The position numbers and the translations under genes were made by a program. From positions 4,682-68,681 of the forward strand of contig CAKOJR010000001.1 in NCBI GenBank assembly GCA_934090735.1: a DNA stretch of 64,000 nt, in the 5' to 3' direction. This stretch comes from an uncultured Bacilli bacterium (GTDB lineage: Bacteria; Bacillota_I; Bacilli_A; RF39; UBA660). Under the pieces are notes generated by a model. The model was given only the letters and a program-made list of their open reading frames with translations, did no database searches and had not been told where the DNA came from. Positions 1 to 64,000 of this stretch are shown in pieces (within the stretch, counting starts at the first letter, position 1; the number at the start of each line of letters is the position of its first letter).

Positions 1-687
1 AGCGTTGGTTATCGTGTTAAAAGTAAAAATGGTGTTATTTTTAGAAAGTGGGCTAATAAAATTTTAAAAGATTATATGATTAAAGGTTATGCAGTTAATC
101 AAAAGAGATTAGAATATCTAGAAAAAACTGTTAAGTTAATTGATATTGCAGGAAGAATTGATATAAATTTAAAAGGAAATGAAGCACGGGAAATTATTAA
201 AGTAATAAATAATTATTCTAATGCTCTGAATTTACTTGATGATTATGATCACAAAAGAATAATTAAACCAAATGGTACAATTAATGAAAATAAAATTAAT
301 TATGAAGCTTGTATGAATATTGTTAATAAACTTAAATTTAGTAGTGATAGTGATTTATTTGCTCTTGAAAGAGATAACGGGGTGGAAGCAATTATTTTTG
401 ATATATATCAAACTTTTGATGGAAAGGACTTATACTCTTCAATCGAAGAAAAAGCAGCTAATTTTTTGTATTTAATTATAAAAAATCATGTGTTTATAGA
501 TGGCAACAAAAGAATAGCAGCGGCATTATTTATATATTTCTTAGATTTTTATAATCTTTTGTATTATAAAAATAAACAAGTAATTGATAATAATACTCTT
601 GTAGCAGTGACTTTATTAATAGCACAGTCTAATCCAAAAGAAAAAGAAATATTAATAGATTTAGTTATGAATTTTTTAAATAGATAA
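1..687 (+). CDS. RhuM-family virulence/Doc-Fic-motif protein, 5' partial (frame continues from window start)
   Basis: In-frame ORF from nt 1 (SVGYRVKSKNGVIFRKWANKILKDY... is typical of the RhuM N-terminal region). Contains HVFIDGNKR, matching the Doc/Fic-type HxFxDGNKR motif. Confidence 0.6.
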   Translation, partial: SVGYRVKSKNGVIFRKWANKILKDYMIKGYAVNQKRLEYLEKTVKLIDIAGRIDINLKGNEAREIIKVINNYSNALNLLDDYDHKRIIKPNGTINENKINYEACMNIVNKLKFSSDSDLFALERDNGVEAIIFDIYQTFDGKDLYSSIEEKAANFLYLIIKNHVFIDGNKRIAAALFIYFLDFYNLLYYKNKQVIDNNTLVAVTLLIAQSNPKEKEILIDLVMNFLNR

Positions 688-756
688 ATATTATATTTCT
701 TCTTGAATTTTGTATCTTTATATCATATAATTTTAATAGAATATAAGGTGATTATA

Positions 757-2322
757 GTGGAAGATAAAATATTAAATGATAAGAATAAATTAAAAATATT
801 TGCTTCTTTATTAATAGTTGTTTTACTAGTAATGGGAGTAAGTTTTGCTATATTTCAGAATTTTACAAGACAGAGTAGCACTAATAATTTAGGAGCAACT
901 AATTGTTTTAGTATATCTTTTGAGGGTGTTAGTGATGCTCTTAATTTAGAAAATGATTATCCAATTCCGGATAAAGAGGGACTCCAAAGAAATCCTTATA
1001 CATTTAAAGTAACAAATAATTGTGATAGTTATTTATCACTTGTTATTGGAGTAGAAACATTAAGTACAAGTGAAATACCAGCAAGTTTAATTAAAGGAGT
1101 AATTAAAAAAAGTGGTATAAAGCCAACAAGTGCAACTATTTTATCTAGTGGTAATACTATGGAAGCACAAAATGGTGGAGTAGCTTATGAATTGTTAAAG
1201 GATGGAATAGGAGCTAAAAAATCAAAAACTTATGATTTAAGATTATGGTTTGATGAAAGCATGACTAAAGAACAAGGGGCTACTAAGAAATATCAAGGAA
1301 AGGTTATTGTTGGTGCAAGTGCAGATGTAGAACCTCCAAAAAATTTAAGAGAAGCAATACTAGCAAATAATGAAGTTAAGACTCCAATAACTACACCAGG
1401 AGCAGCAATATCTACTGCTGATGAAGCATTACTTGCATCTACAGAAGATGATTATGGAACATCTTATTACTTTAGAGGTGCGGTAACAAATAACTATGTA
1501 GAATTTGCTAATAAGTGCTGGAGAATAGTAAGAGTTGGTGGAGATGGTTCAGTTAAACTTATCTTACATAATGATAATACTAAAAAAGTTGCTAATCCTT
1601 GTGATGCTGCAAATAATAGTATAAGTGCAGCATTTGCAAGATACTCTGGTACAACATTGGCAAGTAAATTTAATACAAACTATGATGATAATGCTTATGT
1701 AGGATTTAAGTATGGAACACCAGGTTCTAGTACATATGAAGCAACACATGCAAACACAAATAATAGTACAATACTAACTAATTTAGAGACATGGTATACA
1801 AATAATTTAAAAGATTATGCTGATACTATAGCTGATACTGAATGGTGCAATGATAAAACAAATGTAACAGATAAAACTTACAATCCAGGGAATGTGAATG
1901 GTGTTAATGGTTATGGATATGCTAAGAATATAACATATTATGGTGCTACACAAAGATTAGTAAGCACAAGTAATAGTGCTGGAGGCACTGGTCCTAGTTT
2001 AAAATGTAATGGAGAATTAAGTAAAATAACATCAAAAGTAGGGCTAATAACAGCAGATGAATTAGCATTTGCTGGATATGCTTTTAATATTAGCAATACA
2101 ACATATTTACAAGAAAATGCTATTAGTACTTATTGGTGGTCTTTGTCTCCTATCTACTTCCATGGCGGCAACGCTTACGTTTGGGGCGTTAGCGGCACCA
2201 GTGGCGACTTATTCTTCAACTACGTGGGCTTCAGCGGCGGCGTTCGCCCGGCCATTTCTCTTATATCTTCGACCAACGTAACTGGCGGTGGAACTAGTGA
2301 TAATCCTTACAAAGTGGTTTGA
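757..2322 (+). CDS. Membrane-anchored surface protein, paralog A of a 4-member family. TasA/camelysin-like N-terminal region, conserved core, C-terminal RPAISL...GTSDNPY module
   Basis: GTG start at 757 preceded by AAGGTG SD. The ORF track's TTG at 703 is less likely. N-terminal TM helix, then N-x-[FI]-x-AT..F and PYTFKVTNNCDSYL resembling the SipW-cognate/TasA region. Core LLASTEDDYGTSYYFRGAVTNNYVEFANKCWRIVR is shared with 17181.., 51649.. and the pseudogene at 59717... Confidence 0.7.
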   Translation: MEDKILNDKNKLKIFASLLIVVLLVMGVSFAIFQNFTRQSSTNNLGATNCFSISFEGVSDALNLENDYPIPDKEGLQRNPYTFKVTNNCDSYLSLVIGVETLSTSEIPASLIKGVIKKSGIKPTSATILSSGNTMEAQNGGVAYELLKDGIGAKKSKTYDLRLWFDESMTKEQGATKKYQGKVIVGASADVEPPKNLREAILANNEVKTPITTPGAAISTADEALLASTEDDYGTSYYFRGAVTNNYVEFANKCWRIVRVGGDGSVKLILHNDNTKKVANPCDAANNSISAAFARYSGTTLASKFNTNYDDNAYVGFKYGTPGSSTYEATHANTNNSTILTNLETWYTNNLKDYADTIADTEWCNDKTNVTDKTYNPGNVNGVNGYGYAKNITYYGATQRLVSTSNSAGGTGPSLKCNGELSKITSKVGLITADELAFAGYAFNISNTTYLQENAISTYWWSLSPIYFHGGNAYVWGVSGTSGDLFFNYVGFSGGVRPAISLISSTNVTGGGTSDNPYKVV

Positions 2323-2335
2323 CTTTAGTTTGTGC

Positions 2336-2364
2336 TTGACAAGTGTGTGTTATTGGCATATAAT
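2336..2364 (+). promoter_or_regulatory. Consensus sigmaA-type promoter (TTGACA-17-TATAAT) driving the ileS T-box leader
   Basis: TTGACA at 2336-2341, 17-nt spacer, TATAAT at 2359-2364. Confidence 0.6.
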
Positions 2365-2370
2365 TTATGG

Positions 2371-2600
2371 CATAAGCAGTTGATGAAGACGTTGATATGA
2401 AAGGTATTTAGAGAGCTTACGTTGTGGTGAAAGTAAGTATACTGGAAGTATTAAGGATCACTTCGGATGTTACTATAGGATAAGTATAGTACGGTATCTA
2501 CGTTATAGATAATGAGTGTATGAAATAAGTTCATAAATTAAGGTGGTAACACGGGTTTGACTCGTCCTTAGATTATGGGCTTTTTTATTTTAGGAAGGGA
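2371..2600 (+). promoter_or_regulatory. T-box riboswitch leader (Ile specifier) of ileS
   Basis: Conserved T-box sequence AATTAAGGTGGTAACACGG (about 2536-2556), followed by TCGTCCTT and a GC hairpin plus T-run terminator. AUC-containing loop (aggATCac) is a plausible Ile specifier. Confidence 0.75.
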
Positions 2601-2607
2601 GATTTTT

Positions 2608-5328
2608 ATGGATTATAAGGAAACACTTTTGATGCCTAAGACTGAGTTTCAGATGAAGGGCAATTTACCGGAGAATGAGAAGGTACAACGTGCTAAGTGG
2701 GAAGAAATGGACTTATATAATAAGTTAAGAGAGAAGAATAAGGGAAGGGAGCCTTTTGTGTTACATGATGGGCCTCCTTATGCGAATGGTTCTATTCATA
2801 TTGGTCATGCGATGAATAAGATTTTAAAGGATTTTGTTAATCGTTATGCTGCGATGAGTGGTAGGGATATGATTTATATTCCTGGATGGGATACTCATGG
2901 TCTTCCAATAGAGCAAGCAGTTACTAATAGTGGTGTTGATCGTAAGAGTATGGATAAGGCTGAATTTAGAGCTATTTGTGAAGAGTATGCTAAGAAGCAG
3001 ATTGCTATGCAGATGGAAGGTTTTAAGGCTTTAAATGTTATTGCTGATTGGGATAATTATTATGCTACGTTCCAACATGAGTTAGAGGCTAGACAAATTG
3101 AAGTATTTGCTGAGATGGCTCGTAAGGGGTTAATCTTTAAGGGAATGAAACCTGTATACTGGTCACCATCTAGTGAGAGTGCTTTAGCTGAAGCTGAAAT
3201 TGAGTATCATGATAGAAAGGATCCTTCTATATTTGTTGCTTTTGAAGTAGAGGAAGGTAATAGTGTTGTTGATAAGGGAGATTATTTAGTTATTTGGACT
3301 ACTACTCCTTGGACACTTCCTGGTAATACTGCTATATGTGTTGGACCTAATTTAGAGTATTCTAGAGTACTTGTTAATGGTAAGAAGTATGTTGTTGCGG
3401 CTGACCTTCTTGATTCACTTAAGGGTGAGTTTGGATGGGAAAATGTAGAAGTTATTAACAATTTTTATGGTACTGATTTAGAGTATGTTAAGTATAAACA
3501 TCCATTTATGGATAGAATTAGTCCAGTTGTGTTAGGTGATCACGTAACACTTGATGCAGGTTCTGGTCTTGTTCATACAGCACCTAGTTATGGTGAAGAT
3601 GACTTTAATGTTGGTAAGAAGTATAATCTAGAGATGGTGTTTGGTGTTGATGATAATGGATGCTTAAATGCTGAGTCTGGTGAAAGATTTAAGGGATTAT
3701 TCTTTGAGGATGCTAATAAAGAGGTCGTTAAGTATTTAGATGAGTTAGGTGTATTATTAAAGCTTAAGTTTATTACACACTCTTATCCACATGATTGGCG
3801 TACTAAGAAACCTATTATATTTAGAGCAACTGCTCAGTGGTTCTGTAGTATTGATAAGATTAAAGATGATATCTTAAATGAGATTGATAATAATATTAAC
3901 TGGCTTCCTGAGTGGGGTAAAGTTAGACTTCATAATATGATTGAAGGAAGAGGAGACTGGTGTATTTCTCGTCAAAGAGTTTGGGGAGTACCACTACCTA
4001 TTTTCTATAATGAAGATGGTTCTGCTATTTTAGATTATGATGTTATGATGCATGTTGCAGAGTTATTTAGAGAGCATGGTTCTAATTATTGGTTTATGAA
4101 GGATGCTAAGGATTTACTTCCTGAAGGTTATACTAATCCAGCTAGTCCAAATGGTAAGTTTACTAAAGAGATGGATATCATGGATGTATGGTTTGATTCA
4201 GGCTCTACTCATACTGGTGTATTATTAGGCAGAAATTTACCATATCCAGCTGATGTTTATTTAGAGGGTTGTGATCAATATCGTGGATGGTTTAATTCAT
4301 CATTAATTACTGGTGTAGCAGTTCATGGTAAGAGTCCTTATAAGACTTGTATAAGTCATGGATTTACTTTAGATGCTAAGGGTAATAAGATGAGTAAGAG
4401 TCTTGGTAATGGTATTGATCCACTTAAAGAGATTAGTATTAGAGGTGCTGATGTATTACGTTTATGGGTAGCTTCTACTGATTATACTGAGGATGTAAGA
4501 ATTGGTGATGAGATTCTTAAACAAGTTCAAGAGAGTTATCGTAAGATTAGAAATACTGCTAAGTTTATTTTAGGTAATTTAAATGATTTTGATCCTAATA
4601 AAGATGTGGTTAGTTTTGATGAGATGAAAGAGTATGATAAGTACATGATGAGTGAACTTAATAAGTATGTTAAGAATGTTAGAGGTGCTTATGATAGATA
4701 TTCTTATCAAGAGGTTTATAAGTATACTAATAATTTTATAAGTTTCACTTTATCTAATTTCTATTTAGATTTTACTAAGGATATTTTGTATATTGAGAAG
4801 AAGGATTCTTTAGTAAGAAGAAGTGTACAGACTGTGTTATATAATATTATTACTAAGTTAGATGTTCTTCTTGCACCAATCTTACCTTATACTACTGAAG
4901 AGATTTATCGTTATATTCCTGGAGAAAAGAAAGAAAGTGTTCATTTATTAGATATGCCTGAAGTTATGGATGTAAAAGTAGATGATGAGTTATGGAGTAA
5001 TTTCTTTAAGGTTAAGGATGATGTTTATAAGGCATTAGAGACTGCTCGTAATGAGAAAGTTATTGGTTCTGGATTAGAAGCTAATGTATACTTGAATTTA
5101 CCTGATACATTTAATAATGTTAAAGAAGTTTTAGGTGATGTTATTCATCAGTTATTAATTGTTTCTAAAGTAGTATTTACTAGTGAAGAATTACCTAAGT
5201 ATGATAATGTATCTGTTAAGATTGAAAGAAGCATTGGTGAGAAGTGTAATAGATGCTGGAATTATGTTGATGAATTAGAGGACGGCATTTGTCATAGATG
5301 CGCTAGTATATTAAATGATAATGAGTAA
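2608..5328 (+). CDS. ileS: Isoleucine--tRNA ligase
   Basis: ATG 2608 after GGAAGGGA SD. HIGH-region PPYANGSIHIGH, KMSKS motif (KMSKSLGN), C-terminal CxxC...CxxC zinc finger; 906 aa. Confidence 0.95.
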   Translation: MDYKETLLMPKTEFQMKGNLPENEKVQRAKWEEMDLYNKLREKNKGREPFVLHDGPPYANGSIHIGHAMNKILKDFVNRYAAMSGRDMIYIPGWDTHGLPIEQAVTNSGVDRKSMDKAEFRAICEEYAKKQIAMQMEGFKALNVIADWDNYYATFQHELEARQIEVFAEMARKGLIFKGMKPVYWSPSSESALAEAEIEYHDRKDPSIFVAFEVEEGNSVVDKGDYLVIWTTTPWTLPGNTAICVGPNLEYSRVLVNGKKYVVAADLLDSLKGEFGWENVEVINNFYGTDLEYVKYKHPFMDRISPVVLGDHVTLDAGSGLVHTAPSYGEDDFNVGKKYNLEMVFGVDDNGCLNAESGERFKGLFFEDANKEVVKYLDELGVLLKLKFITHSYPHDWRTKKPIIFRATAQWFCSIDKIKDDILNEIDNNINWLPEWGKVRLHNMIEGRGDWCISRQRVWGVPLPIFYNEDGSAILDYDVMMHVAELFREHGSNYWFMKDAKDLLPEGYTNPASPNGKFTKEMDIMDVWFDSGSTHTGVLLGRNLPYPADVYLEGCDQYRGWFNSSLITGVAVHGKSPYKTCISHGFTLDAKGNKMSKSLGNGIDPLKEISIRGADVLRLWVASTDYTEDVRIGDEILKQVQESYRKIRNTAKFILGNLNDFDPNKDVVSFDEMKEYDKYMMSELNKYVKNVRGAYDRYSYQEVYKYTNNFISFTLSNFYLDFTKDILYIEKKDSLVRRSVQTVLYNIITKLDVLLAPILPYTTEEIYRYIPGEKKESVHLLDMPEVMDVKVDDELWSNFFKVKDDVYKALETARNEKVIGSGLEANVYLNLPDTFNNVKEVLGDVIHQLLIVSKVVFTSEELPKYDNVSVKIERSIGEKCNRCWNYVDELEDGICHRCASILNDNE

Positions 5329-5342
5329 TCGTTAGATAAATA

Positions 5343-5381
5343 AAAAAGCTTACAATATTTGGTTATTGTAGGCTTTTTTGA
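5343..5381. terminator. Bidirectional rho-independent terminator between ileS and the convergent gene
   Basis: Hairpin aagcttacaata/tattgtaggctt flanked by A-run on one side and T-run on the other. Confidence 0.6.
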
Positions 5382-7246
5382 TTGTCTTTATTCATTTCTT
5401 TGAAGTCTATTATAGATTCATTAATTGTTCTTCTTATTAACTCTCTAATTTGTTCATCTTCTTCATGTTCTTTTAGATATTCTTCGTCTTTTGTAAATGT
5501 TTCTTCTAAGTCTTCTAATAGAACTTGTCTTTCCATTTTATCAGTTAGTAATAGGCCACTTCTTAACATGCTTGTAAGTAGGGATATTTCATATGGATAT
5601 TCTTCTAAGTCAGCGTCATAGTAGTCAAGTAAGGCATCAATTGCTAGGTTAGCAGTATCTATTCCTAAAGTAACTGTTAATTCTTCTTTTTCTTCTTCTA
5701 ATAAATCATTTTTCATTGCTATTGATTTGGTTAAGTTTTTAGGGAATGTTCCTTTATTTTGAAAGAATTCTTCTTCTATTCCAGGGCTTGCATATAGAAG
5801 GTAATATTTTTGTTTAATACTTTCTTTTGTATCTTCTTCTTCAATGAAAGAGATTGTTCTTTTGCTGATTTCATCACTTATGCGTTTTTCAAAGTCTCTT
5901 AGTGATGATATTTTTTTATGATATGAAGGAACTATTTCTTTAACGTCTTTATCTAAATTATGTTCATATGCTTCGTCATTTTCAAATAAGATATTTTTTA
6001 TTAATTGAAGAGCTCGGTAGGCAGTTACGACTGTTTCGTTTTCACCATAAACTAGAATAAGCTCTACTGGAGATTTTAATTCATCGTTTATTGTTTCAAT
6101 TAAATATTCGATAATATTGGGAATAATTTCAGGATACATTCTAAAGTAGTTAAGTAGAGTTTTTTCTTCATCGTTGTAAAGAGCAAGTAGATCAGTTAAA
6201 TTTTTAGTAAATAAACTATCTTTTAAATCTTTGATTTCTAGACTTGCTAGACCGCGATAAGCATTAAGAATTTGGCTTTCTAATTCAAGTAAGTCTTTAA
6301 GCATTTTGATATCAGTGTCATTTAAACCATAGGCAGACATTCTTAAAGATTCTAAATCATCATCTTTTGATAGTTCCTTTTTTGTCTGGGAGTTATTTTT
6401 GATGATTTCAAATAGTTTTTCTTTAACGTTTTCACTTTCACCCAAGCTTTCAATATATTCTTTAATATCTTTAATTGCTTCTTTGGATTGATATGATAAT
6501 GCAGCTTTAAAGTATGTATATAAAATATCGTCTTCATCAATGATTAAGGCATCTAGTGCTTCATCAATTTTTTCACCTATGTGACGATCTAGAAAAATTT
6601 CTTTTTGAGTTCTTGTTACCATTGTATTAAATGAAACATCGGTATTTTGTTTTTTAGGTATTGGTTCAAATGAAGACTGCACTAGAATATTTTCAATGTA
6701 TGGTGTAATAAATGATAAGTTATATTTAGCTTTTATGTTTCCTTCATCATCTAATAGAGTGTATAATGTTTTAGCAAATGATTCATCTATTAATGGAATC
6801 TCTTTAAATAAATAAGCTTCAATAGTACTTTCTTCGTCACCAGGGAATTTTATTTGTTTAACAAGTTTTTTGTTTATTAGATAACTAAATAATGATTTAT
6901 CACTTGTGATAGCATTTTCTAGAGTTGTTAAGATTCTTCTTGTGATAAGTGTGTCTCTTGATGGAGTGAGAAGTGCTTCTAAAGGTGTACATTTACTTGC
7001 AAATGATTTTGCTAGTTCTGTATATGTACTTAAAGCTGCTGTAGGGTTAGCAGTAAAATAGTTATATTCTTCTTGTTCTTCTTTTATAAGTGCTTCAATA
7101 AATACAGATAAATTCTTTTTTCTTCTATCGTAATCTGGGTGTTTGTCTTTAGTTTCTTCTAGAATAATTAGGCTTTGATAATATTCATATATTTTCATAT
7201 CAAGCTCAATTATTTTATTTATTTTTCTTTTAATAAAGTTATTCAT
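5363..7246 (-). CDS. Hypothetical acidic protein (627 aa), no recognised domain
   Basis: Long ORF with genome-typical codon usage, Glu/Asp/Lys-rich; convergent with ileS. Confidence 0.5.
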   Translation of the reverse strand: MNNFIKRKINKIIELDMKIYEYYQSLIILEETKDKHPDYDRRKKNLSVFIEALIKEEQEEYNYFTANPTAALSTYTELAKSFASKCTPLEALLTPSRDTLITRRILTTLENAITSDKSLFSYLINKKLVKQIKFPGDEESTIEAYLFKEIPLIDESFAKTLYTLLDDEGNIKAKYNLSFITPYIENILVQSSFEPIPKKQNTDVSFNTMVTRTQKEIFLDRHIGEKIDEALDALIIDEDDILYTYFKAALSYQSKEAIKDIKEYIESLGESENVKEKLFEIIKNNSQTKKELSKDDDLESLRMSAYGLNDTDIKMLKDLLELESQILNAYRGLASLEIKDLKDSLFTKNLTDLLALYNDEEKTLLNYFRMYPEIIPNIIEYLIETINDELKSPVELILVYGENETVVTAYRALQLIKNILFENDEAYEHNLDKDVKEIVPSYHKKISSLRDFEKRISDEISKRTISFIEEEDTKESIKQKYYLLYASPGIEEEFFQNKGTFPKNLTKSIAMKNDLLEEEKEELTVTLGIDTANLAIDALLDYYDADLEEYPYEISLLTSMLRSGLLLTDKMERQVLLEDLEETFTKDEEYLKEHEEDEQIRELIRRTINESIIDFKEMNKDNQKSLQ

Positions 7247-7397
7247 AATAATCCCTTCTTTTTGCTATTTATAATAGCACAAAATCATGTAATATTAAAT
7301 CTTTTTTTTGTTTTAAATTTATTTCTTGATATAAAGTTTTATATAATTTATAATTTAGATGTAATGATTGTTGTTTTGGAATTAAAGAGGTATGTGT

Positions 7398-9125
7398 ATG
7401 AAAGAATTTGTAAAGAATATTAAGAAGTTAAAGAAATATTGTAAAGGACAAAATGGAAGAATTTTTTTACTTATTCTTTTTAGTTTAATAATGGTAGCTT
7501 TAAATGTCGTAATGCCATTAATTAGTGCAAGAATTATCGTGTTACTTACTGAAAATAATTATTTAAGAATAATTTATATGGCTATTGTTATTTTAGTGAT
7601 TAATTCATCTCATAGTTTGGCAGAATATTTTACTCATAGGATTAAATTAAAGTTATTTAGGGATATTTTAAATGAGTTGGTTATTGATTTAAGTAGTAAT
7701 ATTTTAAGAATTGAAAATCAATGTTTAGATAGTCATGGAAGTGGGGTATTTATTCAGAGATTAACCGGGGATGCTGAAAGATTATCTGAGGTTATAGACA
7801 CAACAATTTTAAAAATATCAAATATTTTAAGATATTTAGGAATTATTATAGCTATATTTGTTGTTAATAAGTTGGTTTTTATTTATGTTATTTTAATGTT
7901 AGTAATTTTGTTTGTACTTGAACACTATAGAACTTTAAAGAAAAAAGAGAATGATAAAATATATCGCGTTTCTAGGGAGCGTACTTCTAGTTTTATGATT
8001 GAACTTGTTAGAGGTGCTAGAGATATAAAGATGCTTAATAGTGAGAATGATTTTACTAATGAGTTAGATAGTAAGATTAAAGATACTAATAATTTGGCAT
8101 TTAAGATGAAGAAAATTAATTGGAATTATAGATTACTTATTTTTTTCATTATGGACTTAAGTGAGTTCTTTTCAATTTGTTTATTGATTTTACTTATGAG
8201 TAAGAATATGATTGATTATGCAGTAGCGTTAGTTTTATATAATTATTGTAATAATGTTAATGGTGCTATATATGTTGTTGGTGACTTAGTTGAATATATA
8301 AGAGATTTTAATTTATCTTGTGATAGAGTATTTGCTATTATAAGTAGTAAAGAGTTTAAAAAAGAAAAATTTGGTAAAACTAAATTAAAAAGTATTAATG
8401 GAGATTTTGAATTTAAAAATGTAAGCTTTAGTTATGGAAAAGTGAAAGTGCTTAAAGATTTATCTTTTAAAGTTAAAGCTAATGAAACCGTGGCTTTTGT
8501 TGGTAAGAGTGGAGCAGGTAAAACAACTATATTTAATTTATTATGTAAAATGTATGATGCTGATAAAGGAAAGATTATGATTGATGGGGTTGATATAAAG
8601 AAACTTGATAAGGATAGTATTAGAGGAAATATTACTGTTATAAGTCAGTCACCTTATATTTTTAATGTAAGTATTAAAGATAATTTAAAACTAGTTAAAA
8701 GAGATATGACAGATGAGGAGATGTTTGATGCTTGTAAAATGGCTTGCTTAGATGACTTTATTAATTCATTACCTGATAAGTATAATACTGTTGTTGGTGA
8801 GGGCGGTATTAATTTATCTGGTGGTCAGAAGCAAAGACTTGCAATTGCTAGAGCTTTAGTTCAAAAAACAGAGATTATTCTTTTTGATGAAGCGACAAGT
8901 GCACTTGATAATGAAACTCAAGAAAAGATTCAAAAAGCCATTAATAATATGAAAAATGAATATACAATCTTAATTATTGCTCATAGGCTTTCAACAATAG
9001 TTGGTGCTGATAGAATTTTATTTTTAAATGATGGTAAGATAGAGTGCGAGGGCTCTCATGAATATTTATTAAAGAATTGTTTAGATTATAAAAAATTGTA
9101 TGAGGCTGAAATTACAAAGAATTAA
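7398..9125 (+). CDS. ABC transporter, fused permease/ATP-binding protein (type I exporter)
   Basis: N-terminal TM domain. Walker A GKSGAGKTT, signature LSGGQKQRLAIARAL, Walker B ILFDEATSALD. ATG 7398 has better SD spacing than 7392. Confidence 0.85.
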   Translation: MKEFVKNIKKLKKYCKGQNGRIFLLILFSLIMVALNVVMPLISARIIVLLTENNYLRIIYMAIVILVINSSHSLAEYFTHRIKLKLFRDILNELVIDLSSNILRIENQCLDSHGSGVFIQRLTGDAERLSEVIDTTILKISNILRYLGIIIAIFVVNKLVFIYVILMLVILFVLEHYRTLKKKENDKIYRVSRERTSSFMIELVRGARDIKMLNSENDFTNELDSKIKDTNNLAFKMKKINWNYRLLIFFIMDLSEFFSICLLILLMSKNMIDYAVALVLYNYCNNVNGAIYVVGDLVEYIRDFNLSCDRVFAIISSKEFKKEKFGKTKLKSINGDFEFKNVSFSYGKVKVLKDLSFKVKANETVAFVGKSGAGKTTIFNLLCKMYDADKGKIMIDGVDIKKLDKDSIRGNITVISQSPYIFNVSIKDNLKLVKRDMTDEEMFDACKMACLDDFINSLPDKYNTVVGEGGINLSGGQKQRLAIARALVQKTEIILFDEATSALDNETQEKIQKAINNMKNEYTILIIAHRLSTIVGADRILFLNDGKIECEGSHEYLLKNCLDYKKLYEAEITKN

Positions 9126-9150
9126 GAGGTAGACCTCTTTTTTTTATTTT
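9124..9150 (+). terminator. Rho-independent terminator after ABC exporter
   Basis: gagg-taga-cctc hairpin followed by T8. Confidence 0.55.
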
Positions 9151-9152
9151 TC

Positions 9153-9179
9153 TAAAAAAACACATCTATAAAGATGTGC
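9153..9179 (-). terminator. Rho-independent terminator after rpsD
   Basis: cacatct/agatgtg hairpin followed (minus strand) by T7. Confidence 0.55.
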
Positions 9180-9189
9180 TTAATGTTTA

Positions 9190-9792
9190 CTATCTGTTGT
9201 AGTATTCAACAATTAGTGATTCATTGATATCAGCGTTTAGTTCACTTCTTTCTGGAAGTCTTAAGTAAGTTCCAGTCATTTTCTTATCGTCAAATTCAAC
9301 ATATGCAGGACGATTTAAAGTGTTTTCTAAAGCTTGTTTCATTGCTGGATGGTTAAGTGACTTTTCTTTAACAGAAATAGTACTACCAACTTTAACATTG
9401 TATGATGGGATGTCTACACATTCTCCATTAACAAGAATATGTCCATGGTTAACAAGTTGTCTTGCACCACGTCTAGTATTAGCTAGACCCATACGATATA
9501 CAACGTTATCTAAACGACTTTCTAAAAGTTTTAGGAAGTTTTCACCAGCGATACCTTTCATTTTAGAAGCTCTTTCGAAAGTATGAGCAAATTGTTTTTC
9601 AGTTAAACCATACATAAATCTAACTTTTTGTTTTTCTTCTAACTGAATACCATATTCACTAAGTTTTCTTCTTCTGCTTGTTCCATGAATTCCAGGAGCA
9701 TAAGGACGTTTAGCTAGTTCTTTACCATTTTCTAGGCATGAGAAACCTAACTTACGTGATTTCTTATAAGCTGGACCAGTATATCTTGACAT
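9190..9792 (-). CDS. rpsD: 30S ribosomal protein S4
   Basis: [16 protein letters not shown]... N-terminus and full-length similarity to uS4; 200 aa. Confidence 0.95.
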
Positions 9793-9965
9793 AATATTTC
9801 TCCTTTCTTTCGTTTAAAGGAATTCTTATCTTCTAAGTAGGGTGTTTATTATTTTTTTCACTTAAGGCAGTTAAGTTACTAAAGTTCTTGCAAATAAACA
9901 CGTTATAAGTTAATAAGAACCTGCCTAAATACGCAAGAGTATTATATATTAAATGTATGCAAATG

Positions 9966-10682
9966 TCAATTAGTTATTCTTTGATTTTCTTTAAGATAGA
10001 TAAATAAACCAGCAATAATAAATGGTATACTTACGATTTGATTTATTGTAAGTATCTTGCTTGTGTGATTCATTCTTAAATAGTCTAAAAGAAATTTGGC
10101 AAGGGCGCATAGAAATAGGGAAATTCCTATAATATTTTTATTTTCTTTTTTCTTTTTAGATATGTATAAGTATATTAGTATAAATATTATTGATTCAGTT
10201 ATTTGAACAGGGAATAAGCTAATATTATTTGGTGCACTTAAAGAGTATTTATAAGTAATACTTAATGGACCATTATATTTTATTCCATAACAGCAACCGG
10301 CTAGAAAACAGCCAATTTTGCTTATTCCATACATTAAAGGGATAGCTGGTAATATATTATTAATTAATTCTTTGAAGTTTTTCTTATATTGTTTAGCAAA
10401 AATTATTAAAAGTATTATTATACTGATTGCAGCACCATATGATGATAAACCAATTTTATTAAAGTCTATATTATCTTTATACTTGTTAAAGTTTGTAAGT
10501 AGAGTAAAGTATTTTGCTCCAAATAAGGTTCCTAGAAGAATATATAAAATCAAGCCATAATTTTCTTCTTTTTTGTAATTTAGTGTTTTAATATTTTTAT
10601 AGATTATGTATAAGCCAGATAATATACCAATAACTACGAATAGTCCATAAAGAGGTATTTTTGTATTTATCATGTTAGCCAA
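9966..10682 (-). CDS. Polytopic membrane protein, possibly prolipoprotein diacylglyceryl transferase (Lgt) family
   Basis: Seven or more hydrophobic segments. GCFLAGCCYG motif is reminiscent of the Lgt-family signature region. Family assignment is tentative. Confidence 0.45.
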   Translation of the reverse strand: MANMINTKIPLYGLFVVIGILSGLYIIYKNIKTLNYKKEENYGLILYILLGTLFGAKYFTLLTNFNKYKDNIDFNKIGLSSYGAAISIIILLIIFAKQYKKNFKELINNILPAIPLMYGISKIGCFLAGCCYGIKYNGPLSITYKYSLSAPNNISLFPVQITESIIFILIYLYISKKKKENKNIIGISLFLCALAKFLLDYLRMNHTSKILTINQIVSIPFIIAGLFIYLKENQRITN

Positions 10683-11094
10683 AATTCTTTCCTAATGATG
10701 AGCAAGCGACAACTATAAAGATAATTGCTAATATTTTTAATATTAAAGAGATAATAAATATGATGAATAGAACTTTTATTGTTTTATTTGTAGTTGTTAT
10801 TTTGGCATAAATTAATAGTATTTTTGAACATAAGGAAAAAGGGTAACTTAACATAGTTAGAATGTATAGAGGTTTAAATATAAGCCCAATGTTTTTGGTA
10901 ATAATTGATAGAACGTATAAGATAATTATCGTTAGAATGTATTTTTCTTCTTTAGCAGTTTGTTCTGGTGTTGTTTCTGTTTTTGGTGCTTCAGTGATTC
11001 TTGTTTCAAATACTTCGGTTTTACAATTTGGGCATTCTTTAATATTATTTTCTAATTTTATTCCACAGTTTCGGCAGTAGTTATTCATTTTCAT
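10675..11094 (-). CDS. Zinc-ribbon domain membrane protein
   Basis: N-terminal CRNCG...CPNC zinc ribbon followed by TM helices; tandem paralog of the upstream gene. Confidence 0.5.
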   Translation of the reverse strand: MKMNNYCRNCGIKLENNIKECPNCKTEVFETRITEAPKTETTPEQTAKEEKYILTIIILYVLSIITKNIGLIFKPLYILTMLSYPFSLCSKILLIYAKITTTNKTIKVLFIIFIISLILKILAIIFIVVACSSLGKNFG

Positions 11095-11620
11095 TCCTTT
11101 CTAGTTCGGGATTATCTTTTCCGTAAATGTTTTTACCTCTGACAACGTAAGTTTCATTATTTTTCTTTACAACTGTTAAGATAAATTCTTCGGTATCATT
11201 AGTTATTTTAAAATAATACGAAGTACATTCTGATTCATCTAAATATTCGTATTGTTTGCACACTCCACCATCACAACCGAATACTGGATCAAAATAGCAA
11301 TCACCATAAGTTATACATTTACCTGATTCTTTATATTTCACTTTGTTATTTTGGTTTGGATAGTGCTCTTGTAAATACGGAATAATATATTCCTTTTTTA
11401 GGTTATTTATATAAATTTCTTTTTTTATTAATGGAATAAGAATGCTTATAGTAATGATAATTGCAAGTATTATTAATATAGTTAATATAATTTTTCTTTT
11501 TTTCTTTTTTTCTGGTGATACGTATCCATCTGGTAATTTTATTATTGGAGTAGCACAATTTTGACAGAAGAATTCGTTATTAGTTAATTTTTTACCACAA
11601 TTGGTACAATAATTATTCAT
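11081..11620 (-). CDS. Zinc-ribbon domain membrane protein
   Basis: N-terminal CTNCG...CQNC zinc ribbon, single TM, Cys-rich extracellular part. Confidence 0.5.
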   Translation of the reverse strand: MNNYCTNCGKKLTNNEFFCQNCATPIIKLPDGYVSPEKKKKRKIILTILIILAIIITISILIPLIKKEIYINNLKKEYIIPYLQEHYPNQNNKVKYKESGKCITYGDCYFDPVFGCDGGVCKQYEYLDESECTSYYFKITNDTEEFILTVVKKNNETYVVRGKNIYGKDNPELERNENE

Positions 11621-11732
11621 GGTAACACTTCCTTATGATAATTTTACTATGGATGATTATTATTTGCAATTATGAGTTAAATAATTGAAATGGTATTTGT
11701 TGTGTGTTAAAATTAATTTATGATAGTTAGGG

Positions 11733-14138
11733 TTGATTAAAGTGAAAGACTATTTTGAATTTAAAAATTATGATGATGCGATAAGTTTAGATGCTGCTAT
11801 TGTAAGAGGAAGTAATTTTAGGATAACTGTCTTGTCTGATGTTTTAGTGCGTATTGAGTTTAGTCCTGAAGGTAAGTTTGAAGATAGACCGACTGAACTT
11901 GTTAAATTTAGAAAATTTGATGTTCCTAAATTTTTGAAAAAGGAAGACGAAAATTTCTTAGTTATTACGACTAATTATTTTAAACTTGAGTATCAAAAAG
12001 GAAAACCTTTATATGGAACTAAAATGAATCCTAGTGTTAATTTTAAAATAAGTTTAAATAATACAGATAAGGTTTGGTTTTTTGGAGCAGCTGAGGCAAG
12101 AAATTTTAAGGGAACAAGTTATAGTTTTGATAATGGCAATCTTAGTTTTGGAAAAGGTCTTTATTCAACTGATGGTTTTGTTTCTTTAGATGATAGTAAA
12201 AGTCTTATCTTTAATAAAGATGGATCACTTGGTAAGAGAAGTGATGAAAGAATAGATACTTATGTATTTATGTATCGTAAGGATTTTGGGTATTGTTTAA
12301 GAGATTATTTTAAACTTACATTAAAGCCTAGTTTACTTCCTAGATATGCTTTAGGTGTATGGTGGAATAAAGATGTTACATATGATTATAAGATGATTGA
12401 AGATTTAGTATGGGCATTTAAGAAAAATGAGATACCTTTATCTGTGTTTTTACTTGGCCCAGAGTGGCATATGACTTATGAAAATACCTATACTGGTTAT
12501 ACTTTTGATTATAATTTAATACCTAATCCTAAGGAACTTGCAGATTATTTACATAGTAATAATATAAGACTTGGAGTAAATATTGATCCTTCTGGTGGTA
12601 TTAGTCCTGATGAGATAGCTTATACAAGATTTAAACAGATATCTGGATATACTAATGAAGGAGTTATTCCATTTAATGTATTTAATAAACAAATGTTAAC
12701 AGCGTATTTTGATGAATTTATTAAACCTCTTAATGAAATTGGTGTAGATTTTTATTGGATAGATTATAATAATAAAGATGATCTTTATACGTTAAGAGCA
12801 CTTAATTATTATCATTTTAATAATTATAAATCTGGTAAAAAGAGAAGAGGAATGATACTATCTAGAAATGGAATGCTTGCTTCTCATTTGATGCCTGTTT
12901 TATATAGTGGTAAAACTGTTGTGTCTTGGGATAGTTTAAAGACACTTCCTGAGTATAATTCTAGAGCTGCTAATATTGGACTTTCTTGGTGGAGTCATGA
13001 TATAGGTGGATTTAGTGGAGGAGTAGAAGATCCAGAACTTTATATGAGATATGTACAGTTTGGAACATATAGCCCGATACTTCGTTTTAGTAGTGATGCT
13101 TCACATTTTTATAAGAGAGAGCCATGGCTTTGGGATGTTAAAACATTTAGTGTTGTTAAAGAGTATTTGAAGTTAAGACACAGACTTATTCCATATATTT
13201 ATACAGAGGCTTATAAGTATTCAAAGACAGGGCTTCCTTTAGTACAACCACTTTATTATAGATATCCGGAAATTTATGATGAACCAACATATAGAAATGA
13301 ATATTATTTTGGGACAGAGTTATTTATAGCACCAATTACAACTAAAAGGGATCTTTTGATGAATCGTACTATTCATAGAATATTTTTACCTAATGGTGTG
13401 TGGTATGATTTTAAGACTGGTAAGAAGTTTATTGGTGGTAAGAGGTATGTATCTTTCTTTAAGGATGAGGATTATCCTGTGTTTGCTAAGCAAGGAACTA
13501 TTATTCCAATGAGTTTTTTATCTAATGAAGATTTAAATAATACAGAGGTTCCAAGTAAACTAGAGGTACATGTATTTCCTGGAGCTAGTAATGTTTATAA
13601 GTTATATGAGGATGATGGAATAAGTACGGCTTATGAAGATGGCTTTTATTTGGTAACTGATATTGATTATAATTATCAAGCAAATAATTTTACGGTTATT
13701 ATTAGACCTACTGAAGGTAAAAGCGGAATAGTGCCATTAAAGAGGGATTATTTAGTTCGTTTTAGAAATACGAGAAAAGCTAGTGATATTGATGTATTTA
13801 TTGCTGATGCAACGTATGATAATTATGATAGTTATGTTGATGGTAATGATTTTGTAGTACTCGTTAAGGATGTATCAACTGCTAAACAGCTTACAATCAA
13901 TTGTAGGGGTAAAGATATTGAAATTGATGCAGAGAGAATTATTAATGATGATATTGATAGTATTTTAAGTGATTTACAGATTAAGACTAGCTTGAAAGAG
14001 AATATTGCTGCTATCTTATTTAGTGATTTAGAAATAAAGAATAAGAGAATCGAAGTTAGAAAATTAAGAGCTAAAGGATTAAATGGAAAATATATAAGAA
14101 TGTTCTTAAAACTACTTGAATATATTGCAGAAATTTAA
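11733..14138 (+). CDS. Glycoside hydrolase family 31 (alpha-glucosidase/alpha-xylosidase-like)
   Basis: YWIDYNN catalytic-nucleophile region and SWWSHDIGGF motif typical of GH31; 801 aa. Start (TTG 11733 or GTG 11742) uncertain. Confidence 0.75.
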   Translation: MIKVKDYFEFKNYDDAISLDAAIVRGSNFRITVLSDVLVRIEFSPEGKFEDRPTELVKFRKFDVPKFLKKEDENFLVITTNYFKLEYQKGKPLYGTKMNPSVNFKISLNNTDKVWFFGAAEARNFKGTSYSFDNGNLSFGKGLYSTDGFVSLDDSKSLIFNKDGSLGKRSDERIDTYVFMYRKDFGYCLRDYFKLTLKPSLLPRYALGVWWNKDVTYDYKMIEDLVWAFKKNEIPLSVFLLGPEWHMTYENTYTGYTFDYNLIPNPKELADYLHSNNIRLGVNIDPSGGISPDEIAYTRFKQISGYTNEGVIPFNVFNKQMLTAYFDEFIKPLNEIGVDFYWIDYNNKDDLYTLRALNYYHFNNYKSGKKRRGMILSRNGMLASHLMPVLYSGKTVVSWDSLKTLPEYNSRAANIGLSWWSHDIGGFSGGVEDPELYMRYVQFGTYSPILRFSSDASHFYKREPWLWDVKTFSVVKEYLKLRHRLIPYIYTEAYKYSKTGLPLVQPLYYRYPEIYDEPTYRNEYYFGTELFIAPITTKRDLLMNRTIHRIFLPNGVWYDFKTGKKFIGGKRYVSFFKDEDYPVFAKQGTIIPMSFLSNEDLNNTEVPSKLEVHVFPGASNVYKLYEDDGISTAYEDGFYLVTDIDYNYQANNFTVIIRPTEGKSGIVPLKRDYLVRFRNTRKASDIDVFIADATYDNYDSYVDGNDFVVLVKDVSTAKQLTINCRGKDIEIDAERIINDDIDSILSDLQIKTSLKENIAAILFSDLEIKNKRIEVRKLRAKGLNGKYIRMFLKLLEYIAEI

Positions 14139-14149
14139 TATAATACACT

Positions 14150-14340
14150 TTAAGCAGATGAAGAAAGAGTATTAGTAAATTATTTATTTATAGAGAGTTA
14201 ATGGTTGGTGAGAGTTAATAGTAAAAATTTATGAACTTGCTTTTGGATGTGTTAGGTGAAGGCCTTTAAGACTTTTGAGTAATAATTAAGGTGGTACCAC
14301 GGTCTTTCGTCCTTTGGATGATGGCCGTTTTTTTATGGAG
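14150..14340 (+). promoter_or_regulatory. T-box riboswitch leader (Leu specifier) upstream of leuS operon
   Basis: AGAGAG box, CUU-containing loop (aaCTTgc), T-box AATTAAGGTGGTACCACGG at 14286-14304, TCGTCCTTT, terminator hairpin and T7 ending about 14337. Confidence 0.75.
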
Positions 14341-14344
14341 GAGT

Positions 14345-14701
14345 ATGGATAATTTAATAGTGTTTGTTGTTAGTTTTGTGATTGTCTTTATAACTTATTT
14401 TATTATTTATTTAATTAAATATAAGAAGGGAACAATTAAGGAAACTAAGGAAGTTAAGTTTTTATGTTATAAGTATAGAGTTAAAATTAAAGATATGAAT
14501 TTTAAACGGTTATGGTTTGTGTTTGCACTTCTTAATGCATTTATAATAAGCGTGAGTGGGACAGTATGTACAAGTTTAAAGATTGGTTATGTGTGGCAGG
14601 TGCTTACAGGATTTGGACTTTTATTTATAATGATATTTTTAGTGTATGGAGCACTAGGTAAGATTTTAGTAAGAAAAGAGAAGAAAGGTGATAGAAAATG
14701 A
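14345..14701 (+). CDS. Small hydrophobic membrane protein (about 118 aa) between the leuS T-box and leuS
   Basis: ORF with 2-3 predicted TM helices; GGAGGA just upstream of ATG 14345 (short spacing); stop overlaps leuS start (ATGA). The ORF-track start at 14291 lies inside the T-box and is rejected. Confidence 0.4.
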   Translation: MDNLIVFVVSFVIVFITYFIIYLIKYKKGTIKETKEVKFLCYKYRVKIKDMNFKRLWFVFALLNAFIISVSGTVCTSLKIGYVWQVLTGFGLLFIMIFLVYGALGKILVRKEKKGDRK

Positions 14702-17097
14702 TTAATACAAGAATTATTGAAAAGAAATGGCAAAAGAGATGGGAAGAAGAAGGGGTATTTACTGCTAAGAATAATAGTGATAAGGAAAAGTATTATATTT
14801 TAGTTGAGTTTCCATATCCATCAGGAGCTGGACTTCATGTAGGACATGTTAGAAGTTACACAGCGCTTGATGCAATGGCTAGACTTAAAAGAGCTCAAGG
14901 ATACAATGTTCTTTATCCAATAGGATGGGATGCATTTGGAGCTCCAGCAGAGCAGTATGCAATAAAAAATCATGTATATCCAAGTAAGATGGTTAGTGAG
15001 TGTATAGATAATTTTAAGCATCAAATTAAATCACTTGGTATATCATTTGATTGGAGTAGAGAGATTAATACAAGTAGTCCAGAGTATTATAAGTGGACTC
15101 AGTGGCAGTTTTTACAGTTTTATAAGGCAGGTTTAGCATATAAAGCTGAGAAGGATATTAATTGGTGTCCTAATTGTAAGATGGGATTATCTAATGAAGA
15201 TGCTGCTGGCGGTGTATGTGAAAGATGTGGCTCTAAGGTTGAGAAGAAGCTTAAAAATCAGTGGATGCTTAAGATGACAGCTTATGCTGATAGTTTAATT
15301 GAGGGACTAAAAGATACTGACTTTATGGAAAAGATTAAGACAGCACAGATTAACTGGATTGGTAAGAGCGTTGGTGCTGAGGTTGATTTTAAACTTAATG
15401 GTGCAGAAGACGTGCTTAAGGTATTTACAACAAGATGTGATACTTTATATGGTGTAACGTTTATGGTAATGAGTCCAGAACATCCATTTTTAGAAAAGTA
15501 TAAAGATAGAATTAAAAATATAAATGAGTTAAAGGCTTATCAAGAAGCTGCTAAAGTTAAAAGTGAAATTGAAAGAACTGATGAAAGTAAGGAGAAGACT
15601 GGTATTAAGTTAGATGGACTTGAAGCAGTTAATCCAGTAAGTGGTGAGATTATTCCAATATATGTTTCTGATTATGTTTTAGCTGGATATGGTACAGGTG
15701 CTATAATGGCAGTTCCAGCACATGATACTAGAGATTATGCTTTTGCGAAGAAGTTTGGTATTAAGATTATTCCGGTTATTGAAGGCGGAGATATTTCTAA
15801 AGAAGCTTATACTGGTGATGGGGTTCATATTAATTCTGGCGTTTTAGATGGACTTGGTAAGGAAGATGCAATCAATACTTGCCTTAAATATTTAGAAGAT
15901 AATCGTATTGGTAAGAAGACTACTAATTATAGATTACAAGACTGGATTTTCTCTAGACAGAGATTCTGGGGTGAGCCGATTCCAATGATTTATTGTGAAG
16001 ATTGTGGATGGGTTCCTGTTCCAGAAGAAGAACTTCCTTTAGTACTACCAGACGTTAAGAGTTATGAACCAACTGATAATGGAGAAAGTCCACTAAGTAC
16101 ACTTGATGAATGGGTAAATGTTCCTTGTCCACACTGCGGTAAGATGGCGAAGAGAGAGACTGATACAATGCCTAACTGGGCCGGATCATCTTGGTACTGG
16201 ATTAGATATATGGATCCAAATAATGATAAAGAGTTTGCTAGCCGTGAAGCGATGGATTACTGGGGACAAGTTGATTATTATAATGGTGGTATGGAACATG
16301 CTACAAGACATTTGCTTTATGCAAGATTCTGGAATCAGTTCTTGTATGATCAAGGTTTGGTAAGTGTTAGAGAACCATTTAAGAAAAGAGTAGCTCATGG
16401 TATGATTTTGGGTGAAAACAATGAAAAGATGAGTAAGAGTAAAGGTAATGTAGTTAATCCAGATGATATGGTTGCTAATTATGGTGCCGATGCTCTTAGA
16501 ACTTATGAAATGTTTATTGGAGATTATCCTAAAGATGCTGCTTGGAGTGAAAATGGTCTTAAAGGATGCAGAAAGTTCTTAGAAAGAGTAGATAGAATTA
16601 AGGCTAAACTTATCAGTGGTGAAGAATATTCTAAGAATTTAGAAAGTTTAATGCATAAGACTATTAAGAAAGTTACTAATGATTTACTTAGCATGAAGTA
16701 TAATACAGCAGTAAGTGCTTTAATGATTTTACTTAATGCTATGGAAAAAGAGGAGTCTATTACTCATAAGGATTACAGAACGCTACTAGCACTACTTAAT
16801 CCAATTGCTCCTCACATTACAGAAGAACTTAATGAGGAATGTAAGCTTGGAGAAGAACTTGCAGTAAGCTCTTGGCCAGAATATGATGAAAGTAAAACAA
16901 CTGATTCTGAGTTTGAGATAGGCGTTCAAGTTAATGGAAAACTTAGAGGAAGCGTATTAATTAGTGAAGATGATTCTGAAGAAGAAATAAAGACGAAAGC
17001 ACTTAATAATGAAAATGTTAAAAAGTATACAGATGGCCTTAATATAGTTAAAGTTATTGTAGTACCAAAGAGAATTGTTAGTGTTATAGTTAAATAG
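14698..17097 (+). CDS. leuS: Leucine--tRNA ligase
   Basis: HVGH (HIGH) motif, KMSKSKGN, CP1 editing domain, IEKKWQKRWEEEG N-terminus; 799 aa. Confidence 0.95.
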   Translation: MINTRIIEKKWQKRWEEEGVFTAKNNSDKEKYYILVEFPYPSGAGLHVGHVRSYTALDAMARLKRAQGYNVLYPIGWDAFGAPAEQYAIKNHVYPSKMVSECIDNFKHQIKSLGISFDWSREINTSSPEYYKWTQWQFLQFYKAGLAYKAEKDINWCPNCKMGLSNEDAAGGVCERCGSKVEKKLKNQWMLKMTAYADSLIEGLKDTDFMEKIKTAQINWIGKSVGAEVDFKLNGAEDVLKVFTTRCDTLYGVTFMVMSPEHPFLEKYKDRIKNINELKAYQEAAKVKSEIERTDESKEKTGIKLDGLEAVNPVSGEIIPIYVSDYVLAGYGTGAIMAVPAHDTRDYAFAKKFGIKIIPVIEGGDISKEAYTGDGVHINSGVLDGLGKEDAINTCLKYLEDNRIGKKTTNYRLQDWIFSRQRFWGEPIPMIYCEDCGWVPVPEEELPLVLPDVKSYEPTDNGESPLSTLDEWVNVPCPHCGKMAKRETDTMPNWAGSSWYWIRYMDPNNDKEFASREAMDYWGQVDYYNGGMEHATRHLLYARFWNQFLYDQGLVSVREPFKKRVAHGMILGENNEKMSKSKGNVVNPDDMVANYGADALRTYEMFIGDYPKDAAWSENGLKGCRKFLERVDRIKAKLISGEEYSKNLESLMHKTIKKVTNDLLSMKYNTAVSALMILLNAMEKEESITHKDYRTLLALLNPIAPHITEELNEECKLGEELAVSSWPEYDESKTTDSEFEIGVQVNGKLRGSVLISEDDSEEEIKTKALNNENVKKYTDGLNIVKVIVVPKRIVSVIVK

Positions 17098-17128
17098 AAC
17101 TTGGATGAAATATTTCCAAGTTTTTATA
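17098..17128 (+). terminator. Rho-independent terminator after leuS
   Basis: aacttgga/tccaagtt hairpin followed by T5. Confidence 0.6.
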
Positions 17129-17180
17129 TGGACTAAATAAAATTATTATTATATAATGTTATCATAAGGAAGGTATAGAT

Positions 17181-18869
17181 ATGAAGAAAATAATTAGTTT
17201 AATTATTGTATGCACGATAATTATTTCTGGAATGTTTATATATAGAAATGATAATAAAAAGACTTTTACTGATGATAATAGTGCTGAACCAATAATAGCA
17301 GCATTTATTGACGGAGAAGAAAGTACTACATTTCCAACAAATAGTAAATATGTAGCATCTGTTGAATGTACTAAAAATGGTGTTAAGCAAAATGTGGGAG
17401 CTAAAGCTACTTGGAATGGCACTAAATGGGTAGTATCTATTGATGATATAAGTGCTGGAAATGTTAGATGTAGTGCAAACTTTGTAACACCTACTTTAAC
17501 TAATTTGATTTTAGCTGATAATGAAGTTAAGGCACCACTTACTACTCCTGGTCGTGATGTTGCTGCTTATACGTTAGATGATGCTCAAACACATGTGGCA
17601 AGTGTTTCTACTGATGAACAAAATTATTATATTACTTATGCATCATCTTGGACTGTTGGAGATGTTAGGATGGGATTTGATCATACATTTGAATTGGTGA
17701 ATCCTGCCGTTACATATGATACATATGCAAATTCATATTCTAGTTTAGTTGGTAAATATTTACCTTATAGTACTATTAGTTGTAATAATTTAAGTTGTTC
17801 TGGCCAAAAAACAGCTGGAACTAAAAGTAAAACTACGGGATTACAAAGCGTAATATATATTGTAAGCGCTACTTCTGATAGTTTTACATATAAACGTATT
17901 TCATCTACTAAGAATATGTCAGAATCTTTACTTGCAAGTACGGAAGATGATTATGGTACTTCATATTATTATAGAGGAAATGTTAAAGATAATTACGTAC
18001 AATTTGCAAATAAATGCTGGCGAATAGTAAGAATAACAGGCGATGGTTCAGTCAAATTAGTGCTTCATAATGATAATGTTTCTGATGCTACAAACCCTTG
18101 TTCATCTGTTAATAATAATGATACTGCAGCCTTTGCACATTATGATGGTACTTCTTATATTAGTCTTTTTAATTCTAATTATAATGATAATACATATATG
18201 GGATTTATGTATGGTGCAACAGGTGCAAGTGATTATACAAGTACGCATGCAAATACAAATAAAAGCGTAGTACTTACAAATTTAGAAACATGGTATAATA
18301 ATAATTTAGCACCATATGAAAGTAAACTTGCAGATACAATATGGTGTAATGATAAAAAAACATTTAAAACGTATACACAAAAAGGTACGACAACTTATGG
18401 TACTGGATTTGGTTATGGGACTAATGTGACAGGCTATGGTGCATATGACAGAATTTATGGTAGTGATACTCATTCATATGCCAAACCGAGTTTAGTATGC
18501 CCTGATGATAATGATGGTGGAAAGTTATCTAAGTTTACTGTTAATGATACAATTAATGGCAATGGTAAGCTTACATATAAAATTGGGTTGTTAACTGCGG
18601 ATGAAGTTGCTTTTGCTGGGGCTATGTATTCTACAAAAGATAGTTTATTTTATTTAGGTGAAAACGTTGGCGATACAGCATGGTGGACAATGTCACCAGC
18701 GGATTTTACTAGTAATCAAGCATTTATTTTTGAGGTTAAAAAAAATAGTTTGGGTACAGCATTTTCAGCTTATGGGAGTGCAGCGTTGCGACCTGCTATA
18801 TCACTCGTATCTGGTATTGAAGTTACTAGTGGAACAGGTACTAGTGAAGATCCTTATGTTGTAAATTAG
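17181..18869 (+). CDS. Membrane-anchored surface protein, paralog B of the family. Different N-terminal domain, same core and C-terminal module
   Basis: AAGGAAGG SD; N-terminal TM; shares EVKAPLTTPG, LLASTEDDYGTSYYYRGNVKDNYVQFANKCWRIVRITGDGSVKLVLHNDN, GLLTADEVAFAG, WWTMSP and RPAISLVSG..GTSEDPYVVN with paralogs A and C. Confidence 0.7.
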   Translation: MKKIISLIIVCTIIISGMFIYRNDNKKTFTDDNSAEPIIAAFIDGEESTTFPTNSKYVASVECTKNGVKQNVGAKATWNGTKWVVSIDDISAGNVRCSANFVTPTLTNLILADNEVKAPLTTPGRDVAAYTLDDAQTHVASVSTDEQNYYITYASSWTVGDVRMGFDHTFELVNPAVTYDTYANSYSSLVGKYLPYSTISCNNLSCSGQKTAGTKSKTTGLQSVIYIVSATSDSFTYKRISSTKNMSESLLASTEDDYGTSYYYRGNVKDNYVQFANKCWRIVRITGDGSVKLVLHNDNVSDATNPCSSVNNNDTAAFAHYDGTSYISLFNSNYNDNTYMGFMYGATGASDYTSTHANTNKSVVLTNLETWYNNNLAPYESKLADTIWCNDKKTFKTYTQKGTTTYGTGFGYGTNVTGYGAYDRIYGSDTHSYAKPSLVCPDDNDGGKLSKFTVNDTINGNGKLTYKIGLLTADEVAFAGAMYSTKDSLFYLGENVGDTAWWTMSPADFTSNQAFIFEVKKNSLGTAFSAYGSAALRPAISLVSGIEVTSGTGTSEDPYVVN

Positions 18870-18916
18870 ATGTTTATGTAGTAAAATGGTATTAGAAAGT
18901 AGAAAGAGGTTGTTTT

Positions 18917-19900
18917 ATGAGTCAGTATGAAGCTTATGAAAGTGCAAGTACGTTAGCTAATACAACGTTAGCAGTTGGTGGAGCATTTGCAATTATTTAT
19001 TTAGTTGTTATGTTAATAAGTTTTGTTTTAACGATAATAACTTTAGTTGCGTTAGCTAAAATTTATAAGAAGTTAGGATTACATTGGTGGGCTGTTTTAG
19101 TTCCATTTTATGGACCTTGGGTTTTCTTTAAGGCGATGGATTTACCAGGATGGCTTTCTATACTTCCAGTAGCTAATATTCTTGCTCTTATTGTTGTTAA
19201 TTATAGGTTAGCTGGTAAGTTTGGAAAAGGTGCAGGTTTTGGATTAGGTCTAGTTTTTTTAACATCAATTTTTTATATGATTTTAGGATTTGGTGATGCT
19301 ACTGTAGTTGGTAGTGATAATGCTGGTGATGTACAGTTTGATTTAATGGCAAATGATCCTAATGAGGGCGGAGAACTTAATTTAATGACTCCTGATCCTA
19401 TTGGTGATATTCCTAGTGAGCCTGAAGAAGTTAAGGGTTTTGATTTAGAGGAGAAACCTAGTTTAGCAGAGCAAATTACTGCAGAACCAGTTAAGATTGA
19501 AACTTTAGATAGCACTCCTGAAGTGTTAGATATTCCTGTAGCAAGTGATACTAGCGTGGGAGATAATATATTTGCTAGTGAAGAGGTAAGTGCTGGCTCA
19601 GCTCCAATTAATGAACCAAGTTATAATGATAATATATTTGAAATGCCTGCTTTTAAGAGCGATGTAGCTGAAGAAAAGAAACCTGAAGAGATATTTAATA
19701 GTCCACAGTTTGAAAATACTATATCAATTGATAAAATAAGTAATCCTGAAATGCCAACTTCTGAAGTTGAGATGCCTAAGGTAAGCAGTGATGCTATAGC
19801 AGAAGAATTTATTAACAATAATAAGATTTGTCCTAATTGTGGTTATAGTAATGGTAGCTCTATTAAAGCTTGTGTTAAATGTGGACATTTATTAGATTAA
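18917..19900 (+). CDS. DUF5684-like membrane protein with acidic linker and C-terminal zinc ribbon
   Basis: IYKKLGLHWWAVLVPFYGPW...GFGLGLVFL...ILGFGDA resembles DUF5684; CPNCG...CVKCGH at C-terminus. Confidence 0.5.
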   Translation: MSQYEAYESASTLANTTLAVGGAFAIIYLVVMLISFVLTIITLVALAKIYKKLGLHWWAVLVPFYGPWVFFKAMDLPGWLSILPVANILALIVVNYRLAGKFGKGAGFGLGLVFLTSIFYMILGFGDATVVGSDNAGDVQFDLMANDPNEGGELNLMTPDPIGDIPSEPEEVKGFDLEEKPSLAEQITAEPVKIETLDSTPEVLDIPVASDTSVGDNIFASEEVSAGSAPINEPSYNDNIFEMPAFKSDVAEEKKPEEIFNSPQFENTISIDKISNPEMPTSEVEMPKVSSDAIAEEFINNNKICPNCGYSNGSSIKACVKCGHLLD

Positions 19901-19925
19901 CTTCCTTTGTGGAAGTTTTTTTATT
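19899..19925 (+). terminator. Rho-independent terminator
   Basis: aacttcc/ggaagtt hairpin followed by T7. Confidence 0.6.
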
Positions 19926-20038
19926 AAAAAAATAGTAGTGTGAAATTTTTGACGCTAAAATTAATAAAATATTTTTTCTCTAGTTATGATTGTATTTACT
20001 AAAGGTGCTAAAAATTATATAATTGTGATGGTGGTAAC

Positions 20039-20572
20039 ATGATAAAGGTATTTACAGGTCCAATGTTTAGTGGAAAGAGTGATGCTCTACTTAATGAGTA
20101 TGATAAGAGATATCATAAGAGTAGAATTCTTCTATTTAAACCTAAGATGGATACAAGGGATTATGGGGTTGTTAAGACTCGTAAGGGTAAAGAGATTAAT
20201 GCGATATTAGTTGATGATATTAAGGATATTCCCAGTTATATAACTGATAAGATTAATACTATTTTTATTGATGAGGCTAATTTTTTAAAGGGTGATATAA
20301 ATATTTTATTGGAGTTATCTGTTATGGAAGATTTAGATATTTATATTGCTGGACTTAATATGACTAGTGAGCAAGCTCCTTTTGGAATTATGCCACAGCT
20401 TTTAGCAATTGCTGATGAGATAGAGATACTTCATGCTTCTTGTAATGAGTGTAATAGAGATGCTATCTATACTTATTATGATGGTAAGAAGAAAGGAGAT
20501 ATTTTGGTTGGTAATGATAATTATATAGCTCTTTGTGCTAGGTGTTTAAGAAGGAAGAAAAATGAGAGGTAA
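20039..20572 (+). CDS. tdk: Thymidine kinase
   Basis: GPMFSGKS P-loop, C-terminal CNECN...CARC zinc ribbon; 177 aa. Confidence 0.9.
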   Translation: MIKVFTGPMFSGKSDALLNEYDKRYHKSRILLFKPKMDTRDYGVVKTRKGKEINAILVDDIKDIPSYITDKINTIFIDEANFLKGDINILLELSVMEDLDIYIAGLNMTSEQAPFGIMPQLLAIADEIEILHASCNECNRDAIYTYYDGKKKGDILVGNDNYIALCARCLRRKKNER

Positions 20573-21194
20573 GTTACTTGTTATTGAGGGAACTGAGGGT
20601 TCTGGAAAAGAAACACAGGCTGATTTACTTGTTAAAAGATTAAATGAGATGGGTGAAGAAGCAGTAAAGATGCGTTTTCCAATGTATGATACACCTACTG
20701 GTAAGATAATTTATGAACATATTTTAAATAAAGATGGAAATAGTTATTTTGATGAAGAAGTGGATCCTAAGGCATTATCTTTATATTATGCTGCTGATAG
20801 AGTGAATAATATAGGAAAGATTAATGAGTTATTAGAAAAAGGTGTTCATGTAGTACTTGATAGATATGTTGAGTCTAATATGGCTTATCAAGCTAGTAAG
20901 TTTGATGATGTTAAAGATAGGGTTAATATGATATTTTGGATGGAGCAATTAGAGTTTAATTTACTTGATTTGCCAAGACCAGATAAAGTTATTTTCTTGT
21001 TCTTACCTTATCAATATAGACCTTTAGTTGGTGAAGAAGCTGATCCAAAGTATCATAATATTGAGATGACTTATCATTTACTAAGTAGAAGATATGATTT
21101 TGGAGTTGTTAGCTGCGTCAATGATGATAAACTAAAGGATATAAGTTCAATTAGTGATGAAGTTTTAGAATATGTTAAGAATATTATCAAATAA
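20562..21194 (+). CDS. Thymidylate kinase (Tmk)-like nucleotide kinase with atypical P-loop
   Basis: LLVIEGTEGSGKETQ resembles the Tmk N-terminus but the P-loop ends GKE instead of GK[ST]; DRY-like LDRY motif present. Overlaps tdk by 11 nt. Confidence 0.55.
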   Translation: MRGKLLVIEGTEGSGKETQADLLVKRLNEMGEEAVKMRFPMYDTPTGKIIYEHILNKDGNSYFDEEVDPKALSLYYAADRVNNIGKINELLEKGVHVVLDRYVESNMAYQASKFDDVKDRVNMIFWMEQLEFNLLDLPRPDKVIFLFLPYQYRPLVGEEADPKYHNIEMTYHLLSRRYDFGVVSCVNDDKLKDISSISDEVLEYVKNIIK

Positions 21195-21308
21195 ATGTAA
21201 AGTATTGTGCAAGTAATGTAAATATAAGGTATAATTGTTGTATGGATTTAGGCGAAAACTGACAATTGTTGACATTTCATTTTGATATCATGTATATTGG
21301 AGGATGAA

Positions 21309-21488
21309 ATGTTAGTTAAAGTTTTTGATGAATCGCATGAAAAAGATTTAGAACAAGCAGTTAATGCTTTTCTTATGACTAATATTGAGCTAATTGATAT
21401 TAAGTATAGCGTGGGAGTAGCAACGTTTGGAGAAGAGCAGATTTATTGTTTTACTGCGATGATTATTTATAGAAATTTGAGTGAATAG
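21309..21488 (+). CDS. Sporulation protein Cse60-like small protein
   Basis: MLVKVFDESHEKDLEQAVNAFL...IDIKYSV...EQIYCFTAMIIYR matches the Cse60 family pattern; GGAGGA SD. Confidence 0.55.
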   Translation: MLVKVFDESHEKDLEQAVNAFLMTNIELIDIKYSVGVATFGEEQIYCFTAMIIYRNLSE

Positions 21489-21490
21489 TA

Positions 21491-23140
21491 ATGAAGAAAA
21501 ATAGTTTTGTAACTGGAACTTTTATTGCGACAGCATCCGTAATTTTGGTAAAGATATTAGGGATGCTTTATGTTGTGCCTTTTTATATTATTGTTGGATC
21601 AAAGGGTGGAGCATTATATAGTTATGGTTATAATATTTATTTGATATTTTTATCTATTAGTTCTGCTGGCATTCCAAGTGCGATGAGTAAGCTCATTAGT
21701 GAGTATAATGCGACTGGAAAGATTGAAGCAAAGACAAGGGCGTATAGGTTAAGTAGAAAGTTTATTAGTTATTTTTCTTTTGCAACGTTTATACTTTTAT
21801 TTGTGTTTGCAGAGGAACTTGGGTCACTTATTTTAGGTGATTTACAAGGTGGTAATACAATAGCAGATGTGGCTTTTGTTATTAGATGTGTTTCATTTGC
21901 AGTTTTGATAGTACCTCACTTAAGTGTTGCTAAGGGATATTTACAAGGGCATGAGTATGTAGGACCTTCATCAACAGCAAATTTAATAGAGCAGATTGTT
22001 AGAATATTTGTTATTTTGGCTGGTTCTTATTTGTGTTATAAAGTTTTAAATAGAAGTTTAACGCTTACGATTGGTATTGCAGTTAGTGGAGCTTTCTTTG
22101 GCGGTTTAGTTGCTTATTATTACTTGAAAAGACAGATTAATAAGAATAAAAAGGTTCTTGATTTAGATAGAAAACTAGAAAAAGATGATATTAGTAATAA
22201 AGAGATTATTAAAAAGATAGCTATATATGCAGTGCCGGCTATTGTACTTAATTTAATTAGTAGTATTTATAGTTTTACAGATATGGTTATTATTTTGCGT
22301 GTACTTGATCATTTAGGATATTCAGCACATGATGTTGAGTTTATTACAAGTGTTATTAGTACATGGGGAAGTAAAATATGTATGATAGTTAACTCAATTG
22401 CGATGGGAATGACAGTTACGCTTATTCCATCTATTGTATCTGCTCATGCGACGAGTAATTGGAAGGATTTAAATGAGAAGTTAAATAAGAGCCTTCAAAT
22501 TATTATTTATGTAAGTTTACCAATGACGATTGGGTTGTCTATCTTAGCTACACCTGTATGGACAGTATTTTATAATATAAATCATTATGGTGGAGATATT
22601 CTTAAGATAATGGTGTTTAATGCGCTTGTTGGTAATGTTAGTTTGGTTGTGTCAACGGCATTACAGAGCTGTAATAAGTTTAAGGCTGTATATTTAACCA
22701 ATATCTTTGGGTGTTTGTTTAATGCAGCTTTAGATATGCCTCTTATGATTATTTGTAATCATTTTGGAATTGGTGCTTATTATGGAGCTGTTATTGCATC
22801 ATTTATAGGTTATACAATTTCTATTTATGTTGGACTTAAGGCGTTTAACGGGGTTCATAAGATTAATTATAAGGATACTTTTATTATGGTGTTTAAGACA
22901 CTTGTGCCTGCACTAGTTATGACTGCTGTGCTTATTGTACTTAATAATTTCTTACCATTTAATGTTTATAGTCGTACGAGTAGTGTCAAGTTGATTGTTG
23001 TTGATGCGGTTATTGGTGCATTTATTTATATAGGTTTAAGTATTTGGATGAAGATACCTCAGCATATATTTGGTACTAAAGAGATAAATAAGATCATAAA
23101 AAAACTTACATTTGGTAAGTTTCAAATAAAGGAAAGTTAA
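21491..23140 (+). CDS. MOP-superfamily flippase (MurJ/SpoVB/YtgP-like polysaccharide or lipid II flippase)
   Basis: About 14 TM segments, N-terminal GTFIATASVILVKILGMLYVVPF typical of the SpoVB/YtgP family; 549 aa. Confidence 0.7.
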   Translation: MKKNSFVTGTFIATASVILVKILGMLYVVPFYIIVGSKGGALYSYGYNIYLIFLSISSAGIPSAMSKLISEYNATGKIEAKTRAYRLSRKFISYFSFATFILLFVFAEELGSLILGDLQGGNTIADVAFVIRCVSFAVLIVPHLSVAKGYLQGHEYVGPSSTANLIEQIVRIFVILAGSYLCYKVLNRSLTLTIGIAVSGAFFGGLVAYYYLKRQINKNKKVLDLDRKLEKDDISNKEIIKKIAIYAVPAIVLNLISSIYSFTDMVIILRVLDHLGYSAHDVEFITSVISTWGSKICMIVNSIAMGMTVTLIPSIVSAHATSNWKDLNEKLNKSLQIIIYVSLPMTIGLSILATPVWTVFYNINHYGGDILKIMVFNALVGNVSLVVSTALQSCNKFKAVYLTNIFGCLFNAALDMPLMIICNHFGIGAYYGAVIASFIGYTISIYVGLKAFNGVHKINYKDTFIMVFKTLVPALVMTAVLIVLNNFLPFNVYSRTSSVKLIVVDAVIGAFIYIGLSIWMKIPQHIFGTKEINKIIKKLTFGKFQIKES

Positions 23141-23433
23141 AGCATATACATGTTGCTTGAATAGTTATAATCACTAGGAGTAGTGGTAGTGCTTTTTTCT
23201 AAGTTAGAGATTCTAGTTTCTAGTCTTGATACTTGTCTTTCTAACTTAGAGATTCTGGCATCTAGTTCTTCAGAAGAGCCAGCAACTGGGCCAGCATAAA
23301 ATGAAGAGTTTGCTTGCATTTGAGTATTCATTGGTATGTTCATTGGAGTATTCATGTTAGGCATTTGCTGATAGCCGTTATTATAACTGTTAAAGCCATA
23401 CTCTTGGAAAAATGAGTTTCGGTCTTTTTTCAT
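23137..23433 (-). CDS. Small Gln/Asn/Met-rich protein with C-terminal coiled coil
   Basis: ORF of 98 aa, LERQVSRLETRISNLE heptads; weak support. Confidence 0.35.
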   Translation of the reverse strand: MKKDRNSFFQEYGFNSYNNGYQQMPNMNTPMNIPMNTQMQANSSFYAGPVAGSSEELDARISKLERQVSRLETRISNLEKSTTTTPSDYNYSSNMYML

Positions 23434-23488
23434 AATTCACCTCTACAATAATATATGTAAGAGTGGATAAAAGTTTAATGGAGGATTT

Positions 23489-24103
23489 ATGAGATTAAGA
23501 AATGTTAAAGATGCAAATAATATTTTAATAAATAGTGGATTACTTGTAGAAGCTAATCCTTTTAATGATGATAAGAAATTATGTATTGAGGTTGGTACTG
23601 GTAAGGGTGACTTTATTATTGGAATGGCTAGGAATAATCCTGATGTTAACTTTATTGGAATTGAAAAGTATCCTTCTGTACTAGTTAGAGCTGTTCAAAA
23701 ACTTGATGAGATGCCAGATAATTTAAGATTTATGTGTTTTGATGCTAAGAATATTTGTGATTATTTTGATCATAATGTAAACACAATATATTTAAATTTT
23801 AGTGATCCTTGGCCTAAGGCTAGACATGCGAAAAGAAGACTTACTAGTGAGACTTTTTTACCACTTTATGAGAAGATTTCTGAAGGTGATGTTCATATTA
23901 TTCAGAAGACTGATAATAAGGGTTTATTTGCTTATTCATTAGAGATGTTTAATAATTATGGTTATAAATTTAATAAGATTTCTTTAGATTTAACCAATAG
24001 TGATATAACTAATGTTAGAACGGAATATGAGAATAAGTTTATTAGTTTGGGACAGACAATAAATTATGCTGATGTTATAAAAAGTTTACCAAATGATAAA
24101 TAA
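23489..24103 (+). CDS. trmB: tRNA (guanine46-N7)-methyltransferase
   Basis: IEVGTGKGDF SAM-binding motif, NFSDPWPKARH motif; 204 aa. Confidence 0.9.
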   Translation: MRLRNVKDANNILINSGLLVEANPFNDDKKLCIEVGTGKGDFIIGMARNNPDVNFIGIEKYPSVLVRAVQKLDEMPDNLRFMCFDAKNICDYFDHNVNTIYLNFSDPWPKARHAKRRLTSETFLPLYEKISEGDVHIIQKTDNKGLFAYSLEMFNNYGYKFNKISLDLTNSDITNVRTEYENKFISLGQTINYADVIKSLPNDK

Positions 24104-24129
24104 CTGGTATAATGTATTTAGGAGACTAT

Positions 24130-24759
24130 ATGAAAAAATGTATTTTAGTAATAATGTTTTTATTACTTTGTGGATGCACTAATATTAATAATGCTAGTGT
24201 TCAAGATATAACAAAAGAAGTGTTAAGTTCTAAAATAAAAAGTTATAATGAGTATAGGACGGGTTATAAATATTATTTACCGCAGGCACTTAATGTAAAT
24301 TCATCTAAAAAATATAATGAAATACTTAATGATGATAAGTATAAATACTATTTATATGTTGATTTGGTTAGTTATTTAAAAAAGACAGAATTTGAGTATA
24401 AAGTTAATGAAAATGCTTATTTGAGTATGGCACTTGATGATAAGGGATATTTAGAAATAAATGAAAAAAATGATAAATATCTAATTGAAATTATGTATAA
24501 TTATGCTAAAATAGAAGTGATAGTAGAAAAAGAAGATATTAATAAAAGTGTTACAAATTCACTTATTGTTTTATCTACTATTGCTTATACGGATGATATT
24601 GTTAAGAATTTGTTATCTATTGATGAGGTTACTTCTTCTGAAGAAACGTTTAGTATGTTTGATGAGGATGCTAGTGATAGTAATTTCTTAGAGGTATATA
24701 AAGAATATGGTAATTATGAGGGTGACGATAAAGTTCCGGATTTAGATGTGATTAAATAA
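24130..24759 (+). CDS. Putative lipoprotein
   Basis: MKKCILVIMFLLLCGC signal peptide with lipobox-like LLCGC; AGGAG SD. Confidence 0.5.
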   Translation: MKKCILVIMFLLLCGCTNINNASVQDITKEVLSSKIKSYNEYRTGYKYYLPQALNVNSSKKYNEILNDDKYKYYLYVDLVSYLKKTEFEYKVNENAYLSMALDDKGYLEINEKNDKYLIEIMYNYAKIEVIVEKEDINKSVTNSLIVLSTIAYTDDIVKNLLSIDEVTSSEETFSMFDEDASDSNFLEVYKEYGNYEGDDKVPDLDVIK

Positions 24760-24770
24760 GGAGTGATAAA

Positions 24771-25544
24771 ATGAGTGTTTTTAAGAAGTTAAAAGATGTA
24801 CTCTTTGATGTTGAAGAAGAAGAGATACCAGTAATAACTAAAGAAGAGAAGAAACCTGTTAGGGAAGAACCTAAAAGAGAAGCTAATCCAATTAAGGAAG
24901 TTAAGATGCCTAAAGAGGAAGTAATTCCTTCTAGAAGTAGTAATTTTAATTTTCCACTTGATGATTTTGAGGAAGAGAAACCTAAAATTAGGGTAAGAGA
25001 AGTTAGAGATGATTTTGATTTTGATTATACTCCTAGAAGAAGTGCTCCAGTAGAGCCCAAAAAAGATGAAAGAAGAATGGATTATAGTAAGTTCTTAAAG
25101 GAGGAGCCTCATAAGAAGGAACCTAGTAAACCTTTTAAGCCTACGCCAATTATTTCACCTGTATATGGAATATTAGATCAGAATTATACTAAAGATGATG
25201 TTATTGTAAAGACTGATATTGGTGTTAAGGCACCAGATTTAGATGAAGTAAGAAAAAGAGCTTATGGAGTTGAAGAGAAGAAAAAGAAGGTTAGTAAGGA
25301 AGCTACTAAGATAGAAGTAGAGGAAGATGAATTTACTGAACCTTTAAAGAGTTTAGATGAGATTTTAACTTCTAAAGATGAAGATAAAAAAATAGATGCC
25401 GAGGTTATAGAAGAAAAGGATGAACCTGTAATCGAGGAAGCACCTGTTACTGAAACTAAGGAAGATACACTTGAAAACGATTTATTTAATTTAATCGATT
25501 CAATGTATGAAGAAAAAAATAAAGAAAGTGAGGATGAAGAATAA
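24771..25544 (+). CDS. Acidic Lys/Glu-rich protein (SepF-like N-terminus only)
   Basis: MSVFKKLKDVLFDVEEEE resembles the SepF start but no SepF C-domain was recognised; 257 aa. Confidence 0.4.
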   Translation: MSVFKKLKDVLFDVEEEEIPVITKEEKKPVREEPKREANPIKEVKMPKEEVIPSRSSNFNFPLDDFEEEKPKIRVREVRDDFDFDYTPRRSAPVEPKKDERRMDYSKFLKEEPHKKEPSKPFKPTPIISPVYGILDQNYTKDDVIVKTDIGVKAPDLDEVRKRAYGVEEKKKKVSKEATKIEVEEDEFTEPLKSLDEILTSKDEDKKIDAEVIEEKDEPVIEEAPVTETKEDTLENDLFNLIDSMYEEKNKESEDEE

Positions 25545-25837
25545 TGGAAGGATTAACAACAGCGTTACCAGTAATTATTTATTTATTACTTATTATTTTA
25601 CTAGTTATAGGTATTATTTTAGGAATTAAACTTATAATTACTATAGATAAGACAAATACAATACTTGATGATGTATCTAAAAAGGTAGCTTCACTAGATA
25701 CTGTGTTTGGTTTTATTGATGGTGTATCAAATAAAATGGCTTATCTAGGTGGAAAAATGACTCAAGGAGTAGTAAGCTTGATTAATAAGATTACTGGATT
25801 GAAGAAAAGAAAGGATGAGGATGATTTTTATGAGTAA
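25544..25837 (+). CDS. DUF948 (YtxG-like) membrane protein
   Basis: N-terminal TM then helical domain; 97 aa. Confidence 0.5.
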   Translation: MEGLTTALPVIIYLLLIILLVIGIILGIKLIITIDKTNTILDDVSKKVASLDTVFGFIDGVSNKMAYLGGKMTQGVVSLINKITGLKKRKDEDDFYE

Positions 25838-26261
25838 AAATAGTGGAAAAGGATGCAGTTTATTAACTGGTTTAGCAATTGGTGCTGGACTTGGAATTTT
25901 ATTTGCACCTAAAAAAGGTTCTGAAACTAGAAAGGAGTTAACTATTAAGATTAACGAGCTTTGGGATAAGGTTAAAGAACTAGAATATGATGATGTTAAA
26001 AAATCTTTAGAAAAGAAGATTAAAGAATTAAAGAAGGAACTTGCTGATTTAGATCAAGAAAAGGTTGCTTCTGTAGTTAAAGAAAAAGCTAAAATGATTC
26101 AAATTAAAGCTGAAGAATTATATAATATGGCAGTTGAAAAAGGAACACCAGTTTTAGAAAAAGCTGCTGACGATGTTAGAAAGAAAACTGTTGAAGTATT
26201 AAATAAAGCAATTGATGCTATTGAAAAACCTGAACCAAAAAAGATAGCTAAGAATAAGTAA
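25830..26261 (+). CDS. YtxH-like general stress protein (DUF3618-type)
   Basis: MSKNSGKG...TGLAIGAGLGILFAPKKG followed by coiled coil; terminator follows. Confidence 0.55.
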   Translation: MSKNSGKGCSLLTGLAIGAGLGILFAPKKGSETRKELTIKINELWDKVKELEYDDVKKSLEKKIKELKKELADLDQEKVASVVKEKAKMIQIKAEELYNMAVEKGTPVLEKAADDVRKKTVEVLNKAIDAIEKPEPKKIAKNK

Positions 26262-26288
26262 GAAGCCTGTTAAGAGGCTTTTTTATTG
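26261..26288 (+). terminator. Rho-independent terminator
   Basis: aagcct/aggctt hairpin followed by T6. Confidence 0.6.
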
Positions 26289-26370
26289 ACGTTTTTATAG
26301 ACTTTAAATTTGTTTTATTGTAAAATTGTTATTGTTAGAATAGCAAAGATTTTTTGTTAGGTGGTGATTT

Positions 26371-27819
26371 ATGAAACTCGTAGTTTGTTTTGGTGATGAT
26401 GATTTTTTTTCTTTTAAAGATGGCGAAGTACATATTACTATACGTGATTTAAGAAACCTTAAGAATGTAATTAATAATATGGAACTTCGTGATGAATTTA
26501 TAGATAGAGAAAGATTATTATCAAATAATGGTTATGATGATGATATTGCTGATAGAATATGTGAAGTTAGGTGTATGCCTAGATTTGATGATTTTAATGA
26601 TTTTGAAAGTATTAGAATTTGTCTAAATAAAAGCGTTAATATTGATGATGCTTGTGATTTTTTGAAGGGTTTTCCTTATAAGGTTATTATAGATACGCAT
26701 GATATTGAATTAGATGGTGTGTATAAGATTTGTTCTAAACAGTATGCAGTGCAGCCTTTGATTAAGAATGAATATAATACAGAGTCTATGAGTGCTAGTG
26801 AGGTTAAGAGGTCTTTGGAAGTGGTTTTTGATTTTGCTAAGAAACTTAATGATGGAAAATTAAGCCCTTTAGAAAAATTAATGTTTTTATATGATTACTT
26901 AAAGACAAGAATTTATAAAGAGGATGAAGATTATTCTAATTCAGCATCTTTATCTAAAGTTACACTTGGTGATAGTATTGTATGTTTGGGATATGCTAAT
27001 TTATTTAGTGCAATAGCTAATTTAATTGGAATTCCAACAGATGTAAAAATATACGGTAGTAATTTAGATAAGAGTGGCGGCCATGCCACTGTAACTAGTT
27101 ATATAAATGATGATAAGTATAATTTCCATAGTATATTAGAGTTTGATCCAACTTGGGACGCAAAGAAAAGTGAGAATGATACGCGTTATATTTCAAAATA
27201 TTATTGGTTTGGATTAGCACCATTATTTAGTGAAGAGTGTAAAAAGTCATGTAATCTTACTGCGCTTGGAGAAAGTAAAAGTGGAGGGAAGCTTTTTAAA
27301 TATTTTTATAATTGTACTAATTTGTTAAAAGTTGGTGATGATGCTGGTGTACGTTTGAATAAAAGGTTTTTTAGTACACTTTTTGAGAAGGTAGAAGAAG
27401 AGTTTTCTAAGCTTGGATATGTAGCAGGGTTATTTCTTTTACAGGATATAGCTTCTAAAGATAGCATTACTAAACATGATATAGATCTTTTACATTATAC
27501 TTATTTAAAATTATATGAAAATAATTTAGGGTATGATGAATTTTTAAGACTTTTATATTTTGTTAGAAGAAGTGAATTTGTATTTAATGATAATTATCAG
27601 CTTGATTTTGATGATGTTGTAAGTATTTCAAGAAAAAGAGAAACTAGAAATAATTTACTGGCTTATGTTTTATTTAAAGATAGAGATGAGTATAAGAATA
27701 TTGCTAGTTTATGGGAATTTAGAAGTGTACCTAAAGATGAAAAAAATAAACTTGAGTACGATAAGAAAAGACTTGAATTAGTTAAAACTTTAAATGGAGT
27801 AGTTGAAAGAAATAAGTAG
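26371..27819 (+). CDS. Transglutaminase-like (papain-fold) domain protein
   Basis: Cys in CLGYANLFSAIANLIGIPT, His in GGHATV, Asp in FDPTWD in the correct order for a transglutaminase-like Cys-His-Asp triad; 482 aa. Confidence 0.55.
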   Translation: MKLVVCFGDDDFFSFKDGEVHITIRDLRNLKNVINNMELRDEFIDRERLLSNNGYDDDIADRICEVRCMPRFDDFNDFESIRICLNKSVNIDDACDFLKGFPYKVIIDTHDIELDGVYKICSKQYAVQPLIKNEYNTESMSASEVKRSLEVVFDFAKKLNDGKLSPLEKLMFLYDYLKTRIYKEDEDYSNSASLSKVTLGDSIVCLGYANLFSAIANLIGIPTDVKIYGSNLDKSGGHATVTSYINDDKYNFHSILEFDPTWDAKKSENDTRYISKYYWFGLAPLFSEECKKSCNLTALGESKSGGKLFKYFYNCTNLLKVGDDAGVRLNKRFFSTLFEKVEEEFSKLGYVAGLFLLQDIASKDSITKHDIDLLHYTYLKLYENNLGYDEFLRLLYFVRRSEFVFNDNYQLDFDDVVSISRKRETRNNLLAYVLFKDRDEYKNIASLWEFRSVPKDEKNKLEYDKKRLELVKTLNGVVERNK

Positions 27820-27865
27820 TATTATTTCTTTTTTTTAGAGCATAATAATATTGGGAGTTGATATT

Positions 27866-28078
27866 ATGGAAAAAGTACCAAGTATGGTAAGTAGTAAAGA
27901 TTTAGATTATTTAGCAGATATTTTTAATTGGAATTATGGAGCTTATAAATCTGCGATGAATATGGAGAGTGAACTTACTGATAAGTCACTTAGTAAATGT
28001 TCAAGAAAAGTATCCGATTTATTTATGAATAATATAGATACTGTTTTAGATATTTTAGGTGGTGAAGATAATGAGTAA
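27866..28078 (+). CDS. Small hypothetical protein
   Basis: GGGAG SD, 70 aa, translationally coupled to next ORF. Confidence 0.4.
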   Translation: MEKVPSMVSSKDLDYLADIFNWNYGAYKSAMNMESELTDKSLSKCSRKVSDLFMNNIDTVLDILGGEDNE

Positions 28079-28391
28079 AGTTGTTAAAAATAGTAAAACC
28101 GAAGTTCCTTGCGGAATGTGTATGAATGATAAAGATTATATGAATAGTATTCTTTCTAGTTTGAAAGAGATGAGTAAAAATTATGTTGTTGCTTTAACTG
28201 AAGCTAGTAATGAAGTTTTATTTAAGAAGTTAAAGAAAGATTTTGATAAAATAATAGATGCTCAAAGAGCGGTATATGAAGTTATGTTTGAAAATGGCTG
28301 GTATGTGTTAGAGGAAGCTGATAAAAGTAAAATTAATGAAAAGTATAATATGCTTTGTACAGAGTTATCAGAATTGGGAGAAGAAGAGTAA
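28071..28391 (+). CDS. CotF-domain-like (spore coat protein F family) small protein
   Basis: ALTEASNEVLFKKL...QRAVYEVMFENGWY resembles the Coat F helical repeat; 106 aa. Confidence 0.4.
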   Translation: MSKVVKNSKTEVPCGMCMNDKDYMNSILSSLKEMSKNYVVALTEASNEVLFKKLKKDFDKIIDAQRAVYEVMFENGWYVLEEADKSKINEKYNMLCTELSELGEEE

Positions 28392-28448
28392 TTTCTTCTT
28401 TTTTTGCTATTTAAAATTTTTGATAGTGATGATATAATATAGGTGTTT

Positions 28449-28524
28449 GCTGAAATAGCTCAATAGGTAGAGCAACGCCCTCGTAACGCGTAGGTTGTAG
28501 GTTCAAGTCCTATTTTCAGCACCA
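28449..28524 (+). tRNA. tRNA-Thr (anticodon CGU) with encoded CCA
   Basis: Cloverleaf: acceptor GCTGAAA/TTTCAGC, D-arm GCTC..GAGC, anticodon loop CTCGTAA (CGT), T-arm GTAGG-TTCAAGT-CCTAT, 3' ACCA. Confidence 0.85.
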
Positions 28525-28539
28525 TTAAAATGCTCAATA

Positions 28540-28563
28540 TCCCTTAAAATAAGGGTTTTTTTA
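28540..28563 (+). terminator. Rho-independent terminator after tRNA-Thr
   Basis: ccctta/taaggg hairpin followed by T7. Confidence 0.65.
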
Positions 28564-28853
28564 TTATTTATATTCCACAAAATATGGTAAATTTCCATAT
28601 TTTTCACCCATTTCGTGGTAATTTTATGGTAATTTTAATAAAAAAGTGAAATAAACCATCTACTTTAACTAATGACATTGTCTCTAGTTCAACGTCCGAG
28701 ACGTAAGGTAGAGATATTCTTTCACATATGTTTTATATAATCTTATTTGAAATAAATGTTAATTGATTCTGATGAGAATAATTTTTTTATTAAATTTGCA
28801 TTTTGTATGGTACAATATAGTTAGATAGAAAATAGTATTATATGGAGGGTGTT

Positions 28854-29885
28854 ATGAAAAGAAAGATACTTACTATTTTGATGGGGGTATTTGTTATTTT
28901 TGGATTGACTGGGTGTGGTAATGTGTTAAAAAAAGATAATTTTAAAATTAGAGAAGCCGAAACTAAAAGTGTTAAGTATACTGATTTTGATAATGGGCTT
29001 ATTAAATTAAAAGTACCTGAGGGATGGAAAGTTGATGTACTTGGTGATTATATTCATTATATTGTTAAAGCATATAATCCAGAAAAAACTATTTACCAAT
29101 TTTATTTTAATTTAAAAGTTGAGGGATTTAATAAGAGCGAGGATTCTAAGTCTTGGTATCAAAGATTTTATCCAGATAGCCCATTTGCTAAAACTTCAGT
29201 TATTGCAAGTAAAGATACAGAAGGTTATTTTAAAATTTTTAATGATATGGGTAAACTTAATAATACAGCTGCTTTTACATTTCCAGAACTTAATGATTTT
29301 ACAGTTACTGAAAACTTAGGTAAAGGTTTAGTTGGTGGAGATATACTTAGAGCAACATTTAAAGATGCTAGTGGCACTGAAGGTGATGGAATATTTACAT
29401 CTTATGTTTATGATGCTGGTGCTTATTATGTAACTGAGAATATTATGTCAGGTAAAAAAATTGATAATTATCCACTTTCTGTGTATGATACAATATTTAT
29501 AACTGCGCCAAAGGATGAGTTTGTTAACTGGGAAGAAGTATTAAATACAGTTGCTGGTTCATTAGAGTTTACAGATACTTTCTTAAATGGATTTAATCAG
29601 CAACAAGATGCAGTAATGAAGAATTTTCAAAGTATAAGAAATATTTGTAATCAGATTAGTGATGGAATAATGGATTCTTGGAATAAGAGAAGTGCTAGTT
29701 TTGATATAATGAGTCAGAAACAAAGTGATGCTATACTTGGTTATGAAAGAGTTTATGATACAGAAACTAATGATGTTTATAAGGCTTATAATGGATTTAC
29801 AGATGACTATGATGGTGAGAGATATAAGTCTATAGATGATAATATGTATATTAAGGGAATTAGTGGTTATATTGAAAAAGATTAA
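28854..29885 (+). CDS. Putative lipoprotein
   Basis: MKRKILTILMGVFVIFGLTGCG lipobox; 343 aa; terminator after. Confidence 0.55.
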   Translation: MKRKILTILMGVFVIFGLTGCGNVLKKDNFKIREAETKSVKYTDFDNGLIKLKVPEGWKVDVLGDYIHYIVKAYNPEKTIYQFYFNLKVEGFNKSEDSKSWYQRFYPDSPFAKTSVIASKDTEGYFKIFNDMGKLNNTAAFTFPELNDFTVTENLGKGLVGGDILRATFKDASGTEGDGIFTSYVYDAGAYYVTENIMSGKKIDNYPLSVYDTIFITAPKDEFVNWEEVLNTVAGSLEFTDTFLNGFNQQQDAVMKNFQSIRNICNQISDGIMDSWNKRSASFDIMSQKQSDAILGYERVYDTETNDVYKAYNGFTDDYDGERYKSIDDNMYIKGISGYIEKD

Positions 29886-29937
29886 GAACTTGAAAAGAGT
29901 TCTTTTTTGATGCTATAATACCTTTATAGGAGGTTAT

Positions 29938-30504
29938 ATGGAAGAAAAAGGATTTTTTAGTATTAGTGAAGATTTGATTCCAAATGGAACAGAGGTTTAT
30001 GTTTTTCATGGATCTAGTAATAATAATATAGAAGGGTTTGAAGATGGTGCTTATATTAAGGGAACTATAGTAGGGCATAGAGTATCTGAAAATTTATCTA
30101 CAGATTATTATAGAGATTCTGCTTGGTGTGAGTTTATTTATTCAATTGTTGGTGAAAATGGTAAAACTTATGAAGCAACTTATGGTAGTGCATTAATTGG
30201 TAGTTTTTTTATTAGAACTCAAAAAGATTTCTTAAAGTATTTAGTTACTGCAATAAAGGATAATTTAATTAAAGTTACAGAATTAAATAAACAAAATAAA
30301 ATTCTTAGCGAAACATTAAAAACTGTTATGACAGATGAAATGAGTGTTGGAGGAATAAAACCATCTAGTGCTTATGATAAAGATTTTATGACTATTGCTG
30401 AAGCTATGTCTAATATGAAATATGATGCTAACCTTACTGGTGAAGAGATAAGCGAATATGGTGATTCTGGAAAATCTGGTGAAACACCTAAAGGATTAAT
30501 GTAA
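29938..30504 (+). CDS. Hypothetical protein
   Basis: 188-aa ORF with SD, no recognised domain. Confidence 0.45.
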   Translation: MEEKGFFSISEDLIPNGTEVYVFHGSSNNNIEGFEDGAYIKGTIVGHRVSENLSTDYYRDSAWCEFIYSIVGENGKTYEATYGSALIGSFFIRTQKDFLKYLVTAIKDNLIKVTELNKQNKILSETLKTVMTDEMSVGGIKPSSAYDKDFMTIAEAMSNMKYDANLTGEEISEYGDSGKSGETPKGLM

Positions 30505-30568
30505 TCGATAAACAGGCTTGATAGTCTGTTTTTTATGTTATAATATTGTATGTTTGAAGGTGATAATA

Positions 30569-31108
30569 ATGAAGTATTTAGTGCTACTTAGAGGAGTTAA
30601 TATTAGTGGTAAAAATAAAGTAAATATGGGCATACTTAAAGATTCGTTAGTAAGTGATGGGTATCTTTCTGTTAAAACTTATTTGAATAGTGGTAATATC
30701 ATATTGGAAAGTGATTTAGATAAAGATAAAATAGTTAGAGATATGGCATGTATCATTAAAGATAAATTTGATGTTAGTGTTCCGGTTTTTATTATAGATT
30801 TTAATAAATTAAAAGATATTTTAAATAATAATCCAAAGTGGTGGGGAACTAATAATAAAGAAATGTATGATAATCTTATTTTTATAATGCCTGGAGTTAG
30901 TGCTGGTGAAGTTTGTGATGCTCTTGGGAAGCCTTCAGATGATATTGAGAAAGTTTATGTTTATGATAATGTAATATTTTGGTCATTTAAATTAGATAGT
31001 TATAGGAAAGCTAATTGGTGGATTAAGACGGCAAGTACTGATATAAAAGATGATATTACAATCAGAACGGCTGGTACTGTAAGAAAACTTTTGGAAATGG
31101 GTAAGTAA
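30569..31108 (+). CDS. DUF1697 family protein
   Basis: MKYLVLLRGVNISGKNKV...YLNSGNIIL matches the DUF1697 N-terminal signature. Confidence 0.6.
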   Translation: MKYLVLLRGVNISGKNKVNMGILKDSLVSDGYLSVKTYLNSGNIILESDLDKDKIVRDMACIIKDKFDVSVPVFIIDFNKLKDILNNNPKWWGTNNKEMYDNLIFIMPGVSAGEVCDALGKPSDDIEKVYVYDNVIFWSFKLDSYRKANWWIKTASTDIKDDITIRTAGTVRKLLEMGK

Positions 31109-31110
31109 TT

Positions 31111-31596
31111 GTGAATAAAGAAGAAATATATGATTTTATAAAGAAAAGAGAAATTTGGTTTGAGATAACTAATCATAAAGCTGTTTATTCTATGGAAGAT
31201 TTAAAGGATGTAAAACTTCCTTATAGAGAAGGCAATGCTAAAAATTTATTTGTACGTGATGATAAGAAAAAAAATTATTATTTAATTATGGTTAAGGAAA
31301 AAAAGCGTGTTAATTTATCTTTATTTAAAGAAAAACATAATACTAGGCGTTTGTCTTTTGCTAGTTGTGAAGATTTGGAAAGAATTCTTGGACTTTTTCC
31401 CGGGGCTGTTAGTCCTTTAGGTATACTTAATGATAAAGACAGGCAAGTTAAATTTTATTTAGACAGTGATTTTCATGATGAGGATATTATTGGGATGCAT
31501 CCAAATGATAATACAGCGACGTTGTGGCTTAAGGTAAAGGATTTAAAGGATATTGTTAAAGAGCATGGTAATGAAGTTTATGAGGCAGAGTTATGA
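31111..31596 (+). CDS. YbaK/ProX-like aminoacyl-tRNA deacylase domain protein
   Basis: GAVSPLG motif and overall YbaK/EbsC pattern; GTG start. Confidence 0.55.
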   Translation: MNKEEIYDFIKKREIWFEITNHKAVYSMEDLKDVKLPYREGNAKNLFVRDDKKKNYYLIMVKEKKRVNLSLFKEKHNTRRLSFASCEDLERILGLFPGAVSPLGILNDKDRQVKFYLDSDFHDEDIIGMHPNDNTATLWLKVKDLKDIVKEHGNEVYEAEL

Positions 31597-32480
31597 TTTT
31601 GTTTGCAAGTGGTAGAACTGATATTCCTGCTTTTTATTCTAAGTGGTTTGTAAATAGAGTAAATGTTGGATTTGTTGATGTGAGAAATCCATTTAATTCT
31701 AGGCTCGTAAGCAGAATTAATTTTAGTGATGTAGATTTAATTATGTTTTGTAGTAAGAATCCATTACCAATGATTGATAAGCTGGAAAAGATAAAAGTAC
31801 CAGTTTTGTTTCATGTAACAATAACACCATATGACAAGGAGATTGAACCTAATATACCTGATAAGAGATTGATTATTGAAGGAGTAAAGAATTTATCTTT
31901 AGTTCTTGGTGCAGATAATGTTGTGGTTAGATATGATCCAATATTTTTGAGTGAAAAGTATAATATTAATTATCATATAAAAGCTTTTGATAAATTATGT
32001 AAAAGGTTAAATGGTTATGTTAATAAAATAATAGTATCTTTTATGGATGAGTATAAGAATGTTATAAATAATAGGAATATATTAAAGTACCGAGCTTTTA
32101 CCAGAGATGATTATAAGAAAATAAGTGAAGCTTTTAGTAAGAGTGCTAGAGATAATGGGATGAGTGTTCAAACTTGTTTTGAGGATGAGGACTTAAGCGA
32201 GTATGGATTTATTAAGGGTGAGTGTTTGTCTCATGAACTAGCTTATATTTTAACTGGTAAGAAATTTAGAAGTAGTAATGTTAGAAAAGAGAAGAAGTGT
32301 GAGTGCGTGCAAATGGTTGATATTGGGGATTATAATTCATGCATGCATATGTGTAAATATTGTTATGCTAATTATGACGAAAAAACAGTAAGTAGTAATT
32401 TTAAGAGGCATCTTGATAATTCTTCTTTACTTATTGGAACTATTCAAAGTGATGATGTAATAAAGGTTAGAAAAAAATAA
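31593..32480 (+). CDS. DUF1848 family protein
   Basis: MILFASGRTDIPAFYSKWFVNR N-terminus typical of DUF1848; C-terminal Cys cluster CECV...CMHMCKYC. Confidence 0.55.
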   Translation: MILFASGRTDIPAFYSKWFVNRVNVGFVDVRNPFNSRLVSRINFSDVDLIMFCSKNPLPMIDKLEKIKVPVLFHVTITPYDKEIEPNIPDKRLIIEGVKNLSLVLGADNVVVRYDPIFLSEKYNINYHIKAFDKLCKRLNGYVNKIIVSFMDEYKNVINNRNILKYRAFTRDDYKKISEAFSKSARDNGMSVQTCFEDEDLSEYGFIKGECLSHELAYILTGKKFRSSNVRKEKKCECVQMVDIGDYNSCMHMCKYCYANYDEKTVSSNFKRHLDNSSLLIGTIQSDDVIKVRKK

Positions 32481-32511
32481 AAAGTATGTTATACTTGTGA
32501 TAGGAGGATAT

Positions 32512-32757
32512 ATGAGGAAGTTAGAAGTAAATCGTATTTATAAGCATTTTAAGGGTGATTATTACATAGTTCTTGGAACTGGGATTAATTCGGAAACTTT
32601 AGAGGAGTATGTTATTTATAGGGCATTATATGGTGAAGGCAAAGTTTATTTAAGGGAGATTAATAATTTTTTAAGTGAAGTTGATCATGAGAAGTATCCT
32701 AATGTTAAGCAAAAATACCGCTTAGAGTTACAAGTGATAGAAAGTGTGAAGAAATGA
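32512..32757 (+). CDS. DUF1653 family protein
   Basis: YKHFKGDYY...YVIYRALYGEGKVYLR pattern; AGGAGGA SD. Confidence 0.55.
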   Translation: MRKLEVNRIYKHFKGDYYIVLGTGINSETLEEYVIYRALYGEGKVYLREINNFLSEVDHEKYPNVKQKYRLELQVIESVKK

Positions 32758-33287
32758 TTTTATATCATGTTGATAGAAGTGGGCATTTAGCTACTGGAAT
32801 GAAGATTGATCTTGTTAAGAATTTTGAAAGATTAGTTCCAGAATATTATTTTGAGGGTTTATCTAGTCATGGAGTTCAATATTATTTAAGAGATTATAAA
32901 AGTAAAGATGATACTTTAGAAGCAGTATTTGAGTATGAAAGAAGGCTACATTATAGTGATAGATTTTCTAGGTTAACGTCTTTTTATGCGTCTGATGCGG
33001 CTAGTGTGTTAAAGGGAATTGAAAAAAGAAAAATGGATGAAGTCTTTTATAAGATTTATGAGATTGAAGTTAGTGATGATTGTTATCAGAAGTATGTTAT
33101 GAACTTAGTTAGAGGTTGGAATATGGAGAGCACAATTTATTATGCTAGGTGTTATTGGGAAAATAAAAAAGATGATATTTTTAAAGCGGATGATGAACCT
33201 TTTTATGAGTATTTGGTAAAGTTACCTGTTGTAATAGGTAAGGAAGTTACTAAGAAAGAATTAGAGTTGATTGTTTCAGTAAAATAG
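32754..33287 (+). CDS. Hypothetical protein
   Basis: 177-aa ORF overlapping previous stop; terminator after. Confidence 0.45.
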   Translation: MILYHVDRSGHLATGMKIDLVKNFERLVPEYYFEGLSSHGVQYYLRDYKSKDDTLEAVFEYERRLHYSDRFSRLTSFYASDAASVLKGIEKRKMDEVFYKIYEIEVSDDCYQKYVMNLVRGWNMESTIYYARCYWENKKDDIFKADDEPFYEYLVKLPVVIGKEVTKKELELIVSVK

Positions 33288-33318
33288 AATGAGGATTTAA
33301 TGGATTCTCATTTTTTTA
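33288..33318 (+). terminator. Rho-independent terminator
   Basis: aatgaggat/attctcatt hairpin followed by T7. Confidence 0.5.
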
Positions 33319-33382
33319 GCATCTTGACAAATCTACTGATAAATGTTAAAATATCAGTAGATTTGTCAAAAAGGAGAAATTT

Positions 33383-34009
33383 ATGAAAGAGATAACTATT
33401 GAGAAGTTTAAGGAAGAGGGCAATATAGAAATTGTTAAATTTCTTATGAAAATAAATAATGGGTATGTTACTTCAAAAGATTTAGATAATTATGGTGTAC
33501 ATAGAATGTATCTTAATATAATGCTTAAAAAAGGATTTATTGAAAAAGTAGCTCCTGGCGTATATATGGATAGTAGTAAAATTGAAGATAAATATTATAT
33601 ATTTAGTTTAAGTATGCCAAATACAATATATTCTCATATGACAGCACTTTATTTTCATGGACTATCTATTAAAGCACCAGATAATAGGTATGATATAACG
33701 GTAAGGAAAACTTATAATAGTATACATCTTAAAGAGCATAATGTATTTTATGTTTGTGATGATATATATGAATTAGGTCTTACGGAGATAGAAACTCCAA
33801 TGGGAAATAAGGTTAGAGTTTATGATATGGAAAGATGTATATGTGATATTATTCGTTCTAAAAACAGAATAGATTTTGAACATGTTAAGTATAGTATAAG
33901 ACAGTATCTTAAAAGGAAGGATAAGGATCTTGTCAAACTTTCTAAATATGCTGATATAATGGGAATTAAAAATCAAGTAATGAATTTCTTGGAGATATTT
34001 TATGAATAG
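33383..34009 (+). CDS. AbiEi-like antitoxin/transcriptional regulator (type IV toxin-antitoxin / abortive infection)
   Basis: N-terminal AbiEi-like domain, positioned immediately upstream of and overlapping an AbiEii-type gene. Confidence 0.6.
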   Translation: MKEITIEKFKEEGNIEIVKFLMKINNGYVTSKDLDNYGVHRMYLNIMLKKGFIEKVAPGVYMDSSKIEDKYYIFSLSMPNTIYSHMTALYFHGLSIKAPDNRYDITVRKTYNSIHLKEHNVFYVCDDIYELGLTEIETPMGNKVRVYDMERCICDIIRSKNRIDFEHVKYSIRQYLKRKDKDLVKLSKYADIMGIKNQVMNFLEIFYE

Positions 34010-34838
34010 TATGCAACTTAAGGCTAAAATAAAAAATATATCAAAAGAAAAAAATATTGATTTTAATACGTTACTTAGACTATATATGTATGATAGATAT
34101 TTAGAAAGACTTTCAAAAAGTAAGTATATAGATAATTTTATTTTAAAGGGTGGCTTTTATTTAAGTGTTTTATTTGGTGTAGAAAACAGGGCTACTATGG
34201 ATATTGATACAGCTTTTAGAAATGCAGATTTTAATGAAGAAACATTAGTTCAAATGATAAAAGAGATACTTTCTATAAATGTAAATGATAATGCAAAGTT
34301 AAATTATGTTAGTATAGTACCTATTAGAGATGAAGATGAGTATGGTGGCTTTAGGGTCACAATATTGGTTGAATATGAAAATATTAAGCAATCATTTCAT
34401 ATTGATATTGCAACAGGTGATCCAATAACTCCTAAAGAGATAAGATATAAATATTTACCATTACTTGGTGACGATTATATAAATTTATATGCTTATAATA
34501 TAGAAACTGTCTTAGCTGAAAAAATAGAAACGATTTTAAGCAGGCTTGAACTAAATGGAAGAACAAGAGATTTTTACGATATATTTTTAATTTACTCAAA
34601 AGAATGGAATAATGTTAATATTGAACATTTTAAGAAAGCAGTAAATAAGACATTTGATAAAAGAGGATATAGCGGAAATTTATGTAATTCTTTAAACATT
34701 ATAAAAAATAGTATTGTATTAAAAGAACGATGGAAAAGATATCAAAGTAATTTTTTATATGCTAGAAATATAGAATATGAGGAAATAATGAATTGCTTAG
34801 AAGAAATGTTAAAATACATAAAAAAATATGAGTATTAG
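34002..34838 (+). CDS. AbiEii/AbiGii-family nucleotidyltransferase toxin (DUF1814)
   Basis: LKAKIKNISKEKNIDFNTLLRLYMYDRYLERLSKSKY..FILKGG...MDIDTAF matches the AbiEii N-terminal and NTase pattern. Confidence 0.65.
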   Translation: MNSMQLKAKIKNISKEKNIDFNTLLRLYMYDRYLERLSKSKYIDNFILKGGFYLSVLFGVENRATMDIDTAFRNADFNEETLVQMIKEILSINVNDNAKLNYVSIVPIRDEDEYGGFRVTILVEYENIKQSFHIDIATGDPITPKEIRYKYLPLLGDDYINLYAYNIETVLAEKIETILSRLELNGRTRDFYDIFLIYSKEWNNVNIEHFKKAVNKTFDKRGYSGNLCNSLNIIKNSIVLKERWKRYQSNFLYARNIEYEEIMNCLEEMLKYIKKYEY

Positions 34839-35947
34839 TTCTCATATTTTTTATATTCTTTTAAGAAGAAGTCATCGGTCATACCTGCGATGTAGTCGAT
34901 AGCAATTCTTTCTGGAGTGTTTCGTCTATATTTTTCATTTTTGTTTTTTATAAATATTTTGTAGATGTTACTATCTGTGTTATTATCTTTAATGTCTTTT
35001 AGTAGATGGTTAAATAGGCTTTCAAACATGTTTTCATATTCAGCGAGTTCTTCTTTGGTGTTGGCTTTTGAGTAGATGTTTTCGTAGTTGAATTTTTTTA
35101 GTTTTTTTAAAGCATTGAAGACGTTATCACTCATTTTTAGGTATGGTTTATCTATGCTGTTATTTATAATATCCATTATTAATGTGTTTACTATTTCTTT
35201 GTTGGTTGAACCAATAATGTCAGTTATTTCTTTTGGTAGGTCTTCTTTTTTTATTAGATTAAGACGTTCAGCGTCTTCAATATCTCTTCCTAGATAGGCA
35301 ATGATATCGCTTATTCTAACTACACATCCTTCTAGAGTGTTTGGGATAAGTGTTTTGGTGTATCCTTCAATTTTATAACAGTTTTCATAGTCTTGTAAGA
35401 ACTCTTCAGTTGTTTTCTTTTTTGGATGATATTCTTTTAGTTCAAGTTCTCCATTATGGCATAGGATAGCATCTAGGGTTTGAATAGATAGGTTGATGCC
35501 TTCTCCGTTATTTTCAATATCCATTAATTCTCTTACACTTTGAACATTGTGGTTAAAGTATCCTTCATTATGTTTAAGACTAATTTTATTTAATATTCTT
35601 TCTCCTTCATGACCGAATGGGACATGTCCTAAGTCATGACCTAGAGCAGCTGCTTCAATTAAATCTTCGTTTAGTGATAGAGCTCTACCGATGGTGCGAG
35701 CTATTTTAGAGACTAATTGTACATGAACCATTCTTTTGGAAATGTTGTCATTGTCTTTTAGAGAGAAGACTTGAGTTTTGTCCATATATCTTGTGTAAGA
35801 TGTACTATGAATGATGCGGTCGATGTCTCTAAAGAAGTTTGGTCTAATGTCTTCTTCTATAGGTATTAGTCTTATTGATTCTTTGTCTTTTGCAGCATAG
35901 GGACTATAGAATTTTTCTCTTAATAGCATTCTTTCTTTTATATTCAT
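34835..35947 (-). CDS. dGTP triphosphohydrolase-like HD-domain phosphohydrolase
   Basis: HSTSYTRYMDKTQVF...GHDLGHVPFGHEGE HD motif typical of the Dgt family; 370 aa. Confidence 0.8.
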   Translation of the reverse strand: MNIKERMLLREKFYSPYAAKDKESIRLIPIEEDIRPNFFRDIDRIIHSTSYTRYMDKTQVFSLKDNDNISKRMVHVQLVSKIARTIGRALSLNEDLIEAAALGHDLGHVPFGHEGERILNKISLKHNEGYFNHNVQSVRELMDIENNGEGINLSIQTLDAILCHNGELELKEYHPKKKTTEEFLQDYENCYKIEGYTKTLIPNTLEGCVVRISDIIAYLGRDIEDAERLNLIKKEDLPKEITDIIGSTNKEIVNTLIMDIINNSIDKPYLKMSDNVFNALKKLKKFNYENIYSKANTKEELAEYENMFESLFNHLLKDIKDNNTDSNIYKIFIKNKNEKYRRNTPERIAIDYIAGMTDDFFLKEYKKYEN

Positions 35948-37875
35948 GCTTCCTCCTTAAATACGTATTTATAGTAGTTTGTTTCTAAGATATTTTTTGA
36001 TATTACGAATTTGTTATAGACGGTTGTACTTATTTTATCAACATAGTTGTCTGGTAATTCTTCGTCAGTTGTTTTGGTAAATTTATTGGTGCTCGCATCA
36101 AAGAAGCCTTTTTCAGTTATCCATGAACGATCATTTAAGATAACTAGTCCATCAGCGTTTGATAGGATGTCTCTACCCATTAGAAGTCTTGAGTCAAATT
36201 TAACTCCAAATAGGTTTAAAACTGTAGGAAGGATGTCTAGGCTTTCAGCTAGTTTATCTACTTTAATTGGTTCTTTAATGTCTGATGACCAAATAATTAA
36301 ATTGTTTTTGTGAATATCAAATTTTGGATTGGTAAGTGGGGTAACTTCATTAATTTCATCATTTGTTAGACCATATGGATAGTGGTCTGCAGATAGGACG
36401 ATGACAGTTTTGTCAAGTAAGTTATTATCTTTTAGTTTTGTTAAAAGTTTTTCAAGTGCACGGTCAAGTTCAATTTGTGTTGCTTTATATGCTTTTACGG
36501 CAGTACTGTAGTTAGTGTTTTCAACTAGTGATTTGTTTTTAGCAGCCATATTATTTCCATAGAAGTTATATTCTAAGTGTCCTGATATTGTCATGTAGTA
36601 GGTTACAAATTTTTCTTCATCTTTGTACATATCAAATGTTGCGTCAATCATTTCAATATCACTTTGAGGCCATTTTTTACAGTTCATTAGTTTTTGAAGA
36701 CCATTACCACATGCCATATAGGTGTATCCCATATTTGGATGTGATAGGTTACGATCATAATATTTATATTGTCCATCATGAAAAGCGTATGCTGAGTATC
36801 CTAATTTTTTAAAGATGTTTCCATAGACGTAAGGCAGATAATTTTTACTTGATTTATAGAAAGACCAGACACTTTCTTTAGGTAGGAGACTTGTTAAAGT
36901 AACATATTCACCATCGGATGTACTAACATAATAGATAGGTGAGTACATATTGGTAAAGTTAAATCCTTCATGAACTAGTTTGTATAGAGTTGGAGTTAAG
37001 TCTTTATCTACAGCAAGAGGTGAGAAGGCTTCAGCTGTTATAGCGATTAGATTTTTGCCTTCAAACATACCGGTGTATTTATTTTTTTCGGATGCTTCTT
37101 GACTATTCATATAAAGGTGAATATTTTTTATTTCTTCGTTTGTTTCTGATTCTGCTAGAGTAGCAAAGTCAATGTCTTCTTTGTTGTATTCAATATTTTT
37201 GCTGGCGGGTTTTTCTTCTTCGGTTGTGTCCTCGGTGAAAACGTCGATTGTTTTTTCTTCAAAGTGAATGATTCTTTCTAAGTCAATACGCATTGTTGTT
37301 AGAATGCCGAAGATTTTTGCCGATTGATTAGGTGCGTGTTTATAATAATATAAGTTTTTAGCAGAGTAGATGTCTTTCTTGTCAATGTTTAAAGTAAGAG
37401 TGCAGAATGTAAATAGACCTATAAATATTAGAGTTTTGATAAGGGGGTTTTTGTAGTTAGAATCATTTGTTTCAATATATTTATTAAATACTAATAATAA
37501 GATTGCGGGGATTAGTAATAAAAGAACACATGGAATATTTTTAAGAATAACGGAGATGATTGCTCCCATGAAGCCAAATACTTGTCCTCCATGAACTACT
37601 GAGTAGATACTTATAATGTTTCCATAGAATTTAAAGTTTATTACTTGGGCGATAAATAAAATACTTAGGAAAACGTTTATAGAGATGAATAACCATTTAT
37701 TTACTTTTTTATTAAAGAGACTAGTTATTAGATCATTAAATATACCAAATAGAATGGTAAATATGGTTAAAAATAAAAATCCTTTAAGTGTGAAAGATTT
37801 AAATATAAATAAGTGATATATTAATTCTAAATAATAAATATATATAATTGATAATAATGTTTTTTTGTAATTCAT
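35944..37875 (-). CDS. LtaS-family lipoteichoic acid synthase / sulfatase-domain membrane protein
   Basis: 5 N-terminal TM helices plus extracellular alkaline-phosphatase-like sulfatase domain (NLIAITAEAF...TSDGE...). Confidence 0.75.
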   Translation of the reverse strand: MNYKKTLLSIIYIYYLELIYHLFIFKSFTLKGFLFLTIFTILFGIFNDLITSLFNKKVNKWLFISINVFLSILFIAQVINFKFYGNIISIYSVVHGGQVFGFMGAIISVILKNIPCVLLLLIPAILLLVFNKYIETNDSNYKNPLIKTLIFIGLFTFCTLTLNIDKKDIYSAKNLYYYKHAPNQSAKIFGILTTMRIDLERIIHFEEKTIDVFTEDTTEEEKPASKNIEYNKEDIDFATLAESETNEEIKNIHLYMNSQEASEKNKYTGMFEGKNLIAITAEAFSPLAVDKDLTPTLYKLVHEGFNFTNMYSPIYYVSTSDGEYVTLTSLLPKESVWSFYKSSKNYLPYVYGNIFKKLGYSAYAFHDGQYKYYDRNLSHPNMGYTYMACGNGLQKLMNCKKWPQSDIEMIDATFDMYKDEEKFVTYYMTISGHLEYNFYGNNMAAKNKSLVENTNYSTAVKAYKATQIELDRALEKLLTKLKDNNLLDKTVIVLSADHYPYGLTNDEINEVTPLTNPKFDIHKNNLIIWSSDIKEPIKVDKLAESLDILPTVLNLFGVKFDSRLLMGRDILSNADGLVILNDRSWITEKGFFDASTNKFTKTTDEELPDNYVDKISTTVYNKFVISKNILETNYYKYVFKEEA

Positions 37876-37965
37876 GATACTGCACCTTCATCGAATATTA
37901 TATCATGATATTAATAAATAATTGCTACTTAATTTAGAATAATGTATAATTAGTGTGGTGATAGT

Positions 37966-38703
37966 ATGAATTTTGAACTTAATAGAAATCAGCTTAAGAT
38001 GATAGCAATATTTGCAATGCTTTTTGATCATGCCTTGTGGGTATTATTTCCTGGATATGATAACGGAGTAGTTATTTTACTTTTACATTCGATAGGTAGG
38101 TTAGCCGCTCCGATATTTTGTTTTTTTATAACTGAAGGTTATATTCATACAAGAAATGTTAAGAAGTATGCTTTAAGGTTATTTTTATTTAGTATAGTTT
38201 CACATTTTGCTTATTGTTTTGCATTTGGGATTAATTATATTCCTTTTATTAAGGGTTCTATATTTAATCAAACTAGTGTTATGTGGTCTTTACTTTTGGG
38301 ACTTGTTTCAATAATGATATATGATTCTAAGATGAAAGGAATATATAAGTTTTTGCTTATATGCTTTGTTTGCATTTTAGCGTTTCCAGCTGATTGGAGT
38401 ATGATAGGAACACTTATGGTGCTATATGGATATATTAATAAAGATAATTTTAATAAGAGAATGTTTATTATTCCGTTTTTTACTTTCTTTTATGCTTTAG
38501 TATTTGCAATATTTTTAAATCCCTATTATGGTATTTTACAGATGTGCACAGTTTTTACGATACCATTACTTAAAAGATATAATAATAAGCCAGGTAATTG
38601 TAAGTGGATGAAGTGGTTTTTCTATATTATATATCCGGCACATTTAATTATTTGTGGGCTTATCAGATTAGCACTTCATGGTAATATTCCAGTTATTGGT
38701 TAG
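37966..38703 (+). CDS. TraX-family membrane protein
   Basis: LKMIAIFAMLFDHALWVLFP matches the TraX signature. Confidence 0.6.
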   Translation: MNFELNRNQLKMIAIFAMLFDHALWVLFPGYDNGVVILLLHSIGRLAAPIFCFFITEGYIHTRNVKKYALRLFLFSIVSHFAYCFAFGINYIPFIKGSIFNQTSVMWSLLLGLVSIMIYDSKMKGIYKFLLICFVCILAFPADWSMIGTLMVLYGYINKDNFNKRMFIIPFFTFFYALVFAIFLNPYYGILQMCTVFTIPLLKRYNNKPGNCKWMKWFFYIIYPAHLIICGLIRLALHGNIPVIG

Positions 38704-38763
38704 GGCATTAGTTGTGCCTTTTTTTTATGGTTTGAATACATTATAAGTGAGTAAGGGGGATTT

Positions 38764-39735
38764 ATGAAAAAAAAGATATTGTGCTTGGTAGTATTTGTCG
38801 CAGGTTTATTTTTAGTTATTTTTATGAATAGACATGATAAAGTTAAAGAAAGTTTAAATGTAGTGAAGGTTGCTGAAGTTACTCATAGTGCTTTTTATAC
38901 ACCTTTTTATGTAGCTATAGAAAAAGGATATTTTGAAGAAGAGGGGATAAAGATAGATTTAATTTTAACTAGTGGAGCGAATAATGTTACTGCTGCAGTT
39001 ATATCAGGAGATGTACATGTAGGTTTTTGCGGACCAGAAGCTACTATGTATGTTTATGATAATGGTGAGAAAGATTATTTAGTTTCTTTTGCGGGGCTTA
39101 CTAAAAGAGATGGGCAGTTTATTGTTTCTAGAGAAAAGATAGATAATTTTACGTTATATAGTTTGAAAGGAAAAGAGGTACTTGCTGGTAGACGAGGTGG
39201 AATGCCAATTGTTAACTTTTATAATGCTTTAGAAAAGGAAAATATTACTGACGTTAATGTTAATGATTCAGTAGATTTTGCTAATTTAACTAGCGCATTT
39301 GTTGGTGGTACGGGAGACTTTGTTAATTTATTTGAACCTAATGCGACTAAGCTAGAGAAGATGGGGTATGGTTATGTTTATGATAGTGTTGGAAAGTATT
39401 CTGGTGAAGTACCATATACTGCATTTAATGCTAAGAGAAGTTATGTAAGTGCAAATAAAGATATTATAGATGGTTTTAGAAAAGCAATTAATAAAGGACT
39501 TGTTTATACTTTTAATAATAGTGCTGAAGTAATTGCTAAGGATATTTTAGGTCAGTTTCCAGATACTTCACTTGATGATTTAACTAGTATAATTGATAGA
39601 TATAAAAGAGCAGATAGTTATCTTAATAGTTCTTTTATAAGTGAGAAGTCTTATGATAATTTAACTGATATGTTAATTAAGAATATGATGATTAGTGAAA
39701 GGTTACCTTATAGTACTTTGATTGTAAATGAATGA
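38764..39735 (+). CDS. ABC transporter substrate-binding protein (NMT1/SsuA/TauA-like)
   Basis: Signal anchor then NMT1/THI5-like fold pattern. Confidence 0.7.
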   Translation: MKKKILCLVVFVAGLFLVIFMNRHDKVKESLNVVKVAEVTHSAFYTPFYVAIEKGYFEEEGIKIDLILTSGANNVTAAVISGDVHVGFCGPEATMYVYDNGEKDYLVSFAGLTKRDGQFIVSREKIDNFTLYSLKGKEVLAGRRGGMPIVNFYNALEKENITDVNVNDSVDFANLTSAFVGGTGDFVNLFEPNATKLEKMGYGYVYDSVGKYSGEVPYTAFNAKRSYVSANKDIIDGFRKAINKGLVYTFNNSAEVIAKDILGQFPDTSLDDLTSIIDRYKRADSYLNSSFISEKSYDNLTDMLIKNMMISERLPYSTLIVNE

Positions 39736-40471
39736 TGTTTTAAAACTAGTTAATGTAGAAAAGAGTTTTAATACTTTATCTGGTGAAGTGGAAGCAATAG
39801 GTGATGTATCTTTTGATGTTCATGATGGAGAAATTATTGGAATTGTTGGATCTAGTGGATGTGGTAAGAGTACGCTTTTAAATATTATTGCAGGTTTAGA
39901 TAAGGAAACTGGTGGTAATGTTATAAGGTATAAGAGTAATTATGGATATATGCTGCAAAGTGATGCATTACTTCCGTATAAAAATGTACTTGATAATGCA
40001 ACGCTTGGTTTAAAACTTAAGAAGATGCTAAATGATGAAACGTTAAATTATACAAAAAAATTACTTTCACAGTTTGGTTTAGATAAATTTTTAGAAAAAA
40101 TGCCGTCAGAACTTTCTGGAGGCATGAGACAAAGAGTTGCTCTTGCTAGAACGCTTGCAATAAAGCCGGATTTGGTTTTACTTGATGAACCACTTTCTGC
40201 TCTTGATTATGTAACTAGACTAACAATAACTGATGATATTTATAAAATATTAAAGGAACTTAAAGTTACTACTATATTAATAAGTCATGATATTGCAGAG
40301 TGTGTTTCATTTTGTGATAGGGTTATAGTTCTTTCTAAAAGGCCTGCTAGAGTTAAGAATATATATGAGATAAATCTTTTGGGTGATACTCCTTCTAAAA
40401 AGCGAAAAGCTAATAATTTTTATGATTATTATGATAAGATATGGGGTGATTTAGATAAAGACATCTCTTAG
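39728..40471 (+). CDS. ABC transporter ATP-binding protein (SsuB/TauB-like)
   Basis: Walker A GSSGCGKST, signature LSGGMRQRVALAR, Walker B LLDEPLSALD. Confidence 0.85.
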   Translation: MNDVLKLVNVEKSFNTLSGEVEAIGDVSFDVHDGEIIGIVGSSGCGKSTLLNIIAGLDKETGGNVIRYKSNYGYMLQSDALLPYKNVLDNATLGLKLKKMLNDETLNYTKKLLSQFGLDKFLEKMPSELSGGMRQRVALARTLAIKPDLVLLDEPLSALDYVTRLTITDDIYKILKELKVTTILISHDIAECVSFCDRVIVLSKRPARVKNIYEINLLGDTPSKKRKANNFYDYYDKIWGDLDKDIS

Positions 40472-40523
40472 ACAAAAAAGATTTTTAAAAAGAAGAAAGT
40501 TAGAATCTTTTAGTGTTATTTTC

Positions 40524-41237
40524 TTGCAAGTATTTATTTTAATATTGTTTTTAGGATTATGGCAGGTGCTTAGTGATAAGGGAGTAATTAATAGTTTTAT
40601 TTTTTCTAGTCCATATAAAGTAATGATGTCGATTAAGGGGTTACTTGTTAGTGGAGAGCTTTATAATCATGTGTATACAACTTTAAAGGAGATAATGCTT
40701 AGTTTTACGATTGGTTCTTTATTAGGTTTTGTTTTAGCTGTAACATTTTATTTAGTACCTTTTTTAAAGAGAGTGATGGATCCATATCTTACACTTTTTA
40801 ATAGTTTACCTAAGGTATCTTTGGGACCAATATTAATTATTTGGTTAGGTGCTAATATGAAATCTATTGTGGTAATGAGTTTACTTATTAATGTTATTGT
40901 AACACTTGTGACGATTTATAACGGGCTGGTTACAACAGATGTTTATAAGATAAAGATGTTTAAAAGTTTTGGAGCAAGTACTTATCAGATTATGACTAAG
41001 TTAGTGATTGCTAGTAATAAGAAGACAATCTTTTCTAGTTTGAAATTAAATATTTCGATGAGTTTAATTGGTGTTATTATGGGAGAATTTTTAGTAAGTA
41101 AAGCAGGCGTTGGTTATTTAATTTTATATGGAACTCAGGTATTTAATTTAACACTTGTAATGGCAGGAATTGTTATTATTATGATTATTTCATTTATCTT
41201 ATATGAAGCATTAGATATATTTGAGAAGAAATGTTAA
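40524..41237 (+). CDS. ABC transporter permease (SsuC/BPD family)
   Basis: 6 TM permease. TTG start; upstream in-frame segment RQKRFLKRRKLESFSVIF lacks a canonical start, so the true start may be non-canonical. Confidence 0.7.
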   Translation: MQVFILILFLGLWQVLSDKGVINSFIFSSPYKVMMSIKGLLVSGELYNHVYTTLKEIMLSFTIGSLLGFVLAVTFYLVPFLKRVMDPYLTLFNSLPKVSLGPILIIWLGANMKSIVVMSLLINVIVTLVTIYNGLVTTDVYKIKMFKSFGASTYQIMTKLVIASNKKTIFSSLKLNISMSLIGVIMGEFLVSKAGVGYLILYGTQVFNLTLVMAGIVIIMIISFILYEALDIFEKKC

Positions 41238-41308
41238 GAGCTTTATGGCTCTTTTTAAGTTGCTAAGAATATTTATTTTTTATATAATATTTATAAGGTA
41301 GGAGGATT

Positions 41309-42211
41309 ATGAAAAGGAAAGTATTTTTGTTAGTGGTTCTTGTTTTAATAATTACTGGTTGTGGTAAGAAAGAAGATGAAGTAAAGTTAAATAGTTTAAA
41401 AGAAGAGGTAATGTATAATAAAAAGATAGAGGATGATAGTTATTATAAGAAGATAAGTGGTGATGTTATTAATGATGGTACTTTATTTTCAGAAATGGCA
41501 TTTATTACTGGGCATGAGGCTTATATATTTGATCCGTCTAGTTTAAAGGAAGGTAATTTTAAATATAAGAAGGTTTTTGATATTCCAGAGGAAGTAAACG
41601 TGCTTAGTATGGATATTCCTTATGGAGCAGATATTTCTTTTTATTCAGATAATAATAAGAAGTATACTTTTAGGGATAGTAATTATGACAGGAATGTCGA
41701 AGACACGTATGCTTATTATGATAATGCGATATATAGTTCTAGTGATTATGTAGCTCATGATTATAGTGATTATTTTAAAGTGCCAATTAGTTATGATTTG
41801 ATGGGTAATTTGTTTTATGCTAAAGATAATGTTTTGTATAAGAAAAATTATGGTTATTATGATTTTATTAAGAAGATAAATATTGATGATAGTATTAGTA
41901 AAATTGATGGTAATTATGAAGGAGAAAAAATACTAAAAATTTATAATCAGAGAATTGTTAAAACAGATAAGGCTTTTTATGAAGTTGTAGAGTATTATAA
42001 AGATGGGGTTCTTAGTACGACTACTTTAAAGATGAATTTATTAAGTAAGTATTATGATGAAGTATTAACACTTACTTATGAGTATGTAATACTTAAGGAT
42101 TATACAATAATACCAATAAATGATACTTTAGTGAATAATCATGGTAAGGAGTATAATGCAAACTTTTATTTAAAGAAGTATGAAAGTGATTTAGATACAT
42201 TTGAAGAGTAA
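41309..42211 (+). CDS. Putative lipoprotein
   Basis: MKRKVFLLVVLVLIITGCG lipobox; Tyr/Asn-rich; 300 aa. Confidence 0.55.
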   Translation: MKRKVFLLVVLVLIITGCGKKEDEVKLNSLKEEVMYNKKIEDDSYYKKISGDVINDGTLFSEMAFITGHEAYIFDPSSLKEGNFKYKKVFDIPEEVNVLSMDIPYGADISFYSDNNKKYTFRDSNYDRNVEDTYAYYDNAIYSSSDYVAHDYSDYFKVPISYDLMGNLFYAKDNVLYKKNYGYYDFIKKINIDDSISKIDGNYEGEKILKIYNQRIVKTDKAFYEVVEYYKDGVLSTTTLKMNLLSKYYDEVLTLTYEYVILKDYTIIPINDTLVNNHGKEYNANFYLKKYESDLDTFEE

Positions 42212-42309
42212 AAGCTCTTCTTTTTAAAAGTCTTGTAAAATGGTAGGCATGTTATTTACAAGTTTGGAAAAGTCTGTTATAATTTTTTTAGAATAGGAAG
42301 GGTTGTACG

Positions 42310-43773
42310 ATGATAAACTTGATAAATGAGATAAATAGTAAGTTAAAAGCAATTATTAGTGAGTTAGAAGATAAGAAAAGTGAATGTGAAAGTGTTTTAG
42401 ATGATGTTAAGTCTAAAATTGATAAGAAAATTGATGAAGCCAAAAGGTATAAAGTTGACGTTGATAGTGCCAAGGATAAAATTAAAACATTAGAAGAAGA
42501 AATAAAGGCACTTGAAATTGATTTAACTGATTTAAACGAGAGGTTTGGTAAGAAAGACTTAAATGCAATTGTTGAAGCTGGTAATAAAGAGATTAATGCG
42601 AAAATGATTGCTAAACAAAATGAGATTACTAAATATCGTGAAAAAATTGGTGAACTTACTGAAAAGGCCAGAGCTATTAAAGACTTACTAATTAATTTAA
42701 AAAAGGATAAGGAAATTAAAACTGAAAGATTATCTAATTATACAAAAGCTTTAGAGTATTATTCTAAGGAATTAAATCGTATAATTGATTTTGCATCTGA
42801 AAACCCAGATAATTTAATTTTTGAACCTACTTATGAGGTTAAGAAATATGAGGATGTTAATTTAGATAGTCCTGTGTTTGATGAAATTAGTCAAATGGAT
42901 GAACCAGATGAAGAAGAGGAAACTACGGCTAGTGTTAGTGAACCAGAACCTGATGTAAAAACTTTAGAAGAGCCAGCAACAACAGATTATCAAAAAATAG
43001 ATTTTAAAGCTTTAAATGACTCTATAGATAGTGAGTATGCAAGTATTTTTGGAACTGGATTAGATGATGAGGAAGAAAAGACTGATTTAAAAGAACCAGC
43101 TACTGAACCTGAAGTTCATACAGAAAGTGAGAAATCTGAAGAATCTGTTCTTCAGGAAAAGAAGGAAGAATCTAAGGATGAAAGCTTAAATATTTTTGAC
43201 CATGAAAATGTAAGTGATGGAGGATTTAGTTTTGGTGGTTTAAGTGAAGCAGATTTGAATATGGAGCCTGAAGTAGAACCTGAACCAGTTACTACTGATA
43301 ATACAATGAATTCTACTGATACGGAAAAAGAAAATAGTTTAAGTTTTGAACCTGTTGAAGAAAAAAATGATAATGAAAATGAACTTATTAACTTATTTAC
43401 AGAAAATGGAGTAGATTATTATAATTTTACTAAAGCAGACCAAGATAGATTAAAAGCTAATTATAATAAAGAAATGTATAAGAAAGTATTTGATGTTTTA
43501 AAGAGAAACAATATTAAGCTAGATGAAATTTATGAATCAGCTGATATATTCACAACTAGTACACCAGCTGAAATAGAACATGTAATTAGTAAACTTTTAC
43601 TTGCAGGACAAACTACTAGTAATATAAGTTATGTTTTATCTGCATTACCACTTATCAATAGTTTTGATTTAAATGAAGTTATTAAGAGTTATGGACCTAA
43701 AGTTAGTGAAGCAAATATTACAGATTTGATTGTAAAAGCTAAACATTTGAATGATTTAGGAGGTAACAGATAA
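42310..43773 (+). CDS. Coiled-coil / acidic-linker protein (hypothetical)
   Basis: N-terminal heptad region, Glu/Asp-rich low-complexity centre, C-terminal helical domain; translationally coupled to next ORF. Confidence 0.5.
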   Translation: MINLINEINSKLKAIISELEDKKSECESVLDDVKSKIDKKIDEAKRYKVDVDSAKDKIKTLEEEIKALEIDLTDLNERFGKKDLNAIVEAGNKEINAKMIAKQNEITKYREKIGELTEKARAIKDLLINLKKDKEIKTERLSNYTKALEYYSKELNRIIDFASENPDNLIFEPTYEVKKYEDVNLDSPVFDEISQMDEPDEEEETTASVSEPEPDVKTLEEPATTDYQKIDFKALNDSIDSEYASIFGTGLDDEEEKTDLKEPATEPEVHTESEKSEESVLQEKKEESKDESLNIFDHENVSDGGFSFGGLSEADLNMEPEVEPEPVTTDNTMNSTDTEKENSLSFEPVEEKNDNENELINLFTENGVDYYNFTKADQDRLKANYNKEMYKKVFDVLKRNNIKLDEIYESADIFTTSTPAEIEHVISKLLLAGQTTSNISYVLSALPLINSFDLNEVIKSYGPKVSEANITDLIVKAKHLNDLGGNR

Positions 43774-44060
43774 TGAATTATTTAAAAGATTTAGGATTAA
43801 CTGATGATGATATTACAATGATTAATGGTTCAAGTGAAGCTAGTGTAATTGAGAAACTTAAATTATTTCCATCATTAGTTAAAGAGAATTATACTTATTT
43901 AAAAGGAATTGGTATAAAGAATTATAAAGAGGTGTTTATGGGACATACTCATATGTTCTTTATAAATCCAGACAGATTTAGAGCAATCTTTGAGAAGTAT
44001 GATCATGCAGATTTGATTAGATGCTTAGAGAAGAATGCTGCAGTAATTGAAAAATTATAA
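43773..44060 (+). CDS. Small helical protein (hypothetical), coupled to upstream gene
   Basis: TAATG overlap; 95 aa; terminator after. Confidence 0.45.
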   Translation: MNYLKDLGLTDDDITMINGSSEASVIEKLKLFPSLVKENYTYLKGIGIKNYKEVFMGHTHMFFINPDRFRAIFEKYDHADLIRCLEKNAAVIEKL

Positions 44061-44061
44061 T

Positions 44062-44090
44062 AAAAACCTAATTTAGGTTTTTATTTTTTC
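44062..44090 (+). terminator. Rho-independent terminator
   Basis: aaaaaccta/taggttttt hairpin followed by T-run. Confidence 0.55.
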
Positions 44091-44129
44091 TTTAAATACT
44101 TAATTATGCATGTTATAATGTGAATTAGA

Positions 44130-44654
44130 ATGGTAGAAGATAATATGAAATATAATATAGGTGAAAATGTACTTATAAAAAAAGCAAGTATTGATGACTT
44201 AGATAAAATATTAAATTTTCAAAAGAATATAATAGATAGAATGCCAAATAAAGAATTTTTTACTCCTTTAACTGAGCATGAATTTGTTTATCCAATTGAA
44301 AATAATGGATTAGTTTATTTATTATATTATGATAATACTTTAATTGGGTTATTTGTATTAACTATTAATCCTGAGGATGACATACTAGATGAGTATCAGT
44401 TAGACAGTCCTTTAGATGTTGCAATATTTGATAGTGTTATGATAGAGGATAAGTATAGAGGATATGGTTTACAATTACAAGGCATGAAATTAATAAATAA
44501 AGGTGCGCATGAACTTGGTGTAAAAAGAATTGTAGCAACAATTCATCCAAATAATAAATATAGTTTAGATAATTTTTTGAAGGATAATTATAAAATTATC
44601 AATCAGATAGAAATTCATGGTGGACCAAGATATATAGTGGAAAGATTTGTGTGA
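44130..44654 (+). CDS. GNAT-family N-acetyltransferase
   Basis: GNAT motif A region RGYGLQLQG and overall pattern. Start 44130 or 44145. Confidence 0.6.
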   Translation: MVEDNMKYNIGENVLIKKASIDDLDKILNFQKNIIDRMPNKEFFTPLTEHEFVYPIENNGLVYLLYYDNTLIGLFVLTINPEDDILDEYQLDSPLDVAIFDSVMIEDKYRGYGLQLQGMKLINKGAHELGVKRIVATIHPNNKYSLDNFLKDNYKIINQIEIHGGPRYIVERFV

Positions 44655-44663
44655 GGTAGATTT

Positions 44664-44978
44664 ATGAGTAAATATATAATGATAACAAGTACATTTGATA
44701 ATATGGATGAATTAGAGAAAGTATCACGTATATTGCTTGAAAAGAGATTAGTGAGTTGCACGCAGGTATCCACTATAAAATCCACTTATTACTGGAAGAG
44801 AAAGTTAGTTACTTCTGATGAGTATTTATTAATGATGAAAACTAAAAAAGTGTTATATTCTGAGGTTGAAAAAGTTATTTTAGAAAATCATAGTTATGAA
44901 GTTCCCCAGATTGTAGCTTATGATATTTGTATGGGGTATTCTAAATATTTAAAATGGATTGATGAAGAAACGAAGTAG
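44664..44978 (+). CDS. cutA: Divalent-cation tolerance protein CutA
   Basis: CutA1 pattern including CTQVSTIKSTYYWKRK...HSYEVPQIVAYDI...YLKWI. Confidence 0.7.
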   Translation: MSKYIMITSTFDNMDELEKVSRILLEKRLVSCTQVSTIKSTYYWKRKLVTSDEYLLMMKTKKVLYSEVEKVILENHSYEVPQIVAYDICMGYSKYLKWIDEETK

Positions 44979-44990
44979 AGGTAAAGAAAT

Positions 44991-45500
44991 ATGACTGATA
45001 GTGGTAAAAGTTTATTACTTGTAATAGACTTACAAAAGAGTTTTATAAATGTTAATACTTCTTTAATTCCTTTAAAGGTTGAGGGGTTAATAAGAAATAA
45101 TAATTTTGATTATGTGGCATTTACTAAGTTTGTGAATTTTGATACTTGTAATTTTAATACTATGTTAAATTACAGGGGATGTATGAGTGAAGAAGAAAGA
45201 AATATAGTGATAGATACCGGCGATAATAAAATATTTTGTAAAAGTATTTATTCTGCTTTAAATGATGAACTTGTTAATTATATAAATGATAACAATATAG
45301 ATATAATATATTTGTGCGGTATTGATACTGATGCATGTGTGTTAAAGACAGCAATTGATTTATTTGAAAATAATTATAATTTTAGAGTTATTGAAAATTG
45401 CTCTATGAGTCACTCTGGTAAAGAGTTTCATGAGTTTGCGGTTAAAATGTTAAAGAAATTAGTTGGAGAGCAAAATATAATTTCTTTGGAGTGTGATTAA
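44991..45500 (+). CDS. Isochorismatase-family cysteine hydrolase
   Basis: LLLVIDLQKSF and YLCGIDTDACV catalytic-Cys region. Confidence 0.65.
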   Translation: MTDSGKSLLLVIDLQKSFINVNTSLIPLKVEGLIRNNNFDYVAFTKFVNFDTCNFNTMLNYRGCMSEEERNIVIDTGDNKIFCKSIYSALNDELVNYINDNNIDIIYLCGIDTDACVLKTAIDLFENNYNFRVIENCSMSHSGKEFHEFAVKMLKKLVGEQNIISLECD

Positions 45501-45670
45501 GAATGAAAGTGCCTTTAAGATTTCAAATTACTGAGTTTGATTGTGATACAGTGTCTCTTTTAAATGCTTTAAGTTATTTATATGAAAGAGAGGAAATACC
45601 AGCATTACTTGTTAAACAAATTCATTAATATATGCCAGATTGTATTAATTAGTAGAAGAGTTAGAGATAA

Positions 45671-46384
45671 ATGAGAGTAGTCGTAGTTGGGTCTGGAAGT
45701 ATGTGGACTCGTTATAATAGTGCTTGTTATATGGTAGATGATAATATAATGGTAGATTTTCCGAATGGGGCTTGTAAATATTTATATAGAAATGGTGTTG
45801 ATATTAAGAAAATTAATCATGTTTTAATCACACACTTTCATGGTGATCATTATTTTGATATACCGTTTTATGTATTAAAAAAGTCAAAAAGTGGTGATAC
45901 AAATTCGGTTATTTATTGTTCTAAAGATGGAAAATCTAAAATTAAAAAAATTGGACATTTAGCTTTTCCGAATTCTTTTGAGGAAGCTGTTAATGATAGT
46001 GAGTTAAAATTTCGCTGTAAAGATAGTTTTGAAATAAATGAATATTTAATTAGTAGAGTTTTAGTTGATCATGGAAGAATGAAACCTGCATATGGATATA
46101 TTTTTAATGATGGAGATAAAATAGTTGGTTTTACAGGAGATACTTCATTATGCGATAATGTTGAGTTAATGGCTAATAAATGTTCTTATTTATTTTGTGA
46201 TTGTATGAGATGTGAAGGAAATAGTAAGCATATGGGAATAGATAATTTGGAATATCTTTCTAAAACTTATATAACCTGTACTTTTGTGGTTAGTCATTTA
46301 GATGATGAAACAAGAGATGCGTTAATTAAACTTAATTTAGAAAATGTTATAGTTCCTGAAGATTATCAAATATTTAATATATAA
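45671..46384 (+). CDS. MBL-fold metallo-hydrolase
   Basis: HVLITHFHGDHY (HxHxDH) motif. Confidence 0.65.
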   Translation: MRVVVVGSGSMWTRYNSACYMVDDNIMVDFPNGACKYLYRNGVDIKKINHVLITHFHGDHYFDIPFYVLKKSKSGDTNSVIYCSKDGKSKIKKIGHLAFPNSFEEAVNDSELKFRCKDSFEINEYLISRVLVDHGRMKPAYGYIFNDGDKIVGFTGDTSLCDNVELMANKCSYLFCDCMRCEGNSKHMGIDNLEYLSKTYITCTFVVSHLDDETRDALIKLNLENVIVPEDYQIFNI

Positions 46385-46393
46385 GGAAATATT

Positions 46394-47259
46394 ATGAGTG
46401 ATAAAGTAAAAGGTATTATATTTTTATTTTTATCTGCTTTTTTATATGGTTTGAATGTACCAATTTCTAAGTATTATTTAAATGATTTATCATCTAATGA
46501 GTTACTTTTTTTTATATTTTGGTGCAAGTATTGGTATGGCTTTGATTATTTTATTTAATAAAAATAGAAAATCATCTTTTATACTAGATAAAAAAATGAA
46601 GTATCAAGTTTTTGGAGTGGTACTTTGCGATATGTCTGCTTCTTTGTTTATTGTTGAATCTTTAAAGTATCTTAGTGCAAGTGTGGTTTCTTTATTAAGT
46701 GTTTTAGAGATAGGAGCAACTATTTTAATTTCAGTAGTTTTATTTAAAAAGAAAATTAGTAAAAAATTATTATTGTCTTTAATATCAGTTACTATTGGCG
46801 GAATGTTGCTTTCTGTTGATGGGTTATTTAATGATAAGTTATCATTAATGGTATTGCTTGTTGTGGTAGCTACAATTTTGTGGGGTACTGAAAATAATTT
46901 AACTGCAAGTGTTAGTGATAAAAATTCTCTAGCATTAGTTTTTTATAAATGTCTTGGAGTAGCTATTTTTAATTTAATTTTTATAATAGATAGTAATATT
47001 TTGTCTTTAGTTTTTAATAATTTGTATTTATTATTAATTGGCTTTTTTACATATGGTCTAAGTATTTTGTTTTTTGCTTACGGAACAAAGTTTATTGGTG
47101 CTGGAAGAACTGCAATTATTTTTTTCATTGAGTCCTATTTTTAGTATGATAATGAGTATTATTGTTTTTAAAAGTGAAGTTAATTTATTATTTATTAATA
47201 GTTTAATTTTTATGATTATAGGTATTTATTTAACAGCTAGCGATAAAAACGATGATTAA
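46394..47259 (+). pseudogene. EamA/DMT-family transporter gene disrupted by two +1T homopolymer frameshifts
   Basis: N-terminal MSDKVKGIIFLFLSAFLYGLNVPISKYY in frame 2 stops at 46556. The gene continues in frame 0 after a T8 run (46506-46513), then shifts again after a T7 run (47119-47125) into the frame encoding ...SPIFSMIMSIIVF...IGIYL. Removing one T at each run restores a single about 287-aa EamA ORF. Confidence 0.65.
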
Positions 47260-47302
47260 AAATTACAGATTTTAAAGGTCTGTAAGCCCGGTAAATAATG
47301 GG

Positions 47303-47331
47303 ATTGCATCACTTAAAACTTTATGTTAATA
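47303..47331 (+). promoter_or_regulatory. Promoter of toxin mRNA copy 1 (TTGCAT-17-TAATAT)
   Basis: -35 TTGCAT 47303-47308, 17-nt spacer, -10 TAATAT 47326-47331. Hexamers and spacing are conserved in copy 2 although the flanks diverge. Confidence 0.6.
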
Positions 47332-47393
47332 TACCTCTTTGAAGAGTACTATGTTAGGCTTCTCCTTTCTATAAAAAGAAGGGAGTGATGTAT

Positions 47394-47483
47394 ATGAAAA
47401 AATTAAAGTCTGTTTTAGATAATTTAATTATCATAATCGTCCTTTTAATTATTTTAAAGGTAATTGTTATTATTTTTAGATAA
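47394..47483 (+). CDS. 29-aa hydrophobic peptide MKKLKSVLDNLIIIIVLLIILKVIVIIFR, putative type I toxin (copy 1)
   Basis: AAGGGAG SD 9 nt upstream; single TM-like peptide. 5' UTR gaagagtactatgttaggcttctcc is complementary to 3' UTR ggagaagcctaac...gttagtgctcttcc (47537-47570). Confidence 0.6.
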   Translation: MKKLKSVLDNLIIIIVLLIILKVIVIIFR

Positions 47484-47484
47484 A

Positions 47485-47572
47485 ATAAAAGAAGCTACTA
47501 GCATTACCTGTTAAGTAGCTTCAAAAGTCAATACTGGAGAAGCCTAACTTTCAGGGGTTAGTGCTCTTCCTT
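47485..47572 (-). ncRNA. Putative cis-antisense antitoxin sRNA (copy 1), overlapping toxin 3' UTR
   Basis: Minus-strand promoter TTGAAT (rc of 47603-47608), 18-nt spacer, TATAAT (rc of 47579-47584). Minus-strand terminator hairpin gaagctact...agtagcttc (47491-47519) followed by T-run (rc of 47482-47490). Confidence 0.5.
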
Positions 47573-47669
47573 AAATTAATTATACTACAAATTGCTTATA
47601 TTATTCAAGTGCTTTTTTATATGAAAATTACAGATTTTAAAAGTCTGCAAACCAGCATAAATAAAGGGC

Positions 47670-47698
47670 TTGCATGAGTTTTAAGTTTGCGATAATAT
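47670..47698 (+). promoter_or_regulatory. Promoter of toxin mRNA copy 2 (TTGCAT-17-TAATAT)
   Basis: -35 47670-47675, -10 47693-47698. Confidence 0.6.
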
Positions 47699-47760
47699 AC
47701 TTACTTGAAGAGTACTATGTTAGGCTTCTCCTTTCTATAAAAAGAGGGGGAGTGATGTAT

Positions 47761-47850
47761 ATGAAAAAATTAAAGTCTATTTTAGATAATTTAATTATCA
47801 TAATCGTCCTTTTAATTATTTTAAAGGTAATTGTTATTATTTTTAGATAA
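47761..47850 (+). CDS. 29-aa hydrophobic peptide MKKLKSILDNLIIIIVLLIILKVIVIIFR, putative type I toxin (copy 2)
   Basis: Identical to copy 1 except V7I; same SD and UTR complementarity. Confidence 0.6.
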   Translation: MKKLKSILDNLIIIIVLLIILKVIVIIFR

Positions 47851-47851
47851 A

Positions 47852-47938
47852 TAAAAGAAGCTACTAGCATTACCTGTTAAGTAGCTTCAAAACATATACG
47901 TGGAGAAGCCTAACTTTCAGGGGTTAGTGCTCTTCCCT
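47852..47938 (-). ncRNA. Putative cis-antisense antitoxin sRNA (copy 2)
   Basis: Minus-strand TTGTAT-18-TATAAT promoter (rc around 47945-47974) and terminator hairpin plus T-run mirrored from copy 1. Confidence 0.45.
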
Positions 47939-47983
47939 AAATTAATTATACAACATTAAAGCTAATTTATACAAGTTTTTTTC

Positions 47984-48012
47984 TTGAAATAAGTATTTTC
48001 ATTTGATATACT
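47984..48012 (+). promoter_or_regulatory. Promoter (TTGAAA-17-TATACT) for tyrS-operon T-box leader
   Basis: -35 47984-47989, -10 48007-48012. Confidence 0.5.
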
Positions 48013-48017
48013 ATCTT

Positions 48018-48150
48018 TGTTAGTGATGAAGAGATTTACGACCTTGGAGCTAAAACGTGAAAGTCGCGTTAAGATTAGAGAGCATGTAATCATGAATTAA
48101 GGTGGTACCGCGGATTTTATTCGTCCTTTAGTTTATGATTTTTTTTGTGG
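48018..48150 (+). promoter_or_regulatory. T-box riboswitch leader (Tyr specifier UAC)
   Basis: gatTTACgacc specifier region, AGAGAG box, T-box AATTAAGGTGGTACCGCGG (48098-48116), TCGTCCTTT, T-run terminator ending about 48148. Confidence 0.75.
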
Positions 48151-48158
48151 AGGAATTT

Positions 48159-48773
48159 ATGATTAAAAGAATAATATTTGATGTTGATAACACCCTTTTA
48201 AATACGTATAAAGATTGCATAAATGCTTATACAGAGTTTTTAAAAGATTATCCTAATATTAAACCTAAGATGTTTTATGATACTATTGGAGAGTTTGAAT
48301 TAAAAGGCATTGGATTTGATAAAGATGAACTTTCTAAATATATTAGTGATAGATTAAAGATTATGTTTAATAAAAATGATTTAAATAAATGTTTAGATAT
48401 TTATGCAGGATATTCAACTTTATTAAATGATGATACTAGTGATGTTCTTGATTATTTAAGTAACAAGTATACTTTAGTAGTGCTTACTAATTGGTATACT
48501 GAAGCACAAAAAGGAAGATTACGATACCACGGCTTAGATAAATATTTTAAGAATATATATGGATGTGAATATGGTATGAAGCCAAATAAAGATTTTTTTG
48601 ATTTAGCAAAAGAAGATGATAATTATGATGAATGTGTAATGGTTGGAGATAGTTTATCTAGTGATATTAATCCAGCTAAAGCACTTGGAATGAAAACTAT
48701 TTATATAAGTAAAGATAATGAGAATACTGATAGTACAATAAATGATATAAAAAAATTAAAAGATATATTATAG
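48159..48773 (+). CDS. HAD-superfamily hydrolase
   Basis: IIFDVDNTLL (DxDxT) motif I, later K and GDSxxD motifs; GGAGGA SD. Sits between the T-box and tyrS. Confidence 0.7.
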   Translation: MIKRIIFDVDNTLLNTYKDCINAYTEFLKDYPNIKPKMFYDTIGEFELKGIGFDKDELSKYISDRLKIMFNKNDLNKCLDIYAGYSTLLNDDTSDVLDYLSNKYTLVVLTNWYTEAQKGRLRYHGLDKYFKNIYGCEYGMKPNKDFFDLAKEDDNYDECVMVGDSLSSDINPAKALGMKTIYISKDNENTDSTINDIKKLKDIL

Positions 48774-48784
48774 GAGGAGATATT

Positions 48785-50011
48785 ATGAATTTATTTGAAG
48801 ATTTAAAATGGAGAGGACTAGTTAAGGATATTAGTAGTCCAGAAATAGAAAAATTATTAAATGGAGAACCAATTAGTTTTTATTGGGGAACTGATCCAAC
48901 TGCAGATAGTTTGCATTTAGGTCATTATTCATCACTAGTAACAGCTAAAAGACTTGCTAAAGCAGGACATCATCCAATACTACTTATTGGTGGAGCTACT
49001 GGACTTATTGGCGATCCTAGACCAACAGCTGAAAGAGAAATTATTAGCAAAGAGACATTAAACAAAAATTTAGAAGGTATTTCTAAACAGGTTAGTGCTT
49101 TATTTGATGGTAAAGCAGAACTTGTTAACAATTATGATTGGTTTAAGGGTTACGAGTTTTTAGATTTTTTAAGAGATGTTGGTAAGTATATTAATGTTAA
49201 CTATATGTTAGATAAAGATATTATTAGAAGAAGATTAGAAACGGGTATTACTTATGCAGAGTTTTCTTATACATTAATTCAAGGTTACGATTTCTTAAGA
49301 TTATTTGAAGATAAGAATTGTGTACTTCAAGCTGAAGGCTCTGATCAATGGGGAAATATTACTACTGGTATCGATTTAATTAGAAAGATTACTGGTAAGG
49401 AAGCTTATGGTTTTACAATGCCACTTGTTCTTGATAAGACTGGTAAGAAGTTTGGTAAGAGTGAAGGCAATGCTTTATGGCTTGATAAGAATAAGACTTC
49501 TAGTTATGAGTTATATCAGTACTTAGTTAATGTTGATGATTCACTTGTTATTGATTATTTAAAGATATTTACTTTCTTAAGTAAAGAAGAAATAGAAGTG
49601 TATGAAAGAAAGAATAATGAGCATCCAGAAGAAAGAGAAGCACATATTGCTTTAGCTAGAGAAATTATTACAGATATTCATGGTAAGGATGAATATTTGA
49701 AAGCTAAAAAGATTAGTGATTGTTTATTTAAGGGTGATATAACTCTTTTAGGTGAAGATGAATTAGAAGATGCCTTTAAAGGTGCTCCTTCATTTGATAT
49801 TACTTTAAATGAGAAGATAATAGATATATTGGTAAACTCTAAAATATGTTCTAGTAAAAGAGAGGCAAGAGAATTCTTAAGTGCTGGAAGTATAATTGTT
49901 AATGGAGAAAAAATCAGTGATGAAAATGAAATAGTTACTGATGATAAGTTATTATTTAATAAATATTTAATTGTACGTAAAGGTAAGAAGAAATACTATA
50001 TAGGTAAGTAA
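48785..50011 (+). CDS. tyrS: Tyrosine--tRNA ligase
   Basis: HLGHY (HIGH) and KFGKS (KMSKS) motifs, C-terminal S4-like domain; 408 aa. Confidence 0.95.
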   Translation: MNLFEDLKWRGLVKDISSPEIEKLLNGEPISFYWGTDPTADSLHLGHYSSLVTAKRLAKAGHHPILLIGGATGLIGDPRPTAEREIISKETLNKNLEGISKQVSALFDGKAELVNNYDWFKGYEFLDFLRDVGKYINVNYMLDKDIIRRRLETGITYAEFSYTLIQGYDFLRLFEDKNCVLQAEGSDQWGNITTGIDLIRKITGKEAYGFTMPLVLDKTGKKFGKSEGNALWLDKNKTSSYELYQYLVNVDDSLVIDYLKIFTFLSKEEIEVYERKNNEHPEEREAHIALAREIITDIHGKDEYLKAKKISDCLFKGDITLLGEDELEDAFKGAPSFDITLNEKIIDILVNSKICSSKREAREFLSAGSIIVNGEKISDENEIVTDDKLLFNKYLIVRKGKKKYYIGK

Positions 50012-50078
50012 TCTTATCTTTTTTCTTTTATTTACAAAAAGTTAATTTGTTGTTATAATTTTTGTATAGAATAGGAAG

Positions 50079-50315
50079 ATGAGTATGGATGAAATATTAT
50101 TAGATGGTGTGATTGAAGTAAATGGTGAGAAGTTACATGTACTTTTTATGTTTGAAAATAATAATAAAAGATATATTGTATATGTTTTAGAAAATGGTGA
50201 TATTAGTGCTTCAATACTTGGTGATGATATAACATTACTTCCTATAACTACTGATGAAGAATGGGATATGGTTGATGCAGAGTTAGAAAAAAGGGATGAC
50301 ATATGGACAAAATAG
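50079..50315 (+). CDS. DUF1292 family protein
   Basis: IEVNGEKLHVLFMFENNNKRYIVYV...EEWDMV typical DUF1292. Confidence 0.6.
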   Translation: MSMDEILLDGVIEVNGEKLHVLFMFENNNKRYIVYVLENGDISASILGDDITLLPITTDEEWDMVDAELEKRDDIWTK

Positions 50316-51640
50316 TTGTTAGCTGTGAAAAAAATAAATTAACGACTAAATATTACAATAGTTTTGATGATAGTTCTTATAGTAATATCTTTTTTGGTGC
50401 AGAAGCTAAGAGATTTTTAGATGAAATCGAGAAGAGAGATGCTACTGGTGCGAGAATCAGTAAAGATGGTAAAGTGCTTAGAGTTGTTTATCCTGATAGA
50501 GTGATTTTCATTAAAGATTATAAGTTAGTGTTTGAAAATATTGATGCAAGAAGAAATATTGATAGATATAATGCTAATAAAGCTAAAAGGTATATGAATG
50601 GTACTAGGAAAGCTAAGAGAGTATCTAAGACTGGAGCTATTACTAAAGGATTATTAGTTCTTCTTATTATGGTTTCTGTATTAAGTATTAGTCATAAGAT
50701 AAAGAGTTTTGATGATCCGTTTACTCCTAATGCTAGCGCTACTTGGATGGATGATACTAATCAGGAAAGTATTGAAAAATATTTAAATGGTGAGCAGCCG
50801 ATTACGGATGATGATAAAGTAGTTTTAAATACGATAAGTAATACTACTGAGGGAAATGATCCAGGATATGATAAACTTTTATTAGATACACAGATTATAA
50901 GTTTATCTGACGTTGAAGAGGCAGAAAAGACGGAACCAACAAATGGAGAACTTCTTGCTCAAATGGTTGAGGAGAAAGATACTATTTATCATAATTTTAA
51001 TATTGATTTTAGTGATAGAACTAGTGATGAAAAAGCAGCCATAGCTAGAGAAAATTATTATAATTTGATTAGTAGATATGCGAAAACTTATGGGTTAGAT
51101 GCTAATTTAGTAATGGCAATTGCAACGCAAGAAAGAGCAGAACATAGTACGGAGATTGACCCTGGTGGTGGTATTGGTTTAATGCAAATACAGTATAGTG
51201 TTTGGGTTAATCAAGATGTTACAGCGTATAATTTTGAAACAGGTAACTGGGAGACATTTCATATAACTGATAGTAATATTAGAGAGCTTGATACCAATAT
51301 AAAGATTGGGTGTATGTATTTTCAAAATTGTTTAGTTAATATGGATTATAATGTACCAGCTGCATTATGTGCTTATAACTGGGGAACTACTAGTGCTAGA
51401 AATAAGATAAGTCAGTTTTCACAGGATAGAGGGCTTACTGTTAATGAAGTTTTAGAAGCAAATGATACTTCTTGGGTTAATTTGTTTGATGTTGATGGTG
51501 ATACTTCACTAGCTTATCCTAAAGTTGTTCTTTCTTATTATGATAGCAGTAAACCAATTATTAATGATAAAATAGATGAGAATGGTAATGATATTGTGGT
51601 AAGTACTACAGTAAGTAGTCCATTGATTAAAAATAAGTAG
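50303..51640 (+). CDS. Membrane-anchored lytic transglycosylase (SLT domain)
   Basis: TM anchor, then IATQERAEHS...GGGIGLMQIQ (catalytic Glu-Ser plus GLMQ SLT motif). Overlaps the DUF1292 gene by 13 nt. Confidence 0.7.
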   Translation: MDKIVVSCEKNKLTTKYYNSFDDSSYSNIFFGAEAKRFLDEIEKRDATGARISKDGKVLRVVYPDRVIFIKDYKLVFENIDARRNIDRYNANKAKRYMNGTRKAKRVSKTGAITKGLLVLLIMVSVLSISHKIKSFDDPFTPNASATWMDDTNQESIEKYLNGEQPITDDDKVVLNTISNTTEGNDPGYDKLLLDTQIISLSDVEEAEKTEPTNGELLAQMVEEKDTIYHNFNIDFSDRTSDEKAAIARENYYNLISRYAKTYGLDANLVMAIATQERAEHSTEIDPGGGIGLMQIQYSVWVNQDVTAYNFETGNWETFHITDSNIRELDTNIKIGCMYFQNCLVNMDYNVPAALCAYNWGTTSARNKISQFSQDRGLTVNEVLEANDTSWVNLFDVDGDTSLAYPKVVLSYYDSSKPIINDKIDENGNDIVVSTTVSSPLIKNK

Positions 51641-51648
51641 GTGATTAC

Positions 51649-53538
51649 ATGAAAGATAAAAAGAAAGTAAAAATTTATTATGGGTTACTAATAACTTTAA
51701 TTATTTTTGCAGGTGTAAGTTACGCTTGGTTTAGACTTACTAAAACTCAGGAAAATAAGAATGTTATTGGAACAAGGTCTTGCTTAGATGCAACGCTTAC
51801 TGAGGAAACTTCAAACATAGTTTTGGATGATGCTTTTCCAATAAGTGATGAAGATGGTATGAAGCAAACTCCTTTTACTTTTACTTTAAAAAATAATTGT
51901 GAAGGATATGTTAAAGTTTATATTACTATTGATAGTAAGTATAGAGAAAGTGCTAGTACTGATTATTTAAAAGATGATTATGTAAAAGCTAATTTGTCTA
52001 CCAAGGGAACTACTACGGGACAATCTACTTTATTAGCTAATAATCAGTTAATAGATTTAGAAAATAATAATAAAGGATATATTCTTGTATCAACTGGATT
52101 AAAAGCTAATGAAGAAAAGAGTTATGACTTAAGAGTATGGGTAGATAGTGAAACTACACTAGAGCAAGGATTAAATAAAAGCTGGGAAGGAAAGATAGTT
52201 GTTGTAGGCGAGGCTTCTGAAGTAGAAACTTTAAATGGTGCTATACTTGCTAGAAATGATGTGAAAGAGCCACTTACTGTGCCAGCTCAGGAAACAAGTG
52301 GCTATACTAAAGATGATATAACGAAAACCTTAACTATGAATATATCTCAAACATATCAAGGATATTATTTTACATATGGTACTGGATATGAAGCTAATGA
52401 AACTAATTTTAATTTAACTGGTGCTTCAGTAACAACTGAAACCTATGCTAATTCATATTCGAATTTAGTTGGCAAATATCTGCCTGCTGTATATGCTAAT
52501 TTTGTTAATTATAGTAATTTTTCATCAGCCACAGCGGGAACGATGAAAACAACTACTAATTTAGGAAGTGTGTATTATATTGTTAGTGCCAGCTTAAATA
52601 GTTTGACTTATAAAGAGATTTTATCAAATAAAAATCAAACAGAAGCACTTTTAGCTAGTACAGAAGATGATTATGGAATAAGTTATTATTTTAGAGGAGC
52701 TGTAAGAAATAATTATGTACAGTTTGCAAATAAATGCTGGAGGATAGTAAGAATCACTGGTGATGGAAGCGTAAAATTAATATTACATAATGATAATATT
52801 AATAATTCATCTACTCCGTGTTCATCAACGAATAATAGTGATACAGCAGCATTTGCTAGGTATTCTGATGATTTATATACTAACTCATTTAATCCGAGTT
52901 CTAATGATAATGCTTATATGGGATTTATGTATGGAACAACGGGTACAAGTAATTACGCGAGTACTCATGCCAATATTAATAAAAGCACAACTCTTGTAAA
53001 TTTAGAAGCTTGGTATGAGAAAAATAACTTAGATATGTATGTAGATAAACTAGCAGATACAATATGGTGTAATGATAAGAGTGTAGTTGATGGCGGATTA
53101 GGATATGGTTCTCAAGGTACAAATTATGGTGCACATAATAGAGTTACTAGTAGTGGAACTCCTTCATTAATATGTCCGAATGATAAAAATAATGGAAAGT
53201 TGTCTAAGTTTACTGTTAATGACGAAATTAATGGAAATGGTGCATTAACATATAAAATCGGATTATTAACTGCTGATGAAGCTGCATTTGCTGGTTTATC
53301 TGTTAATCTTCCAAATTATTCTATGTATTTATCTGAGAATGCTGAAGATATAGATTGGTGGACGTTATCTCCTAATAGTTCACAAAATAATTTATTTTTT
53401 TGGGTAGTAGAATCTAGTGCTTTACAGAGTGATCTTATCAAGAAAAATTTAGGTTTAAGACCTGCAATTGCTTTAAAATCTAATGTTGAAATTTCTGGTG
53501 GAAAAGGTACTAGTGAAGATCCTTATGTTGTTAATTGA
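51649..53538 (+). CDS. Surface protein paralog C: TasA/camelysin-like N-terminal region with SipW-cognate-type signal, conserved core, C-terminal RPAIALKS..GTSEDPYVVN module
   Basis: SYAWFRLTKTQENKNVIGT resembles the SipW-cognate signal motif; PFTFTLKNNCEGYVKVYITID TasA-like; shares the core and C-module with 757.. and 17181... Confidence 0.7.
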   Translation: MKDKKKVKIYYGLLITLIIFAGVSYAWFRLTKTQENKNVIGTRSCLDATLTEETSNIVLDDAFPISDEDGMKQTPFTFTLKNNCEGYVKVYITIDSKYRESASTDYLKDDYVKANLSTKGTTTGQSTLLANNQLIDLENNNKGYILVSTGLKANEEKSYDLRVWVDSETTLEQGLNKSWEGKIVVVGEASEVETLNGAILARNDVKEPLTVPAQETSGYTKDDITKTLTMNISQTYQGYYFTYGTGYEANETNFNLTGASVTTETYANSYSNLVGKYLPAVYANFVNYSNFSSATAGTMKTTTNLGSVYYIVSASLNSLTYKEILSNKNQTEALLASTEDDYGISYYFRGAVRNNYVQFANKCWRIVRITGDGSVKLILHNDNINNSSTPCSSTNNSDTAAFARYSDDLYTNSFNPSSNDNAYMGFMYGTTGTSNYASTHANINKSTTLVNLEAWYEKNNLDMYVDKLADTIWCNDKSVVDGGLGYGSQGTNYGAHNRVTSSGTPSLICPNDKNNGKLSKFTVNDEINGNGALTYKIGLLTADEAAFAGLSVNLPNYSMYLSENAEDIDWWTLSPNSSQNNLFFWVVESSALQSDLIKKNLGLRPAIALKSNVEISGGKGTSEDPYVVN

Positions 53539-53619
53539 TAGGTTTAGGCCTATCTTTTAGTTTGGGCTTTTTTTTCTTTCTAGATAATGTTATAATTTAA
53601 AGAGAATAGGGCTGGTGTT

Positions 53620-54522
53620 ATGAAGAATAAGAGTGGGTTTATTGCTACTAGTTTAATATATACTTTTTTTCTTGCTTTTATTGCTATATTAACTGCTCTT
53701 TTAAGTAATTATATTGCTAATAAGACGATACTTGATAGGTATAATAGTGATATTCAAAATAAACTTAATAATGGTAATGGTAGTGTTAGTTTATATGTAT
53801 CTTATGCTAGTATAGATGATGGTAAGACGATTACTAATTTAGTTCGTAATGGTAATTTTAGTGATGGTTTAAATGAGTGGAATATTCATGGTGGCGGTAA
53901 TTTTTTAGCTGCTAATTTTATTAAGCCTTGTATAATTAAGAATGGTTATAGTGGTTATTTATCTCAACCGATTAATGTTGTTCCTGATCATAAATATTAT
54001 TTAAGAATGGAGTATCATCAAGTTGGTAATAATAATGGGGATGTGTTTGTTTCAAGTGCTGTAGATAATAGTGATGTAGGTATAAATAAGGTTATTAGTA
54101 GTTCTATTAGTGGTGATGGTTGGAAAAGTATTTCAGAGATAGTAGAGTTAACTGGTAGTGAATTACTTAGAAGTATGATTGTTGGTAAACAAAGTTATGG
54201 TAGTTCTAGTACTTATTATACTAATTTACTTTTAATGGATATTACATATGCTTTTAATGATAGTGTTAGTAAAGATTGGCTTGATAATAATATAGGTTAT
54301 TTTGATGGAACGGTTTCTTTTTTAAAAAAGGATTTTGCAGATGATGACGAAATTACTTTTACATTAGTTCCTTACTCTGGTTATAAAATTAATACTATTA
54401 ATTGTGATTATGATAATTATGAAAGAACACCTACTACGGATGAAGTTGATACTAAATATTTATTTAAGTTTAAAAATAATAGTCATGATAATAGGTGTAA
54501 TATTACTTTTAAGCATGAATAG
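53620..54522 (+). CDS. Pseudopilin-like membrane-anchored protein with CBM4/9-like beta-sandwich domain
   Basis: N-terminus KSGFIATSLIY (pilin-like hydrophobic segment but no Glu+5). NGNFSDGLNEWNIHGGGN...DHKYYLRMEY...GWKSISEIVEL matches the CBM_4_9 pattern. Confidence 0.5.
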   Translation: MKNKSGFIATSLIYTFFLAFIAILTALLSNYIANKTILDRYNSDIQNKLNNGNGSVSLYVSYASIDDGKTITNLVRNGNFSDGLNEWNIHGGGNFLAANFIKPCIIKNGYSGYLSQPINVVPDHKYYLRMEYHQVGNNNGDVFVSSAVDNSDVGINKVISSSISGDGWKSISEIVELTGSELLRSMIVGKQSYGSSSTYYTNLLLMDITYAFNDSVSKDWLDNNIGYFDGTVSFLKKDFADDDEITFTLVPYSGYKINTINCDYDNYERTPTTDEVDTKYLFKFKNNSHDNRCNITFKHE

Positions 54523-54531
54523 GAGGACAGT

Positions 54532-55041
54532 ATGAAAAATCGAGGTTTTGTTTTAGTTGAAACAATTGTGGTTATTCTTGTACTTTGCGTTCTTTTGATT
54601 ATGCTTTATGGTGGGTATATGAATGTTATTAGTGCAGTTCAAAGAAAGAGTTATTATGATAATACAGAGTATATTTATAAGACTAATTTAATTAAGGAAT
54701 ATATTGAAAATAGTGGTTTTAATGGTTATGAAGGCGCTGATATGTATATTTATTGTCAGGGAAGCGCTGATTGCATATCTAGAGGAAACGATTATTTTGA
54801 AGAGTTAACTAAAAATATGCATGTTATTTCTATTTATATTATGAAGTGGTTTACTACAGATATAGCTGAGGATGAATTATCTAGTTTAGAAGCTACGACC
54901 CAAAATTATATTAGAAAATTAGATCCAACTAAGCCGACTAATGAAAATGTTTATAGAGTTATTGTTATGTTTGAAGATGAAAATAATTTAGGAAGTACGC
55001 CAACTATATATCAGTATGCTTCTTTAAAGTTAGGGGATTAA
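54532..55041 (+). CDS. Type IV pilin-like protein (class III signal peptide)
   Basis: MKNRG|FVLVETIVVILVL: prepilin cleavage motif with Glu+5. Confidence 0.7.
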   Translation: MKNRGFVLVETIVVILVLCVLLIMLYGGYMNVISAVQRKSYYDNTEYIYKTNLIKEYIENSGFNGYEGADMYIYCQGSADCISRGNDYFEELTKNMHVISIYIMKWFTTDIAEDELSSLEATTQNYIRKLDPTKPTNENVYRVIVMFEDENNLGSTPTIYQYASLKLGD

Positions 55042-55043
55042 TT

Positions 55044-55580
55044 ATGAATAAGAAGGGAATGACACTTGTTGAGATAATTGTATCGATTGTTCTGGTATCT
55101 ATTATTCTTGTTTTTATAACTAGGCTATTGATTACAGTTAATGGGTTATATAAAAGAAGTAAGTTAGAAGTTGATTTTGAAATATTAGATACTCTTTTAA
55201 TAGATGCGATAGAGTCTGATGTGAATAGGTATGGTGTTAAGGAAGTGAGCTCTGATAGTAAAAGTATAACATTTACTTTTAATGCTTATAGAGAGAGCAA
55301 ACTTGATGAGTATATTGTTAAAAAGTTATCATTAACAGATGATGGTAGTTATATAAAGTATGAACAAGTAAGTACAAGTACTCCTTTAACTAGTGATGAA
55401 AGAGCTAATAATTTTGTACGTAAGATTCCAGATGGAGCTATTTTGGATACTACCAATTGTTTTATTAATAATGAACTTTATAGTGATTCAACTTCTAAAT
55501 TATATGAAATAAAGTTTAAAATTATGTCTTCAAATGGAAATGATTTTACTGCTAATATATTTTTTAAAACTCTAGGATAG
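55044..55580 (+). CDS. Type IV (pseudo)pilin-like protein
   Basis: MNKKG|MTLVEIIVSIVLV prepilin motif. Confidence 0.7.
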   Translation: MNKKGMTLVEIIVSIVLVSIILVFITRLLITVNGLYKRSKLEVDFEILDTLLIDAIESDVNRYGVKEVSSDSKSITFTFNAYRESKLDEYIVKKLSLTDDGSYIKYEQVSTSTPLTSDERANNFVRKIPDGAILDTTNCFINNELYSDSTSKLYEIKFKIMSSNGNDFTANIFFKTLG

Positions 55581-55590
55581 AGGTGATTTT

Positions 55591-58500
55591 ATGAAAAGTA
55601 ATAAGGGTTTTACAATGGTAGAACTTCTTGCTGTTATTACAATTTTATCTGTTATTATGATTATTTTAATACCGGCTGTTGATAATATATCTAAAAGTAC
55701 TAAGGAGAGTATATTAAGTTCAAAAATTAATACTATAGAAACAAGTGCTTCAAAGTTTGGTGAGGATAATATTAATAATTATCAAAAGTGTACTAATGCT
55801 TTAGAGGGCGGGGCAATTGGTGGATATGTTTATACAGGTTGTTTGATTAGTGTTACTGATTTGGTTAGATTAGGTTATTTGGAGTTTGATACAACTAAAA
55901 ATGGTGCTAACTTTATTAGTAATCCAGTTACTGGTGGAAGTATAGATGGTAATATATTACTTTGTTATGATCCTCATACAATAACAGTTAATGCAACTTT
56001 TTATAATAATGGTGATGTAAATTATTCGTGTCCAGCAGTTAGTGATAGTGGTAATTATTCACTTAATTTAGGAGCTACCAGAAAAGATTTTTATTGGGGT
56101 ACTCATGAAGTATTTAAAACTAAAATATATACTAAAGGTGATTTTAAGAATATAACTTGTAGTGTTGATGGACCATTTAGCTGCTCTATTTCTGGTGATG
56201 ATTTAACCATTACTTTAAATGATAGTGGTACTGGAGCTAATGGTAGTTATCAAGTACAAGTAACGGCTACTTATAATGAAAATAGTGAAGATAAGAATCT
56301 TTATAGAAGAATGAATTTAGGTGTGTATGTTGTTAATTTTGATATAGATGATTATACACCGGGAATGTGTATGAAGACTTTTAGTAATGAGGTATTTAGA
56401 ATTACTGGTGAAAATTATGGTAAGTTTTCTTTGGAAGATGTTAGCGATGGATTAAATGCTACTATTAAAGATGATGTTCTTTATATGAATAGTGGTTCTG
56501 TTACTGGCGAGCAAAGTTTCCTTATTAAAGAAGATCATGCTGGTTTAACTAAACAAATTTTAAGAGAAGTTTATAATTTAAGTGTAGAAACGCAAATTAC
56601 GAATGTTATTGTTGGAGAAGCTGCTACTAAGGTAGAACTTAAGGCAGATGGTGCTGGTGATTTAAAGATTACGACTGATAGTGCAGCTGCTAGTTTATCT
56701 TCAAATAATAGTTCTTTTTCAAGTACAATAACTTTAAGAGGTCAAAATTATTTCTATATAAGAGGAAATAGTATTGGAACGGTTAATATTACGATAAAAG
56801 GCTCTTTATGTGGTGAAACTAGTTTTAGTGTAAATGTATCTAATATAAAACTTGATAACCAGGATATTCCTAAGTATTTATATTTTAACGGAGGCACAAG
56901 ACGAAATAATGATAAGACTCAGTTTAAGTCTAAAATAGTTGGTAGTACAGTTAATGATTTTTCATGTACTGTTTATAAGAAGAATGGTAGTAATTATGTT
57001 CAAAATGATGAATATTTAACGTGCTATATCGAAAATGATACTCTTACTATAGAAACAACTTCTGGTAATAATATTTTTAGTAATGTTACGGATTTAAAGG
57101 TTAATGTAAAGAGTGAAACAAATGGTTCTTTAGATATTTATATACCAATTATATATAGAACTAGTATATCTTTTAAAAAGAATGGTAGTAAAGTATCTAG
57201 AGTTTGTAAAGAACTTAATTCAAGTGCTGGGCTAAGTGATGAAACTATTTTGATTTATGGAAATAATTTAGGAGTTCTTAGTAGTGATGGCACTAGTTGT
57301 AATAGTAATACTACTAATATTGTTTTCGATAGTATGATAGATTATTATTTAGTAGATGTAGGTGATCCAATAAATCCAACTATTTCAATTACGAATAATT
57401 GTGCTAGCGTTTCCGATAGCTATGGAAAGATGGTTTTATCAAGACATAATGTTACTAGTTCTCAGTATAATAGTACACTTCCATATAAGCTTGGAAGAAC
57501 TAATACTGGTAGAGAGATTGTCTATATCAGAGAAAATAATGGTAATAGATTAGGTGCTCTTTATTATCACATTTATTCTTTAAATAGTAGCTCTAATTCT
57601 GTTACTTTAGGTGTTGGAAAGCAAAGTGCACAGATAAGAATTAGTTATGCTGCAACTGGTAGTGTTAGTTATAGGATTGCAAATAAAGATGTTGCCAGGG
57701 TTAATGTTATAAGTAGTGATACATTTTCTTATGATGATAATATTAATAAGACTTTTACTGATATAATTACAATAACAGCACTTAGAACGGGCACAACATA
57801 TTTAACTATAAGTGGAAAAGAATGTGGGACGTTTACAATTCCAATTTATGTTACAAATGTTTTTGCAATAAATTTAGATGGTGGCATATATGGAACTGTT
57901 AGTCAGTCATCTTTAACTTGTACTGAATCTAGACTTAATTCTGGGTGCTCTGTAACTTTACCTGACTTTACTGTACCTAGTGGAATTACGAAAAAAGGTT
58001 GGAGTACTAATCCAAATGGTGGTAATGTCTTAAGTGTTGGTAGTAGTGTTATGATTAATAATAATACTAAAGGAACTACTTATTATGCAATAGCAGATAA
58101 TCCAAGACCTAGTTGTTTATTTACAAATGTTCCTAGTGATATTTATGGTAAAGATAAAGTTTATATAAATTGTACTGATGTTGGTGGAGGCCTTTCTAGT
58201 GATACGATAAGTACTAGTAGTATAAGTGCTAGTAATGAAGTTATAGTAGAAAGTGTTAGTAAGGTTAGTAATATAACTAATGGATATAAGTTTGAAGTTA
58301 CAGTAAATCCAAATAATTATTATGGACCATTTACTCTTACATTAAATGAAGGAGCTGTTAGTGATGTATATGGATTTTCTAATAAAAAGGTTGTAACTAG
58401 TGAGATTATTAGTGCAGAACATGAATATGTAAGTTTTTATGAAATCGGTAAGGACAATAAAGAAGATTTAATTGCTTTCTTATATGATAATAAGGATATT

Positions 58501-59625
58501 GATGGAAGTGATGGTTATACACTTAAGGTATATGGTTCCGGTGACATGGAAGATTTTACTAAAGCACCATGGGATGGTTATGCAGAATCAATTAATAATA
58601 TTGTTTTAAGTAGTGAGTTAACTAGTATTGGTAACAATGCTTTTTATGGAACTAATATAAGTAATATTAATATACCTAATAGTGTTAGTAGTATAGGAGC
58701 ATCGGCATTTGAAAGTACTAGCTTAAAGATACTTAATGTTAATAGTGAAACTATTGGTAAGAGAGCATTTGCTAATAATTTAGAACTTACTAGTTTGACT
58801 ATTGGAGGTAATGTTAGAACTATAGAACAGTATGCTTTTAGTACAAATACTAATTTAAGTGATATAACCTTTAAAGAAGGCGTAGAGTATATTCGTGATT
58901 ATGTATTTATTGATAGTAAACTTGGCAATTTAGTTATGCCAAATAGTTTACAAACTATTGGGGATTATGCTTTTTATAATTTTAAAGGAGAAAGTGTTGA
59001 TATTAGGAATGCTTATGTAGGACTTGCATCATTTAGGGGAACTAATTTTAAAGAGATAAAAGCAAGCACTTTAGAGGTAAAGGATAACATTTTATATAAT
59101 GGAGATATTCTTATACTAGTTCCGGATAAGCTTGAGGGTAATGTTAAAATTATAGAAGGAACAAGTACAATAACTTATGAAGCATTAAAAGGCTTTGTAA
59201 GTGCTGATGAGAAAATGATGAGTTTAACTATTCCTAGTTCAGTTACAGAAATAAATTCAGTAATTAATTTAAATATAAAAGAGTTTATAGTAAGTGATGA
59301 TAATGATAGATATATGAGTGATAATGGAGTTCTTTATGATAAATACAGTGATGCTTTAGTAAGTATACCTAGTTATTATCAGGAGTCTAGTTATACCATA
59401 AATTCAAAAAGAATTAATAGTTATTCAATAATGAATAATATAATTCTTAAGACTATTACTCTTGGTGATACAGTTGAAACTATTGAAAATAATGCTGTTT
59501 ATGGTAGAGGAGATTTAGGAATAAGACAGGTTATTAATTATTCAAATGTTTCATATAGCAATGCTCATTATGATTTAGATTATTCTATATCTTTTATGGA
59601 TAAAGTTAATGATGTTCAAAATTAA
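55591..59625 (+). CDS. Giant pilin-adhesin fusion: prepilin N-terminus, Ig-like repeats, BspA-type leucine-rich repeats (1344 aa)
   Basis: MKSNKG|FTMVELLAVITIL prepilin motif; Big_2-like segments; C-terminal LRR_5/BspA repeats (IPNSVSSIGASAFES..., IGKRAFANNLELTSLTIG..., MPNSLQTIGDYAFYNF). Confidence 0.7.
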   Translation: MKSNKGFTMVELLAVITILSVIMIILIPAVDNISKSTKESILSSKINTIETSASKFGEDNINNYQKCTNALEGGAIGGYVYTGCLISVTDLVRLGYLEFDTTKNGANFISNPVTGGSIDGNILLCYDPHTITVNATFYNNGDVNYSCPAVSDSGNYSLNLGATRKDFYWGTHEVFKTKIYTKGDFKNITCSVDGPFSCSISGDDLTITLNDSGTGANGSYQVQVTATYNENSEDKNLYRRMNLGVYVVNFDIDDYTPGMCMKTFSNEVFRITGENYGKFSLEDVSDGLNATIKDDVLYMNSGSVTGEQSFLIKEDHAGLTKQILREVYNLSVETQITNVIVGEAATKVELKADGAGDLKITTDSAAASLSSNNSSFSSTITLRGQNYFYIRGNSIGTVNITIKGSLCGETSFSVNVSNIKLDNQDIPKYLYFNGGTRRNNDKTQFKSKIVGSTVNDFSCTVYKKNGSNYVQNDEYLTCYIENDTLTIETTSGNNIFSNVTDLKVNVKSETNGSLDIYIPIIYRTSISFKKNGSKVSRVCKELNSSAGLSDETILIYGNNLGVLSSDGTSCNSNTTNIVFDSMIDYYLVDVGDPINPTISITNNCASVSDSYGKMVLSRHNVTSSQYNSTLPYKLGRTNTGREIVYIRENNGNRLGALYYHIYSLNSSSNSVTLGVGKQSAQIRISYAATGSVSYRIANKDVARVNVISSDTFSYDDNINKTFTDIITITALRTGTTYLTISGKECGTFTIPIYVTNVFAINLDGGIYGTVSQSSLTCTESRLNSGCSVTLPDFTVPSGITKKGWSTNPNGGNVLSVGSSVMINNNTKGTTYYAIADNPRPSCLFTNVPSDIYGKDKVYINCTDVGGGLSSDTISTSSISASNEVIVESVSKVSNITNGYKFEVTVNPNNYYGPFTLTLNEGAVSDVYGFSNKKVVTSEIISAEHEYVSFYEIGKDNKEDLIAFLYDNKDIDGSDGYTLKVYGSGDMEDFTKAPWDGYAESINNIVLSSELTSIGNNAFYGTNISNINIPNSVSSIGASAFESTSLKILNVNSETIGKRAFANNLELTSLTIGGNVRTIEQYAFSTNTNLSDITFKEGVEYIRDYVFIDSKLGNLVMPNSLQTIGDYAFYNFKGESVDIRNAYVGLASFRGTNFKEIKASTLEVKDNILYNGDILILVPDKLEGNVKIIEGTSTITYEALKGFVSADEKMMSLTIPSSVTEINSVINLNIKEFIVSDDNDRYMSDNGVLYDKYSDALVSIPSYYQESSYTINSKRINSYSIMNNIILKTITLGDTVETIENNAVYGRGDLGIRQVINYSNVSYSNAHYDLDYSISFMDKVNDVQN

Positions 59626-59716
59626 AACTTTGGACATTTTTATTTATAAAAATAGTAGTTAGTGCCTTGATTAAAAGGTAATTATCATATATAATTATTT
59701 ATAGTAGGTGAGGTTC

Positions 59717-60990
59717 GTGGATTTTATAGAAAGGGAGAAGAAGAAAAGAACTATTTTGTATGGCTTATTATAGATTAACTAAAACACAGACAAATAAGAA
59801 TATTATTGCAACTAGAACTTGTTTAGATACTAGTTTAACTTAAGAAACTAGTGAAATAGTATTAGCTGAAGCTTTTCCAATAAGTGATGAAGATGGACTT
59901 AAACAGACCCATTTACTTTTACTTTAAAGAATAATTGTGATAGTTATGTTAAAGTAAATATAATGTTAGTAAGTGATTATAGAACAAGTGATGATACAGC
60001 TTATTTAAAAGATGATTATGTTAAGACTAATTTTTCTTTTAAGGGAACTACTGATGGAGAAATGGATATTTTAAGCTCATTTCCTTTGGGAGAAGCGGAT
60101 GTTAATACTGAAGGTTATATTCTTAAGAGTATGGGTTTAACGAGTAACGAAGAAAAGAGTTTTGATTTAAGATTGTGGGTTGATTCAGAAACTACTATAG
60201 AGCAAGGTTTAAATAAGATGTGGAGTGCTAAGGTTGTTGTTACAGCAATGGCTGCAGAGGAACCTCCTGCTGCACCTAAGGGGTGGTATGAAGCTAATAT
60301 AGGAACTTTTCTGGCAGCATTAAGGGAAAATGTTTCTTTAAGTAAAGTAGCTACTGTTCCTGGTAGTGAGGTTAGTGGCTATACGCACAACGATGTTGAT
60401 AGTTCGACAGCAAGTGTTAGTACGACGTATCAAAAATATTACTTTACTTATGGAACTGGTTTTGAAGCAAATGGTACTAAGTTTAATTTGACTTATTATG
60501 AAGATATGCTGGCTGATACAATATGGTGTAATGATAAAAGTACTTCTAGTGGATTAGGATATGGAACTAGTACTACTAATTATAGTGTTTATGGAAGATT
60601 AGTTACTTTTAAGAAACCAACATTAATATGTTCTAAAGATAATAGTGGCGAAAGTTATCTAAATTTACTGTAGATGATACAAGTTATGGTAATGGTAATT
60701 TAACTTATAAGGTTGGATTACTAACTGCAGATGAGGTAGTATTTGTTGGTTCTGTGTATGGTGTATATAACCGCTCTACATATTTGTATGAAAATGGTAC
60801 ATCGGTTTGGTGGACAATGTCACCTAAGGGTTATGATGCTAGTTATACAGAAGTTTGACGAGTTAGATCTGGTTATCTAAATGGAGATAGTGTTACGTCA
60901 TCTTATGCACTTCGTCCATCTATTGCTTTAGTTTCTACAGTTACAATTACTGGAGAAGGTACTAGTGAAAACCCTTATATAGTAAAGTAG
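59717..60990 (+). pseudogene. Decayed paralog D of the surface-protein family
   Basis: Homologous to the 51649.. gene. It has lost the about 10-codon TM segment with a frameshift, carries an in-frame TAA in the TasA-like region, a 1-nt deletion, a roughly 200-aa internal deletion removing the conserved core, and a further frameshift plus TGA before the RPSIALVS..GTSENPYIVK tail. Confidence 0.7.
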
Positions 60991-60996
60991 GTGTTT

Positions 60997-61566
60997 ATGA
61001 AGAAAAAATATGTTTATTTAATTGGTGTATTTATTATAGTATGCGTTATTATTCTTATTATTTGTTTTAGTAAGAAGGATAGTATCAGGCTTTATGATAA
61101 GTATAGTGCTAGAATAGGTATTAATTACAATGATAATAGTTATTCTAGAAGTTTTGATTATGATGGAGTAACTGGTAGAATAATATATGAAGATAAGACT
61201 GTCTATATGGATAGCAAAGGAGTATATTACAGTTTAGATAATGATTATTATAAGTATGAAACTGATATTAATTATACTTCACTTAGTGATGTGATTAGTA
61301 AATTTAAAATTTTAGAAAAAAACAATGAAGAGTATAGATGTGAAGTTAGTTCTGAATTTTTAGATAGTTTATTTATTAAAGGGACACCAAGTGATTGTTA
61401 TTTAAGTATAGATGGTGGATATGTAAAGGGGGTGAGTGTTAACTTCGATAAAGGAAATGTGTATATTTCTTTTAAGAAGTTAGGTGATGATTTTAGTGTT
61501 AGCATGCTTGGTTATTTTGATGAAAAATCTAAGATTGTGCATGATAATATATTGGAAATTAAATAG
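60997..61566 (+). CDS. Bitopic membrane protein (possible PilN/PilO-like pilus assembly component)
   Basis: Short cytoplasmic Lys-rich N-terminus, one TM helix, about 160-aa extracytoplasmic domain; located between pilin genes. Function is speculative. Confidence 0.4.
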   Translation: MKKKYVYLIGVFIIVCVIILIICFSKKDSIRLYDKYSARIGINYNDNSYSRSFDYDGVTGRIIYEDKTVYMDSKGVYYSLDNDYYKYETDINYTSLSDVISKFKILEKNNEEYRCEVSSEFLDSLFIKGTPSDCYLSIDGGYVKGVSVNFDKGNVYISFKKLGDDFSVSMLGYFDEKSKIVHDNILEIK

Positions 61567-61574
61567 GAGGATTT

Positions 61575-63338
61575 ATGAAGAATAAGAAAGGATTTACTTT
61601 AGTAGAAATTATTGCTGTTATTGCACTAATTGCAGTTATTGTTGGTATTTTTATTGTTAATTTAGTTGGTAAAAATGATCCTAAAGAAAATAATAAAGAT
61701 ACAGTTAAACAAATCTTAAGTGCTGCAGATGCTTATGTTAGTGCTAATAAGAGTGAAATTGAAAAGTTGTATGAGGGGTATAATTTTGTTGATATAACAA
61801 TTGGCGACTTAAAAAATAATGGTTTACTTAGTGAAGATATTATTAATAAGGAAACTAATGAAAAATATAAAGATGATGTAGTGGTTCGTGTTACTTTAAA
61901 TGATGCAACAAAAGCAACTGAGTTTGAACTTGATCCAGAAGATAAGGATACAGATAATACTTATCTTGTAGCTGATACTATTTATTTGGAGTATGATGCT
62001 AGTGGAACTAATTGGTGTAATGGGGAAAATGAATTTAAGGGATTAAATAATGCTGATTCAAATTATGGTAAGTTAGTTCTTACATCTTTAGATGAACCAA
62101 GTAGAAGTATAGATTTATTTAAAGATGATACTATTAAGGTAAAGTCTTGTAATGTTGATGTTACAAAGGCTGGTACTTATAGTGTAGTGTATACTTATAC
62201 TTATAATGGAGTTAATGTTGATAAAACAAGAACTGTATATGTAGCTGCTAGTGCTACTGATGTAGATAGTTTTACTGCTAATTTGAAATTAAATGGTGTT
62301 GTGACTAATAAAATTAATTTAGGTGCTACAGATGTTAATATTTTTATAACACTTCGTTATAAGAATGGTACTTCAAAAGAAATTGATAAACCAATAAATG
62401 AAATAACTGATTTTACTATTAAAGGATTTTCTACTGAACCTGTTGGAAATAAAACAGCAATAGTTAGTTATAATAAAACTAATAGTGATGGTTCTGTTCC
62501 TAGTCCAGTTAATTTAGATTATATGGTAAGTGATGAGCTTGTTGATTTTATTGGAAGTGATTGTGTTTTAGAGCCTGGTAAGACAGATGAATGTTATTAT
62601 AGAGGCGAAGTTGAAACTAACTATTTAAAATATGAAAATAGTTCATATATGTTTAGAATTTATTATAGAAATGGCAATGGTATTAAAGTTATTGCTAATG
62701 ATCCATATAGTTATACATGGAATGGAAAAACTAGCAGTGATTTAGTATATGGCATGATTGGTGCTTGTAAGTATAGTGGATGTTGTAATGGTGGAAGATA
62801 TTATTATCAAGGATTAGGTGGAACAAATTATGGGTCATCATTTAACTATCCTACAATGAGTAATATTGTTAATCATTTCTATACTTCTATTGTTAATGGT
62901 AGTCCTAAATATGTAGATAATCAATATATTACTGGTGCTGGACTTGGTGGTGGAGCATTCTATACTAAAGTAGCTCTTATGAGTAAAAATGATTATACTA
63001 AAGTAGCTAATTGTAATGGTAATAATTGTTTTAGAAGTTATTTAACTAATAATAGTAATGCTGGTAAAGATTTCTGGTTAGTAGAAACAGTTTCATTTAC
63101 GATGGATACTTCTAACTTTAACTATGGTAGAAGTGAAGCACATGTTTATAACAATTATGTTGATGCTAGTACATTTGTTGTTGACAAAGGTGGTTCTTAT
63201 AAAGGATATACTGATAATGATTATTATACTACTAATGTAACATATGCTACTAATAAGGTAAGACCAACATTACAACTTAAGAATGCTAAAATAGTTAGTG
63301 GAAATGGAACAAAAGCAAATCCATTTATTGTAAGGTAG
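61575..63338 (+). CDS. Large type IV pilin-like protein (587 aa) carrying the C-terminal module shared with the surface paralogs
   Basis: MKNKKG|FTLVEIIAVIALIAV prepilin motif. C-terminus VRPTLQLKNAKIVSGNGTKANPFIVR parallels RPAISL...G.GTSEDPYVV. Confidence 0.65.
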   Translation: MKNKKGFTLVEIIAVIALIAVIVGIFIVNLVGKNDPKENNKDTVKQILSAADAYVSANKSEIEKLYEGYNFVDITIGDLKNNGLLSEDIINKETNEKYKDDVVVRVTLNDATKATEFELDPEDKDTDNTYLVADTIYLEYDASGTNWCNGENEFKGLNNADSNYGKLVLTSLDEPSRSIDLFKDDTIKVKSCNVDVTKAGTYSVVYTYTYNGVNVDKTRTVYVAASATDVDSFTANLKLNGVVTNKINLGATDVNIFITLRYKNGTSKEIDKPINEITDFTIKGFSTEPVGNKTAIVSYNKTNSDGSVPSPVNLDYMVSDELVDFIGSDCVLEPGKTDECYYRGEVETNYLKYENSSYMFRIYYRNGNGIKVIANDPYSYTWNGKTSSDLVYGMIGACKYSGCCNGGRYYYQGLGGTNYGSSFNYPTMSNIVNHFYTSIVNGSPKYVDNQYITGAGLGGGAFYTKVALMSKNDYTKVANCNGNNCFRSYLTNNSNAGKDFWLVETVSFTMDTSNFNYGRSEAHVYNNYVDASTFVVDKGGSYKGYTDNDYYTTNVTYATNKVRPTLQLKNAKIVSGNGTKANPFIVR

Positions 63339-63346
63339 GTGAGATT

Positions 63347-64000
63347 ATGGAGAATAAAAAGAATTATGTTTTAATTGGTGTACTTATTGTTGTTATTGTA
63401 GGTGCATTATTAATCAAGTATTTTAGTGATAGGAAAACTAATAATGTTCTTAACGGTGATACAATTATAGGAAGTAGTTTAAATACTAAAGAACAAGCTA
63501 ATGTAGATTCTTATTTGAAAGATGAGCTTGTTAAAAATAAGTATACACTAGACAGAGCAAAAGTTTATGTAGATCCTTATAAAGTTAGTCCACTTAGTGC
63601 TATTATTATATTTTATACTGATAATAGTATGGAAGTTAGTGTAACAGTTAAGGGTAAGAATAATGATGATTTTACAGTAAATTATGGAAAAAGTAATTAC
63701 CATTATATACCAGTGTATGGATTATATGCTGATTATGATAATAAAGTTGTTGTAACTTTAGGAGATAAAACTACTAAAGAATTTACTATTAAAACTGATA
63801 AGATTAATGTTCCAGCTATAAAAGCTGAAAGCGGAAATGTAACTGCATCTGGGGACTTTTATTTGCTTACTAGCCCAATAGGTATGTGTTCCATTGGAGT
63901 TGATGGATATGGTAATCTTAGATGGATGTTAGGTGATTATTATTATCATAATATTAAAGTATTAGATAATGGTCATTTACTAATAGGTATTGATACTGAT
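63347..64000 (+). CDS. Bitopic membrane protein, 3' truncated by window end
   Basis: MENKKNYVLIGVLIVVIVGALLI TM anchor; ORF open to the end of the window. Confidence 0.45.
   Translation, partial: MENKKNYVLIGVLIVVIVGALLIKYFSDRKTNNVLNGDTIIGSSLNTKEQANVDSYLKDELVKNKYTLDRAKVYVDPYKVSPLSAIIIFYTDNSMEVSVTVKGKNNDDFTVNYGKSNYHYIPVYGLYADYDNKVVVTLGDKTTKEFTIKTDKINVPAIKAESGNVTASGDFYLLTSPIGMCSIGVDGYGNLRWMLGDYYYHNIKVLDNGHLLIGIDTD

Follow-up and report, generated by a model that had tools for sequence, protein, structure and literature searches.

How a polypeptide of 1344 residues that begins like a type IV prepilin and ends in leucine-rich repeats (LRRs) is displayed, and what it might bind, is the question raised by the open reading frame at 55591..59625 of the 64-kb stretch of DNA analyzed here (the window). 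An earlier note had suggested a minor pilin that carries an adhesin to the pilus tip. The protein, hereafter the giant pilin, belongs to a known class, the modular type IV pilins, in which it is a new member of unusual size. With a probability of about 0.68, it functions as a minor pilin whose long stalk holds out a BspA-type LRR adhesin at the tip of a type IV pilus, or close to the tip, the adhesive function at the tip being one that we infer.

The giant prepilin gene, which like all features described below lies on the + strand, extends for 1344 codons from an ATG that follows the Shine-Dalgarno sequence GAGGTGA at a spacing of 5-6 nt. The gene is considered real rather than a chance reading frame because it remains open for 1344 codons in DNA of 29% GC. 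Its product starts with MKSNKG/FTMVELLAVITILSVIMIILIP (the slash denotes the expected cleavage site), a type IV pilin class III signal that scores 26.3 bits with Pfam N_methyl (cut-off 21.2) and 22.8 bits with TIGR02532, IV_pilin_GFxxxE (cut-off 16.3). The leader peptide, MKSNKG, is encoded by 55591..55608, and on the basis of these scores and the conserved G6/F7 pair, prepilin peptidase is predicted to cut after Gly 6. Residues G6, F7, E11, and P28 thus correspond to G-1, F+1, E+5, and P+22 of the mature pilin. None of the 20 family clusters departs from F7, E11, or P28, at identities down to 26%, and G6 is invariant in the 11 close homologs and replaced by Ala in a few distant family members. 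The alpha1 segment matches in sequence the solved pilins Geopilin, PilA, S. sanguinis PilE1, and MshA, with E-values of 5e-4 to 0.02. The NCBIfam equivalog cut-offs for Com proteins are not reached by the giant pilin (ComGC, 31.1 vs 75; ComGE, 29.6 vs 49; ComGD, 16.4 vs 70; ComGF, 14.1 vs 80).

The pilin module is delineated by residues 7-148 (55609..56034) and consists of the alpha1 helix followed by a small globular head. Alpha1 carries F1, E5, S14, and P22 (mature numbering). The head contains four conserved cysteines, namely C67, C84, C125, and C147. The predicted structure is pilin-like, with a helix of ~50 residues running into the head, and its structural match to pilins is weak. Residues 1-147 align with stand-alone pilins of 122-124 residues, and the module is 36-48% identical to a putative major pilin, with which it shares P22. 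A modular pilin has been defined as a complete pilin module joined through a linker to one or more domains that are not specific to type IV pili (Raynaud et al. 2021, PMC8179133); in the giant pilin, the whole pilin module (1-148) is succeeded by Ig-like domains and then by LRR_5.

The stalk, residues 149-945 (56035..58425), contributes ~800 all-beta residues between the prepilin signal and the LRR_5 block and is arranged as approximately eight tandem beta-sandwich (Ig-like) domains. An AlphaFold2 model of residues 149-960 is all-beta with a mean pLDDT of 80.6. When searched with Foldseek, the model matched proteins built of tandem Ig, MG, or S-layer domains with E-values of 1e-17 to 1e-10, including titin, contactin, DSCAM, the MG domains of alpha2-macroglobulin, and the S-layer proteins EA1, Sap, and SbsC. 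The domains contain conserved cysteine pairs, and the seventh (~757-838) is Flg_new-like, although the Pfam matches to Ig_7 and Flg_new at 776-836 are below threshold. The Ig-like, beta-rich repeats described in the earlier note are therefore supported by structure, but not by Pfam, in which the Big_2 family was not found. Stalk domains also occur in proteins with a different, TasA-like N-terminus.

The BspA-type LRR head encompasses residues 946-1344 (58426..59622) and includes an N-terminal cap motif (..YTLKVYGSGDMEDFTKAPW..). Pfam LRR_5 (PF13306) is matched in three stretches within residues ~1000-1300 at E=1.3e-48 and 164.5 bits, as compared with a threshold of 27.7. Solved LRR_5 proteins are likewise recovered (4fs7, E=6.9e-24; 4h09, E=4.4e-20; 4gt6, E=5.2e-16), as are PcpA (4cp6, E=1.4e-11) and, by sequence, TpLRR (6mlx). 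The NCBIfam model adhesin_HupY/LrrG matches in part, over ~80 LRR residues, and its equivalog cut-off (NF047961) is not reached, the score being 55.9 bits against 1250. The C-terminal BspA/LRR_5 block that had been read from the letters is thereby borne out, the three LRR peptides quoted for it are present in the translation, and the overall layout of a 1344-residue reading frame with a prepilin N-terminus and a C-terminal LRR block is confirmed by translation and Pfam.

Fourteen full-length homologs are 41-98% identical to the giant pilin. Its layout recurs in proteins of 1320-1500 residues that fall into at least 20 clusters at 50% identity, one species-level cluster comprises 1414 sequence variants, and the family is widespread across human-gut metagenomes. 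Within a species, the pilin module is invariant and variability is highest at the distal stalk and the LRR cap. Across genera, alpha1N is the most conserved segment, followed by LRR residues 1011-1160. The 18 cysteines all fall between residues 67 and 861, and many of them never vary, which is the pattern expected of a protein outside the cell. Most retrieved LRR_5 proteins (P0015-P0030 and an 831-residue protein of locus L013) lack the N_methyl motif. P0024, in contrast, is a shorter LRR pilin of 862 residues without the Ig stalk; it is independent of the giant pilins and shows that a pilin was fused to LRRs on more than one occasion. The rarity that had been attributed to large LRR pilins was overstated, given the abundance of proteins with the same layout and a prior catalog entry. 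The N_methyl (IPR012902)-LRR (IPR026906) combination is the seventh commonest modular-pilin architecture in Dataset S1 of Raynaud et al. 2021 (PMC8179133), with 18 proteins carrying one LRR entry and six carrying two. These were only counted there, and IPR026906 was placed among the modules with "no clear function" (PMC8179133). The design is thus already catalogued and has never been studied.

The giant pilin gene is the last of a tight four-gene block (53620-59625) with junctions of 3-11 nt and a strong ribosome-binding site at each junction. A terminator-like hairpin with a T-run lies 5' of the block (53537..53554); it was found by pattern scan as a consensus match, and the number of such matches equals the chance expectation. 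The first gene (53620..54522) encodes a 300-residue pilin-like protein, identified by its translation and conserved N-terminus (MKNKSG/FIATS), with Ser rather than Glu at +5. This Ser is invariant across orthologs, and three lineages show hardly any change over the first ~40 residues. Profile matches to the C-terminal domain of Cry1A protoxin and to the RsgI3 sensor (E=3e-4) were observed, and residues 73-153 may form a jelly roll of the carbohydrate-binding type. Next are two minor pilins, a 169-residue prepilin (54532..55041; MKNRG/FVLVE; TIGR02532, 18.1 bits, cut-off 16.3), whose gene has an AGGAGG ribosome-binding site 10 nt past the upstream stop, and a 178-residue prepilin (55044..55580; MNKKG/MTLVE; N_methyl, 24.4 bits; TIGR02532, 22.9 bits). 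Orthologs of the former, 58-84% identical, occupy the equivalent position in all loci, and those of the latter also keep their place. The clustering of four minor-pilin genes, one for a protein devoid of Glu 5, fits the genetic layout of an HIJK-type tip complex, and the 300-residue protein is a candidate capping ("K-like") subunit. In profile searches that included the PDB, the three upstream proteins displayed no likeness to GspI/J/K, PilV/W/X, or ComGD-G past the N-terminal helix, and NCBIfam matches of the block pilins to ComGD/E/F are sub-threshold and confined to the N-terminus.

The block of cap, two pilins, and giant pilin is kept in at least three lineages (the window, L001/L002, L006, L007, L008, L009, and L084). 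Two short or end-cut contigs retain part of it upstream of the giant pilin, with both ~180-residue genes in L087 and one such gene plus a cut reading frame in L085. In the sister genus (L008/L009), the block lies directly 3' of genes for a T2SSF protein (pilC, E=6.5e-51), a prepilin peptidase (Peptidase_A24 plus A24_N_bact), and a 155-residue N_methyl pilin with G14/P22. This linkage was judged on the platform, peptidase, and pilin genes, and no gene for the assembly ATPase is seen before the contig ends. Genes for PilB, PilC, and PilD are absent from the window and the 10 kb downstream, and type IV pilus genes are scattered in related metagenome-assembled genomes. By extrapolation from the latter and the sister genus, the source genome would have pilus machinery. 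The proposal of a minor pilin at the tip is largely supported by this context, that is, by an operon shared with three pilin-like genes, one lacking Glu 5, and by the adjacency of this operon to pilC, pilD, and the gene for the 155-residue pilin in the sister genus.

Additional surface proteins flank the block. Upstream is a membrane-anchored lytic transglycosylase with an SLT domain (50303..51640; Pfam SLT, 41.2 bits), found at this position only in the genus of the window and syntenic in L001, L006, and L007; that it opens the wall for the pilus or the giant pilin is speculation. Between it and the block is a gene for a 629-residue secreted protein (51649..53538) whose N-terminus is TasA/camelysin-like (SipW-type) and whose C-terminus matches DUF6273 (25.6 bits). 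It is a conserved neighbor in one to three copies, and its paralogs or orthologs adjoin the block in L001, L006, L009, and L084. A second copy, immediately downstream of the giant pilin, is a decayed pseudogene (59720..60990), interrupted by in-frame stops and missing a large internal part, of which the fragments 59963-60673 and 60754-60858 are left. It is equally broken in another sample (L082), and its counterpart in L001 is intact at 628 residues. Beyond it are genes for a 191-residue single-pass membrane protein and a second modular prepilin. The former (60991..61566) has orthologs in L001, L006, L007, and L009 and no family match among Pfam and NCBIfam profiles; its position is filled by proteins of 227 (L084), 238 (L085), and 213 (L087) residues. 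The latter (61575..63338; MKNKKG/FTLVE; N_methyl, 27.0 bits), 587 residues long and with orthologs in all lineages, contains an Ig-like region (weak Bact_surface_Ig-like), and its C-terminal domain closes with a DUF6273-like motif. When aligned by hhalign with the 629-residue family, its last 31 residues alone match. The start of an arylsulfotransferase-family gene (63347..64000) follows, and the gene runs out of the window. It is a conserved downstream neighbor, with Pfam Arylsulfotran_N/Arylsulfotrans annotated for it in L001 and L082 and also in L084, which is distant.

Taken as one conserved island, the SipW-type DUF6273 protein, cap with its carbohydrate-binding-like domain, two pilins, giant pilin, membrane protein, 587-residue pilin, and arylsulfotransferase might form a dedicated multi-adhesin pilus-tip organelle, the main attachment device to host mucus or partner cells of a small-genome, uncultured human-gut Bacilli lineage, one member of which is represented by a ~1-Mb contig. 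The LRR head would then differ by strain, and stalk modules would be reused on the TasA-like N-terminal carrier. This broader proposal is tentative and on the unlikely side.

The assembly of the giant pilin can be envisaged as follows. The prepilin would enter the membrane, where the peptidase would remove the leader after Gly 6 to leave F1, E5, and P22 on a hydrophobic alpha1N. Through alpha1N and the pilin head, the protein would join the Glu5-less cap and the two ~170-residue pilins in a four-subunit priming or tip complex, which operon structure and the literature suggest to be like HIJK, ComGD-G, or PilABC. Because its pilin module resembles the putative major pilin, the giant pilin probably contacts the first major subunits, whose polymerization below the complex would drive it outward. 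The approximately eight Ig-like domains would serve as a spacer, by estimate a few tens of nm when fully extended, that keeps the ~400-residue LRR solenoid off the filament and allows it to engage a ligand on the host mucosa, food particles, or a microbe. Ligand binding by the head is suggested by the known LRR_5 proteins BspA, PcpA, and HupY/LrrG. Several features count against a tip pilin: genes for PilB, PilC, and PilD are absent from the window and the 10 kb downstream, the three upstream proteins resemble known minor pilins in profile searches no further than the N-terminal helix, a protein of ~145 kDa must cross the monoderm wall, and the gene order, with the K-like gene first and the large pilin last, is unlike the canonical H-I-J-K.

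The absence of assembly genes in the 64 kb plus 10 kb, together with the weak structural match to pilins, would also suit a pilin-like surface adhesin that never polymerizes. Its class III signal would be processed or kept as a transmembrane helix, the very long stalk would span the wall, and the LRR head would be exposed much as in a sortase- or lipid-anchored adhesin. The sharing of stalk domains with proteins of TasA-like N-terminus fits this as well, for the N-terminus may be one anchoring or secretion device among several. Such an anchor, however, has no need of E5, P22, and a pilin head with disulfide cysteines, all kept over deep divergence; the strict co-inheritance with three pilin-like genes (one Glu5-less) and, in L008/L009, the position of the block right next to pilC, pilD, and another pilin gene argue further against it, and it is considered unlikely.

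Improbable to a greater degree is a role in a type IV filament that is not adhesive, such as a competence (Com/T4dP) or a secretion pseudopilus, with the LRRs capturing DNA or secreted cargo. ComGC and ComGE are indeed the best NCBIfam matches of the N-terminus (31 and 30 bits), and in L009 one major and four minor pilins follow the platform gene, as in comGB-GC-GD-GE-GF-GG (PMC12153270). These scores are nevertheless far under the cut-offs (75 and 49) and reflect a generic alpha1 helix only, Com minor pilins are ~100-140 residues long and bear no grafted modules, LRR_5 relatives act as adhesins wherever their role is known, and the locus adds a second large modular pilin and more surface proteins. 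Least credible of all is a chance likeness to a prepilin signal in a BspA-like surface protein that is exported by Sec in the usual way. A Sec signal, too, has a basic n-region and then a hydrophobic stretch, and most retrieved LRR_5 proteins lack N_methyl, but two curated thresholds are passed, the hydrophobic segment has a charged Glu that never varies, as do F+1, P+22, and, nearly so, G-1, the helix of 50 residues leads into a head that is pilin-like, and pilin genes lie on both sides. The choice of a prepilin signal in the earlier note is accordingly upheld.

The grafting of modules onto pilins gives type IV pili new functions, and only two such pilins, PilB and PilC of S. sanguinis, have been studied experimentally. 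The giant pilin provides a concrete candidate attachment device for uncultured low-GC gut Bacilli, whose surface biology is almost uncharted, and a test case for the limit on cargo size in monoderm type IV pilus export; residues 946-1344 offer a defined LRR domain for ligand screens. Should the proposed function be true, the gain would be incremental for pilus biology and useful for gut-microbiome biology.

Among the closest known systems are the modular pilins PilB (vWA) and PilC (lectin) of S. sanguinis, pilus-presented adhesins whose tip location was predicted by modeling (PMC8179133, PMC9934059). Like these, the giant pilin combines a small pilin module, a class III signal, Glu 5, a short linker, and adhesive modules (Ig-like and ConA-like lectin in PilC), and its operon includes a Glu5-less pilin (PilA there, the 300-residue protein here), a trait also of K subunits (PMC9934059). 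The hosts are monoderm and the location is predicted to be the tip in both cases. The sequence relationship, in contrast, is limited to alpha1, LRR_5 takes the place of vWA or lectin as the effector, the giant pilin has about three times the size (1344 residues vs ~50 kDa) and eight Ig-like spacer domains, four minor pilins are present rather than three, and adjacent machinery is absent from the 64-kb stretch. CofB of ETEC and TcpB of V. cholerae, both large minor pilins of type IVb, are also counted among the closest systems. Four pilin-like genes per operon, one Glu5-less, and a large adhesive "effector" recall GspH-I-J-K, FimU-PilVWX, and ComGD-GE-GF-GG, although the gene order differs from that of GspH-I-J-K and homology to I, J, and K is undetectable by profile search. 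Unlike the PilY1/PilC tip adhesin, a beta-propeller protein docked on the complex, the effector here is itself a pilin. With Tannerella BspA, S. pneumoniae PcpA, GBS HupY/LrrG, Treponema TpLRR, and the gut proteins 4fs7, 4h09, and 4gt6, the giant pilin shares LRR_5 repeats, the cap motif, and an extracellular setting; whereas those BspA-type LRR adhesins rely on choline-binding, LPXTG, lipid, or T9SS signals for their anchoring, a pilin module would take that part in the giant pilin.

The open reading frame at positions 55591-59625 of the forward strand contains 1344 codons, starts with ATG, and is preceded by the ribosome-binding site GAGGTGA, located 5-6 nucleotides upstream. Because the DNA is 29% GC, a chance origin for a 4-kb open frame is excluded, and the peptides quoted in the earlier note are all found in the translation of what is a real gene. 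The prepilin N-terminus claimed in that note is borne out by both N_methyl in Pfam (26.3 bits versus a cut-off of 21.2) and TIGR02532 in NCBIfam (22.8 bits versus 16.3). Additionally, the α1 helix matches solved pilins by sequence with E-values of 5e-4 to 0.02. As can be seen from an alignment with ten full-length homologs (42-98% identity) and with stand-alone pilins of 122-124 amino acids, residues 1-148 constitute a complete small pilin. The module carries F1, E5, S14, and P22 when residues are numbered in the mature protein; G-1, F1, E5, and P22 are invariant in the ten homologs. The four cysteines of the pilin head, C67, C84, C125, and C147, are all invariant, and the stand-alone pilins terminate at a cysteine matching C147. 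All 18 cysteines of the giant pilin fall within residues 67-861. The AlphaFold2 model of the pilin module (mean pLDDT 77) is a "lollipop" with a helix formed by residues 9-59, two short helices, and four strands, for which a Foldseek search of the PDB returned no significant match.

The stalk that follows, modelled with AlphaFold2 from residue 149 to residue 960 (pLDDT 80.6), is predicted to be all-β, with approximately eight β-sandwich domains arranged in a string. Foldseek matches this model to titin, contactin, DSCAM, the MG domains of α2-macroglobulin, and the S-layer proteins EA1, Sap, and SbsC (E-values of 1e-17 to 1e-10). The Ig-like repeats described previously are thus upheld by the fold of the modelled stalk but not by Pfam, in which Big_2, named in the note, is missing from the protein and Ig_7 and Flg_new match residues 776-836 below threshold. 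Residues 946-1344 form a BspA-type LRR solenoid that includes the usual cap motif. The C-terminal LRR block of the earlier note was recovered by LRR_5 in three stretches with an E-value of 1.3e-48, and this head matches the solved LRR_5 proteins 4fs7, 4h09, and 4gt6, together with the pneumococcal adhesin PcpA and TpLRR.

The giant pilin is encoded by the fourth and last gene of a tight block, with junctions of 10, 3, and 11 nucleotides and a strong ribosome-binding site at each. The preceding genes specify a 300-aa pilin-like protein, MKNKSG/FIATS..., that lacks a glutamate at +5 (53620-54522), a 169-aa prepilin with G/FVLVE (54532-55041), and a 178-aa prepilin with G/MTLVE (55044-55580). A terminator-like hairpin lies ahead of the block at 53537-53554. 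PDB profile searches with the three upstream proteins revealed no minor-pilin relatives. Residues 73-153 of the 300-aa protein match the carbohydrate-binding-like domain at the C-terminus of the Cry1A protoxin and the RsgI3 sensor (E-values of 3e-4 to 0.09), and its first ∼40 residues are near-identical even between lineages in which the giant pilins share only 32% identity.

Among loci fetched from related genomes (L-numbers), the four-gene order is kept within the genus of the window (L001/L002, L006, and L007), in a second genus at 42% identity (L008 and L009), and in a third lineage at 32% identity on a 1.03-Mb contig (L084). The divergence is coherent across the block. On two short or end-cut contigs, the giant pilin is preceded by two genes of ∼180 aa (L087) or by a 186-aa N_methyl pilin and a cut 70-aa reading frame (L085), and in each it is followed by a gene for a membrane protein of 213-238 aa. 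The only sources of full-length homologs are metagenomes and MAGs with the label "uncultured Tenericutes/Bacilli", UMGS MAGs of the human gut, and Hadza samples.

Pfam searches identified no T2SSE ATPase, T2SSF platform protein, or A24 peptidase among 58 reading frames across the window or in the 10 kb downstream, and a regex scan of the window found neither a GspE Walker A nor an A24 motif; one "A24-like" match inside the giant pilin is a chance match. A relaxed motif scan of the window gave only five prepilin-like reading frames, the four of the block and that of a 587-aa protein further downstream, and no gene for a small major pilin. In L008/L009, the block directly follows genes for a 552-aa T2SSF protein (E-value of 6.5e-51), a 252-aa prepilin peptidase (A24_N_bact plus Peptidase_A24), and a 155-aa pilin having F1, E5, G14, and P22; the contig stops before any ATPase. 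The pilin module of the giant pilin is 36-48% identical to this 155-aa pilin. In related MAGs, type IV pilus genes are scattered among housekeeping genes, pilC-pilD standing by itself in L018 and pilB lying with a single pilin gene beside proS in L013, so that the missing machinery in the window is not evidence against its presence in the genome, where it remains putative. What seemed to be a full-length relative at 29% identity in L013 consists of two genes on either side of proS, one for a pilin of 142 aa and one for an 831-aa LRR protein of the Sec type, and is therefore not a case of an LRR pilin next to PilB.

Other genes flank the island. Upstream are those for a membrane-anchored lytic transglycosylase with an SLT domain (50303-51640), found directly 5' of the island only in the genus of the window, and for a protein of 629 aa whose N-terminus is TasA/camelysin-like (SipW-type; ..GVSYAWF..) and whose C-terminus is DUF6273 (51649-53538). 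The transglycosylase might aid the pilus or the giant pilin in crossing the peptidoglycan. DUF6273 proteins with such N-termini adjoin the pilin block in one to three copies (elsewhere at 9719-15201 of L009 and 4497-6050 of L084); the second copy in the window, at 59720-60990 downstream of the giant pilin, is a decayed pseudogene, whose intact counterpart in a relative encodes 628 aa. Relatives of these neighbors were found by tblastn in at least seven further pilin-bearing loci, and the distal stalk domains also occur in many proteins with a TasA/camelysin-like N-terminus. Next are a 191-aa membrane protein (60991-61566) and a second modular prepilin of 587 aa (61575-63338); the latter and its own small membrane-protein partner are kept in all lineages. 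A C-terminal module shared by the 587-aa pilin and the 629-aa DUF6273 proteins was considered (BLASTP E-value of 0.009), but hhalign backs only the last 31 residues at a probability of 67%, and these are treated as a motif rather than as domain homology. The start of an arylsulfotransferase-family gene runs off the window end (63347-64000). Such genes lie 3' of the second modular pilin both in the genus of the window (L001, 19816-21690) and in the distant L084 (16758-18638), suggesting that their linkage to the island is conserved. Elsewhere, the window encodes an AbiEi/AbiEii toxin-antitoxin pair (33383-34838), a Fic-domain protein (76-687), an MBL-fold protein with a precomputed Anti-Pycsar Apyc1 match (45671-46384), and a Coat F domain protein (28059-28391), the last of which suggests a spore-former despite the "Tenericutes" label of its relatives.

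In an exhaustive profile search of 1.84 billion representatives with residues 149-960, the whole stalk was found in only two clusters. Its distal portion is common to ∼20 further clusters of proteins with 1320-1500 aa, which can be aligned with the giant pilin along their entire length (26-32% identity) and retain F7, E11, P28 (precursor numbering), and ten cysteines; LRR_5 is present in 20 of 20 and N_methyl in 16 of 20. Prepilin-like reading frames of at least 800 aa account for 23 of 119 in 81 fetched loci, a set biased by the search pattern, and reach 2248 aa; most have no recognizable module. Those of 2248, 1653, 1625, and 1451 aa in related gut MAGs (L075, 9953-16699; L067, 3756-13687; L043, 9995-14350) contain no recognizable Pfam module beyond N_methyl. 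An 862-aa LRR pilin, P0024, is unrelated to the present family, indicating that the fusion arose more than once.

The most conserved parts between genera are α1N (71-82% identity) and LRR residues 1011-1160 (79-86% within the genus, 47% between genera). In P0003, a 90%-identity cluster of orthologs (68% identical to the giant pilin) that is the most abundant species cluster and holds 1414 distinct sequences, 15 of the variants showed a nearly invariant pilin module, with 0 of 34 variable columns in α1N and 4 of 114 in the pilin head; variation was highest at residues ∼850-1000, a stretch made up of the final stalk domain together with the LRR cap. The sample is small, but its pattern is as expected if the assembly interface is under constraint and the distal end is exposed.

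A modular minor pilin is the best-supported reading, and the earlier interpretation is judged sound. The motifs, domains, and operon are demonstrated here, as is the proximity of the operon in the sister genus to a pilin gene together with pilC and pilD. A membrane-anchored adhesin that carries the same LRR head and is never polymerized is unlikely. Membership in a Com- or secretion-type pseudopilus is still less probable, every Com equivalog score being far below its cut-off, and a Sec-exported surface protein would have to bear a prepilin N-terminus that passes both profile cut-offs, a very improbable reading.

As a modular minor pilin, the protein would be cut by the prepilin peptidase after Gly 6 and would combine with three partners, the 300-aa protein without Glu5 and both small pilins, to make up a tip or priming complex. 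As the filament grows, it would raise this complex, the LRR head being carried on the long Ig-like stalk and probably serving in adhesion. P22 is retained in the pilin module, which is similar to the putative major pilin; on these grounds the giant pilin may, speculatively, sit next to the shaft.

The giant pilin belongs to a class already defined, the modular type IV pilins, and its architecture is already catalogued. Indeed, IPR012902-IPR026906, the latter being the BspA-type LRR entry, is the seventh commonest modular-pilin architecture, with 18 proteins plus six with two LRR entries and no function given (Raynaud et al. 2021). A literature search found no functional study of an LRR/BspA pilin. 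The protein stands out for its size and long stalk, for the conserved island of several pilins to which it belongs, and for how prevalent it is among uncultured Bacilli of the gut. The arrangement proposed for it and the three upstream proteins is that known for the tip or priming complexes of HIJK, ComGD-G, and PilABC of S. sanguinis.

Follow-up and report, generated by a model that had tools for sequence, protein, structure and literature searches.

Gene content of the locus

The 64-kb stretch of DNA analysed here (the window) carries close to its downstream end a run of genes for pilin-like proteins and their neighbours (Table 1). The order is an SLT-domain lytic transglycosylase gene, a gene for a 629-aa protein (paralog 3), genes for a ComGG-like protein of 300 aa and for two small pilins of 169 and 178 aa, the gene for a 1344-aa pilin with leucine-rich repeats, a pseudogene, the gene for a 191-aa membrane-anchored protein, the gene for the 587-aa protein that is the subject of this study, and the start of an arylsulfotransferase-family (ASST) gene. 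The G+C content of the window is 25-37%.

Table 1. Features of the window discussed in the text, with positions in nucleotides of the window.
Feature	Position	Strand	Evidence or remark
Paralog 1, 539 aa, C-terminal domain aa ~245-539	703..2322	+	A3 HMM E 4.4e-128
Paralog 2, 562 aa, C-terminal domain aa ~252-562	17181..18869	+	A3 HMM E 4.5e-154
SLT-domain lytic transglycosylase, head of locus	50303..51640	+	PF01464 E 1.4e-10
Paralog 3, 629 aa, C-terminal DUF6273 domain aa ~336-629 (nt 52654-53535)	51649..53538	+	PF19789
Four pilin-like genes: 300 aa (ComGG-like N-terminus), 169 aa, 178 aa, 1344 aa	53620..59625	+	PF07963/TIGR02532
Paralog-family pseudogene, ends RPSIALVSTVTITGEGTSENPYIVK	59688..60990 (start approximate)	+	three-frame translation
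Membrane-anchored protein, 191 aa, 8 nt upstream of the 587-aa gene	60991..61566	+	ORF list
Modular type IV pilin-like protein, 587 aa	61575..63338	+	ORF list
Class III (prepilin) signal: leader MKNKKG, then FTLVE and hydrophobic helix	61575..61649	+	PF07963, TIGR02532
Pilin module, aa 1 to ~125, modelled as helices at the N-terminus and a small beta head	61575..61949	+	AlphaFold2, conservation
Two Ig-like beta-sandwich domains (stalk), aa ~129-320	61959..62534	+	sub-threshold Pfam, AlphaFold2, Foldseek
DUF6273-like C-terminal module, aa ~330-587, conserved Cys cluster	62562..63335	+	hhalign, profile search
Last 26 residues, VRPTLQLKNAKIVSGNGTKANPFIVR, predicted final beta-strands	63258..63335	+	AlphaFold2, HMM
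ASST-family gene start, cut by window end	63348..64000	+	9 nt after the 587-aa gene

The four pilin-like gene products upstream of the pseudogene include minor pilins of the ComGD/E/F/G kind, the matches to ComG-type families being weak, and the largest of the four has BspA-type leucine-rich repeats (PF13306 LRR_5, E 1.3e-48). The 191-aa membrane protein matched no family in the libraries scanned; counterparts of 192-227 aa occupy the same position in four related genomes (L001, L002, L071, and L072), in which the locus is kept. In two of these (L071 and L072), the orthologue of the 587-aa protein is only 36-39% identical and the core order of leucine-rich repeat pilin, small membrane protein, 587-aa protein and ASST gene is still maintained; L071 also has a paralog-type protein ahead of the pilin genes, as in the window. 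The orthologous downstream genes in L002, L022, L071, and L072 matched PF05935 and PF17425. A different pilin of 719 aa with an fn3/Ig middle is encoded in L022, where it has the same kind of C-terminal domain and is again followed by the ASST gene.

Three intact members of the paralog family are present in the window. Paralog 3, whose gene is followed by a terminator-like hairpin (53537-53554), consists of a signal or anchor, beta-sandwich N-domains and a C-terminal DUF6273 domain, has more than 6000 homologues and matched only phrog_9958 (unknown function) in PHROGs. The copy that ends at position 60990 is distributed over three reading frames and contains stops and an internal deletion (DNA repeats D4-D9). 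Given the stops, frameshifts and deletion, the copy at ~59688-60990 is a pseudogene; an intact orthologue of 527-530 aa is found at its position in the related genomes L001 and L002.

Architecture of the 587-aa protein

The 587-aa protein starts with MKNKKGFTLVEIIAVIALIAV (the longer N-terminal stretch is MKNKKGFTLVEIIAVIALIAVIVGIF) and was described in an earlier note on this DNA as having a textbook prepilin N-terminus. Both library searches agree with that description: PF07963 (N_methyl, IPR012902) of Pfam matched aa 1-25 at 27 bits, where the cut-off is 21.2, and TIGR02532 matched the N-terminus with 22.9 bits against a cut-off of 16.3 in NCBIfam. The N-terminus has the short polar leader ending in Gly, the ~20 hydrophobic residues and the Glu at +5 of a class III signal, with cleavage predicted after Gly6, between MKNKKG and FTLVEIIAVIALIAVIVGIFIV. 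Residues G6, F7, T8, L9, V10, and E11 did not vary in 18 homologues. A total of 51 homologues were found, the full-length ones being 568-654 aa and coming from metagenome-assembled genomes (MAGs) of uncultured gut Bacilli or "Tenericutes", the same groups of MAGs that provide the genomes closest to that of the window.

A four-part split of the protein rests on the AlphaFold2 model and the conservation profile (Table 1). In the pilin module, helices were modelled at aa 9-24 and 36-66 and strands within aa 71-138, with a pLDDT below 50 for aa 1-39 and of 54-74 up to aa 130. The following region was modelled as mostly all-beta, with a pLDDT mostly of 82-96 in 10-residue blocks; its Foldseek matches were tandem Ig, cadherin and S-layer domains, and PF16403/PF07523 matched aa 183-223 below threshold. 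Most 10-residue blocks of the C-terminal module had a pLDDT greater than 85, with lower values (55-75) at aa ~391-420, 511-520, and 541-560. Five cysteines within this module (C330, C398, C403, C404, and C485) are specific to the family of the 587-aa protein. No family was assigned to the C-terminal half of the protein by Pfam, NCBIfam or PHROGs; in the PHROGs scan the C-terminal module had no match and the N-terminus matched only two weak families of unknown function (E 0.002-0.007).

Identity among close orthologues was 93% in the pilin module, 80% in the Ig-like region and 73% in the distal module, a decrease that would be expected if the distal part were exposed and ligand-facing.

A shared C-terminal domain in pilin and non-pilin proteins

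The C-terminus of the 587-aa protein had been noted to parallel those of a paralog family in the window. All five C-terminal strings on which that comparison was based were located, and their carriers are paralogs 1, 2, and 3, the 587-aa protein and the frame ending at 60990. The parallel was confirmed for the three intact paralogs and the 587-aa protein, the fifth copy being the pseudogene. Pairwise BLASTP between the 587-aa protein and the paralogs gave weak matches (25 bits, E 0.004-0.009) in two collinear islands, one comprising the C-terminal 25 residues and the other lying ~220 residues upstream at aa 341-376, where YYRGEVETNYLKY..FRIYYRNGNGIKVI of the 587-aa protein aligned with YYFRGAVRNNYVQFANKCWRIVRITGDGSVKLI of the paralog. 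Both islands were also detectable as DNA repeats (families D8 and D10).

Profile comparisons extended the similarity well beyond these islands. Alignments of the C-terminal domain were made for the family of the 587-aa protein (A2, 14 sequences) and for the paralog family (A3, 9 sequences), and hhalign aligned the two domains with a probability of 97.3% and an E-value of 2e-11 at ~20% identity. The permissive hhalign path covered 202 columns, from aa ~341 to 586 of the 587-aa protein and from aa ~346 to 628 of the paralog, and included four aligned blocks: YY.G...NYv.F...[FW]RI...G.s[IV]K[IL]I, K[VI][AG]L[LM][ST]..[DE], YL..N...[FW]W, and [VL]RP[TA][LI].L....[IV]..G.GT..[DN]P[FY][IV]V. Translation of the window in six frames yields 235 stretches that are free of stops and have 50 aa or more; among these, the A2 HMM picked out only the three paralogs, at E-values of 6e-5, 1.3e-4, and 0.013 (Z = 1e6).

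The earlier note had named an HMM of the last ~60 residues as the check on its claim, with a lack of significant score speaking against it. The HMM made from the last 60 columns of the paralog family recovered the 587-aa protein at E 1.6e-7, and even the HMM of the last 30 columns did so at E 3.7e-5; the runner-up among the 235 stretches was at E 0.5-2 in these searches. With significant HMM scores, the C-terminal similarity stands.

A chance likeness between low-complexity, Gly/Thr/Asn-rich sequences of an AT-rich genome would be in keeping with the weak BLASTP scores, with the failure of Pfam to detect the 587-aa protein and with the absence of this protein from the matches listed for the reverse HMM (A3, paralog domain). 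Chance is nonetheless scarcely conceivable as the explanation and was rejected on the hhalign E-value, the selectivity of the A2 HMM for the three paralogs, the 30- and 60-column HMMs and a library-wide profile search in which DUF6273-type proteins numbering in the hundreds were linked at E<=1e-8 to the family of the 587-aa protein.

The idea of a C-terminal module common to the prepilin and the non-pilin paralogs is upheld by these results; its extent has to be revised, since the domain spans ~250-290 residues and not a tail of 26-60 residues. As judged from the alignments, the unit common to the 587-aa protein and the paralogs is a whole folded C-terminal domain of ~250-290 residues. Three intact paralogs, the pseudogene and the 587-aa protein all end in this domain, which explains why the C-termini look alike.

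Relationship of the domain to DUF6273

The identity of the domain came from the paralogs and from distant relatives. PF19789 (DUF6273) matched paralog 3 with 25.6 bits, above the gathering score of 23.5, and paralog 2 with 18.4 bits, below the cut-off; paralog 1, taken by itself, had no Pfam match, and PF19789 did not match the 587-aa protein and 14 members of its family even at E<=1-10. A search of 1.84 billion cluster representatives with the A2 profile returned 833 proteins at E<=1e-3, of which 63 had E<=1e-10. Forty-eight of the matches were sampled: PF19789 was present in 21 of them (best E 2.3e-12), where it coincided with the region matched by A2, and a prepilin motif was present in 12. 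By way of these intermediates, the C-terminal domain of the 587-aa protein is placed, at the level of sequence, within the DUF6273 superfamily as one of its divergent members. Searches of solved-structure sequences with the A2 or A3 profile gave no meaningful match, and the C-terminal domain of paralog 3 was poorly modelled by AlphaFold2 (pLDDT below 50 for aa 394-580).

The conserved blocks of the 587-aa protein are collinear with those of DUF6273: the N-terminal hairpin (Y..F..W/FRI...G..K.I), K[VI]aLL...E, YL...[FW]W, and RP.[IL].L. The protein differs from the Pfam family in lying below detection, in having a Cys-rich insertion (YGxxGxCxxxxCCNGGRYxY) and in an 18-residue extension, G.GT..NP[FY].V, past the end of the model.

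The DUF6273-type domain is reported to be C-type-lectin-like. It has been found in phage "tentaclins" and in other target proteins of diversity-generating retroelements (DGRs) (PMC10743442, PMC11792537), and in Faecalibacterium prophages it is a DGR target domain whose C-terminus holds the variable region (PMC11792537). [quoted passage not shown] The placement of the DUF6273-like domain of the 587-aa protein, distal on an Ig-like stalk, recalls that in tentaclins, and the domain is frequent in Firmicutes of the gut and in the phages of these bacteria. Unlike DGR-linked DUF6273 proteins, those of the window are accompanied by no visible reverse transcriptase or template repeat: none of the translations of window ORFs was recognised on inspection as a reverse transcriptase, and the DNA of the C-terminal regions contained no near-identical repeat that could be a template/variable pair, only paralog similarity of 62-82%. 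DGR involvement was rejected on the absence of such a repeat pair from the window.

The last 26 residues

The final 26 residues, which had drawn attention to the similarity in the first place, had been read as a possible shared interaction or processing motif. In the AlphaFold2 model of the 587-aa protein they contribute to strands at aa 564-569, 572-575, and 584-586, with a mean pLDDT of 89-94 in the 10-residue blocks of aa 561-587. Close orthologues are 85% identical over these residues compared to 73% over the whole domain, and the higher conservation of the tail fits a structural core element.

A short autonomous signal for sorting, processing, donor-strand exchange or docking, acquired independently by proteins that take different export routes, might also account for this conservation, for the location of the string at the extreme C-terminus in all five window copies, and for the 18 residues past RPAIALKS that lie outside the Pfam DUF6273 model (the match ends at aa 611 of 629). 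The likeness, however, continues collinearly ~220 residues upstream, and in the model the motif consists of high-confidence strands that pack into the domain. Its distribution in other proteins also argues against a signal. Among 147 newly returned representatives of the A2-profile search, RP..[IL].L...G.G[TS]..P[YF] was internal in 88, lying over 30 residues away from the C-terminus. It was repeated within the protein in 67 of the 147, and tandem copies numbered at least 11 in P0173 (4905 aa) and seven in P0183. A motif that is internal or in tandem in relatives marks the end of a domain and not a sorting signal. The window proteins stop 2-3 residues past the motif and have no hydrophobic or charged tail after it, whereas an LPXTG-type or similar sorting signal is obligatorily C-terminal and is followed by a hydrophobic segment and a charged tail. 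A shared sorting, processing or docking motif is very unlikely, and the short-signal explanation was largely refuted by the internal and tandem motifs together with the whole-domain homology. RP..L...G.GT..NPY.V is, as modelled, the closing pair of beta-strands of the DUF6273-like domain.

N-termini of the paralogs

The paralogs had been labelled as SipW/TasA-type surface proteins. The signal region of TasA/camelysin (SipW-type) proteins has the motif G-T-[YFW]-A-x-F. In two of the three intact paralogs the hydrophobic N-terminal stretch ends in GVSYAWF or GVSFAIF, which recalls this motif, and a predicted beta-sandwich domain is next, as in TasA/camelysin; paralog 2 is without the motif. Unlike TasA/camelysin, none of the three paralogs matched Peptidase_M73 (PF12389) or the SipW-cognate model TIGR04088. 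Comparison by hhalign with relatives that have a camelysin-type (M73) N-terminus gave a probability of only 11-20%. The N-domain of the paralog was modelled by AlphaFold2 with a pLDDT mostly of 72-87 in 10-residue blocks. The top Foldseek matches of the model were Pgp3 and chaperone-usher subunits, CanA was at E 0.027, TasA was absent among the 50 matches listed, and none reached E<=1e-3 (PDB). The missing HMM match, the low hhalign probability and the absence of TasA from the listed Foldseek matches leave the label doubtful for the paralogs themselves. Two relatives (P0301 and P0256) have a bona fide Peptidase_M73 N-terminus together with the same C-terminal module, that of P0301 being aligned with the paralog domain by hhalign at 100% probability and 42% identity. 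These two proteins keep the SipW/TasA idea alive for the wider family carrying the module, for which it is plausible on sequence grounds.

Domain shuffling and age of the fusion

At least four kinds of N-terminus precede the module. A GFTLVE prepilin N-terminus was found in 29 of the 147 representatives, an xYAxF signal-like N-terminus in 37 and a YGYRLVYYY-type anchor in 15; P0269 and P0310 have a ComGG-like N-terminus, GFIAxSLIY. Conversely, distant relatives of the pilin and Ig-like part of the 587-aa protein carry other payloads, either Listeria-Bacteroides repeats (Flg_new; P0043-45 and P0048) or VWA (P0047). Domain shuffling, one of the readings the earlier note had offered, explains both sets of observations and has gone in both directions, with carriers and modules exchanged. 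In addition to its pilin module, the 587-aa protein has an extra module that occurs in non-pilin paralogs and in hundreds of other proteins, which is the composition of a modular pilin.

The fusion is old. Identity to the paralog domain is ~20%, the distant orthologues with 36-39% identity to the 587-aa protein already bear the fusion, and no recent conversion is visible. Since paralog and pilin share only two short DNA islands with 62-74% identity (D8 and D10), and the fusion is already present in the distant orthologues, a gene conversion of recent date was rejected.

Predicted role of the protein

The 587-aa protein combines a clear class III signal and a multi-domain layout with the DUF6273 homology of its distal module and a conserved pilin locus. 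With good confidence, we regard it as a modular minor type IV pilin in which a pilin module, two Ig-like domains and a distal, binding-type DUF6273-like module were brought together by shuffling long ago. A prepilin peptidase encoded elsewhere would cleave the protein after Gly6, and the mature protein would enter the type IV filament of the neighbouring small pilins as a minor subunit. Its bulk makes a position at or near the tip probable. The Ig stalk would hold the DUF6273-like module off the cell, so that the module may recognise a gut ligand, either a glycan or a protein. In the paralogs, a binding module of the same kind would be presented by an N-terminal signal or anchor.

Modular pilins of this design have been demonstrated experimentally. 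In Streptococcus sanguinis, PilB is a pilin with a vWA module and PilC a pilin with a concanavalin-A-like lectin module, and the design is reported to be widespread, with 264 architectures in InterPro (PMC8179133, PMC9934059). Like PilB and PilC, the 587-aa protein has a class III signal and a pilin module bearing a bulky C-terminal module that is not specific to pili and also occurs in non-pilin proteins. Its gene lies among those of minor pilins in a monoderm, and the protein is predicted to act in adhesion at the tip of the filament. The protein differs from PilB and PilC in that its module is DUF6273-like and not vWA or ConA-like, that two Ig-like domains lie between pilin and module, and that assembly genes are absent nearby.

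A protein with a prepilin signal need not be part of a filament. After cleavage the 587-aa protein could stay anchored in the membrane or on a short pseudopilus, much like the binding proteins with class III signals in the archaeal "bindosome", and be engaged in binding or be associated with an enzyme, the ASST-family protein being the partner. Such a role would be compatible with the conserved small membrane protein encoded just upstream and with the tight, conserved coupling to the ASST gene, which extends to L022, whose pilin has a different middle. It would also be compatible with the lack of assembly genes: no assembly ATPase, platform protein or prepilin peptidase was obvious on inspection of the ORF translations of the 64-kb window, and no pilus assembly genes were found in the 10 kb downstream of the locus in L002. 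Against it stand the four other pilin-like genes that adjoin the gene, including those for ComGD/E/F/G-like minor pilins, and the agreement of the layout with modular pilins established by experiment (PMC8179133). We consider a role outside a filament unlikely, though it is the most serious competitor of the modular pilin.

As a modular pilin, the 587-aa protein would extend the known range of modular type IV pilins by a DUF6273-like module. A census based on InterPro, such as that of PMC8179133, probably misses this architecture because the module on the 587-aa protein is invisible to Pfam. The DUF6273-type domain, which has otherwise been considered chiefly for its part in receptor binding by phages and as a target of DGRs, is widely shuffled in gut Firmicutes among prepilin, signal-peptide-like and membrane-anchor carriers. 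A literature search found no description of surface structures of these uncultured gut Bacilli. The proteins are candidate host- or glycan-binding adhesins for a poorly known lineage and do not reveal a new mechanism.

A broader and distinctly improbable reading takes the conserved locus as encoding a single surface apparatus that only uncultured gut Bacilli with small genomes (the former "Tenericutes") possess, with two different giant adhesin pilins on one type IV filament and a function coupled to an extracellular enzyme of the ASST family. The abundant non-pilin DUF6273 paralogs would then be partners or cargo of the filament and not independent adhesins. The gene order of such an apparatus would be a DUF6273 surface protein, a ComGG-like protein, two small pilins, a leucine-rich repeat pilin of ~1400 aa, a small membrane protein, the DUF6273-like pilin and the ASST-family enzyme.

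Gene order around the DUF6273-like pilin

At every locus examined, a gene of the arylsulfotransferase (ASST) family (PF05935 and PF17425) lies directly 3' of the DUF6273-like pilin, and this arrangement persists in L022, a related locus from another genome, despite the different middle region of its pilin. On the other side of the 587-aa target is a gene for a protein of 191 aa that has a single transmembrane segment near its N-terminus and for which a family assignment was sought and none was obtained; counterparts of 192-227 aa occupy the identical position at all orthologous loci. The locus also encodes a second giant modular pilin, and a counterpart of about 1400 aa is kept in L071 and L072. 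The 300-aa protein, with the N-terminus MKNKSGFIATSLIYTFFLAF, is pilin-like without Glu5, of the ComGG type.

Features of the window and of related loci
Feature	Locus	Position	Remarks
ASST-family gene	window	63348-64000	
ASST-family gene	L002	11728-13605	
ASST-family gene	L022	10570-12483	
ASST-family gene	L071	11809-13689	
ASST-family gene	L072	10807-12687	
191-aa protein	window	60991-61566	8 nt upstream of target
Second giant modular pilin, 1344 aa	window	55591-59625	prepilin N-terminus and BspA-type leucine-rich repeats (PF13306, E 1.3e-48)
300-aa protein	window	53620-54522	
ileS (from translation)	window	2575-5328	neighbor of paralog 703-2322
leuS (from translation)	window	14698-17097	neighbor of paralog 17181-18869
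tyrS (from translation)	window	48785-50011	near paralog 51649-53538
T-box leader RF00230	window	2371-2572	97 bits; upstream of ileS
Tandem duplication, about 366 bp	window	47292-47955	85-97% identity

Surface-protein paralogs and their neighbors

The fifth presumed paralog (window 59688-60990) is a pseudogene, as its reading requires three frames and it contains stops and an internal deletion. Where the window has this pseudogene, L001 and L002 have an intact gene of 527-530 aa, which is preceded by an inserted gene of the Schlafen/AlbA_2 type. An aminoacyl-tRNA synthetase gene adjoins or is close to each of the three intact paralogs, a proximity that may be coincidence. Downstream of the tandem duplication, positions 48090-48155 match the 3' end of the T-box region of ileS at 73% identity, with a score as a T-box that is below the Rfam gathering score.

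The DUF6273-like module and its occurrence in other proteins

Five cysteines (C330, C398, C403, C404, and C485) are conserved in the target-family module (aa 330-587; window 62562-63335) and include an adjacent pair within the consensus YGQxGxCxxxSCCNGGRYxY. These residues may form disulfides or bind metal, and no equivalent of them was found in the alignment of the paralog domains.

Proteins retrieved with the target-domain profile carry the DUF6273-like domain in other architectures. P0173 (4905 aa) and P0183 (3528 aa) contain at least 11 and at least seven tandem copies, respectively, each closed by RPVINLK...G.G[TS]..NPY. P0207, P0208, P0213, P0218 and others constitute one family of about 430-460 aa, in which a conserved anchor motif at the N-terminus, (F)YGYRLVYYY(K/R)(I/L)EHPK, is followed at once by the DUF6273 domain. 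Two proteins from other organisms, P0269 and P0310, share the N-terminus of the 300-aa protein, and a DUF6273-like domain replaces its C-terminal region.
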